Both the position numbers and the translations under genes were made by a program. Of a DNA stretch of 64,000 nt, positions 1 through 64,000 are shown piece by piece (within the stretch, counting starts at the first letter, position 1; each line of letters starts with the position of its first letter). The notes under the pieces are model-generated. The model worked only from the letters and a program-made list of their open reading frames with translations. It was not told the DNA's origin and did not search any database. The stretch comes from Macrostomum lignano (lineage: Eukaryota), in assembly GCA_002269645.1 (NCBI GenBank), contig NIVC01003637.1:1-64000 (forward strand), given 5' to 3'.

Positions 1-394
1 CTTTCTAATCTAGAAAAGACAAATGTGAAACATGCAGCCAATATTTTAGTGAGTCCAGAGTAGAAGCAGCAAAATTCTACAGCAGCAACGGGTCGCATCA
101 ACTTTCTGGAGCTGATAATTAGCAATCTGGAAAAAATCTGGATAATCTGGAACATAAAGACCTGCCACACGCGCAAGGCAAAAGAGAAGCGACTTTCCTG
201 AGGCTGCTCCGCTGCATGGTTCCCAAATGACAGCAGGATAAAAGATTTCCGGTGTTGCGAGCTTCTTTCACAGGTGGGAGGAATCCAAACTTGCTGGCTT
301 TGACAGCACCAAAATTCATGGTTGTAAGATCTTGTTGCCATGCTCTAGCAGACCTGACAAAGCACTAGCTGGAAACAACAAATGTACATGTACC

Positions 395-500
395 TCCCAT
401 CTTAGAAGATCCTGCAAGAACTGAGCAGATTGAGAAGATGTGCTAAGAATGGCAAAGCAGACAAGATCTGCTAAGTTTTAGAAACAGAATGTCCTCTAGG
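395..500 (+). repeat. Dispersed repeat; a second copy (reverse orientation) is split by the foldback element at ~12764-12794 / 19546-19632
   Basis: ctcccatcttagaagatcctgcaagaactgagcagattgagaagatgtgctaagaatg...gacaagatctgctaagttttagaaacagaatgt matches the reverse complement of 19558-19632 and of ~12764-12786. Confidence 0.75.
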
Positions 501-1494
501 GCGGGAAGAGGAAATTTATGACGAAATTGACATCATTTGGGGCCTTATGTGGCCCATTTGTCGCGGAAATGGCTGGCACGCTAAACTGGTGCTGTTGAGA
601 TGCATGTGCTTTGGTCGCTTTTCAGACGGCCGCGTCCTTAAGGCCCAGTGACGGCCGGAATCCACCCCTCCTGGAGATGGCCAGCCTCCCAGGGGAGTCC
701 CAGTACGCAATGGCCAGGAAGTAGCGCCAAGACTGTTCGAGGTCGAGGCCGTCCTCGTCCCTGTTGTAGGGCTGCTCGCCCACTGTCCGCCGATTTTTAC
801 CAATTGTACGCGGCCTCTCTGCGCTTCCTCGGCGCTTGGTGCAATCATATCCTGGCCGGTGACAGGCCCGACGCGGTGGCCCTTAGTACACCGCCTTCAG
901 GAGCCTCGGGTTCAAGCCAGGTTGCCGCCGTTGGTTCCTTGGGTCGTTGACATTTTAACTCGCAGGGTAAAAAGGACAACAAAATAAATAATGGAAGAAT
1001 TAATGGCATAGGAAGTAACAACAGTCAGCGAGATTACAGTACCAAGGATGGAGATTTATAAGAGTCCATGCAGTGGTTACGTTTCGTTTTTTATACTCCT
1101 CCGGCTGTCCATCCAATGTCCGACAAATAGGTCCAATCCCTGACGGTGACGGAATGAAGAGTGTTCCCACAGTGGACGCAGCCCATATCAAATACGAGCT
1201 ATGAAATCGATAAGAAGTGATTGTTTAATGTACAAAGACCTATTTTTATATGCACATTCAGGAGGTTGAAACATGCTGTATAATTTTATTCACATGGACT
1301 GTTGGGGAATGGGGATGAACGTTATAGTGCCCCTCAGCCCTTTTCTAGCCTTGCAAAAAGGACACACAAAGGACACTGCACAAGTGTACGGTCAGAAAGC
1401 CTATGCTCTTGAGAAAACCCCACTGCTTGAAAGTATAAGACCGCTTGTTCAGGGTTGTGATTCAAGAAAGATTCTTTCTCTGAGAATTGTAAGC

Positions 1495-4288
1495 ATGGGC
1501 TACAAATATGCTGCAATCAACTGCCATTCTGGCTATATACATCGAAAAAACTTCACATAGAATCCTGAACCGGACAGCAAAATTTCATTTTTCGAATTTC
1601 CTTTACACGATCCACTGCTTCTCTTAGAATGGCTGCGGTGTATTCGCAGAGAAAATTACAGCGCTACAAAACAATCGAGACTGCGTGCTCCTCGCACTTT
1701 AAGGACGATGACTTCATCGTCACGTCCCAGGACATCAATCCTCGTCGCAAGCGCAAGAGAGATGGTGAAGTTCTAGTTAAACGTCTACTATCAGATAAAA
1801 AGTAACTCTGTTCCGACTGTATTTTCTCAACTTCCTGAACGACTGCAGCCGTAAGCTACCCAATGTCGAACGGAGAGAACAACGGCAGAGAGGAGGCACC
1901 AACCATAACGAGCAAGACCGAATGAAAAGTGCAGCTGCGGAGTTCCTCAGCCAGGATGAAATTGCCTCGCTTGCCGACATCAAAGTGCAGCTTGAGTGCA
2001 ACCTGATGCCCGCCGACTTTGTTGTTGTGGCAAAAACAGCCAGCATTACATTTCTTCTTGTTTGTGTAGACAGTGGTGATGTCCCTGAGATACTCTGCTC
2101 TCTGCAAATTCGCGACGACGACTTGACCGTTTCTGCAGGCGTCAAAGGACTGCCTGTGCAGCAAGAGATTGGTTCAATTTTTGGACAACGGTCAAGTTCG
2201 GCCATTTTCGCAAATTCAAAATCTGCCTGCCCAAATTAAAGCTTGGACGACTTCGGATACAACCGATCGAGTTGAAGACAATAATTTAATTGAGGACGCA
2301 ATTGATTGGCTTAACAAATGGACAGAAGTGTGCGAGGACACCTCCGAGCCGCTTCATCAACGGATTCAATTTCTTATCGAACAACTGGCAAAGCTGTCTT
2401 ACGTCAAGAAGCCTTCATTGCGGTACTCTCCTTCCTGATTTGATCGTCTTCGCTATGATTCTCAAGTCCACAAGCACGGCATGCTATCAGTTGTTGTTGG
2501 ACCAAGAGGTGCTGATTCTACCATCGGTGCAGCGACTAACAGCAATTGCCAATCCGCTTTCAGTTACTGCCGGTGTTTCCGATGAACAAATGATGATGCT
2601 CAGCGCAGCGTACCTTCATCTTAGAACTCAAGATCTCTCGATCATGGAATCCAACGTAAATTAAATTATTGGTGAAAGTCATCTGAACAGAAGAATTGAA
2701 TATTCTGCCGGAAATATCGTCGGCATGCAGGAGAGTACCACAGCGTCAACTGTGCTCTGCATCATGGTGAAGCCGATTGCTGGCAAGTTCCGTGACGTTG
2801 TTGCGCTCTTTTCTCTGAGCAAGCTGACAGCAGATATTCTGTATGCGCATTACCAGAGCGTCATGCATGGAAATGCTCAGCGCACCAATCTCAACGTTGT
2901 CACTGTCCTAGTCGACAACCATTCGGCTAATCAAGCTTTTTACATCCACAAGCTTTGTGGCGGCATTCTCCGAACGTGGATTACTCATCCTTACGACGTG
3001 GACAAGAAGATATTTCTGCTATTCGATCCAACTCACACAATTAAAAACAACTATAACAACTTTCTAAAAAGGAAAAGTCTTGAGCCTCCCCTCCTGGAGA
3101 GCCAGTTCTTTGTCTCTCCAGGGACCATGGCGACATCATTTTAGCTGAATTCGCGAGTATCCGAGAGCTGTTCGGATGGGAAAAGGAAAAGCCACTAAAG
3201 CTGGCACCAAAGCTTATTAACTCAAGCGTCATGGATCCGAAGACTATCCAGAAGACCTCAACAAAACTTTCACTAGCCGTATTTTCGGGGTCTACTGCTA
3301 GCGCATTGCTGTACTATACCAGACACCAGGGTCAGCAGTGAAACGACACTGCAACTTTCGATATGGCGGTCACGCAGCTCTGGCAGGTGTTGAATGTAAA
3401 AACGACAATCGGCAAGCACAAGAGGAATTGCAGCAGAGATCCCACTACGTCGGACACCGATTGGAAGCTAAAATATTTGTCTGGCGTCGCAGACTAAGCC
3501 ACACTCTCTCTGCTTTGGTTAAGGTGTCTCTGTACTGCTGTCCAATCTGATGTTTCAGTATGTCCTCCTTGGAGCGCTGCAATCGGATCCACTAGAAGGA
3601 CTATTTGGGTGGTATCGGCACCGCAAAGGATTTGAACTACTATGTGGTCCTGCAAGGACGTTATGGATGCTCAGAAAGCTATCCGATCAGTAGCTCGTAT
3701 CATTACTGCAGTTCAGCGGTGTCCGGCCACTGGCCATTCGAGCCCTGTCCGCCGACGCAAGCGTTGAGAGCCGGGCGATGGAGGCTGAAGAGATTGCCAG
3801 TCAGCTGATCCTGGGTGAACCAATTGAAGATGCAGATGCTAATGTTGTCTACTACGTTGCAGGCAGGTAGGTTTGTTAGAGCCATCACTGTTCAAAGAAG
3901 TTGTACGTCATGTAATGAGCTGCTATTGTCTGTTCCAACGGATACAGCAATCGATGGATCGTCCACTTTTCTGCAACAACAAGTAAATCGTGGCGGGTTG
4001 ACTGAACCTTCAGAGCTTGCTTTTTCCTCCTGCAAGGCAGCCTTGGGGATCATCTCTCAGTTACAGACCTGCCAGCAGTTTCTGAATTCTTGGCATCAAC
4101 ATGTTGCATTATTTGAAACAATCAGTTCAGTGGTCTTGGAGCGCCTTCCATTAATTTACGCTTCCAAACACACTGCGAGTTCCAGCACCGAATTCTGCAG
4201 CCACTGTTCCGGAAGATGTTCAATGCTGCCGCAAAGAACTGGACCGACAGATGCCGCGTCAGGTCGAAAAGCAGCCAAGTTTAATTAA
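1495..4288 (+). pseudogene. Decayed THAP-domain P-element-type (THAP9-like) transposase with many frameshifts and stops
   Basis: Fragments: MGYKYAAINCHSGY...FPLHDPLLLLEWLRCIRRENYS...SHFKDDDF (THAP zinc finger); LVDNHSANQAFY...FDPTHTIKNNYNNF (P-transposase core); DPLEGLFGWYRH (catalytic E region, ~3590); RGGLTEPS near the C-terminus. Confidence 0.8.
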
Positions 4289-5440
4289 TGAACAATCAAG
4301 TAAACCGTGAGTTTTCCTATATGATTTTTTTACGCCGTTTTCTTTTGTTTTTGGATATAATTCTCAATTCAGAAAATTGAATGCTTTCAGTGAATACTGA
4401 GTTGTAATTTAGAATGCATATAAGACTGACATTTGGCTCTAATTACCGCAAAATCCGATAAAGCGTAACAATTTATGCGAAAATCAATTGAAAGAAACGT
4501 TTTTTAAATCGAATTCGCCATTCAGAATGATATAATTAGGCAATTCTATCTCGGCCCGGTTATGTACGCCTAGAAAAAAGCCTTCACTTCCAGTTTAATA
4601 CGCTCGTATCTAAAATTCTATGATCAGTCTTTATTTGGACAGAGATTTCTCTGCACTCTACCCTCTCAGCTTACTATACAACTGCAACCCCTTCTCTATC
4701 GTTCCTTCCTCTTTTTTCGAGTTGCTTTGCTTAAAGCCCCTAAAATAAAAATGTTATTCCTCTTTGCCCTCTCTTTCTCAAAAAGTTATCGGCCTGGGTT
4801 GGACCTGTCTGTAGGGGTCACGCCCGGAGGTGGGGTGGGGATAATGAAATCAAGAAGTAACAAAGGACACAGAAGCAAAAGGGCACTGGGAGTAGAACAG
4901 GACTATACCAATACCATAGACCTTCTGAGGGCAGAAAGAGGGTTTATGGTATAGCTATTCCCTCCCGCTTTGCTACCGGCGCTCGCTAGACAATCGTTGT
5001 CACGCACTGCGACCGCTGATTCTTTGCATTGTTTTTCTGTTTGACGATCCTACAGACAATGCATTGTTTGTAGTAATGGATTGTTCTGCATTAAAAATGT
5101 GAATAATGATCGTCAAATTGCTAAACAATGGCGGGCAGAAACGTCATTTCTCTGCCCAAGAGCATAAATTCATTAAACCCAGTGTGAAAGGGACGCGAGA
5201 CTCGTTTCTCGGCCCACTACATAAGAAATAGTCTATGGCCAAAAGTGAATTTAAGAATTAAAGGAAAGAGGCAACCTCTGTCCGTTTAAGTTTCGGTATT
5301 TCACTGCAGAGCTTGTCTGAAGCCAAATAACATCATGTGTCTACTCGATCTGAATTGTATTCAAGGTGGTGATATCAGTGGCCTGCTTCGCGAAGAGATG
5401 GACCTTTTAACTTTCTTTGCTGGCAAAAAAGGCAGACTAG

Positions 5441-6165
5441 TTGACCAAATGGACAGGACTACCTGTTCCTGGTGTTGGAAGCAGCTACGCTTTGGATCCT
5501 GAGTTGGACACTTTGCTGGAAGAGCTTGTTGATCTCGGAGCTGAACTAACGGCTGAGCACGAGTATCGTGAACTCAACGATACTGAGCTCGGTGGTATTC
5601 AGGATATGGAGAAGTCGGCTCGAACCCAGTCAACGGATGCAAAGACTAAACAGCACGTTGCTCTGCTGAAGCAGTTTTTGCGCTCCAATGGTCTACCCGA
5701 AAACATCGAAGACATGCCAGTGCGCTACCTGGTGCAATACCTGAGACTCTGGTTTGTTTCACTCAAGCGGAAGGATGGTAACGTCTATAGTGTCAACAGT
5801 CTGGTAGGATTTCGTGCCAGCATTCATCGCTATCTGAAACAGGAGCGGGACGTTGACATGATTGGGAATGAGCTGTTTAATGCTTTTGAGCGTACGTATA
5901 AGGCGATGCTAACTGCTTCTGTGAAAGCTGCACGTATTCTCGAAGAAGCGACTGGCTCCCGCCAGATTTAAGATTCCGACTTAAAGAAGCTTTCTTCGTA
6001 CTTCGACCGCAGTGATCCTATAATTTCTTTCTGATTGCTTGGCATTTTGGTTTTCGAGGCCGTGAGTGGGTTCGAGAGCTGGCCCCTGATGCCATCATTT
6101 TCGGCACCGATAGCGGTCGTGAATGCATCGCTCTCAAGATTGACCGGCAAAGAGAAAAATGCTGA
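5441..6165 (+). pseudogene. Crypton-like (DUF3504-type) tyrosine recombinase fragment
   Basis: STDAKTKQHVALLKQFL...YLRLWFVSLKRKDGNVYSVNSLVGFRASIHRYL, an in-frame stop, then DSDLKKLSSYFDRSDP and, after a shift, IAWHFGFRGREWVREL (catalytic Arg motif). Confidence 0.75.
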
Positions 6166-6629
6166 TAAAATATATCCGCTGCCTATGGTTCAGTTGTCTA
6201 CAAGCAAAAGATTGATGATTTCTATGAAATTTCTGCCCGGCAGAACGGGTGGGAATAAAAAATACTTTTAGCACGTTAAGCGAGTGCGGAGAAAGAAAAT
6301 AAGTAAATAAGTTTAGGATGCAATTCGCAATTTCGACAACAGTAACGCACCTAAAAACTGATAATTAATTACTCTAAAGCGCACTGTAAATTCGCGGTTA
6401 ATTACAGTGTACCTTAAATTTCGATCTCGCCTCCGATCTCAGTCAGATCTGGATCTCCTTCGGGCAGAATTTCCGGAAGTCTCAGGCTCGGCTCGAGCAG
6501 CTGGCTGCCTTGCAGGTCAGGCTAAGCTGCTGTCGGCTGTTCCGGAGCTGGCTGCTCGGCTGGTTCCAAATCGCTGTCTTCGGTAGACTCGTGGGGCAAC
6601 ATCCGCGCGGCCTCTCAGTAGGGCGCGGT

Positions 6630-6995
6630 GGTTCCTGCAGTCTCTCAGCCATCATCTGCGGCATCTTGATGATGTTGTTGCGATGTACGAGCATCTCTGC
6701 TGGGCGTCCTCACTGCGTTGTTGATGTCTTGATCCAGTACGCCACTTCTACTTTCTTGACGAACTAGTGCATGCTTTTTAGGGCCAATGGAACTTGGGCA
6801 GCTCTTGGGCAGAGCTTCAGGTTGGCTAAGCAGATGAGATCTCCTAGCTGCAGTTCCACTGGCTTTGGCCTATTCTCGTAGTATTCCTCTCGGCGCTGAA
6901 TCTCCGCATGTAGCCGCGTGTAGGTCGGCAGCTACATCCAGTCCCAGTCGGTCTAGGTTATTTCGATGGGATACCGATAGGGCACACCGTAGACT
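6630..6995 (-). pseudogene. Gypsy-type pol 3' remnant (integrase C-terminal region)
   Basis: Minus-strand pieces VVYGVPYRYP...YYENRPKPVELQLGDLICLAN...IGP*...VAYWIK...MLVHRNNIIK resemble the GPY/F-containing integrase tail; contains stops and shifts. Confidence 0.55.
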
Positions 6996-8268
6996 ACGTT
7001 AGTGCAGCGAGAACCCGGTAGTCCGGTTGACGCTTGATATTAGGGCTGTCAATAGAGCTGGCAGCATCTTTTCCCATTACTGATGGTTTTCTAGGAGACA
7101 GTTGAGAACTTTCTTGATAACTTTTATTGCACGACGTACTCGGCTTGTCTGCTAGCCCAAAGCGAGTATGGCGGTATTGTAGTCTTTCGGATGTCATAGA
7201 CTTCGCAGAAATGCCAAAACTCGTGTCCCGTGTGAACTGCATTGTTTTCCTTGATCAGAGTAGATCCTGGCCGAGATTCCAGTGATCGGGAACACTTGCT
7301 CCTACAGGAGAGTGATGATCGTCTTGGCCCGCTGATTCTTCATGGCGAAGGCGAAAGGGTACTTCAACGTGGTGTCGACAAGTCAGGATACAAACATAAC
7401 ATAATTTTACGCAAACATAATTTGAATTTTTCGCTGACCAAGAGACGAGACCGAACTTGGTTGGGGCCTGGAGAAGCCGTTGACGTTGATTCTTTTTACT
7501 GCTATATTTTGGCGTCAGGGTCTCCATCCAGCAATCCGAAGTTTCCGACGTTAGTCGACGTCCCGACATGTCTATCGACATCTAAATGTACATGTATGGC
7601 AGGACTTTTACTTTTCTTCGTCGATTTCTTCAACAGCCACCCACTGATACTTTGTCAATCAGTGATATTTTGCATTTTTAATTCTAACGTAGATAAAAAA
7701 TTGAGTATTTGTGTTGTGACGGCTTGAGTTCTTACATCGCTTTAGTGCTCCGTCGTTTTCAAGTCTTTGGTGAGAAATAATTGGCATTTAAATATTTTTT
7801 CTACTTAAGTTTATATCTCTGTACGTACTGGTTGACATGTCAATCAAAATAGTTTATCGATTTTTTTGTTTCAATTTTAATCTTTAAGTTTCTAAAAACG
7901 ACTATAAAAACGTTTTGAATTTCCCTCCAAGCTGCATGTTGTCCGGTTTGTCAACCGATCGTCTCTCTTGGCTTGTGCTGGCTCTATTTACCATACATGT
8001 AGTCACAATGCCTCTATATCCAGTACAACCATGGCATCGAAGGGACTTAATTAACACCACGAAGTGGCTGGCACCGAAATGTCTGGCCACCAAAAAAGTG
8101 TCTGCAGCACCAATTTGTCTGGCACTGAAGTGTCTGGTATTAATTAAAAAATTCACTCGCCAGACTCAATTCTGAGAGAAACACTTCGTGATCCCCGACA
8201 GCAATACGACGTCGGCGTTTGATCATTCAGCGGAGAGGATGTTCATTCAGATGGTCTTCCAATGTGGA

Positions 8269-11200
8269 TGTTGGCCGGTCTCGCGTGTGGGATTGGGCGT
8301 GCGCGCTTTTACTCCGTTCGTGATTTCAACTCCGTACGTGCGGGTGCTCATCACACTCTGCACGTCTCCTGCTCCATGATCATAGGTTTGACGGACATTG
8401 TACACCATTGGTGTTTTAGTCCCGTGGATTCGGATGGCTGCAATTGAATCTCACGTCTATAAGAAATTGTCTCGTAAGAAATCGTTGTTGTCAGTGCGCT
8501 TGGCACTTCGTCTCTCCTCGCATACTCTTTGCGATCTCGGCTTGCTCTTTTAACATTTTGGCATCGCGAACAGGATATCATATTGAATGTCCTTAGAGCT
8601 GCGGGACCCAACCCATCTGAGTTGCGAGCATGGATCAAAGTTTTTGATACCCAGGCGCTGGTCAAAAGGAGTGAAGGACACTGATCGCACTGATGACACA
8701 GCTGGAAATCTGGTGCCTTCCTTGGCTGTCTTGGTATGGCACAGCTCATCAGGCACCAGCTGGTTGCGCCCAAACCGCTCTCGCAGATGAAGTGGGCGGA
8801 AATCAAGAAGTGCCTCGTGCATTTTCTGGAACCCAAGAAGAGGCTGCTTGATTGCCGTGAGAGCAGCCTTCATTTCCATGCGCCAGTTAGAGGGTGGGAC
8901 GATTGCCGGCTTCGCTGCCCGACTTCAAGAGCAAGTGGTGTTCTGCGAATTCGAGAAGCTGAAGGGCGAGAATGTTGATCCAGCTGAGCAGCTAATCAAG
9001 ACCACTTTTATTTGTGGTTTCCCGCGCCCTCTTGTGCTAGCTTTTGACTGCCGCTAGTCGTAATAACTGCCAACTTAACGAGAAACTAGCACAGATCCCG
9101 CTACCCCACACTGCGAGCCCGGAAGGATATCCTGACGAGATGTGCACCCGTGGGAGCTGTCAAATCTGCACGGAGTGCTGAGTTCGCACGTCTCGTTTAT
9201 ATGCTCAACCGGGAGTCTCCCTCATCAAAGGCCAAGCCCCAAGCGAGTAGGTGGCAGCAGCAACTATATTGCCAAAGAATAGGCTTCCAAGAATCAGCAG
9301 GAAACCTAAGGTAGATTACTTAAGTGCTGAAACCAAGCGGGAAGTCCCTGTACTACAAAAGTCTTGGCAGAGTTCTTTGTGAGCCAGATCACTGAGTAAA
9401 TGTACATGTACGTACAGTACAGCAACTTCAGATGATGAGCAAATTTTCGGTGGAAGACGGTCTGGTGATCCACGGAACCAAAATTGTGCCGCCGGTTGTC
9501 TCCGCAGGCGCATCCTGGAGGTGGCACACGACAAGATTCACGACGACAACCACCAAGGCGCGCGCACATCTCCAAGGAGTTCTGGTGGGCTGGGTTTCTA
9601 TCGCGATGTCCGCAGCTTTGTGTGAAGCTGCCAGCAGTACTCAGAACTCTGAGGTGCTCAGGACTCCTACTCGGGGTGGCCTGAGGTGATCCAGGTGCCA
9701 GACTGAACTGCGGGTTTTAAGAGCGCGTTGTTCACCAGGAACGGAGTGCCTCCTCGGACGCTGGCTGGGATTTAATTCGGAGAAAGTGTCCCAATGGCTG
9801 CGCAGCATCGGGTGCCAGGAGCCGCACACTCCACCGTACCATCCGGCCTCGAACGGTCAGGCAAAAAGGCTGGTGAGGATCATCAAGGATGGACTCAAGG
9901 CGTGGACGAAGATAGTGCCGTTCAACCACTTCTTGCAGAAAGTGCTGCTGACGATGAGGACCAGCCGACCCAGTAAAAATCTTTGCCACTAGTTAACGAT
10001 GACTGAGCAGGTGGTCGACCCAATCTGGCTGAGGATGCTCGCCGGGGTTCCGGCCAATTTCGTGGTGCAGCACGGCCAGAACACGGCTCCGGTAGTCAGT
10101 GCTCTGGCCGGCCAAGAGCGTTTTGGTCGCTTTTGAGGGGGGCCGAACCTGAGGCGGATCGTTGCCCGATAGCAGTTTCCTACGCCATGCAGGGTCGAGC
10201 AGTCGATCACACTAGTCTTTATAGCAGCTGACGGGCTGGGGCGCTGGATTAAACTGGTACACAGCTAGTCACGGGTGACTCAGATACATGTAGCTCAGAA
10301 TCAGGGAGTTAACTCTTGTGACTTAACTCTTTGAATTTTTTGCTGTTGTTTGGTTGGTGTCTTAATTTTTTTTTTTTGCGAGGGCAGTATTGGGTCGCGT
10401 GTTAGGGGTTGGGCATTCGCTTTTACTCCGTAAGTTATACTGTATTTTTCGTCCTGATTTTAACTTCGTGCGTGTGCTCATTGTCTATTGCTCACGCTCT
10501 TTGCACGGGTCTCTGCTGTAACTTTATGTACATTTACATGTACAATGCAAGTTATGAGAGTACGTGTAATATTGGTGTTCATGATGGGTTTCGACCTTCG
10601 GGCTCCTTGTTAGGGAAGCCTTCGGGCCTCAGGCTCAGAAATAAATCAATTAGAGTCCTGGCCCCCCACTCCTGTCAGATGGTCAGCCCCATGGTAGCTT
10701 GATCGTGTGGCGAGCAGTCTAGGTCCTATAGCTAAGAGAGGGACAGCGAGAGACGAGCAGGGAGAATTTTGAAAGTAGAAATTAGCTAATCCGCAGATCA
10801 ACTAACTTGCTGCCACCAGCCCGTGCGCCCTGGCTCACCACACCGGGACTCTCGAAATCGGGCTTCCGACTAGAAGGGGCTTTGCACTTACCTGCCAACT
10901 AGTGTCTTTTTGCTGTCAATCTCGAAGTCATAGCCGATGATAAGGGACACTGCTGGGACTAGATCGCGTTGGCCATGCAGGTACAGAGGGGACTTGTGCA
11001 GGGGATTCTTGCGGTGGCGAGTCTATGGGGTAGCTACATGTACTATTACATTGCTAAATACGAAGATATGTACTTTTAGCCTTCAACGCGCCAACTAGCC
11101 ACTCATAGCGCTGATGATAGGCTAACTCGAACTTCAGAGACCGCATGATTCATTTACCCGAGCCGCTTGGCTACCCTAGAGTGCACAAAGTACATCTCTG

Positions 11201-12728
11201 GCGCCGATTCTGCACTTTTGGCAGTTTTGCTCACTGATTTGTTAGATTGGTCGACTGAGAACTGCCTTGCCATTGGTCCACTGTGACCGGCGCCTACTAG
11301 CTTAGCTACTCATCTGAGCCATCGGCGATCAAAGAAATAAAACCGATAAAAATAACTGTTAGATTTAACCTTCTCCTTAGTTCACTTCACACTTCAGATT
11401 GAATTGGAGTCTTAGACTACTAGCAGTATTATTGAATGATTCCTGCCTCAGCAACAGCACTATTGAACAAAATGAGCAAAAGTGTGCGCCTAATTCAGCT
11501 ACTGCAACAAGGGACAGAAAAGGGATCACCCAATCAAGCAAGTCTAGGTAGCCTCTCACCCAACCAATCAGAAACTCAACAGCCGGAGACCAGGCAATCC
11601 ACAGTGACCGAATCGGCTCGATGCTCTGCAGCTGTAGACTCGGGATGATGCTGTCACAATCTTCGCTGTTAGCTAGCAGGTGATGCTCTTAACTGGATGT
11701 TCGCTGCTGTCGACCGGGGGACTCGTCCTTGATGATGATGGGGGAAGTTGCAATCCGGGGATCAAGAAACGACGGTCGTGCTCCGGGAACCAGAAGTTGC
11801 GCGCTGGGCCCGAGCCAAAGTAAGAAGAAGTTGCGTCCGAGCGGGCCAAAAACTCCGGTTTAAATAGCCGCCAACTGGACCGCAGTTTGTTACAACGGAA
11901 CACGTCGATTCTGATTGGCTGAGCCGTTTTGTTAAAATGAGCGCCGAATTTTCTGATTGGCTAAGCTCGTTGCTACCCAGAATCACGTGACCGAGAGATC
12001 CTATCAGTTCCCACAGGGTCGTAAAAAGATGACAGGTGCGGCCATAAATCACTCAAAATCGCAACAAAATGATTTATGACTTTTCGCGTAGGATTGACAG
12101 AAATTAATGAAAAAATATACATTAGAAAGCTCTTATTAAATAGAAAGTGAAGATAATGAAGAGAAATCGCTAATCGCTAATCCCAAGGTACTTTTAGGGG
12201 TAAAACGCATAGCTGTCAAAGCTGTCACACGCTTGAGTGAATCCGAACAATAGGCTCTGACCTCATAAATCTTGATGGCCTGTCAAAATGATGAGAAAAA
12301 AGCTACCGCCCGCATCCTCTCAGACCATCTGGCGCCCGCTTCAACACTGAGTGAGGCGCAGGTGGCTGTCAGATCAGCTTCGAAAGCGATGATTTATGAC
12401 CCAAAAAGCTGCGCCTATGTTATTATGACTACTAGTATGGCCAGACATTATATCTGGTATAGATTCTATGAAAATTCGCAGAAAAAGGATAAAAATGCCC
12501 ACTGCCCACTGTTAGTAGGCAAGTAAGTTTAGAGCCCATGTGCAAGCGCGGGATTTGGGAAAAAGTGCGTCCTCATCATTCAGCCCTGGGTTAGGGTGGC
12601 TGCAATTATGAATCTCGCCTATAAATCGTCTCGCTTTTGTCAGTGCACTTGGCACAATTTTGTCTTTCATCACGTACGTCGCTTTGCCTACGATGTATAC
12701 TAATTCCTCGCCTCTGATCTACTGAACA
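8269..12728 (+). mobile_element. Internally deleted Gypsy LTR retrotransposon: 5' LTR ~8269-8555, gag fragments 8736-9057, integrase fragments 9432-9992, 3' LTR-like sequence split at ~10388-10500 and ~12597-12728
   Basis: TGT...ACA bounded segment followed by a PBS; gag-like IAGFAARLQEQVVFCEF; integrase SVEDGLVIHGTKIVPP, FWWAG and TPPYHPASNGQAKRLVRIIK; no RT seen; LTR halves recur downstream as diverged copies. Confidence 0.7.
8559..8576 (+). promoter_or_regulatory. Primer-binding site complementary to a tRNA-Ser-type 3' end
   Basis: TGGCATCGCGAACAGGAT lies 3 nt after the LTR end (taaca, 8551-8555); its complement ATCCTGTTCGCGATGCCA resembles metazoan tRNA-Ser 3' ends. Confidence 0.7.
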
Positions 12729-12794
12729 CTGTGATTTAATGGTTTTTTTAGGTGGCGACAACCCTTACATTCTGTTTCTCAAACTTGACAAGAC

Positions 12795-15700
12795 ACTACG
12801 TAGGACGCAGATTGTGGTTGATTTTTAGGCAGATTTGACGCAAAAAACGCAAATTATACTACTATCTGAAAATGAAGTAAGTAGTATACAAAAACGCTAT
12901 CCTAAGCGTGATGTGGTAATATGTAATTGTAATAATCCATGTGCTCATATTAATTCCATGTACATTAATCCCTATCTATCTCAAATTGGATATGTACATT
13001 AATTCCATGTACATTAATCCCTATCCCAAATTGTCTATCCCCAATTCTATATGTACACTCACATTAATCTACAGTGTCATCCCCAGACGGCCAGCGCGCA
13101 CCAAAATTACAACTCGAAACCCTACTACATGTACAATCTCATCCAAATGAGTCAACTAATTGTGTAGCCTACAACGTAAATGTATATTTCCAATGTACAT
13201 TTCTCAGACATTTGAATAATACGGGTCGGAGTCTATATGTACATCGATAGCCTCTATACTCATATCCGCTACATACCCCAAAAATTAGGTATGTACATTT
13301 TCACCCTCGGAGACTGTAGGTTTGAATATGCTGATAATTTATTCAAAATCACTTATAAAATACACATACTTTCATATAGAGGCGGGCCTGTACAAACTCT
13401 CGCCAAGCGATGGGGTGGGGGTTGCGTCATCCAAGCCTCTCCCCAAGTCAGACCCCAAATGCAGGACTGTGTTGAAGCAGTGCTTTATATTTCTATATTG
13501 ACAGTGTGGATGATACAAGACCTTTAATTGGTAATTATCAACTGCTACTGCTTTACGGTATATCCTCACCCCTCGAAGCCCCTATGTTGCATGTTGAATC
13601 ACCCTTTATCTCCGGCCATATTCAAAATTCAACCCCAACCCTGTTCGAAAACAGCCACCCCTCCGATGTTTACCAGACACAGCGCAGACCCCATAACAAA
13701 TCGAATAGAGCCACTCGCCCCTGTTTTCTCTGTCCCCCTTCTAAATGCCAAGGAATTTCGACCCTCTCTCCATTTTCAGTGTACAGACAGATCTTTCCAC
13801 AGCACAGACCATATATTAAACTTCAAAACCCCTCTCTTCTCCGATTACGTCATCCATGCCGCCCCAGTTAGCAAGATACCAACTTTTAATGCACACATCA
13901 ACCCCACGAATCTGAGCAAATCCGAGTCAACCTCTACCTGCATTGACAAACCCCAGCTGCATTTGTAAATGTACACAGCCTATGAATCAGTGTCTCCTCC
14001 GCATACAATTCCGAGACTGAATTCTATGTATGTTCAAATAAATACTTTGACACTATAACCCATGCGGTATACTAGAAGTAGTGAAGTCCACCCGCCCAAA
14101 AACGTGCTGCTATGCCAATTCTATCGCCTCCCCTACCTTCTCACTTCAAGCTTTCAGACTTGGTCTTTGAGACGGTCGGTTTAATCTGTTAGAAGCAGGA
14201 ATGAATCATGCACTGACCTCTCCATACAAAGTAAAGTTGGAATTTCAGACAAAAAATTTGGTTATTTTAAAAGCTAAATGACTAGAAATGCACATTTTTT
14301 CATTAAAATGCAGCTTTTTACAGTTTTTTTACGATTTTAACCTTAAAATGCAGACTTTGTTGATCAAAATCAGTAGTTTCATCACTAGAAACCATACTTT
14401 CAGCAACTAATTTGTCCAAATATCGCTTTCAACTTGACCTTAGACAGCTTTTAAGCAGGAATGAACCCCCACGAACATACACAAGCTAGCCCAAAATCAT
14501 CCAAAGACGGCTGTTGAAGACTAAATTGCTAGAAATGAGCATTTTTTCATAAGAAAACACAAATTTTCACAGTTTTTACGCATTTTTTCGTTAAAATGCA
14601 GACTTTATTGATCAAAATCAGTAATTCATCACTAAAAACCACAATTTTAACACAAAATTATCACAAATGCTACTTCTGGAACTCTGAGACAGCTTTGAGC
14701 AGGAATTATAATCGCACACGGATTACCCGAGCCCGTCCAATATTCCACTGAAGCCAGGGTTTTTTAAAGCTGAATTGTTAGAATTGCTCATTCTTTCGTT
14801 TAATAAATGACAATTTTCACAGTTTTTTTATTTTCTAACGTTAAAATGCGAAATGTATTGGTCAAACTTAGTAGTTTCATCCCAAAAGCCATAATTTCAA
14901 ACGCTAATTTGTCCAAATGCTGATTTCAAAATTGACAAGAGACAGCTTTCGAGCAGGAATGAGTCACACACTGATCTCCATATGCGCACCCCGGCCCAAG
15001 TTGGAATTCCACCCAAGACATTTTCATTGAAAGCTAAATTACTAGAAATTGCACATTTTCGTTTTAAAAAGGTCAATTTTCACAGTTTTTACTCTTTTTA
15101 ACGTTAAAATGCTGACTTTATTGAACAAAATTAATCACTTCATCAGCAGAAACCATAATTTTTACAACTTAATGCTGTTTCATCATTCAAATGTATGTAT
15201 TTGGTACGTGTAATACCCCTCAAGAAGTCAGGGAAGGGATTATTCTTGAATATTGGGTTAAAACGTACAGTTTGCTATAAACCTAGCTATAATAATTTTA
15301 ACATATACAGTCGGCGAAGCGGCCCGTTGATTTCGATTGACATTTAAACTGTCCCTCCCAGACCTCTCTCTCTCTCCTTCTGCACCCACCGAGAAAAGTG
15401 ACTCATGCGGCAATCAGCTGGACAGGTTTTATTACTGAATTGGCAAAACAGCCAACACCCAATGGTCATATTAGACTCGTCTTCACAGCACAGACCCATG
15501 TAGAACAGAACCACTCGTCCCTGTCTCTCTGACCTTACCATTTCTAACTGTCAAGGAATTCCGACCCTCCCTCTCCAATTTCAGTGTACAAACAGATATT
15601 TTCACAGCACAGACTCATATATTGAGCCTCCTCCAACCAAAACCCTATCTTGATTACGTCATCCACCCCCCATAGAAGCAGTTAGCAAGAAACAAAATTT

Positions 15701-18700
15701 TTCGATGCACATATGAACACTGTGGACCATGCAAAATCGCACATCTACGGGTCGATTTTGATTGACAATTTAATACCTTTTGTTGATGCTGCTGTGTACA
15801 GTAGTCTTATTTCCGAAGCTCCTAGCAGTCATCTTTTAGATGTGGTGAATCAGTGTTGTTTTTGCCAACTTTACATCTTGATTCATCCTCCAAATTCTTC
15901 AACTCTGACCATATTCAATAATTTAACCCATGCAAGTAGATTTGCCAATTCGCCAAATTAGCCAATACGAATGGGGCCAGAGGACCCACCCAAATCGAGC
16001 CCTTGTCTCTCTCAGGCCTCTCTCTCCTACACATACCCCAGAAAAGTGACTCATGAGGCAATCAGTTTAACAGGTTCAGTATACTGAATTGGCAAAACAG
16101 CAAACACCCAATGGTCAATGGACTCGTCTTCGCAGCACAGACCATTTTGAATAAAGCCAAAACACACATACACCCCTATTCTCTGACCAAACCTTTCCAT
16201 TTCTAGTTGTCAACGAAATTCGACCGGCCTCTCTCTCAATCCCAATGTACATTTTGACGAAGCAAGCAGATCTTTTCACAGCACGGACCCAGCCTCCCCC
16301 AACCAAAGCCCTATCTCTGATTACGTCATCTATACATCCCCATAGAAGCAGTTAGCAAGAAAAAAATTTCGATGCGCATATATGAACAATGCGAACCAAG
16401 CAAATCCGCGCGTCTACCAAAGCCAACCCTACCCTGCGTGTTGTAATTGCATTTGTCAATGTACACACCCTATGAATCAGTGTCTCCTTCTTTGGAACAC
16501 ACGAAGGCATTAGTCAGAAAGTTTGGATGCAATTAAAAACTCTCTCGATGCTTTGCGTATAAACGAGTAATCGATTGAATCAATTGTACACTTGACACAT
16601 TTAATTACGTGCTGCCATGCAACGGAAAGACAGGATAATGGGGTGGGTGGTCACGCAGCCTCATTCTCTCTTTCCTACTGATTTTTCATTATCTATCAAT
16701 CTCAGCTCTTTCCGGGGCAACTCGCGCATTTGTGCATAGTTCCTCATCAGATTTACCACATGTTCATTTACTTGTGATGTACATATGCAAGCGGCAGCCG
16801 ATTTAAACCTGAGAAATGGTTGAAGCACTCCCCCGACTATGACTAAATGCACGTACGTTCAGTCAAATACAGGAAAATTTGACACCCGTAGTATGAAGAT
16901 GAAATCTTCACGAAAGCTTCACATGTTTATCTTTCTCTGGGGAAATGACGTGGGTGCAGAAGGAGAGAGAGAGAGGTCTGGGAGGGACAGTTTAAATGTC
17001 AATCGAAATCAACGGGCCGCTTCGCCGACTGTATATGTTAAAATTATTATAGCTAGGTTTATAGCAAACTGTACGTTTTAACCCAATATTCAAGAATAAT
17101 CCCTTCCCTGACTTCTTGAGGGGTATTACACGTACCAAATACATACATTTGAATGATGAAACAGCATTAAGTTGTAAAAATTATGGTTTCTGCTGATGAA
17201 GTGATTAATTTTGTTCAATAAAGTCAGCATTTTAACGTTAAAAAGAGTAAAAACTGTGAAAATTGACCTTTTTAAAACGAAAATGTGCAATTTCTAGTAA
17301 TTTAGCTTTCAATGAAAATGTCTTGGGTGGAATTCCAACTTGGGCCGGGGTGCGCATATGGAGATCAGTGTGTGACTCATTCCTGCTCGAAAGCTGTCTC
17401 TTGTCAATTTTGAAATCAGCATTTGGACAAATTAGCGTTTGAAATTATGGCTTTTGGGATGAAACTACTAAGTTTGACCAATACATTTCGCATTTTAACG
17501 TTAGAAAATAAAAAAACTGTGAAAATTGTCATTTATTAAACGAAAGAATGAGCAATTCTAACAATTCAGCTTTAAAAAACCCTGGCTTCAGTGGAATATT
17601 GGACGGGCTCGGGTAATCCGTGTGCGATTATAATTCCTGCTCAAAGCTGTCTCAGAGTTCCAGAAGTAGCATTTGTGATAATTTTGTGTTAAAATTGTGG
17701 TTTTTAGTGATGAATTACTGATTTTGATCAATAAAGTCTGCATTTTAACGAAAAAATGCGTAAAAACTGTGAAAATTTGTGTTTTCTTATGAAAAAATGC
17801 TCATTTCTAGCAATTTAGTCTTCAACAGCCGTCTTTGGATGATTTTGGGCTAGCTTGTGTATGTTCGTGGGGGGTTCATTCCTGCTTAAAAGCTGTCTAA
17901 GGTCAAGTTGAAAGCGATATTTGGACAAATTAGTTGCTGAAAGTATGGTTTCTAGTGATGAAACTACTGATTTTGATCAACAAAGTCTGCATTTTAAGGT
18001 TAAAATCGTAAAAAAACTGTAAAAAGCTGCATTTTAATGAAAAAATGTGCATTTCTAGTCATTTAGCTTTTAAAATAACCAAATTTTTTGTCTGAAATTC
18101 CAACTTTACTTTGTATGGAGAGGTCAGTGCATGATTCATTCCTGCTTCTAACAGATTAAACCGACCGTCTCAAAGACCAAGTCTGAAAGCTTGAAGTGAG
18201 AAGGTAGGGGAGGCGATAGAATTGGCATAGCAGCACGTTTTTGGGCGGGTGGACTTCACTACTTCTAGTATACCGCATGGGTTATAGTGTCAAAGTATTT
18301 ATTTGAACATACATAGAATTCAGTCTCGGAATTGTATGCGGAGGAGACACTGATTCATAGGCTGTGTACATTTACAAATGCAGCTGGGGTTTGTCAATGC
18401 AGGTAGAGGTTGACTCGGATTTGCTCAGATTCGTGGGGTTGATGTGTGCATTAAAAGTTGGTATCTTGCTAACTGGGGCGGCATGGATGACGTAATCGGA
18501 GAAGAGAGGGGTTTTGAAGTTTAATATATGGTCTGTGCTGTGGAAAGATCTGTCTGTACACTGAAAATGGAGAGAGGGTCGAAATTCCTTGGCATTTAGA
18601 AGGGGGACAGAGAAAACAGGGGCGAGTGGCTCTATTCGATTTGTTATGGGGTCTGCGCTGTGTCTGGTAAACATCGGAGGGGTGGCTGTTTTCGAACAGG

Positions 18701-19545
18701 GTTGGGGTTGAATTTTGAATATGGCCGGAGATAAAGGGTGATTCAACATGCAACATAGGGGCTTCGAGGGGTGAGGATATACCGTAAAGCAGTAGCAGTT
18801 GATAATTACCAATTAAAGGTCTTGTATCATCCACACTGTCAATATAGAAATATAAAGCACTGCTTCAACACAGTCCTGCATTTGGGGTCTGACTTGGGGA
18901 GAGGCTTGGATGACGCAACCCCCACCCCATCGCTTGGCGAGAGTTTGTACAGGCCCGCCTCTATATGAAAGTATGTGTATTTTATAAGTGATTTTGAATA
19001 AATTATCAGCATATTCAAACCTACAGTCTCCGAGGGTGAAAATGTACATACCTAATTTTTGGGGTATGTAGCGGATATGAGTATAGAGGCTATCGATGTA
19101 CATATAGACTCCGACCCGTATTATTCAAATGTCTGAGAAATGTACATTGGAAATATACATTTACGTTGTAGGCTACACAATTAGTTGACTCATTTGGATG
19201 AGATTGTACATGTAGTAGGGTTTCGAGTTGTAATTTTGGTGCGCGCTGGCCGTCTGGGGATGACACTGTAGACTAATGTGAGTGTACATATAGAATTGGG
19301 GATAGACAATTTGGGATAGGGATTAATGTACATGGAATTAATGTACATATCCAATTTGAGATAGATAGGGATTAATGTACATGGAATTAATATGAGCACA
19401 TGGATTATTACAATTACATATTACCACATCACGCTTAGGATAGCGTTTTTGTATACTACTTACTTCATTTTCAGATAGTAGTATAATTTGCGTTTTTTGC
19501 GTCAAATCTGCCTAAAAATCAACCACAATCTGCGTCCTACGTAGT
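12795..19545. mobile_element. Non-autonomous foldback-type element: inverted arms 12795-15389 and 16950-19545, 1.56-kb spacer, 6-bp TSD CAAGAC
   Basis: Termini ACTACGTAGG...CCTACGTAGT; ORFs at 12941-13968 are mirrored at 18372-19399; one substitution and one 1-bp C/G-run indel seen between arms; CAAGAC at 12789-12794 and 19546-19551. Confidence 0.9.
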
Positions 19546-20393
19546 CAAGACCAAGACAAGCAGATCTTGTCGTGTCATTCTTAGCAGATCTTCTCAATCT
19601 GCTCGGTTTTTGCAGGATCTTCTAAGAAGGGAGATAAATTTGTTTTGTTATTCATTTTGCTGAAGTGTTCTAGCTGAATTATATTTTATGACACTATGGG
19701 ACAATAAATTTAAGAAAATACTATACATGTATGCAATTCAAAGCTATAATAAAATAAATAAAAGTTAAGATATTGTACCATATGTAGCATGTCCCCCAGA
19801 TCTGGTAAGTTTACCCAAGTATTATAATAGCAAAGATCTTGCATGTTCTTGCAAGTACTTGCGCAGTAATCCAAGAAGATTTAGATAAGATCTGTTAAGA
19901 ATCAACAAGTCAGGGAAGTTCATTGTTGTTTCAAAGAGATGAGCAAAAATCGAAAAACTTTATTGAACTTCGCAGGAAAAATATTGTAAGCAAAGTTATT
20001 ATTCCTTTGGTAATGTGCACGTATTCATGCAAATTGCAAATGTAACAGCAACACGTACACAGCTATACTTTGCAGATATAAATTAGCAGCAGATAGTTGT
20101 GCTTTTAATCTAAAAGTAAATCTTATATTTGCGACTTGATAAATTGAAATATTTTAATAGATTTTTTGCATCGCAAAGAATACATCTAATCTTACCATAC
20201 TCATTGGCTACAATCTACTTTGTTGAATCTTGTGCAGACGCAAAGCAATTTTTAATTTTAGAAGTATTGAACACTTTATTTAAAGCCAATTTGTGTCAAT
20301 TAAATTTAGTTAACTTAGTCATCAGTGAAAGCGTCATTAATTTCTGCCTCTCCATTTTGGTTTACTTCCTGAGAAAGCATTTATTTTGTGATT

Positions 20394-23300
20394 ATGGATC
20401 GAATCAAAGGATACTGGAACACAATTCTTTCCGAATTATCAAGTCCGCTAAATCTTGCCCTCGTTGGTATTTGTGCTTTTCTGACCTATAAGATTTTCTT
20501 TGGTCGCTCAAAACCAGAGCTTCCACCGCCCAAGTCAAATCGTTTGCCTAAGATGAAGAAACGTGACTTTACTCGACAAGAGCTTGCGCGTTATAACGGT
20601 GTTGACAATGATGAAAAGCGGATTTTGATTGCCATTCGAGGGACAGTCTTTGATGTGAGCAATCGAGGCCGCGATTTCTATGGCCCTGGTAAGTTTATAC
20701 TTTATATTAAGGAGTAAGGAATATACTTAATACTTATTCTAATACTCAAACCAATGCTAAGACTTATGCTCAGAGGTGAACTGTAATCTATCATAGCTAG
20801 TAACAGCTGTTCTGTAGAATTAGTTTCAGAGGGTAAGAACTTTGCCCCAGAACAGCTTGTTGGCTTAACAGTGCAATTTTAATATTCCAAGCATTGCCAT
20901 TATGATTAGGTCTAGTACACACTGAAATAAATTTTTAGAAGTTAGGCCTAATTTAGAGGCTATCTATAATGGCAGTGCTTATCCCCACGGTACCGTAGGA
21001 ATAATTTCTGTCTTATTCCAACGGTACCGTGGGGATAATTTTCTGCTTATCCGCACGGCACATTGACGAGATAGCTGCCCCATCTTCTACATATGCCGTG
21101 GGAATAATTTTCTGCTTATCCGCACGGGTGAATTGTTGAAGCAATGCAATAATCTATACAAACAAATTGAGAATTTACATGTCTAGTAAGAAGTCTACAG
21201 AAGCAGCGGCAATGGACTTTTCGGGGATGTCGGGATTAGACTAGTTGCTAAAAGTTCTTAAATTGTAAACAATTACTAGAGCAATTCATCTTAAATCATA
21301 CGTCATAAATACAAAAAAGTGTTTTTTTGCGTAAAAAGGCCATTAAATCTTTACTTCTATCAAAATAATAGCCAAGCAAAGTTATGTTGTTATATTGCAC
21401 TCAAACCGTAAGTACTAAACTAAATTATGAACCCACGGCATATGTAGAAGATAGGCAGCTATCTCGTCAGTGTGCCGTGCGGATAAGCAGAAAATTATCC
21501 CCACGGTACCGTTGGAATAAGACAGAAATTATTCCTACGGTACCGTGGGGATAAGCACTGCCATCTATAATATAGATATGCATTATTTCTAACCATGATT
21601 GACTATAAAAAGTATATTACAACTAATAAATTTAAATTTTTATTAAATTAGGCCTAACAAATAGGCAGTGCTTATTTCCATGGTACCATATATAAGAATA
21701 ATTTTTGTCTTATTCCTAAAGTACCATGGGAATGATTTTCTGCTTATTTGCATAGTAGTGTAACGATGTTGATATTTATATTTTAAAAAATAATAATTTA
21801 GTATTATTAATGTCTCTTTAGTATTTTATTAATTTATTTACTATTCATTAGCAAATCTTAAAGTTATTCAATATTTACACTTAAAATTTGTTTTACTGTA
21901 TCCTTCATAGAAATAAGAGTATTACATTATTTTAAAGATGGTTATATCGCGTTTTTGCACTCTAGGCTTCCTCTCTTGCTCTGGTCTCGTTTCGTGCATG
22001 TTTTTGGTTGGTCCGCCACGTGGTGCCTGTTACTATAGCTTACTACCAATAATTAAACGTCAATAGTTTAAATCCTGCCTGTTCAAATTATTAATACAAC
22101 AAAATAAAATCAGTCAAAGTTCAACATAGGACTATTCAACTCAATTCGGCCACAAGACTCTGACTCTCCTACTACGAAGACTCAGTTTACTATTGATCGT
22201 GCAGCTGTCAGCAACTTTAGCCGTTAAGCACCGAACAAAGAGGGGTCGCGTCACATTAGCTGTCCTATTTGCTTTACGTATACCATTGCCATAGAAATAA
22301 TTTCTATCTTATCTGCATAGCACACTGACAAGATAGTTATCTTATATTCCCATAGATACTATAAGGAATAATGTAAATTTAAATTAAATAATTAAATTAA
22401 ATAATTAATTAAATAATAAGTAATTTAATATTTTTAAACTCATCTTTTTATGCCATTAACTATAAAACATAGATAAAATTAATATTAGTAGACTGACTTA
22501 ATTAATCTATTTGCATGAAAAAATAAATTTTTATATTGAAGATATGGAGCTTTTAGCTTCTTAAAGAATTCAAATTTAGGCAAGTTTTTCCTATTTTCAT
22601 TAGTGATAGAGTTTCTAGCAAAATCAGAGTCAATTTGAATAAAACTATAGTAATGTATGTGTGTGCAACTTATCTTTGATCTACTTTAATTTACATGAAT
22701 CAGATCAGCTGGCATTTGCACATACATATTACAGAAATACATTTCTCATTTTGCACTTTTCCAAAATGTTTGACTGTAATTTTAGTGTCACCTTATACAG
22801 TAGTCACAGTGCAAAATAAAAGCTTTCTAAATTATCTTAAAAGAATTTTTGTAGTTAATATGCATGTTTAGGCACCTATTTTACTGCAGTTTCCATAGTA
22901 TTCCATGGCCATATCATAAGTATTAAAAACAATTTTTTAATGACTATTATTTAATTATCCAATATGAATTCTATAGTTTCTGCACTAGTTCACACTGCAC
23001 AGAGTAAGAAGATGGTTATTAAAATATTTTTTAACTTCAGGTGGTCCCTACGAGGACCTGGCTGGCCGCGATGCCTCTCGGGCCCTGGCCACCTTCTCCC
23101 TGAACAAGGACGCCTTCAAGGATGAGGTGGACGATCTAAGCGACTTGGACAGCTTTCAAGTTGAGAGCCTGGACAACTGGGAGCAGCAGTTCAAAGGTAG
23201 GGTGGCTTGAGTTAAGCACTAGATTTGCATACACACCCAGCGTCCAGCTGATACCATCCCATTATTGATCCATAAACTTTTATAACATTTCTTTTCAGAA

Positions 23301-23402
23301 AAGTACGACACTGTAGGCAAACTGCTCAAGCCGGGCGAGCAGCCAACTGAATATCCGGACTCTGATGGTGACGGAGCTGAAGGTCACGCTAAAAAAAATT
23401 AA
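20394..23402 (+). CDS. PGRMC: Membrane-associated progesterone receptor component (MAPR/PGRMC family, cytochrome b5-like heme/steroid-binding); exons 20394-20688, 23041-23196, 23299-23402
   Basis: N-terminal TM helix; KKRDFTRQELARYNG...ILIAIRGTVFDVSNRGRDFYGP|GGPYEDLAGRDASRALATFSL...DNWEQQFK|EKYDTVGKLLKPGEQPTEY; GT-AG introns, both phase 1, join in frame. Confidence 0.93.
20971..21562. mobile_element. Mutator-like MITE in PGRMC intron 1 (~130-bp TIRs, 9-bp TSD)
   Basis: GGCAGTGCTTATCCCCACGGTACCG... at both ends in inverted orientation; ATCTATAAT at 20962-20970 and 21563-21571. Confidence 0.85.
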
Positions 23403-23873
23403 ATTGCTTTGGATTTTCAACTTAATCTATTTATTTTGACTGCAAACTACTTTTGCACCGTTGCTTATTTAAGTAGTATGTGTTGATTTTTTAAGACGCA
23501 AGTTTGTTAATTTTTTTATAGAAACTGTCATTCACTCTATTTAGTAAGTATTTTAGTATATAAGATTTTTGTCTGCAAAAAATAATTAAAAAATATACTA
23601 GCTGTTCGGTAGAAGCTGCTGATTTTTATTGCCTTGAGTAGATCATTAAAACCTGAAAAATTTGTGTCATTTACTCGAACTTTGTTTAGCAGCCTCCTTG
23701 GGAGCAGCAATCCTTGGTCCCTCACTCTACCAAGGCATCGGGGGAAAAAATTAAAGTTCACATTTAAAATAACTTGCATGCTTATAAGATACTTTGTTAG
23801 TTTTGTACCAATAAAGATGTTTAAAAAATAAAGGCATTACCATTAGCATCGGGCTTTCCAGCATCCATATCCT

Positions 23874-24837
23874 TGAGCATGGAATCTCAGCAACTCCCCA
23901 TTGAGCCATGGCATCTCAGCAACTCCCCATTGAGCCATGGCATCTCAGCAACTCCCCATTGAGCCATGGCATCTCAGCAACTCCCCATTGAGCCATGGCA
24001 TCTCAGCAACTCCCCATTGAGCCATGGCATCTCAGCAACTCCCCATTGAGCCATGGCATCTCAGCAACTCCCCATTGAGCCATGGCATCTCAGCAACTCC
24101 CCATTGAGCCATGGCATCTCAGCAACTCCCCTTAAGCCTTGTCATCTCAGCAACTCCCCTTAAGCCTTGTCATCTCAGCAACTCCCCCTTGAGCCATGGC
24201 ATCTCAGCAACTCCCCATTGAGCCATGGCATCTCAGCAACTCCCTATTGAGCCATGGCATCTCAGCAACTCCCCATTGAGCCATGGCATCTCAGCAACTC
24301 CCCATTGAGCCATGGCATCTCAGCAACTCCCCATTGAGCCATGGCATCTCAGCAACTCCCCATTGAGCCATGGCATCTCAGCAACTCCCCATTGAGCCAT
24401 GGCATCTCAGCAACCCCCTATTGAGCCATGGCATCTCAGCAACTCCCCATTGAGCCATGGCATCTCAGCAACTCTCCATTGAGCCATGGCATCTCAGCAA
24501 CTCCCCATTGAGCCATGGCATCTCAGCAACTCCCCTTAAGCCTTGTCATCTCAGCAACTCCCCTTAAGCCTTGTCATCTCAGCAACTCCCCCTTGAGCCA
24601 TGGCATCTCAGCAACTCCCCCATTGAGCCATGGCATCTCAGCAACTCCCCCATTGAGCCAAGGCATCTCAGAAACTCCCCATTGAGCCATGGCATCTCAG
24701 CAACTCCCCCATTGAGCCATGGCATCTCAGCAACTCCCCATTGAGCCATGGCATCTCAGCAACTCCCCCATTGAGCCATGGCATCTCAGCAACTCCCCCA
24801 TTGAGCCATGGCATCTCAGCAACTCCCCCATGGCATC
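23874..24837 (+). repeat. 29-30 bp minisatellite (CATGGCATCTCAGCAACTCCCCATTGAGC)n
   Basis: About 30 or more tandem units; the same family occurs inverted at 41877-43609. Confidence 0.95.
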
Positions 24838-25313
24838 CCAGCTTTGAGTAAAAACCACTTCCTTTATGTAAATATACACGTACATATACATGTCGATGCT
24901 GCAGAAACTCATGTGTGTAGTTCTACGAGTATTTACTAGAATCTCTTGTACTGCCAAGCCCTTGACGTTCAGCTCCAAAACTTCCCGTGAGAAAGCAGCA
25001 GACCTGAGATCTGTGAGCCGCTTCTCACTGCTGCCACTACTGAGGGCTCTGCGGCCTCACTTTGGCGGCCTCAGCAACTCGGCTGCTGTCACGATCGCAG
25101 CTCCACAGTGAAACGTGACTCGGACAGCCACATCGGACCTGCAACTGCAGCAGAACCTCAGCTGAAGCCGCGCCACTCAATCTGGCGAGATCCCACGCCC
25201 TCCACGCATTCCAGCAGCAGCTCGGGTGGATAAATGCCGACTCGAAATGTCTGCTCAAATTTGCAACTCAAAGTGGCCGCTCCAATCAGCGACTCCCATT
25301 GGCGACTCAGCAA

Positions 25314-26107
25314 ATGCAGCACCGCCAGCTACTCGCTGCCTGCCTCGCCGCAGCCACTGCAGCTCTGCTGCTCACCGGCGCCTCTGCTCAGTGTCCCGGA
25401 CACGGCTCTGCACCTGACAGAGGTGTCACCCCACCTGTGGACGCCTCGTGGCTGCGTTCGATTTCAGGAGGGGCCTGCACAACCTGGTGGACCCGCGCGC
25501 CTTTGCCATCGAGGACCAGTTTGGCGTGGAGAGGTCGGCAGAGGACGGGGCCTGCTTCAAGGTGAATTCAAGTGCCAGATACAGGGAGTTCTACAATGTC
25601 GGAGCTCCCATGGCATTCAATGAGTCGATCTGGAACTCAGCAGAGTGAACCATGTACTTCAGGCTGACTCGGAGCAGCGGCAGCTGGGTTCGTTTTCTGT
25701 CGGTTCCGAGCGACCATTTGCGCCCGGATGGGGTGCTAAACGTTTATGCTGTCATTGATCAATATTCTGGAAACAGGTTTAGATTTTATGTTGGGCAACA
25801 TGACCTTCGAAGCCGGCATTATAACGAGCACCACTTCTACGGATCGGGCTGTGCTGGCAGCTGGTGCGACATTCGGCTGGCAATGAAGAATCACATTTTG
25901 GATTCTCCTGCCATCGGATGGCCGCTGAGTTCTGATTATCAGAAGTTTACTGATTTTGTTAATGAACTGGGACTGCAGCAGCTGCAGATTGGAAATCTTT
26001 ATCCATCTTCTGGTTCCCAGCGGCTCTGCGTGAGGTGCTTCGGGGTCGCCCGCAGGCAGCTGAGCGCCCATGAGGTGCGGCAGGCGATGTCGGCTTTCTG
26101 CCCCTGA
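25314..26107 (+). pseudogene. Lectin-family paralog A: signal peptide joined directly to the C-terminal LamG-like domain (both CTL domains absent); one frameshift (~25445) and an in-frame TGA (25646-25648)
   Basis: MQHRQLLAACLAAATAALLLTGASAQCPGHG, then AAFDFRRGLHNL...WCDIRLA...RCFGVARRQLSAHEVRQAMSAFCP, homologous to 39729-41402. Confidence 0.8.
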
Positions 26108-26864
26108 GACTGCGGCTGCAAGCAGTGGGCCTGGCAGCCACTAAAATGCATTACGTAGTCGTTTTGTCTTCTACCGAAAGTCTGTCGGTTTGTCTGTCTG
26201 TCCAGTCTGGTTTCTGTCTGTTTGTCTTGACAAATTAAATGGTGCCTCAGAGCCAAGTTGGTGACGCTTCCTGAGTGTCCCGAATGTACGAAATACAATA
26301 TACGATCTTAGCTGCATATACAGCATTGCAAAAACTTTGATTGCCCCCCAGCAATGATACCGGTGTAGCTGATGAAGGTTAAAGGAAGCTACGCACACTT
26401 GTGACCTTGGCCGTTGTTCAAAATGTCTATGGTAATTTACGTTAAGGTAATGACATTCAAGCAATGACCGGAAAACGAACGCTGAGATAAAAAAATAGTC
26501 TATGGTTGTAAGTGTGGACTTCGCCCCCACACCCCCATTCGCCCTTGCCACTCGGATCCTGATGGTCAAATTGAATAATGAAGCTAGCTGGAAGTGGCGA
26601 TAGCCGCTCATTTCTATGGCCATTACCATGAATTCTCACTTCCTGACAACCCCCCATTAACTTAAACCCTCGCTTCGTATTACATGTAGCTGCATTAATT
26701 GAATTGTCTAAGGCCGAAACAGACGGAAATGTAAATGACGATGCTTACACTTCATGTCAATGGCCAGTCCCATAGAATGCATTGGTCAATCAGTTGTCTA
26801 TGGCTAAAATTGGCGGCCACTGGCCATTTTTCGCCCAGATGAGGTGCTGCCACCAAATTAATAC

Positions 26865-26990
26865 CTTTATGCTGGCATTAATAAAACTTCTGGGGACAGG
26901 TTTGAATTTTATGTTGGGGAACATGACCTTGCGATCCAACATTATAACGAGCACTACTTCGATGAATTTGGCTGTGACGCTTCCGACTGG
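26865..26990 (+). pseudogene. Isolated fragment B of the lectin-family LamG-like variable segment
   Basis: LYAGINKTSGDRFEFYVGEHDLAIQHYNEHYFDEFGCDASDW aligns with paralog A VYAVIDQYSGNRFRFYVGQHDLRSRHYNEHHFYGSGCAGSW. Confidence 0.75.
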
Positions 26991-27519
26991 CGCGCAGGGT
27001 CCGCCCTCTTGTGGGATGTCGGCTCCTCCGCGGGATTGAGTTGCCAGCACTCTCCAGAGGCGGCAGAAGGGGCGGCTTTCGCACTCCTGGCCGTTCCTCC
27101 GCTTTGCGCTTGAGAAAAGCTTTGTAGCGAGCAATGCTACGGGCCTTCTTTTTAGAGGTCTGAGGTCCGCCGTCCTGTTGTCCAGCCACTTCGGTATTGT
27201 CCTGAGTGGCGACAGAAGCTGACTAAGAGTCACCGGAGGTCCCGGTGTTGCGAATGTCCGGCTGGGCGGCGATACCAACCGCAGTTGGCGCTCCAGCAGC
27301 CTCGGACGTGTTGCAAGTAAATGAATACTCCATGAGTCGCTGAAAGGTGAATGGGGACTAGAGGTGAGAAGCTGCTGGGCCGAAACCCCAAACCCAACAG
27401 CCAGCCAAAATATAGCGACCCGGGGTGCTTAGGCCCTTACCGGCCCGACCGCTAGCAACCGAGAAACTACCCGGCTAAGAGCCCGGCTTGGAGAGACCAT
27501 ACGCTCGTAGGCCGAACCA

Positions 27520-28300
27520 AAGGAACATCAGCGCGGTACTACACTGGTAGGCTGTCCGCATCCTGTTAAGGTCAGAGGGTGATACCTGTTCTTCAGAGCC
27601 GTGGCCAGAGGTACCTGATACGCACAGGTTCACTTCCGGACGGAGCCCGTACCCAAATCGGCCAAGACAGAAGCCAAGGCCACGGATGGGGTGCAGGTGT
27701 AGGATACAATTCCGATAATTCTGTGCTGTGGTCGGTCTGCACTTTGCGGCCGATCTGGTCTGATGGCGTTGGTTGCTCTTTGTGGCAAAGTCATCCAGTT
27801 CATGCCAGGTCTTCATGTTTGGATTTTCCAGCTTTTTGCTTTCTTCTGATTGAAGAACGAGCTTAGCCAGACCATATTCAAGCTCTCTTGCCATGTTCGA
27901 AGTTACTCACCTTGTTAGTTTGTCCAGCCGATACCATGTTGGCCTGCGCTCGTGAAGAGGGTCGCTGCTCCTCGAACGATGTTTGAGGTCCAGTCACCTT
28001 GCACCCGAAATCACACATTGGAAAGCGCGCGTTTCTGTGGGTGCATTTTTATGCCTCCTGTGTTCCACAGGTGCCATGCAGTCTCATTTAGTAAGATTAG
28101 TAGGTTTCCTTATTCTCATGGTGAAACACTGATGCCGGTGCCTTGCAAGGTCACATCCCAGCTCGATGACGCTTTCTTTACTATCTGTCCGAGTCTCGCT
28201 GAGCCCAGGTTTGCCCGCTGCACGTTCCACATCGCGATTCTCACTTTCTTCTGGTTCCAGATTCTTTGCGCAGCTTCTAAACGTTGTTTGTTCCTTTATT
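27520..28300 (-). pseudogene. Degenerate LINE apurinic-like endonuclease remnant (RTE-like)
   Basis: Minus-strand pieces KKVRIAMWNVQR (motif I), WLSSFFNQKK and NPNMKTWHELDDF resemble the TWxHP...WHxLDY motif region; frameshifted. Confidence 0.5.
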
Positions 28301-28401
28301 TTACGGTGTTTCTCTCTCTCTTCGCGTTTCGACGCCTGTTCCTTGCCCTTCTCTGCTCACTGGTTCCCGGTCCAGGTTTGCAATTTGGTTCGTATTCGCG
28401 A

Positions 28402-28655
28402 TCCGCTAACTCTTCCGCTAACTCTTCCGCTAACTCTTCCGCTAACTCTTCCGCTAACTCTTCCGCTAACTCTTCCGCTAACTCTTCCGCTAACTCTTCC
28501 GCTAACTCTTCCGCTAACTCTTCCGCTAACTCTTCCGCTAACTCTTCCGCTAACTCTTCCGCTAACTCTTCCGCTAACTCTTCCGCTAACTCTTCCGCTA
28601 ACTCTTCCGCTAACTCTTCCGCTAACTCTTCCGCTAACTCTTCCGCTAACTCTTC
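28402..28655. repeat. 12-bp tandem repeat (TCCGCTAACTCT)n, ~21 perfect copies
   Basis: Direct inspection; the minus strand reads (EELA)n in one frame. Confidence 0.95.
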
Positions 28656-30038
28656 AGTCTTCCGTGTGCCGCGTCGCTGCCACCCGATAGGCTTTCCTCT
28701 AACCCTAAGCCGTCGGTCATATCGTCCTCTGATGTCGGTGTGTCGTCTTCGCCAGAAGGGGCTCTGTGGCTATCGTCCAGCTGGTCGTTAAGTACTTCTC
28801 TTCTTCTGTGTGAGTTGATCGGTCTTCCAGGACAATGTCAGAAATTTCGTTAATCCTGTCCTGTCCCGTCCTTAATAGCGTCTCTGCCTTTCGCACAAAT
28901 TTTCCAGTTCTCTTATTAGACTTCGACAGACAATTTCGCGCGGTAGCTAATAAGTGAGCAGATTCAGCAGGTATCAAGTAGGTTGAGCAATGGCTAGAGT
29001 TACGATCATGCGCTTCCGGCAGGTTGCAGTGATGAGCCATTGTACAATAATTCTTAATAAGCAATAAAATTCTACTCTTTCCGGCTAAAGCAATTTCAAT
29101 AATATCAGTCGGCACATATGGCTGGATTTGGCAGGCCTTTTTGCCTCAATTTTAGCGGACAGCACCTGGGATCAAGTCAACAGGTCATTTGCTGTGCCAC
29201 ATGACAAGGCTGGTTCCTATAGCCAAGCCACAACGTCTCAAACATCTGGTTCTGTTGACGCCAGCACCCTACTAGCATTGCGTGATGCTTTCTAGTCCGC
29301 TCTCTGTCACGCTGTAGGCTCGTATGACTGCCTAGCAGACATCGCAGTCCAGAGTTTTCATCGTGGACTCCGTCTGACGAGGCAACCAGACAGCGGTTAA
29401 AATTAATATCGCCTGCATATGCACCGATCCGTCTAGCTTAACTACGCAGTTTATTATTTCTATTTTTATAAATATTTTTATAGCTCGTAAATTAACGAAC
29501 ACAATAATCAACACATTGCACTGCAACTCAGCCTTCCGCCACACGTCGTCCTCCAGCTCTGGTTCTTAGCCGCTTATGTCTTCTTGGCTAGATGGTTGGA
29601 AGACACTGCCGATCTTCCATGAAATCCTTCCTGAGACTCCGGAAAGTCAGGGAACAAGTATAGGCCACAAACAAGTGCGCTGTTACGTTACCAATAGGTC
29701 TTGTGTAACTTTAAAACTCTTCTGTTCGACCACAAGTTTGTTCGTCCGCCAGCTGGAAATTTATTCTTCTTTTTACCCGTTTGTATTTATATTGAAAAAC
29801 TGTCTCCTGCACAATGAACTCCTGCTAAACTGCAGTCTTGCTGTCCTTGCGCTGATCGGCTGATTGTTGATGTGCATACTGCTGAGATCGTTGATGCTGC
29901 TGCTGGTAGTGGGTTGAGCCGAGCTACGTCGGGTGCCTTAGACAAAGGCTAGCGTCCACAACGTTGGGGCCTACTTCTTAACTTTAAGTCCCCTCGCTCC
30001 AGGCTCACATTGGGCCCTCTCGTTGCTGTCCAGCCTCG

Positions 30039-30643
30039 GCTAGGTGACACGACCAAGTGACGCGACCAGGTGACACGACCAAGTGACGCGACCAGGTGAC
30101 ACGACCAAGTGACGCGACCAGGTGACACGACCAAGTGACGCGACCAGGTGACACGACCAAGTGACGCGACCAGGTGACACGACCAAGTGACGCGACCAGG
30201 TGACACGACCAAGTGACGCGACCAGGTGACACGACCAAGTGACGCGACCAGGTGACACGACCAAGTGACGCGACCAGGTGACACGACCAAGTGACGCGAC
30301 CAGGTGACACGACCAAGTGACGCGACCAGGTGACACGACCAAGTGACGCGACCAGGTGACACGACCAAGTGACGCGACCAGGTGACACGACCAAGTGACG
30401 CGACCAGGTGACACGACCAAGTGACGCGACCAGGTGACACGACCAAGTGACGCGACCAGGTGACACGACCAAGTGACGCGACCAGGTGACACGACCAAGT
30501 GACGCGACCAGGTGACACGACCAAGTGACGCGACCAGGTGACACGACCAAGTGACGCGACCAGGTGACACGATCAAGTGACGCGACCAGGTGACACGACC
30601 AGGTACGACACGACCAGGTGACACGACCGTCGTGTCACCTAGC
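30039..30643. repeat. 26-bp minisatellite (GGTGACACGACCAAGTGACGCGACCA)n enclosed by 15-bp terminal inverted repeats
   Basis: GCTAGGTGACACGAC at 30039-30053 and GTCGTGTCACCTAGC at 30629-30643; the unit is a dimer of 13-bp subunits. Confidence 0.85.
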
Positions 30644-31935
30644 TCCCTAGCCTATCCCCGTTCCTATACTTATGAGCAATTTCTTATGTCTCATAATTTA
30701 TATTGAGATCGAATAGTAGACACGTTATTTCAGTTTCAAGTTTTGTAACTAAATTGAAATTATAATATCGATACTTTCTCAAACAAAATTAAAGAATAAA
30801 ACTTGTTTCAATTTTTTAAAAATTCTTCAACTAGTAAAAGTTTCGAAAAAAATTAACTGAAAGAATTTCAAAATGCTTTTCAAGCCAAAGAGCTGCAGAT
30901 AATTGAAAATTAAGGTTTTATGTATCGAAGTTACGAGCTATTTTCTATTTTATTTTTTAACTAAATTAATTCAGTGGAGAAAAGCCCTGGTCGGTTAAAC
31001 TGATTGATTGAACTGATGGCTGTATTAAAGCTGTACTTTTGTGCCCAATTTTTAACTGATCGCAATGATCAATTTAACTGAGGGATGGGATGCCCCTCAG
31101 CCCAATGAAGCCCAATGATCTTGGGATCTCGTGCTTGGGTTTCAAAAATAGCTGAAGTATATTAATTAAATTGTTCTCAAATCTCTCCGAAATTGATCTT
31201 GCAAGGCGTAAATTTAAATAATTGCAAAAATTTAAATTAAACTCACAACAATTATTACAAACAATTTGTCATTGGTTAGTTGTCTATATGATTTCTACCT
31301 ATATGATTCTATATGATATTGAACGAAGCTTAGTTTACTTATACATGTAGGACTTTATAACGGCATTTTCTATGCCTGAAGCCCTCCCGCTTGGAAAATG
31401 TTGTGCCGATGCCTTATACTCGTAGTTAAAACCATCCCAGAAGTCGGAAAAAATTAGTTAAATTGAAATTTACGAGTTATACCCGAATTTGTCTACTGCT
31501 GCAGTAGCGCGCAAAGATTTTTTAGCAGTAGTGTGACCCAAGTAGGAAATTCGAGATTTAGGAATTTAGTAAGATTCAGTAAGTTACGAGCATAGTTTAT
31601 TTTTTAATTATAAATACGTTTATTAATTTCCCGGAAAAGTTCACTTCTGGTGGTTGCATCTGCACGAAATTTTACCTGCAGCAACTGCAGTCTGTAATCA
31701 CTTCTCAACATAACTTCCTGTGGCGCCTTGCTGCAGCGCTGCGTCGGAGGAAAATGGCCGCCATCATTTTGCCGATGCTGCGATTGCGACGAAACTTGAG
31801 AGGAGCATCTTCGTCGTTGATAACCCACTGCCGACTCTGCTCCTTACTTACTTACTTACTACTGACGGGGGGCGCAGGCGCCGCGAATAGGCCGCGAGGC
31901 CCCTATCGCAACCCCAAGGTAAAAGAGCACAAGGA

Positions 31936-36813
<4,878 letters not shown>

Positions 36814-37996
36814 TTATCCCAGGATTGCTCCCAGGCGAGGCTCCGGCAGGCCCCCGGTCCACACTCTGCAAGATCAGGGGGCGGGAGGCCGGCTGCGGGC
36901 TTGGGACACAGGCGCCAGGTCGAGTTGACAGCCGACGCCCGAGCCCTCCCCCACAAGAGCGGCCCTCGAGAACCCGTGTGGTACCAGTTGCAACTAAGGG
37001 CTGTCGATGGGTAGTTGGCGCTTAGCCAGCAGCCAACTACTTAGCAGCCACCTGCCCCGCAAAAAAGCAGCAGGGGGGATCCGTCCCCCACCAGCAGACC
37101 AAGACGAGGAAGCTAGCCGCTTCCACGCCAGGCCAGAACGAAAAGGAGGGGGAAGAGCCTCCTCGAAAAACGAAAAGCTGGCGGATGTCACAGAGTCCCT
37201 CGGTTTAAGTTGCCGTTTGCCCCCCGACTCTGCTCCTTGGTCTCATGGGTCGTAGAAGTAGACCGAAGGTTCTTTGCCAGTGAGGATGTTATCCACCAAC
37301 TTTCAGCGGCCTCCGTCAAACCTTGGCCGCCATGAGGTCGGCGAGCTCAACGCGGGCTTGCATCTGGTCAGGGCTGAGCTGGTGGGGCACCCAGCGAGCG
37401 GACAGCTTCGTCATTTCAAGGTGCTGGTGCAGGATCTTAATGATGGTGGAATCCGACACCCCGACGAGCTGCTCCAACCAGCCAATCGCCACTCACCGAT
37501 CTTCGTCTAAATGGCGTCGAACAGCAGCAACGACTCCGTCGGACACAGTCGAACTCGGCCGCCAATCACGAGGATCGTCGTCCAGAGTGGCCGAGCCGCA
37601 GCGGAAGCGTGCAAACCACTCATACAGCATCGACTGGGATGGCGCTTGATCCTGAAGAGCCTCACGCAGCGTCTGGAGTCATGTGGCTGCAGAGCTGCCC
37701 AGCCGAAACTGGACCGGGATTGCCACTCGCCTGTCGCGGTCAGTCATCTGTGGCAGCAGGGCGGCAAGTTTTCGGCCAAACTTTGGACATTGCAGCGCAT
37801 CGTTGCGACCGATTGAGCTGAAATTTTACAAGCGGACGTTGAACACTCAACTCCAACTGCTGGTTAAGTTTCGTTTGATTTGCGCATTTTTAAGCTGCAT
37901 TTTCCGGGAACTTAATAAGCACCGCTCGTAGCCTTAGAAAGAGTCGGAATACAGAATAGAATGATCTTTCCTTTCCTTTCCTTGCATTTCCTTAAT

Positions 37997-38260
37997 CATA
38001 TCAACAAGCACGACTCCAACGGCAGCTGGTCCGACATTCAACTGGCAATAAAGAACCGCATTTTGGATTCTCCTGCCATCGGACGGTCGCTGGGCGTTCA
38101 ATATCGGAACTGGACTGATGGGACTCATGAAGTGGGACTGCAGCAGCTGCAGCTCGGAAATTATTATTTACTTCTGCGTGAGGTGCTTCGGAGTCACCCG
38201 CAGGCAGCTGACGGCCGTGAGGTGCGGCAAGCGATGTCGGCCTTCTGCCCCCGAGTATAA
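37997..38260 (+). pseudogene. Fragment C: 3' part of a lectin-family LamG-like domain
   Basis: GSWSDIQLAIKNRILDSPAIG...VGLQQLQLG...(C)VRCFGVTRRQL...EVRQAMSAFCP. Confidence 0.8.
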
Positions 38261-38488
38261 GGCTAGAATTTGCGTCACTGAGCATCCGGATGCAGTACCG
38301 GCTGCAACCGCGATAACAGCATCCGGTTGAGCAGCCTCGCAGCGCAGGACTGAAGGCAGAGGCCTCTGTGCTCATTCAGGATTGTGGTACCCGGCTTCTT
38401 TGGAACGTGACGACCCAAACCAATTGGAAACTTGGCGGTTTATGCCGCTATACACTGTGCACCTTGTGTGAGCGTGTGTATGAGCACA

Positions 38489-38800
38489 GGGGTTATAGCC
38501 TAATGGTTCGATCGTTGGAATCACGACGGAAAGGTCGGGGGTTCGATTCTCGACACACTCGGAACAATTTGTGTCCTTGAGCAAGTTGAGCAAGACACTT
38601 AACTCTGCATTGCTTCAGTTAGTCCAGCTGTAAAATGGGTGCCAGCATTAGCTGGGGTAATTGAGGGTGAGTGTGGCGCCCCCCCCCCTCAGTCCTTGGA
38701 CTGAACAGCCGTACGCAGCCTGCAGATGCGCTGCGCAATGGCTGCGGCTGAGCTGTCGGTTGCACAACTGCCTAGCAATGCCCACATTTGCATATGTGCT
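38489..38800 (+). mobile_element. tRNA-derived CORE-type SINE (3' end approximate)
   Basis: A box TAGCCTAATGG and B box GTTCGATTC, followed by TGTGTCCTTGAGCAAG...ACACTTAAC...CAGCTGTAAAATGGG, which resembles the MIR/CORE domain. Confidence 0.7.
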
Positions 38801-39728
38801 GTGTACGAGTACCCTATAACCGACTGCTCCGCTCTCCTGGTGTTATGACGCTCTGGCAAAGAAAGAACGCCTTGCCTTAGCCTAACAAGTTTCCCATAAA
38901 GAATTACTTAAGCGGGCGGCTTACCAGAGGGGGGCAGAAGGCTCTACTGGCTAAGCCCTCAACCAAGCCACAGGGCCAGCCAATCAGAACCCCGCCCGGG
39001 GCAGGGTGCAGCACCCGGCACGCACGCCAACCCCCCCAGCCACCCCCAAAGTGCACCGTGCCCTGCCAAACCAAGGGCACATGCACTACACCTGTATGCA
39101 GCTAGTAAGATCGTATACTTGGCAACAGTCAAAAGTTCCAACCCTCCAAGCGAAATAAAAAATTCCTCACTTATTGCGACAACTTTTCACCCACAATTCA
39201 ACTCTCAAGTTACGCAACTGAGTCACCGCGAGGAAGGGAAAATTAATAGAATCAATAGCTCGTACTATTGATGAACGCCAGTCGCACAAAGTCATAACGC
39301 GCTTAGTAACGCGTGTGGGATCCCCTCGCACGCAGAAAGTCCTAGGGAAGCTGCTGCCAAGCGTTTCAATGGCATGACGGAGCTCCGCAACATGCTGCGG
39401 TGGATTCTCTTATCGACTGCTGCGTTTTAGGAAGTCCCAGACATGCTCGATGGGATTCATGTGTGGGGACCATTAAGCAGACCCAAGCCGACCCCAGTGG
39501 CAGTAAGCTTTGCGCCTGCCGTAAGTTGCGTCACTCGCAATAAGTGAAGCTTATGACAGTTGCTGGCAATACATTGTATTTGATTAATCGATAACTGATT
39601 GGGTACATTCAAAGACTTTGGAGAAACACCACCAAGGCATGATAGCCATATAACCACCATCAAACTGAACTGATTCGTCAAGCCATACCGTAAGAATGCG
39701 TCAAAATCTTCAGCATAGCCGCAGCTCT

Positions 39729-41402
39729 TTAGGGGCAGAAGGTCGACATCGCCTGACGCACTTCGTCGGAGCTCAGCCGCCTGCGGGCGACTCCGAAGCA
39801 CCTCAGGCAGAGTTTCCGAGCTTCAGAATAAAACGGCGACCCGAATCCAACACGGAGCTGCTGCAGTCCCAATACATCCGCATCGAATGTCGAGTTCCAA
39901 TATTGAACTCTCAGCGGCTCTCTGATGGCAGGAGAATCCAAAATGCCAGCCTTGATTGCCAGCCGAATGTCGCACCAGTTGGCAGCACAGCCCGATCCGT
40001 TGAACTCGTGGTTGTTGCTATGCACGGTGAAATGCGTTGAGTTCCCGAGGTCGCGTTGCAGAACATTTAAAACGAACTGCTCAGCACTGGAGGAATAGAG
40101 CTCAGCACGGAGACTTGAGTACGAATTCGGATCGGAGTGGTTGCTGCGCACAGACAGAAACTCGACGCCACTTTTATTGCCTACGGTAAGCCTAAAGTAC
40201 ATTGTGTACTCTGATGTACTGAGAATCGACTCATTGAATGCCACGGGAGCTCCGACATTGTAGAACTCCCTGTATCTGGCACTTGAATTCACCTTGAAGC
40301 AGGCCCCGTGCTCTGCCGACCTCTCCACGCCAAACTGGTCCTCGATGGCGAAGGTGCGCGGGTCCAACAGGTTGTGCAGGCCCCTCCTGAAATCGAACGC
40401 AGCCACGAGGCCGTCCACCTGCGGCGGCGGCGACGCAGACGGCGGTGGCGGGGAGTTGCCGTCCGACGCCTCCGTCTTGCACACGAACCTGTGCCTGCTG
40501 TGGCACCTGTCGCTGCGCAGTCGACCAGCTGACAGCGTGACGCAGTTCACAGTCCAGTCCGCACTGTCCGGGTGTCCAGTCTCCCATGCGGGCAGCTTGT
40601 TGTCGTGTTTCCCTGAGAAATCCGTCCACTGGTAGCAGAGCTCGCGACCCGCACTGTCAGGGAAGCAGGGGTTCAGCTTGATGAGGCCGAGCCACACCGA
40701 GTCGAGCAGCTCTGCCGACTCGCAGCTGTCGATTCCGAAGCTGAGCTTGTTCACAAAGTCCAGCTCAGACTGGGTGAGCACCGACGCCAGCTGCGACGAG
40801 TTTCCCTGGCAGTAGAAGTTGGCCTCGTTGAAGTTGGCCTCAAACTGCGGCATCACGTAGCACTGCTCGTCGTGCAGCCACCAGCCGCTGGGACATCGGC
40901 CCTTCGACCGCCACCACAAGTCGACGAGACTGCTGGAGTTGGCGCTCAACTTGCACACAAACGGGTGCCGCTCGTGATACAGCGAGTTGAGCCACCACTC
41001 ACCGTCACTTCGGATCAGAGGCTTGTGAACGCTGTCCAGCTGAGAGAAGTTGTGTCTCTCGAAGCTCCCTACGCCGCCGCCGTCCGTCCACCTGTAGCTT
41101 GTAGGGTCGGCCAGACGGTCGAGGTCGGTGCCGAACAAACCGATCCAGGCGTCTCTGCAGTGAGACAGTCGGCCTACCAGTCGGTTCTCTTGCTCACTTT
41201 AAATGGACGCGAGGTGAGCCCGGTGAGACAGACACGTCTGCTCGGCCTGAAACCAGTAGTTCGGCTCGCTGAACCACTTGTAGCATGAGTGAGCTCGGTG
41301 TGTCCAGCCGTGTCCGGGACACTGAGCAGAGGCGGCGCCGGTGAGCAGCAGAGCTGCAGTGGCTGCGGCGAGGCAGGCAGCGAGTAGCTGGCGGTGCTGC
41401 AT
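39729..41402 (-). pseudogene. Lectin-family paralog D: intronless signal peptide + 2 C-type lectin domains + Pro linker + ~225-aa LamG/ConA-like domain; single in-frame TAA at 41199-41201
   Basis: CPGHGWTHRAHSCYKWF...LASI*SEQENRLV...AWIGL...YRWTDG...FVCK; CPSGWWLHDEQCY...VWLGL...NCV...C...FVCK; ORFs 41199-41417 and 39729-41138 are in the same frame. Confidence 0.85.
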
Positions 41403-41876
41403 CTGCTGAGTCGCCAATGGGAGTCGCTGATTGGAGCGGCCACTTTGAGTTGCAAATTTGAGCAGGCATTGCGAGTCGGCATTTATCCACTCGCGAGCTG
41501 CTGCTGGAATGCGTGGAGGGCGTGGAATCTCGCCAGATTGAGTGGCGCGGCCTCAGCTGAGGTTCTGCTGCAGTTGCAGGTCTGATGTGGCTGTCCAAGT
41601 CACGTTTCACTGTGGAGCTGCGATCGTGACAGCAGCCGAGTTGCTGAGGCCGCCAGAGTGAGGCCGCAGAGCCCTCAGTAGTGGCAGCCGTGTGAGAAGC
41701 GGCTCACAGATCTCAGGTCTGCTGCTTTCTCACGGGAAGTTTTGGAGCTGAACGTCACGGGCTTGAGAGTGCAGGAGATTCTAGTACATAAAGCTACACA
41801 TGTTTCCTTTTACATGCCAGTTTTTTGCTGCATCAACATGTACGAGCGTATAAAGACTGCGGCTTCTATGCAAAGC

Positions 41877-43609
41877 TCAGATGCCATGGCTCAATGGGGG
41901 AGTTGCTGAGATGCCAAGGCTCAATGGGGAGTTGCTGAGATGCCATGGCTCAAGGGGGAAGTTGCTGAGATGCCATGGCTCAATGGGGGAGTTGCTGAGA
42001 TGCCATGGCTCAAGGGGGGAGTTGCTGAGATGCCATGGCTCAATGGGGAGTTGTTGAGATGCCATGGCTCAATGGGGAGTTGCTGAGATGCCATGGCTCA
42101 ATGGGGAGTTGCTGAGATGCCATGGCTCAGTGGGGAGTTGCTGAGATGCCATGGCTCAATGGGGGAGTTGCTGAGATGCCCAATTGCTCAATGGGGGAGT
42201 TGCTGAGATGCCATGGCTCAAGGGGGGAGTTGCTGAGATGCCATGGCTCAATTGGGGGGGGGTTGCTGAGATGCCATGGCTCAATGAAGGGTTGCTGAGA
42301 TGCCAAGGCTCAATGGGGGAGTTGCTGAGATGCCAAGGCTCAATGGGGAGTTGCTGAGATGCCATGGCTCAAGGGGGGAGTTGCTGAGATGCCATGGCTC
42401 AATGGGGGAGTTGCTGAGATGCCATGGCTCAAGGGGGGAGTTGCTGAGATGCCATGGCTCAATGGGGAGTTGCTGAGATGCCATGGCTCAAGGGGGGAGT
42501 TGCTGAGATGCCATGGCTCAATGGGGAGTTGCTGAGATGCCATGGCTCAATGGGGAGTTGCTGAGATGCCATGGCTCAATGAAGGGTTGCTGAGATGCCA
42601 AGGCTCAATGGGGAGTTGCTGAGATGCCATGGCTCAAGGGGGGGGTTTCTGAGATGCCATGGCTCAATGGGGGAGTTGCTGAGATGCCATGGCTCAAGGG
42701 GGGAGTTGCTGAGATGCCATGGCTCAATGGGGAGTTGCTGAGATGCCATGGCTCAATGGGGAGTTGCTGAGATGCCATGGCTCAATGGGGAGTTGCTGAG
42801 ATGCCATGGCTCAATGGGGGTTGCTGAGATGCCATGGCTCAATGGGGAGTTGCTGAGATGCCATGGCTCAATGGGGGGTTGCTGAGATGCCATGGCTCAA
42901 TGGGGAGTTGCTGAGATGCCAAGGCTCAATGGGGAGTTGCTGAGATGCCATGGCTCAAGGGGGGAGTTGCTGAGATGCCATGGCTCAATGGGGGGGGGTT
43001 TCTGAGATGCCATGGCTCAATGGGGAGTTGCTGAGATGCCATGGCTCAAGGGGGGAGTTGCTGAGATGCCATGGCTCAATGGGGAGTTGCTGAGATGCCA
43101 TGGCTCAAGGGGGAGTTGCTGAGATGCCATGGCTCAATGGGGAGTTGCTGAGATGCCAAGGCTCAATGGGGAGTTGCTGAGATGCCATGGCTCAAGGGGG
43201 GAGTTGCTGAGATGCCATGGCTCAATGGGGGGGGTTTCTGAGATGCCATGGCTCAATGAAGGGTTGCTGAGATGCCATGGCTCAATGGGGGGGGTTTCTG
43301 AGATGCCATGGCTCAATGGGGGGGGTTTCTGAGATGCCATGGCTCAATGAAGGGTTGCTGAGATGCCATGGCTCAATGGGGGAGTTGCTGAGATGCCATG
43401 GCTCAATGGGGGGGTTTCTGAGATGCCATGGCTCAATGAAGGGTTGCTGAGATGCCATGGCTCAATGGGGGAGTTGCTGAGATGCCATGGCTCAATGAAG
43501 GGTTGCTGAGATGCCATGGCTCAATGGGGGGGAGTTGCTGAGATGCCATGGCTCAATGGGGGGGGTTTCTGAGATGCCATGGCTCAATTGTGGAGTTGCT
43601 GAGATGCCA
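41877..43609 (-). repeat. 29-31 bp minisatellite, reverse complement of the 23874-24837 family
   Basis: (GCTCAATGGGGAGTTGCTGAGATGCCATG)n. Confidence 0.95.
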
Positions 43610-43634
43610 ATTGGCCAGGTCAGGCCAGGTCGGG

Positions 43635-43697
43635 CCAGGCGTCTCTGCAGTGAGACAGTCGGCCTACCAGTCGGTTCTCTGGCTCACTTTGGATTGA
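43635..43697 (-). pseudogene. Fragment E: piece of CTL domain 1 of the lectin family
   Basis: Near-identical to 41145-41207; reads SIQSEPENRLVGRLSHCRDAW. Confidence 0.8.
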
Positions 43698-44239
43698 CTC
43701 GGAAGAGAGATTCAAAAGTAATCTTTTCAGCGATTTTTTTGTTAACGACCTATTCAGAACATGTAGTAATCAAGTAAACTTTTCTTTGCCTGCGCTGCAG
43801 CTAATAAAGACACGCCAGCGTCAGGGGCCTCTGTTCCTACCTGGACTGGGCAACAAAATCCGGATGCAGAACAGCACAAAAAGTGTCCTTGGCTCAGTTT
43901 CAACTTTTCATCCAATTTTTTTATGACAGGCAATAGAGAAAGTGGCGCAGCTGAGGGGGGCATGCGGTGTCTCGGAAATGTCATCGAGAGCTGCTGTGCA
44001 GTGTGCAGGCGAAATCTTGGCTTCGGCACGGGAACACGCGGCTTTAGAGAAATTTCGAATTTGAAATGGCAAGCGGCCGGTGCGAGTCCCGCCGCGCACT
44101 CGATCCGGGCTGGCTGATGAAGAAGCGAAGAGGCTGGCCGCCCCCGCATGGAAGTTGGGCCGAGGAGCACTAATTATAGCTGCGATTTGGACTGCCCGCC
44201 TCTCCTTCAGCTAATGAGTTATTTTAATAAAATTTCTGA

Positions 44240-44510
44240 GCCAAAAAGCCTCCCAGATCCCCAGTTGCTGGGCCACGAGCCTCCCAAATTCTCTGTTGCT
44301 GAGCCACCAGCCTCCCAGATCCTCAGTTGCTGGGCCACCAGTCTCCCAGATCCTCAGTTGCTGGGCCAGCCTCCCAGATCCTCAGTTGCTGAGCCAGTCT
44401 CCCAGATCCTCAGTTGCTGAGCCAGTCTCCCAGATCCTCAGTTGCTGAGCCAGTCTCCCAGATCCTCAGTTGCTGGGCCACCAGCCTCCCAGATCCTCAC
44501 TTGCTGGGAC
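44240..44510 (+). repeat. Short minisatellite (CCTCCCAGATCCTCAGTTGCTGGGCCA...)n upstream of the MRLC gene
   Basis: About 9 degenerate ~27-31 bp units. Confidence 0.8.
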
Positions 44511-44800
44511 TTTATGAGTCAGCTTCCACTCCAGATTCTGCCACATCATAGCTCGCCTTGGCCCCATCGATTTGACGCCCGCAATCCAGCAGCAGCTGTT
44601 CCGCCGTCAGCCAATCCGGATGAAATCCGAGCCCGCGAAGCAGCCACTCGTCGGATTAATGTCTTCTGAGCCGCGGATAAAGGTTGGCGCAACAGACCGG
44701 GAGCTGCCGGATCCTCGATTGCTTTCTACTGGCAGACAGCGGCGGATCAGCACAGGACGCGACTTCTATTTCGAGTTGGTAGCAAAACAGTTACCTTGCA

Positions 44801-44836
44801 ATGGCCGATGATGTAAGTGATCTATCTATCTATCTC

Positions 44837-44887
<51 letters not shown>

Positions 44888-44888
44888 G

Positions 44889-44919
<31 letters not shown>

Positions 44920-44920
44920 G

Positions 44921-45004
<84 letters not shown>

Positions 45005-45005
45005 C

Positions 45006-45088
<83 letters not shown>

Positions 45089-45089
45089 C

Positions 45090-45130
<41 letters not shown>

Positions 45131-45131
45131 C

Positions 45132-45171
<40 letters not shown>

Positions 45172-46403
45172 GACTATCTATCTATCTATCTATCTACCTA
45201 TCTATCTATCTGTCTGCCCGCAGAAGCAAGAAGGCAAGCGCGCCCAGCGGGCCACCTCAAACGTTTTCGCCGCATTTTCGCAGACTCAGGTGCAGGAATT
45301 CAAGGAGGTGAGGCAGACTTAAAGAGCCGTACAGCAACTTGCCACCTCTGATTAGAACTGAGAATTGTTAAAAAGCTTCACCCACGACGATTGCAGGCCT
45401 TCACGATGATTGACCAGAATCGGGACGGCTTCATCGATGTGGAGGATCTGAAGGACATGTATGCCTCACTGGGTGAGCACCGGCGCTGCGACGAGAGATG
45501 AGACGCTAGATGAGAGATGAGATAAGAGATGAGAGATGACAGATAAGAGATGAAAGATGAGATAAGAGATGAGAGACGAGAGATGAGACGCGAGATGAGA
45601 GATTAGATGCGAGATGAGAGATGGGAGAGATGAAAGATACGAGTTGCGAGATGAGATGTGAGATGAGATGAGAGCTGAGATCTTGAGATGCGAGACTGAA
45701 GTCTACAATAGAACTCTACATGTATAATCGATATAACCTCCCGGATTGACCATCATAAGAAGACAATCTCTGGTCAGGCTTGCGAAACCATATAGCGAAC
45801 TCTGTGTTCAAATCTTCCCAATAATTGAAATGTCCGCCAAAACCCCCGCTCTCCCACAGGCCGGCAGCCCACCGACAAGGAGCTCCAGGAGATGCTCAAA
45901 GAGTCTCCCGGCCCGTTGAATTTCACCGCCTTCCTGCAGATCTTCGGCGAGCGGCTGACCGGCTCGGATCCCGAGGACGCCCTGCGAAACGCCTTCAAGA
46001 TGTTCGACGACGCGAACACAGGCATGCTGGACGAGGAATAGTGAGTGGCTCGGCTTGTTTTAATTAATTTTGCTCTTCTGAACAAATTTAGGCATCAATA
46101 TTCTTTACTTACCTACTGCCAGTAGTGTAGTTTGAAAATTAAAAAAACGCAATAATAAAATAACCCGCGGAAAATACAAGTTTAAAACAGAATTCCATCA
46201 GCTTCGCAAACAATGGAAGTTCTGCTTCAACCCCGTTAATTTTTTTTTGCAATTCCAGCTTCAAAGACCTGATGAAGAACATGGGCGACAACTTCAGCGA
46301 AGAGGAGATCCGCCAGACCTGGAAGGAGGCGCCAATCTCGGCGGGCAAGCTGGACTACAACAAGTTCACCAACCTCATCAAGCGCGGCAAGGATGACGAG
46401 TAA
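44801..46403 (+). CDS. MRLC: Myosin regulatory light chain (EF-hand); exons 44801-44812, 45224-45307, 45397-45472, 45860-46040, 46259-46403
   Basis: MADD|[28 protein letters not shown]|[26 protein letters not shown]|[49 protein letters not shown]...EY|[25 protein letters not shown]...[16 protein letters not shown]; all introns GT-AG and phase-compatible. Confidence 0.95.
44820..45210. repeat. (TATC)n microsatellite filling MRLC intron 1
   Basis: Direct inspection. Confidence 0.95.
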
Positions 46404-46828
46404 TTCTTGGAAAGTTCGGAAACGGGCAACACCGGAGACTGCCATATTTTATAGCGTTTTATACTTCGTTATTTCGATTTTACCGTAAACCTTTGGCCAA
46501 TAATCTTTTCCTACTTTATCAAATTTGTTGACTGCTTCTTGAGGAACTACATGTACGAGCTGTATTAACGACCGATTTCTTGGAAATCAAACCCGGAAAA
46601 ACTGGAATTAGGTCAAGCTTTACTTGACTAAATGCAGAACAACTTTCAAACTTAGGGTGAAGACCAAAGAATGTTTAGGCTAATGGACTGATTGATCAAG
46701 ACAAACCTGCTTTTAACAAAATTATGCACTCTCTAAAAATAAAACTTTACCCCCGGCTGCCGATGCGCAGTTTCTTAATCCGCAATTCGTGTTTTTAAAC
46801 AGGTCTTAGTTTTTGCGCTGCTGTCCAC

Positions 46829-46892
<64 letters not shown>
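46829..46892. repeat. (CTGT)n microsatellite
   Basis: Direct inspection. Confidence 0.9.
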
Positions 46893-47294
46893 CATCTATC
46901 CCTACCCAACAAAGATTATTTATGCCTGGGCGACAACCTGGACGGCAGGCTCGGATAATCAAATCAGCCATCTTGTGGTCACCGGCCAGCCAGGCAGAGT
47001 GCAGCAGTGGCAAGATGAGGCCGCTCAGCATCCTCGCATAGGCTATTAATTTCATCCTCCGGCCCTCTGAGCCTGACTCGATCCCAATTTTCTATCACAC
47101 GCTGTCATCGAGTTTGAGTCAAGTTTGTTATGGGTGCATCTGCCGTGCAGCAAACGTTTGCCTTTGCTCAAAGCAGTGGCCTTTCATTGCGTGCACAAGT
47201 GATTAATTAGACTTGAAAATTCGTTTCCAAATTGAACCTGTAGAAATTGTCTCTATGAGGGTATCAAGATCTCAAGAATTGCGTCAGGATATCT

Positions 47295-49787
47295 ATAGTT
47301 GGGTTTCAGGATGTCTATAGTTGGGTGTCAGGTCTATAGTTGGGTTTCAGGATGTCTATAGTTGGGTGTCAGGTCTATAGTTGGGTTTCAGGATGTCTAT
47401 AGTTGGGTGTCAGGTCTATAGTTGGGTTTCTGGATGTCTTTATGTATAGTTGGGTATCCGGATATCTATATTTGATTGTCAGGATGTCTATAGTCGATCG
47501 TGTCAGGATGTCTATAGTTGGATTTCAGGTCTATAGTTGGGTTTCAGGATGTCTATAGTTGGGTGTCAGGTCTATAGTTGGGTTTCAGGATGTCTATAGT
47601 TGGGTGTCAGGTCTATAGTTGGGTGTCAGGTCTATAGTTGGGTTTCTGGATGTCTTTATGTATAGTTGGGTATCCGGATATCTATATTTGATTGTCAGGA
47701 CGTCTATAGTTGGGTTTCAGGATGTCTATAGTTGAGTGTCAGCATGTCTATAGTTGAGTGTCAGGATGTCTATAGTTGAGAGTCAGGATATCTATATTTG
47801 ATTGTCAGGATGTCTATAGTTGGGTTTCAGGATGTCTATAGTTGAGTGTCAGGATGTCTATAGTTGAGTGTCAGAATGTCTATATTGAGTGTCAGGATGT
47901 CTATAGTTGAGTGTCAGGATGTCTATAGTTGAGTGTCAGAATGTCTATAGTTGAGTGTCAGGATGTCTTTATTGAGTGTCAGAATGTCTATATTGAGTGT
48001 CAGCATGTCTATAGTTGAGTGTCAGGATGTCTATAGTTGAGTGTCAGCATGTCTATAGTTGAGTGTCAGGATATCTATAGTTGAGTGACAGGATGTCTAT
48101 AGTTGAGTGTCAGGATGTCTATGTTGAGTGTCAGGATGTCTATAGTTGAGTGTCAGGATGTCTATAGTTGAGAGTCAGGATATCTATATTTGATTGTCAG
48201 GATGTCTATATTGAGTGTCAGGATGTCTATAGTTGAGTGTCAGAATGTCTATAGTTGAGTGTCAGAATGTCTATATTGAGTGTCAGGATGTCTATAGTTG
48301 AGTGTCAGGATGTCTATAGTTGAGTGTCAGAATGTCTATATTGAGTGTCAGGATGTCTATAGTTGAGTGTCAGGATGTCTATGTTGAGTGACAGGATGTC
48401 TATAGTTGAGTGTCAGGATGTCTATGTTGAGTGTCAGAATGTCTATATTGAGTGTCAGCATGTCTATAGTTGAGTGTCAGGATGTCTATAGTTGAGTGTC
48501 AGCATGTCTATAGTTGAGTGTCAGGATATCTATAGTTGAGTGACAGGATGTCTATAGTTGAGTGTCAGGATGTCTATAGTTGAGTGTCAGGATGTCTATG
48601 TTGAGTGTCAGGATGTCTATAGTTGAGTGTCAGGATGTCTATAGTTGAGTGACAGGATGTCTATAGTTGAGTGTCAGGATGTCTATGTTGAGTGTCAGGA
48701 TGTCTATAGTTGAGTGTCAGGATGTCTATAGTTGAGTGTCAGGATGTCTATAGTTGAGTGTCAGGATGTCTATGTTGAGTGTCAGGATGTCTAGTTGAGA
48801 GTCAGGATGTCTATAGTTGAGAGTCAGAATGTCTAGTTGAGTGTCAGGATGTCTATAGTTGAGTGTCAGGATGTCTATAGTTGAGTGACAGGATGTCTAT
48901 AGTTGAGTGTCAGCATGTCTATAGTTGAGTGTCCGGATGTCTATAGTTGAGTGTCAGCATGTCTATAGTTGAGTGTCAGGATATCTATAGTTGAGTGACA
49001 GGATGTCTATAGTTGAGTGTCAGGATGTCTATGTTGAGTGTCAGGATGTCTATAGTTGAGTGTCAGGATGTCTATAGTTGAGAGTCAGGATATCTATATT
49101 TGATTGTCAGGATGTCTATATTGAGTGTCAGGATGTCTATAGTTGAGTGTCAGAATGTCTATAGTTGAGTGTCAGAATGTCTATATTGAGTGTCAGCATG
49201 TCTATAGTTGAGTGTCAGGATGTCTATAGTTGAGTGTCAGAATGTCTATATTGAGTGTCAGGATGTCTATAGTTGAGTGTCAGGATGTCTTTATTGAGTG
49301 TCAGAATGTCTATATTGAGTGTCAGCATGTCTATAGTTGAGTGTCAGGATGTCTATAGTTGAGTGTCAGCATGTCTATAGTTGAGTGTCAGGATATCTAT
49401 AGTTGAGTGACAGGATGTCTATAGTTGAGTGTCAGGATGTCTATAGTTGAGTGTCAGGATGTCTATGTTGAGTGTCAGGATGTCTATAGTTGACTGTCAG
49501 GATGTCTATAGTTGAGTGACAGGATGTCTATAGTTGAGTGTCAGGATGTCTATGTTGAGTGTCAGGATGTCTATAGTTGACTGTCAGGATGTCTATAGTT
49601 GAGTGACAGGATGTCTATAGTTGAGTGACAGGATGTCTATAGTTGAGTGTCAGGATGTCTATGTTGAGTGTCAGGATGTCTAGTTGAGTGTCAGGATGTC
49701 TATAGTTGAGAGTCAGGATGTCTAGTTGAGTGTCAGGATGTCTATAGTTGAGTGTCAGGATGTCTATATTGAGTGTCAGGATGTCTA
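47295..49787. repeat. 20-22 bp minisatellite (GTCAGGATGTCTATAGTTGAGT)n, ~2.5 kb
   Basis: Direct inspection. Confidence 0.95.
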
Positions 49788-50384
49788 TAAATGTATATCT
49801 AGGAGATTGAAATTGAGAGCTACCTGAAAACATCAGTATGGGACATGCATATTGAGTTGCAAATCTATTGGCCGGTTGCAGTCATTGGCCAATGAAATAT
49901 TGATTAAAATAGCCTTACATCTGCATGTATAGATAAAGTATTCATAATGGCACGGGTGACACTGCATCAGTAAAGCGGCACTATTCAGCCATTTGAAACT
50001 CAAATCATAACTAATAAACCCGATGGCTATGCAAGAAGTGGCACTCATGATGGAGCCGCTGGACTATTGGACCAACAGGCGACTGAAGGGCACCGCATCA
50101 GCCAGCGACAACAGCGATGACTGCGCGGCCGGTGCTTCATCATCGGTGCCAATCGATGCTCAAGGATGCTGCAGAGACGACAGGAGCGGCAGAAGGATCG
50201 TCTGCTCAGCTCTGGTGCTGCTGCTCCTGCTCACTCTGCTGCTGCTGTTACTGCTGCAGAGGTCAGTAGAGGCCCGAATTAGTGGCGGCAACATCAAAGG
50301 AGGAGAAGGAACAGCGACTGTGACGATGAGTGCCTGCAATGAGACTGCGGACTGCTCTTGACCTGGGAATGGGGCCAACTGAGG

Positions 50385-51605
50385 TCACTGGATTAGAATG
50401 AAGGTCATTTGAGGTCACTGGACTAGGATGAAGATCATCTGAGGTCACTGGACTAGAATGAAGGTCACTTGAGGTCATTGGATTAGAATGAAGGTCATCA
50501 GAGGTCATTGGATTAGAATGAGGGTCATCTGAGGTCATTGGATTAGAATGGTCATCTGAGGTCATTGGATTAGAATGAAGGTCATCAGAGGTCATTGGAT
50601 TAGAATGAAGGTCAGTTGAAGTCATTGGATTAGAATGAAGGTCAGTTGAAGTCATTGGATTAGAATGAAGGTCATCAGAGGTCATTGGATTAGAATGAAG
50701 GTCAGTTGAAGTCATTGGATTAGAATGAGGGTAATCTGAGGTCATTGGATTAGAATGAAGGTCAGTTGAAGTCATTGGATTAGAATGAGGGTCATCAGAG
50801 GTCATTGGATTAGAATGAAGATCAGTTGAAATCATTGGATTAGAATGAAGGTCACCTGAGGTCACTGGACTAGAATGAAGGTCACTTGAGGTCATTGGAT
50901 TAGAATGAAGGTCATCAGAGGTCATTGGATTAGAATGAGGGTCATCTGAGGTCATTGGATTAGAATGGTCATCTGAGGTCATTGGATTAGAATGAAGGTC
51001 ATCAGAGGTCATTGGATTAGAATGAAGGTCAGTTGAAGTCATTGGATTAGAATGAAGGTCAGTTGAAGTCATTGGATTAGAATGAAGGTCATCAGAGGTC
51101 ATTGGATTAGAATGAAGGTCAGTTGAAGTCATTGGATTAGAATGAGGGTCATCTGAGGTCATTGGATTAGAATGAAGGTCAGTTGAAGTCATTGGATTAG
51201 AATGAGGGTCATCTGAGGTCATTGGATTAGAATGAAGATCAGTTGAAATCATTGGATTAGAATGAAGGTCACCTGAGGTCACTGGACTAGAATGAAGGTC
51301 ACTTGAGGTCATTGGATTAGAATGAAGGTCATCAGAGGTCACTGGATTAGAATGAAGGTTATCAGAGGTCACTAAATTAGAATGAGGGTCATCTGAGGTC
51401 ACTGGACTAGAATGAGGGTCACCTGAGGTCTTTGGATTAAAATGAAGTTCACCTGAGGTCATATGATCAGGATTAGAGACACTTAAGGTCATTGTATGAG
51501 GGTCACCTGAGGTCATTGGATTAAAACGAGGGTCGCCAAGATCATAAGATCAGAATTAGGGTCACCTAAGGTCATATGATTGCAATGAGGGTCATCTGAG
51601 GTCAT
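50385..51605. repeat. 30-bp (27-bp variant) minisatellite (GAGGTCATTGGATTAGAATGAAGGTCATCA)n with a higher-order duplication
   Basis: Direct inspection; the minus strand is open as (MTSDDLHSNP)n. Confidence 0.95.
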
Positions 51606-52914
51606 CGCAGACTCAGTCATTAGATATTTTAGTGCATGCACTTCTAAAAAGGCCTCAGAAGAGTGGACAGTATCTTGAGTCTAAATTGGTGCAATTTACT
51701 GTGACAGATAAACCCACAAGGACGGTGCAGATGTCCAACGATATGTATAATAAAGGACAAATTGTCATATCAATCATTAATTGTTCAAGTAATAAATTTC
51801 GAAAAAAAGTATTGATTAATTTCAATCACAAATATAATGATTGATTATGAATTGTTGTTTGTCCGATAAATGACCGTGACTAGAATTTTAATTTAATAAT
51901 AAATTAATATGTATATTTAATAACACGTACTACTGAATAAGCATATATATAAGTAGTTGCACAGCATGAAAGCATTAAAAAAGAAAATTAACTAAAAATA
52001 AAAATACTACTGGTGTAAAAGCGGGTTGGTAAATACTTGAAACAGAAGCTTTTAAGGCTAATTAATAATAGTAGCAAGGCAGCGCAGAAGCAGTTAAAGG
52101 AAATAAATAAATATTAATATAATTTCTAAAATAAACATTATAAAACATTCATGGAAGCTGAGCCATGAAAATTGTCGCTATTATTTAAAAATTCTGTAGA
52201 TAAGTCAATAGAAAAGCATACTGCACTACTTTTTTATTCTTGTGAGTAGAATACTTAGCGAATTGCAAGCGGTTTATTAAAAAAATAACAAAATTAATCG
52301 ATATGCACTTAACATACTACTAACAATATCAGCGCTCACATTCGAAAAAAACTGATTGCAAATGCCACATTAAAGAACAAAAAACCATAATTTACATACA
52401 CGTAAGCAGCAGAGCCATGTATGTTATGCACGCAAATTTTATGCCTAAATATTAGATATTTCTGAATATTTCCGCAAACTTAACTTAAACAAGATTTTTC
52501 TAATCTCACTACGAGATATCTAATCTCACTATGAAATTTCTAATCTCACTATTAGATTTCTAGTGTTACCATGAGATTGCAGCACTCAATAAAGTGATTT
52601 TAAATTAGCAGAGGAAAGCAAAATAATTTGGAGCTGCAAAAATCAATAAAACAAAATATAGTTATGACGACACAAAAATATTATTTTTCTGAACCAGAAA
52701 ATATGAACAAGCTTTCGAAAAGTGCTGACAGTTAATGACATTTGAAGGTCAGCCGGTCACACCTTGGAATTCCGCCGCCAAATGGAAGTGAACATGGACA
52801 CGAAACTGGGCATCACGAAAGACTGAAAAAGTGCAAAGGAGAGAGTAATGGATTACTAATGGCCCAGTTGTTACAGAATTACAGAAATTAAAAATAGAGT
52901 ACAGATAGGCCACC

Positions 52915-53450
52915 CCAGATTACAGAAACCCAAAACCAGATTACAGAATCGCCAATCCAGATTACAGAATCGCCACTCCAGATTACAGAATCGCCACTCC
53001 AGATTACAGAATCGTCACTTCAGATTACAGAATCGTCACTTCAGATTACAGAATCGTCACTCCAGATTACAGAATCGCCACTCCAGATTACAGAATCGTC
53101 ACTACAGATTACAGAATCGTCACTCTAGATTACAGAATCGTCACTTCAGATTACAGAATCGTCACTTCAGATTACAGAATCGTCACTTCAGATTACAGAA
53201 TCGTCACTCCAGATTACAGAATCGTCACTACAGATTACAGAATCGTCACTACAGATTACAGAATCGTCACTCCAGATTACAGAATCGTCACTCCAGGTTA
53301 CAGAATCGCCAATCCAGATTACAGAATCGTCACTCCAGGTTACAGAATCGTCACTTCAGATTACAGAATCGTCACTTCAGATTACAGAATCGCCACTCCA
53401 GGTTACAGAATCGTCCATCCAGGTTACAGAATCGTCCATCCAGGTTACAG
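52915..53450. repeat. 21-bp minisatellite (AGATTACAGAATCGTCACTCC)n
   Basis: Direct inspection. Confidence 0.93.
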
Positions 53451-53484
53451 AAACGCCACCGCATACTAAGCTACAAACTCTCAC

Positions 53485-56400
53485 CCTTCTATTGTGCCCC
53501 TCAGTCGCCGTGGCCTCATCAGCAGTCGCAGCCTCAGTCCTGGCCGCAGCAGTCCGAGAGTCCAGGCATTTCTGATAGCGCAGGTTGCAGGCAGCCTGCA
53601 CAGTTTTGCACAGAGCACCGCAGTCGGGTTCGCACCGGCACAGGTGACATTCGGAACAGCCGGCGGCATTTTGAAACACCAGCCCAGCCAGCTGCACAGA
53701 GCGCCTGCTGACGCCCATGAATCTCAGGAATCGAACCCGGAACTCCACCCGAGCGGGCAGACAGTCGTTAATCACGATGCTGATAGTCGATGGCGAGGCC
53801 ATCAATACAGCAGACTCGGCGGATTTCAACAGGACAATTGAGTCAATAGCCGAGTTGAGCTGGTCAATATCAATGCTAGAGGAGTTGGCATTGAGTCGGT
53901 GTTGGTCCATGAGACACGAGCCCAGGTACTGACAGGGCACACATTTCTGAGGCTCAGCCTGCGGCGTGGGGAACAGGGCGAGGCTGAGGGGACGGCGCCT
54001 ACCAGAGCTGGTAGAATTTGAATTAACCGATCCAGGCTCCGGTGATGAGGCTGGAGAAGCTGAGGAATTTGACGCGCTCATCATCATCATGAGCAGTTTG
54101 CAGCGGTGGCACAGGGCATTGGCCAGATTTGCGGCTGCGCTGCTGTCCGGCTGGCAGTGGAACACGTGACAGACAAATGCCCGGTTCGAACCCGGGCCCC
54201 CCACCTGTTCGCGGCTCACGTAGGCAAAATTTTGGCCAGAAGCTCCCCAGAGTCGGATGGAGAGCAGAGGCTGAGGCCGGGGAGAGTCCTTGGCCAGTGA
54301 CTGGCCAGGACAGTACGTGAGCAGTTTCCAGTCCAGCTGCAGATAGCTGTCAAGGACTCCCGCATCGGTTGGACTGCCTGGTGCTGCGGACACAGCTCGA
54401 ATGCACTGATTGACAGCTCGGCTGGACCGGTTTGAGCAGACAATATCCGAGTTGTCAACCCGGCGCCAGCCCAGGTAGCGAGCGCTAAACTGCAGTGACT
54501 CGGGTGACTCGGCAACGGAGGCTGCGGCAGCGGCTGATGAGCTCGAGGCCTCAGGTGATGCAGCTCGGGTTGAGCTGCTGGGCGCTGAGTCGGGTGGAGG
54601 GCTCTGCACCGGTGATGGGATGATGGCCGCTGCGTGAGGGTAGGGGGAGGCAGTCAGCAGGGACAATAAGTCAGTTATAAACCAGCGCATTTTAAGCTTA
54701 TCCACTCATGACCCAGTGACCTCAGATGACCTATCGGATTCAACAGAGACTACATGGTTACTGACCTCAGTCGACCCAAGACTACATAGTTACTGACCTC
54801 AGTTGACCCAAGACTACATAGTTACTGACCTCAATTGACCCAAGACTACATAGTTACTGACCTCAGTTGACCCAAGACTACATGGTTACTGACCTCAGTT
54901 GACCCAAGACTACATAGTTACTGACCTCAGTTGACCCACGACTACATAGTTACTGACCTCAGTTGACCCAAGACTACATAGTTACTGACCTCAGTTGACC
55001 CAAGACTACATAGCTGACCTCAGTTGACCCAAGACTACATGGTTACTGACCTCAGTCGACCCAAGACTACATAGTTACTGACCTCAATTGACCCAAGACT
55101 ACATAGTTACTGACCTCAGTTGACCCAAGACTACATGGTTACTGACCTCAGTTGACCCAAGACTACATAGTTACTGACCTCAGTTGACCCAAGACTACAT
55201 GGTTACTGACCTCAGTTGACCCAAGACTACATAGTTACTGACCTCAGTTGACCCAAGACTACATGGTTACTGACCTCAGTTGACCCAAGACTACATAGTT
55301 ACTGACCTCAGTTGACCCAAGACTACATAGCTGACCTCAGTTGACCCAAGACTACATGGTTACTGACCTCAGTCGACCCAAGACTACATAGATACTGACC
55401 TCAGTTGACCCAAGACTACATAGTTACTGACCTCAGTTGACCCAAGACTACATAGTTACTGACCTCAGTTGACCCAAGACTACATAGTTACTGACCTCAG
55501 TTGACCCAAGACTACATAGTTACTGACCTCAGTTGACCCAAGACTACATAGTTACTGACCTCAGTTGACCCAAGACTACATAGTTACTGACCTCAGTTGA
55601 CCCAAGACTACATGGTTACTGACCTCAGTTGACCCAAGACTACATAGTTACTGACCTCAGTTGACCCAAGACTACATAGTTACTGACCTCAGTTGACCCA
55701 AGACTACATAGTTACTGACCTCAGTTGACCCAAGACTACATGGTTACTGACCTCAGTTGACCCAAGACTACATAGTTACTGACCTCAGTTGACCCAAGAC
55801 TACATGGTTACTGACCTCAGTTGACCCAAGACTACATAGCTACTGACCTCAGTTGACCCAAGACTACATAGCTGACCTCAGTTGACCCAAGACTACATAG
55901 CTGACCTCAGTTGACCCAAGACTACATAGCTGACCTCAGTTGACCCAAGACTACATAGCTGACCTCAGTTGACCCAAGACTACATAGCTGACCTCAGTTG
56001 ACCCAAGACTACATAGCTGACCTCAGTTGACCCAAGGCTACATAGCTGACCTCAGTTGACCCAAGACTACATAGCTGACCTCAGTTGACCCAAGACTACA
56101 TAGCTGACCTCAGTTGACCCAAGACTACATAGCTACTGACTTCAGTTGACCCAAGACTACATAGCTACTGACCTCAGTTGACCCAAGACTACATAGCTGA
56201 CCTCAGTTGACCCAAGACTACATAGCTAACCTCAGTTGACCCAAGACTACATGGTTACTGACCTCAGTCGACCCAAGACTACATAGATACTGACCTCAGT
56301 TGACCCAAGACTACATAGTTACTGACCTCAGTTGACCCAAGACTACATAGTTACTGACCTCAGTTGACCCAAGACTACATAGCTACTGACCTCAGTTGAC

Positions 56401-56838
56401 CGAAGACTACATAGTTACTGACCTCAGTTGACCCAAGACTACATAGCTACTGACCTCAGTTGACCGAAGACTACATAGTTACTGACCTCATGGCCTAGGA
56501 CCTACCAACCGAGCCTCGCAATAAGTCCCAATAAGAGTCAATAAAAAGGCCCCAATGCTCACCTCCCCCGCCGCTGAAGTAGAAGCTCCTGGGCCTGCTG
56601 GGCTGGTCCCCGGGAGCGGGTGGATCCCGCTGAATCGTACCGGAAGGCACATGCCAGTAGTAGTCGCCAATATCGTCTTCGTGTCGCTCCCATCCGGCGG
56701 GCAGTCGCAGGCAGTAGCTGGAGGTCGGGCAGCTGCTCACCCCGCTGTCCGGAGAGCTCACCCGAGCTGGCTTGGCCTGTGCTCGCTGGGACTTTGCCAA
56801 TTCGGTGTCCGAGTTTAGACTCGGGCTTGAGGCGGAGG
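53485..56838 (-). CDS. APBB: Fe65/APBB-family adaptor (WW + two PTB/PID domains), partial model: exons 56563-56838 and 53485-54629; putative ATG-G micro-exon 59300-59303; putative last exon near 50263-50362
   Basis: LPAGWERHEDDIGDYYWHVPSGTIQRDPP (Fe65-type WW); QFSARYLGW...IRLWGASGQNFAYVSRE...FVCHVFHC (PTB1); RVRFLRFMGVSRR...CHLCRCEPDCGALCKTVQAACNLRYQKCLD (PTB2); phase-1 junctions compatible; terminal exons uncertain. Confidence 0.85.
54765..56488. repeat. 32-bp (28-bp variant) minisatellite (GACCCAAGACTACATAGTTACTGACCTCAGTT)n in an APBB intron
   Basis: Direct inspection. Confidence 0.95.
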
Positions 56839-56892
56839 CTGACAATTAAAGAAAAAATGAGCTTATTCGTATGCGGATAGAGCAGATAGTGT

Positions 56893-57750
56893 CTAGGATC
56901 ATCCGAGGTCAGCAAGTAGTGTCTAGGGTCATCCGAGGTCAGCAAGTAGTGTCTAGGGTCATCCGAGGTCAGTAAGTAGTGTCTAAGGTCATCCGAGGTC
57001 AGCAAGTAGTGTCTATGGGGTCATCCAAGGTCAGTGCAAGTAGTGTCTAGGGTCATCCAAGGTCAGCAAGTAGTGTCTAGGGTCATCCGAGGTCAGCAAG
57101 TAGTGTCTAGGGTCATCCGATGTCAGCAAGTAGTGTCTAGGGTCATCCATGGTCAGCAAGTAGTGTCTATGGGGTCATCCAAGGTCAGTGCAAGTAGTGT
57201 CTAGGGTCATTCAAGGTCAGCAAGTAGTGTCTAGGGTCATTCGAGGTCAGCAAGTAGTGTCTAGGGTCATTCGAGGTCAGCAAGTAGTGTCTAGGGTCAT
57301 CCAAGGTCAGCAAGTAGCGTCTATGGGGCATGCTTGGGCGCAACCTTGGGATTCACTCGGCCGTTTCTATTGGCAACACACACATGTAAGTCGCTATTGG
57401 ACGGAATAGTAGTCACGTGACTGCTCTCAGCCAATAGCGACTTATATGTATGTGTTTCCAATAGAAACGGCCAGGTGATTCCCAAAGTTGCGCATGTATG
57501 CTATGGGGTCATTCAAGGTCAGTGCAAGTAGTGTCTGGGGTCATCCGAGGTCAGCAAGTAGTGTCTAGGGTCATCCGAGGTCAGTAAGTAGTGTCTAAGG
57601 TCATCCGAGGTCAGCAAGTAGTGTCTGGGGTTATCCAAGGTCAGCAAGTAGTGTCTAGGGTCATTCGAGGTCAGCAAGTAGTGTCTAGGGTCATCCGAGG
57701 TCAGCAAGTAGTGTCTAGGGTCATCCAAGGTCAGCAAGTACTGTCTATGG
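56893..57750. repeat. 30-bp minisatellite (GTCAGCAAGTAGTGTCTAGGGTCATCCGAG)n in an APBB intron
   Basis: Direct inspection; interrupted at 57329-57500. Confidence 0.93.
57329..57500. mobile_element. 172-bp palindromic MITE with CAT...ATG ends and an 8-bp TSD
   Basis: Arms GCGCAACCTTGGGATTCAC..GGCCGTTTCTATTGG..AAGTCGCTATTGG / CCAATAGCGACTT..CCAATAGAAACGGCC..GTGATTCCCAAAGTTGCGC; CTATGGGG at 57321-57328 and 57501-57508. Confidence 0.75.
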
Positions 57751-58798
57751 GGTCAGCCAAGATCATGCAAGTTAAAAAACGGTCATAGAAATAAAATAGC
57801 AGATAGTAAAACATTTAAGAAAAAATAGCTTTTTGACTACTGCTCTCAGTAGCAACCATCGCCCATTGTCAAAATAATCAGATATAATTTTGGTTAACAT
57901 TTTTTTATCAAAGAGACGTTCCCTCTCTTGATCAGACAAACCCAGACTCAGGGTAGACAGAAAGTGCAACATCATGGAAATGAAGCATTATTAAAAGGTA
58001 GAGAGAAACGGACAGACACACACAGGGGAGGCTGGGAGGGAGCAGATGCAGATTGAGATAATTTTAGTGCTTGCTCGCGGAGCCGATACAGGCAAAAGGG
58101 GATCAGATGTGAGCGCTTATTTCACAGCGCGTGTGGGCGCATTAAACTCGGGGGCCCACTGGATGGGGGGTTGGATGGGATAGGAGAGAGAAAGAGAGAG
58201 AGAGAGAGAGTGAGCAGACAAATTACACGAAATCGAAAATGATGGGGCTCTATCATCTGTCTGTAGGCTTGGATAGCTGTTTAGCGGGCTACAGAGGCAA
58301 GCCTAAAATGGGAAAACAGAAACTAAAGTGAATCATAATTTAACTTGACCTTGACATTATTTTTTGAGACATTAGGGCTTTGATAAAAATTATACTTTGA
58401 GTCAGGAAATAAGGCTCTGGGTTATCTGAGGTCAGGAGATAAGGGTCTGAGCAATTTAGAGTCAGGAGATTAGGAGTCTAAAAGTACAACTCTATAGAGC
58501 ATAGGTTGTATATTAGGTTCCTTATTACTGGAAGACTGACATGGAAATTCCCAATAAACTGCTCACTCATGGCACGAACGACAGTCTGAACTGGCATCAA
58601 TTTTACGAGACATCTGAGAACCAGGAAGACTTGCCTTGTATATTTTTTATTAATGGCAGAGGCCTGGGGGTCGGGACACTACAGATGGGATAGACTGAGG
58701 AATACAACTGAGGGATAAATCAGGGAGAGCATCGTGTATTGATGGATTCCATCGAGTGCTGTGCTAGTTTAAGGGTTGCTTCTGCGTTACAGACTGGG

Positions 58799-58940
<142 letters not shown>

Positions 58941-59456
58941 AACAGAGGCAGACAGCCGCACGGGGCACACGATCGGACAGCTACAGAAAAAGTGATTCGG
59001 GGAAAAGAAAGCACATGGAGGGGGACAGCCAGATGGAGAGGACGCAGGCGGAACAGGGAGCTGACTGATGCGTCCGGCTGATTGCCGCAGAAAAAAATCG
59101 AAGGGACGACAGGGAGAGAAGCTGCAAAAGAGGGAACTAAACTATCTTTGGGCTCCTGGCAACGAAAAAAATAATAAGGCCACGGACCAAGTTCACGACC
59201 GAGGCAGTAAAACGGATGGTCTTCGTTCGATCCGTTCGTCTTAGTTTGTACTTTTAAAGATGCAGGCGGTGCTTATTTTTAAACGGTTTAAGAACTCACC
59301 CATTGCAAAGCCTGCGATTCAGCTCAGATCCATGTTCAGGGTTTCCACATTCAGCTGTCATACATCTTGTAGCCAACATGAATTAGATTAGCAGAAATTT
59401 TATTTTTTTTAAATAAATATTAATAGATTATTACTTAGACTAATTGGTAGACTCTT

Positions 59457-61130
59457 ACACTGATGGATTGCTAGACTATGCACTGATGGATTGCTAGACT
59501 ATGCACTGATGGATTGCTAGACTGTGCACTGATGGATTGCTAGACTATGCACTGATGGATTGCTAGACTGTGCACTGATGGATTGCTAGACTCTTACACT
59601 GATGGATTGCTAGATTATGCACTGATGGATTGCTAGACTATGCACTGATGGATTGCTAGACTCTTACACTGATGGATTGCTAGACTATGCACTGATGGAT
59701 TGCTAGACTCTTACACTGATGGATTGCTAGACTATGCACTGATGGATTGCTAGACTATGCACTGATGGATTGCTAGACTATGCACTGATGGATTGCTAGA
59801 CTATGCACTGATGGATTGCTAGACTATGCACTGATGGATTGCTAGACTCTTACACTGATGGATTGCTAGACTATGCACTGATGGATTGCTAGACTCTTAC
59901 ACTGATGGATTGCTAGACTATGCACTGATGGATTGCTAGACTATGCACTGATGGATTGCTAGACTATGCACTGATGGATTGCTAGACTATGCACTGATGG
60001 ATTGCTAGACTATGCACTGATGGATTGCTAGACTATGCACTGATGGATTGCTAGACTATGCACTGATGGATTGCTAGACTCTTACACTGATGGATTGCTA
60101 GACTATGCACTGATGGATTGCTAGACTATGCACTGATGGATTGCTAGACTATGCACTGATGGATTGCTAGACTATGCACTGATGGATTGCTAGACTCTTA
60201 CACTGATGGATTGCTAGACTATGCACTGATGGATTGCTAGACTATACACTGATGGATTGCTAGACTCTTACACTGATGGATTGCTAGACTATGCACTGAT
60301 GGATTGCTAGACTATGCACTGATGGATTGCTAGACTATGCACTGATGGATTGCTAGACTATGCACTGATGGATTGCTAGACTCTTACACTGATGGATTGC
60401 TAGACTATGCACTGATGGATTGCTAGACTATACACTGATGGATTGCTAGACTCTTACACTGATGGATTGCTAGACTATGCACTGATGGATTGCTAGACTA
60501 TGCACTGATGGATTGCTAGACTATGCACTGATGGATTGCTAGACTATGCACTGATGGATTGCTAGACTATGCACTGATGGATTGCTAGACTATGCACTGA
60601 TGGATTGCTAGACTCTTACACTGATGGATTGCTAGACTATGCACTGATGGATTGCTAGACTATACACTGATGGATTGCTAGACTCTTACACTGATGGATT
60701 GCTAGACTATGCACTGATGGATTGCTAGACTATGCACTGATGGATTGCTAGACTATGCACTGATGGATTGCTAGACTATGCACTGATGGATTGCTAGACT
60801 GTGCACCAATGGATTGCTAGACTATACACTGATGGATTGCTAGACTCTTACACTGATGGATTGCTAGACTATGCACTGATGGATTGCTAGACTATGCACT
60901 GATGGATTGCTAGACTATGCACTGATGGATTGCTAGACTATGCACTGATGGATTGCTAGACTGTGCACCAATGGATTGCTAGACTATGCACTGATGGATT
61001 GCTAGACTGTGCACCAATGGATTGCTAGACTATGCACTGATGGATTGCTAGACTGTGCACCAATGGATTGCTAGACTATGCACTGATGGATTGCTAGACT
61101 GTGCACCAATGGATTGCCAGACTACGCACT
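59457..61130. repeat. 23/24-bp minisatellite (CACTGATGGATTGCTAGACTATG)n
   Basis: Direct inspection. Confidence 0.95.
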
Positions 61131-62049
61131 CGTATTACTAGAGTGAATCTAAATAAGTATAAAAGCAGTTTATCGTCTTTCCTAGAATCACAGAGGCGTC
61201 AGAAAGGATAGAATAAATTATATTTATGAATTATACAACTAAATAAATAACTTTTTGATTGCCATACACACAAGTGGAACGCAAGCATACCTTTTTCATA
61301 CTATGAAAGAAAATATGATTCGTACATGAAACAAGACAGAACGAAAGCTAAAAAATACACCAGTAAATATTCGCAATTGAACAATAATTACATATAATTT
61401 ACTATTTCAATAATAGATTAATGTTCAGTATAAATTAGGGTTAGTAAATAAATATATTTATGAAAGCCCACACAGTATTACGTAAGCAAAATACTTGAAT
61501 TTAACCCCAAAAATATCAATTATCTTAAAAGGTAAGAGTTATTGGCAAAAACTTGTTGCAAAATTATTTTTAATACTAATTTGTTAATTTGTTTAATTGT
61601 TTGAGCATCCCAGCTGGAGCGGTATAAGCGTTTTGATAAAGTTTATAAAAAAGAATACTACAGAAAGTTTAATAAACAGTTTTCGGCAAGGTATAAAGTA
61701 CATAGTGTACTAATAATTCTAATTAATATTATAATTATTTGTGACAGTTATAAGTGCTTAAGCATACATTAGGGACGATTGTTAAAAATACATTTGACGG
61801 AATAGGAATTACATATCGTTTATGCATAGCATAGCAATATTAATGTATAATTTACTGTGTACAGAATCACGCATTGCACCAAAGTTTTGCCTCGCCAAGG
61901 AAAGCAATAAAAAGCTTTAAAGTATTCGAGGCTTTTATAACTTCTACTAAACATGTACAAAAATACTAATTAGGTCTGCTGTTTTATTTGTCCTGCATTA
62001 ACTAACAAGCAAATTTATTGGCGACAGCAATGGGGATAAGATTAGAAAA

Positions 62050-62460
62050 TGGAGAGGGAGGGGTGAGAGGTGGACAGGAGAGAAGTGAGATAGAGGCGAG
62101 GCAGAGGGGTGGGGGAGAGGCAGAGGGGCGGAGGGAGAGGCAGAGGGGTGGGGGAGAGGCAGAGGGGTGGGGAGAGGCAGAGGGGCGGAGGGAGAGGCAG
62201 AGGGGTGGGGAGAGACAGAGGGGTGGGGGAGAGGCAGAGGGGTGGGGGAGAGGCAGAGGGGTGGGGAGAGGCAGAGGGGTGGGGGAGAGGCAGAGGGGTG
62301 GGGAGAGGCAGAGGGGTGGGGAGAGGCAGAGGGGCGGAGGGAGAGGCAGAGGGGGGGAGAGGCAGAGGGGTGGGGAGAGGCGGAGGGGTGGGGAAGAGAC
62401 AGAGGGGTGGAGGAGAAGCAGAGGGGTGGGGAGAGAGGCAGAGGGAGAAGCAGAGGCAAG
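62050..62460. repeat. G/A-rich low-complexity tandem repeat (GGGGAGAGGCAGAGGGGT)n
   Basis: Direct inspection. Confidence 0.9.
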
Positions 62461-62751
62461 AGACGGGTCAGAACTGCAGGCAGTAAAATTCGGTACAAAA
62501 GCTCCATAAATAATGATAATATGATGAAACACGCATGCAATACAGAAGCCAGTAAAAGTCAAGCAAGGACACTGGACGCCAGACAGGGGCAGCAGTTATC
62601 TTAGACGGACAAGCAAATAAAGCGGAGATCTGCGGAGCTGAAAAACTGAATTCTTTTCTGGTTTATAAATTATCTTCGAAAATTTCATAAAAATATTCAA
62701 TACAGCAAATTGTGGTTTGAAGCTTTTAAAAATGGTTCATCTGTGATTCGT

Positions 62752-63835
62752 TGTCAGATAGGGCGCCGATTATCTCAATTTGTCAGATAGGGCGCCGATT
62801 ATCTCAATGTGTCAGATAAGGGCGCCGATTATCTCAATGTGTCAGATATGGCGTCAATAATCTTAATGTATCAGATATGGCGTCAATAATCTTAATGTGT
62901 CAGATATGGCGTCAATAATCTTAATGTGTCAGATATGGCGTCAATAATCTTAATGTGTCAGATATGGCGTCAATAATCTAAATGTGTCAGATATGGCGCC
63001 GATTATCTAAATGTGTCAGATATGGCGTCAATAATCTTAATGTGTCAGATATGGCGTCAATAATCTTAATGTGTCGGATATGGCGTCAATAATCTAAAAA
63101 TGTCAGATATGGCGCCGATATCTAGATGTGTCAGATATGGCGCCAAAAATCTAAATGTGTCAGATACGGCGCCAAAAATCTAAATGTGTCAGATACGGCG
63201 CCAATATCTAAATGTGTCAGATACGGCGCCGATATCTAAATGTGTCAGATATGGCGTCAATAATCTTAATGTGTCAGATATGGCGTCAATAATCTTAATG
63301 TGTCAGATATGGCGTCAATAATCTTAATGTGTCAGATATGGCGCCGATTATATAATTGTGTCAGATATGGCGTCAATAATCTTAATGTGTCAGATATGGC
63401 GTCAATAATCTTAATGTGTCGGATATGGCGTCAATAATCTAAATATGTCAGATATGGCGCCGATATCTAGATGTGTCAGATATGGCGCCAAAAATCTAAA
63501 TGTGTCAGATACGGCGCCAAAAATCTAAATGTGTCAGATACGGCGCCAATATCTAAATGTGTCAGATATGGCGCCGATTATCTAAATGTGTCAGACAGGG
63601 CGCCGATTATCTCAATGTGTCAGATATGGCGCCGATTATCTCAATGTGTCAGAAAAGGGCGCCGATTATCTCAATGTGTCAGATAGGGCGCCGATTATCT
63701 CAATGTGTCAGATAGGGCGCCGATTATCTCAATGTGTCAGATAAGGCGTCGATTATCTTACTGTGTCAGATATGGCGTTGATTAATTGGGGAGTCAGATA
63801 TGGCGCTAACCAATTAGGATGTCAGATAAGGGCAG
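62752..63835. repeat. 29-bp minisatellite (TGTGTCAGATATGGCGTCAATAATCTTAA)n
   Basis: Direct inspection. Confidence 0.93.
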
Positions 63836-64000
63836 ATAGGGGCGCCAAAAAAGCCATTAAATTCAAAACTAGAGATCGATTCATCAGTAAAACAAAACAC
63901 ACACACAGATCACTGCAGGATCTGAATATAGTTGCTGGGGATTATCCCAGAGCGGCCGTTGATCATCCCGAAGCACCAGCCATCCACGCGGGCGATCCGC

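Follow-up and report, generated by a model that had tools for sequence, protein, structure and literature searches.

What makes the members of a gene family near identical along one part of a single exon and strongly diverged along another is the question raised by a 64,000-nucleotide stretch of the Macrostomum lignano genome (contig NIVC01003637.1, positions 1 to 64,000; hereafter the window). The original prediction, drawn from two inversely oriented paralogs, A and D, and a fragment, C, attributed the alternation of conserved framework and variable segments to diversifying selection or segmental gene conversion, and suggested that the family might represent an undescribed group of immune, self/non-self or adhesion receptors.

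Family Copies and Their Surroundings

The family is small, with five long copies (A, D, E, G, and H) and three fragments (B, C, and F) found. A, D, and the fragments lie in the window; E, G, and H are single-exon copies at unrelated loci (L001, L002, and L003) of the assembly (GCA_002269645.1), and both G and H are intact. The features of the window are as follows.

23873..24828: 33 copies of a 29-bp minisatellite that immediately precede A and make up the outer portion of an inverted duplication's left arm
24930..25313, plus strand: upstream region of A, 95-98% identical to that of D
25314..26107, plus strand: copy A, an internally deleted pseudogene
25667-25840, plus strand: first variable block (HV1) of A
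25919-26023, plus strand: second variable block (HV2) of A
26863..26976, plus strand: fragment B, 114 bp with 80% identity to A, covering the 3' half of HV1 as far as the GSGC motif
38021..38255, plus strand: fragment C, which retains framework 2, HV2, and the tail (the 3'-most third of the gene)
39729..41402, minus strand: copy D, a full-length single-exon coding sequence of 557 codons
41402-41325, minus strand: signal peptide of D
~41321-40950, minus strand: lectin domain 1 of D
~40895-40482, minus strand: lectin domain 2 of D
40418-39732, minus strand: C-terminal domain of D, followed by the stop codon (39731-39729)
39999..40187, minus strand: HV1 of D, ~63 codons
39813..39920, minus strand: HV2 of D, ~36 codons that include a conserved LGLQQL island
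41403..41790, minus strand: upstream region of D, common to A (95-98% identity)
41875..43609: 29-bp minisatellite, 58 copies in reverse orientation, directly upstream of D; right arm of the inverted duplication
43635..43701, minus strand: fragment F, a 67-bp piece of lectin domain 1 (92-95% identity) abutting the satellite

Each family copy in the window is disabled or fragmentary. Specifically, D carries an in-frame TAA at codon 68 (41201-41199), within lectin domain 1, at a position occupied by CAA in E, G, H, and fragment F. Copy A has lost both lectin domains (approximately 890 bp of D are without counterpart; junction 25406/25407), such that its signal peptide (25314-25406) runs straight into the final stalk repeat and then the C-terminal domain, and 1 bp missing at 25442/25443 places that domain out of frame with the signal peptide. 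A TGA is also present in A at 25646-25648, where E and H have TGG, and the normal stop of the family is retained (26105-26107). A is most closely related to the intact H, at 84% over 731 bp. Fragment C, 82% identical to H, 77% to A, and 70% to D, is shifted out of frame within the LC.RCFG motif and no longer has a stop codon. Such stop codons and frameshifts could be assembly or haplotype artefacts; as they stand, the copies in the window probably make no functional secreted protein. The mosaic originally described is real, but all three copies cited in its support (A, D, and C) are pseudogenes or fragments, a point that, like the existence of fragments B and F, had been overlooked.

The 29-bp minisatellite flanking A and D is absent at the other family loci (L001-L003), and the region of the window is satellite-rich, with one retrotransposon. 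Only the proximal ~100-177 bp of the region upstream of D is common to E, G, and H. Homology among D, E, G, and H begins 100-177 bp upstream of the ATG and stops no more than ~15 bp past the stop codon, and within ±10 kb no other sequence is common to any two of the four loci (window, L001, L002, and L003); the shared unit is only the ~2-kb gene. These loci are dispersed, lying on different contigs or 290 kb apart. Public gene models of the family are mostly wrong; those at E, G, and H come from RNA-seq-based annotation (PMC5730564), which counts in favour of transcription at these loci.

Protein Architecture

Direct reading of the open reading frames shows that a signal peptide opens the family protein, followed by two C-type-lectin-like domains, a stalk rich in Thr, Ser, and Pro that is built of 8-residue PDGGVTSx repeats (24 bp; 0-14 units depending upon the copy), and a Cys-containing C-terminal domain of ~225 residues; in D, a short Pro-rich linker joins lectin domain 2 to the C-terminal domain. 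Using the Pfam gathering score as the threshold for membership, Lectin_C (PF00059) is found in two stretches each of H and G (67.9-70 bits versus a cut-off of 22.6). The 469-residue open reading frame of D also matches Lectin_C (41.8 bits, E = 2e-10), and residues 81-225 of D match D's own first lectin domain as well. WIGL/WLGL motifs and a Cys framework can be read by eye in the lectin domains. The predicted secreted multigene family with two C-type-lectin-like domains and a C-terminal domain is borne out. The tandem Lectin_C arrangement behind a signal peptide is also that of invertebrate secreted CTLD proteins. Where the canonical Ca2+/sugar motifs (EPN/QPD and WND) would be expected, however, inspection by eye finds GHPD/LRSD (HPD/RSD) in domain 2 and neither motif in domain 1. 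Because these motifs are non-canonical, the domains are best termed lectin-like, with sugar binding not implied. The more distant M. lignano CTLD-CTLD paralogs P0005 and P0006 have the two-domain core in common with the family (46% and 36% identity, respectively) and differ from it in being without the C-terminal ~225-residue domain.

Aside from Lectin_C, Pfam returns only a repeat-driven Cornifin match for the family. The C-terminal domain, whose Cys residues and motifs are conserved, yielded no match to any Pfam family (for Laminin_G_1/2/3, pentraxin, and related models, none even at E ≤ 10 in any of eight sequences), only chance-level matches when its profile was compared with PDB sequences, and no sequence relative outside M. 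lignano among 1.84 billion representatives. Its relatives in the protein libraries number only three, and the sole database relatives are M. lignano proteins. Two AlphaFold models of the domain are all-beta with a C-terminal helix, at low confidence (pLDDT 38.8 and 47.6), and the best Foldseek matches of these low-confidence models are all ConA-like jelly rolls at TM ≤ 0.42, including GH16 glucanases, neurexin LNS, CBM40, galectins, and the lectin-like subdomain within clostridial neurotoxin binding domains. The domain is best explained as a predicted disulphide-containing, all-beta domain, an orphan by sequence; the models hint weakly at a ConA/LamG jelly roll, at the level of fold class at best, a resemblance silent on function. 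Were it a ConA/LamG-like jelly roll, it might give each paralog a ligand specificity of its own beside the shared lectin module. Within the literature that could be searched, no description of the family was found, as was originally suspected, and it is apparently restricted to Macrostomum.

Framework and Variable Segments

The described alternation between A and D is readily recovered. The two are 95.3% identical over 485 bp (A 24930-25407 versus D 41790-41306), spanning the upstream region and signal peptide, and 95-98% identical over the first ~190 nt of the C-terminal domain. Nucleotide identity then falls to 42-52% in HV1 (40-55% between D and the other copies), returns to 87% in the GSGCA..SPAI block, drops to 48-60% in HV2, and recovers to 80-85% in the tail (LC.RCFGVARR...FCP). 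Fragment C is, as proposed, a third variant. The synonymous difference between framework and variable blocks gives Fisher P = 3e-4 to 1e-7 in every pair tested, and the contrast is therefore not due to chance.

Synonymous divergence, estimated by the Nei-Gojobori method, changes more than 50-fold along the one exon. Over the 308-315 codons of the signal peptide and lectin domains (the 5' ~1 kb), dS is 0.014-0.025 in six of six pairs. Where the C-terminal domain begins, its first 41 codons have a dS of 0.12-0.30. HV1 is saturated or nearly so (pS 0.54-1.0; dS of D 0.97 to unmeasurable), and HV2 reaches a dS of 0.59-0.86 within the D/E/H group, both estimates being inflated by uncertain alignment within these blocks. 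Between them, framework 2 has a dS of 0.11-0.19 within D/E/H and is saturated against G, while the tail has a dS of 0.23-0.42. Comparison of the lectin domains with HV1 gives Fisher P = 1e-15 to 1e-39.

Origin of the Mosaic

Three further observations bear upon how such a gradient arose. Firstly, the closest partner of a copy changes along the alignment: in columns 120-210, D and A are 98% identical and E stands at 70%, while in columns 210-270, A and E are 95-97% identical and D stands at 70%. Similarly, H is first A-like and then D-like within HV1. At 31 quartet-informative sites (D, A, E, and H), 7 topology changes are seen versus 16 expected (P = 8e-5); with five long copies, the mapping of conversion tracts is coarse. 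Secondly, GC3 is 0.78-0.93 in the homogenised tracts versus 0.30-0.64 in HV1, and in the tail 0.86-0.93 in D/E/H versus 0.54 in G, which is unconverted there; such a pattern is expected of GC-biased gene conversion, but might instead reflect codon-usage selection. Finally, the flanks are unrelated. Taken together, the dS gradient, topology switches, GC3-rich tracts, and unrelated flanks point to ectopic gene conversion of parts of the gene, or to recombination between old paralogs, as the source of the mosaic, in keeping with the segmental conversion that had been one of the two proposals.

The other proposal, diversifying selection, fares poorly. Were HV1 and HV2 ligand-contact segments, as in immune or self/non-self receptors, one could understand that the variable blocks occupy the same positions in all D/E/H/A pairs, that their indels are in frame in the intact G and H, and that the protein is secreted and lectin-like. 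Yet dN/dS in both blocks is 0.4-0.8 wherever computable, as opposed to the values above 1 that would be expected in the variable parts of a diversified immune-recognition family, and the original prediction would itself have abandoned selection at a ratio of 1 or less. Synonymous sites in the blocks are as saturated as non-synonymous ones, indicating divergence that is old, without acceleration of the protein itself; relative to G, the framework blocks have diverged as much as the variable ones; and selection cannot account for a dS of 0.02 beside a dS above 1 within one exon. Diversifying selection is accordingly regarded as unlikely. A comparably low probability attaches to one-off module shuffling, whereby a single young 5' unit (promoter, lectin domains, and stalk) was recently copied onto several ancient 3' domains. 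Such an event would suit the sharp 5'/3' contrast, with a break that every copy shows shortly 3' of its stalk repeats, and the uniform 5' dS of ~0.02 in all pairs, but the breakpoints differ (after C-terminal-domain codon ~45 in G, at 46-56 in E, and at ~69 in D) and framework 2 and the tail have been homogenised separately within D/E/H/A, which requires several exchanges rather than one; conversion also explains the framework blocks better.

That the mosaic is biologically meaningless, a product of neutral pseudogene decay or of misassembly in a repeat-rich, partly duplicated genome, is very improbable. The disabled state of all window copies, the satellites and retrotransposon of the region, and a public assembly that is redundant and difficult (PMC5730564) would all fit, but the same blocks recur in both intact ORFs and, in an independent assembly, at four loci spread over three contigs, neutral decay leads to uniform divergence rather than blocks, and dN is lower than dS in the C-terminal domain. 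The old split between G and H also shows dN lower than dS, which, with the conserved Cys residues and motifs, indicates constraint. Slighter still is the chance that the partial copies A, B, and C act as donor cassettes for the variable blocks of expressed members, in the germ line or somatically, a notion akin in logic to chicken pseudo-V genes or to proposals for Sp185/333; if true, it would represent cassette-based diversification of a secreted lectin-like protein in a flatworm.

Under partial conversion, the reading that best accounts for the whole and that appears quite probable, the framework/variable pattern would be a mosaic of ancestries, without demonstrable positive selection, and the interval a decaying, repeat-flanked inverted pair (A and D) accompanied by fragments B, C, and F of a small Macrostomum-specific family. 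The paralogs would be old and dispersed, such that their flanks and both variable blocks have diverged to saturation, while conversion or unequal recombination would keep overwriting the 5' ~1.4 kb, comprising the proximal promoter, signal peptide, both lectin domains, stalk, and first ~40 codons of the C-terminal domain. The framework blocks of that domain would be overwritten as well, less often, and tract ends that vary among copies would leave each with its own patchwork. Conversion would be an ongoing process instead of one event, and its tracts may be started or stopped by the stalk minisatellite or by the satellites in the flanks.

Comparison with Known Systems

The human fetal gamma-globin genes are the textbook case of partial concerted evolution, with the 5' part homogenised up to a simple-repeat boundary. 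The lectin family resembles them in that one gene end is near identical and the other older, in the transition beside a tandem repeat (here the stalk repeats), and in the GC enrichment of converted tracts. In contrast to the adjacent gamma-globin partners, however, those of the lectin family occupy at least four loci, on different contigs or far apart, and their unconverted part has diverged to saturation.

Snail FREPs combine IgSF and fibrinogen domains, and the sea urchin Sp185/333 genes have an element pattern of their own; the Pfam matches of the lectin family include neither FREP nor Sp185/333 homology or domains. For Sp185/333 (SpTransformer), the proposed mechanisms are gene conversion and duplication promoted by repeats (PMC3091723). 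Without any relationship in sequence or domains, the two families are alike in having genes of ~2 kb or less that are clustered and flanked by tandem repeats and that carry internal repeats along with a shared/variable mosaic, the counterparts here being the satellites that flank A and D and the 24-bp repeat within the gene. Sp185/333, on the other hand, numbers over 40 members (later estimates put it at ~50) and its expression is induced upon immune challenge, whereas the known copies of the lectin family are few and for the most part scattered instead of clustered.

Implications

An immune, self/non-self or adhesion role for the family, as originally suggested, is pure inference. What the family may offer is a compact case of partial concerted evolution, in which dS runs from ~0.02 to saturation along a ~1.9-kb exon at dispersed loci. 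It suggests that a pattern of conserved framework and hypervariable segments can arise without evidence of positive selection, a caution for scans that take such patterns as signatures of immune receptors. The analysis also defines an undescribed secreted family with an orphan C-terminal domain in a model animal, M. lignano, and since RNAi, in situ hybridisation, and transgenesis are routine in this species, the function of the family is testable.

Family Copies in the Window

The window sequence is eukaryotic and repeat-rich, and the gene-like sequence between 24.9 and 43.7 kb belongs to a single family, represented by five pieces: the long copies A and D and the fragments B, C and F.

Family copies, repeats and neighboring features of the window
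23873-24828, 29-bp minisatellite, 33 copies, immediately upstream of A, forming the outer part of an inverted duplication
25314, plus strand, start codon of copy A
26863-26976, fragment B, end of the first variable block only
28402-28655, perfect 12-bp repeat, 21 copies, between fragment B and the retrotransposon
30042-30628, 26-bp repeat, 22.5 copies, between fragment B and the retrotransposon
31936-36675, minus strand, degenerate non-LTR retrotransposon between A and D
35752-36675, minus strand, retrotransposon ORF1
35180-35752, 34275-34946 and 31936-34377, minus strand, retrotransposon ORF2, split over three frames
38021-38255, fragment C, final third of the gene, frameshifted, stop codon lost
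41402 (start codon) to 39731-39729 (the family's usual stop), minus strand, copy D, one exon
41875-43609, 29-bp minisatellite in opposite orientation, 58 copies, directly upstream of D, outer part of the inverted duplication
43635-43701, fragment F, 67 bp of lectin domain 1
47283-49789, 22-bp minisatellite, 116 copies
50379-51605, 30-bp minisatellite, 41 copies
53377-54705, minus strand, 442-aa ORF with a phosphotyrosine-interaction (PTB/PID) domain (E=9e-13)
54747-56490, 32-bp minisatellite, 56 copies
59443-61130, 23-bp minisatellite, 73 copies
62752-63778, 29/345-bp minisatellite

The inverted duplication, which includes the 29-bp minisatellite, has copies A and D as its arms; the two copies share their upstream sequence and signal peptide over 485 bp at 95% identity. 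In copy D, a signal peptide (MQHRQLLAACLAAATAALLLTGAASA) is followed by two C-type-lectin-like domains, which a short proline-rich linker joins to a C-terminal domain of 229 residues; codon 68 of this copy, located in lectin domain 1 within the motif LASIQSEQENRLV, is TAA (41201-41199). Since the matching codon reads CAA in the 67-bp fragment F as well as in E, G and H, the copies found at other loci of the assembly, the stop in D is derived. In copy A the signal peptide abuts, at 25406/25407, the final stalk repeat with the C-terminal domain behind it, so that both lectin domains are lacking; in addition, one base is absent at 25442/25443, which places the C-terminal domain out of frame, and TGA occupies 25646-25648 where E and H have TGG. 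As the sequence stands, no copy in the window would be able to make a full secreted protein, and on these lesions the window's copies are classed as pseudogenes.

The 31936-34377 frame of the retrotransposon carries RVT_1 and RNase_H domains. The 12-bp and 26-bp repeats give rise to long spurious ORFs; likewise, the right third of the window (44247-63778) is filled with dense, unrelated minisatellite arrays, and several long ORFs there are merely translated repeats. The 442-aa ORF probably represents an exon from a neighboring, unrelated gene.

Relatives at Other Loci and Family Architecture

Protein-library relatives come from Macrostomum lignano only, and comprise P0001 (PAA85085) and P0002 (PAA85076), both on contig NIVC01000349.1, P0004 on contig NIVC01000255.1, and P0003 (UniProt A0A1I8FEQ1), a frameshifted chimeric model with an unrelated GTPase-like N-terminus. 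Direct reading of the DNA that surrounds three of these proteins gave three further copies.

Copies at other loci of the assembly
L001:9449-11293, copy E, open from the family start codon, with a stop 40 codons before the conserved end
L002:10037-11839, copy G, intact
L003:10121-12064, copy H, intact, a 647-codon ORF

The published models at these loci (390, 604 and 239 residues) under-represent the ORFs. P0001 begins at an internal methionine of an ORF (L001) whose frame is already open at the family's start codon, and the GenBank model P0004 spans only 239 aa on the intact 647-codon ORF of H (L003). The premature stop of E (L001:~11171-11173) falls within a 9-nt insertion (GGGGATTAG-like) that E alone carries in the second variable block; because the conserved tail beyond it is still intact, the lesion looks recent.

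Copies E, G and H share one architecture, with two Lectin_C stretches. The PDGGVTSx repeats of the stalk (24-bp unit) number 8 in both E and G and 14 in H, with 1 in A and 0 in D. No feature of the family varies more than stalk length, and in D a short proline-rich linker (NSPPPPSASPPPQ; window 40416-40481) occupies the place of the stalk repeats (cf. L001:10396-10590). Two more distant M. lignano proteins, P0005 and P0006, share the two-lectin core and differ in their tails. Downstream of P0005, at L004:4686-6080, further lectin-domain-like segments (38-49% identity) occur in a different frame, which suggests a second lectin gene adjoining P0005. A retrogene subfamily, considered on account of the single-exon structure, was dropped as P0005, too, is single-exon across its lectin domains.

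The GenBank annotation of the M. lignano assembly was made from RNA-seq transcripts (PMC5730564), and the E, G and H loci therefore have some transcript support, albeit weakened by multi-copy read mapping in the identical 5' part. A literature search with five gene identifiers found no mention of them; one M. lignano paper mentioning a CLECT domain concerns a different gene.

The C-Terminal Domain

Neither word-indexed searches nor a profile search run exhaustively against 1.84 billion representative proteins found relatives of the C-terminal domain outside M. lignano. Comparison with Pfam at E<=10 and a sequence profile search of the PDB returned chance-level matches only, and these sequence searches yielded no support for the LamG-like label of the original prediction. 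Two AlphaFold runs on shallow alignments gave low-confidence models (pLDDT 38.8 and 47.6), both all-beta with a C-terminal helix. The top Foldseek PDB matches of both belong to the concanavalin-A-like jelly-roll class (TM <=0.42, identity 7-15%) and include GH16 glucanases, neurexin LNS domains, CBM40, galectins and the lectin-like subdomain of clostridial neurotoxin binding domains. The predicted models thus hint at a fold class only, a resemblance that implies no functional or evolutionary tie to the matched proteins.

Between G and H, whose divergence is old, dN lies below dS, and six cysteines are kept in the C-terminal domain together with the motifs TMYFRL, C..CDI.L.MK, LG.QQL and LC.RCFG. 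Read from this pattern of substitution and conservation, the region is a genuine protein domain under constraint.

Origin of the Framework/Variable Pattern

The alternation of conserved and variable blocks described for the C-terminal domains of A and D is accurate. Specifically, nucleotide identity is 95-98% over the first ~190 nt of the domain, 42-52% in the first variable block (HV1, ~180 nt), 87% in the GSGCA..SPAI block (framework 2), 48-60% in the second variable block (HV2) and 80-85% in the tail; fragment C is, as claimed, a further variant.

Alignment of whole units demonstrated that homology among D, E, G and H starts 100-177 bp upstream of the start codon, remains at 96-100% identity across both lectin domains, decays within the C-terminal domain and stops no more than ~15 bp past the stop codon. 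In the 10 kb flanking the loci on each side, no other sequence is common to any pair. Given these unrelated flanks, the copies are dispersed paralogues, and the reading of their near-identical 5' parts as homeologues of a recent genome duplication was rejected.

Synonymous divergence (dS, Nei-Gojobori) by region
Signal peptide and lectin domains (308-315 codons, all pairs including G): 0.014-0.025
C-terminal domain, initial 41 codons: 0.12-0.30
HV1: at or close to saturation (pS 0.54-1.0)
Framework 2: 0.11-0.19 within D/E/H, saturated against G
HV2: 0.59-0.86
Tail: 0.23-0.42 within D/E/H, 1.3-1.7 against G

The contrasts between regions are highly significant. The original prediction had offered diversifying selection or gene conversion as the source of the pattern. 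Selection at the protein level cannot drive the synonymous sites of one exon more than 50-fold apart, a difference that a mosaic of ancestries can produce. Moreover, dN/dS in the variable blocks is 0.4-0.8 wherever computable, the remaining dS being saturated, which lies in the range (dN/dS <= 1) that the prediction itself had named as speaking against diversifying selection. No evidence of positive selection was obtained for these blocks, five sequences with saturated dS being too few to yield any.

Support for gene conversion, by contrast, extends beyond the dS gradient. In alignment columns 120-210, D matches A and E differs, while in columns 210-270 A matches E and D differs; within HV1, H is A-like and then D-like. 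Across 31 quartet-informative sites the topology changes 7 times, versus 16 expected (P=8e-5). GC3 is 0.78-0.93 in homogenized tracts versus 0.30-0.64 in HV1, and the tail is GC3-rich in D/E/H and not in the unconverted G; such a contrast is predicted by GC-biased gene conversion and agrees with a mosaic of ancestries. Breakpoints vary from copy to copy, indicating that several exchanges, rather than one, are needed. Taken together, these data make recurrent ectopic gene conversion (or unequal recombination) between old paralogues the most likely mechanism. Exchange would have touched the 5' two-thirds of the gene often, the framework blocks now and then, and HV1 and HV2 rarely or never, with the stalk minisatellite and the flanking satellites as plausible sites at which tracts may start or end. 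The 29-bp minisatellite of the A and D arms is absent at the three related loci (L001-L003).

Likely Function and Comparison with Known Systems

The presence of a signal peptide and the lack of a hydrophobic tail suggest that the family protein would be secreted and soluble. By eye, neither of the canonical sugar-binding motifs, EPN/QPD and WND, is present in the lectin-like module common to the copies, and the stalk that follows this module is probably O-glycosylated. The paralogue-specific C-terminal domain would be expected to give distinct binding specificities. Immunity, mucus or adhesion, feeding and reproduction are all candidate roles for the family, and the immune role raised in the original prediction gained no support.

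At the domain level, the family falls within the C-type-lectin-like domain superfamily, and it is unrelated to Sp185/333 or FREPs. The sea urchin Sp185/333 genes are small, bounded by tandem repeats and mosaic in sequence, with conversion promoted by the repeats having been proposed (PMC3091723); the M. lignano family resembles them in small gene size, tandem-repeat borders and mosaic sequence, and in having repeat-promoted conversion as a proposal. In evolutionary mechanism it stands nearest the classic cases of partial concerted evolution. The family is thus new, small and lineage-specific, while the kind of family it represents is one already known.
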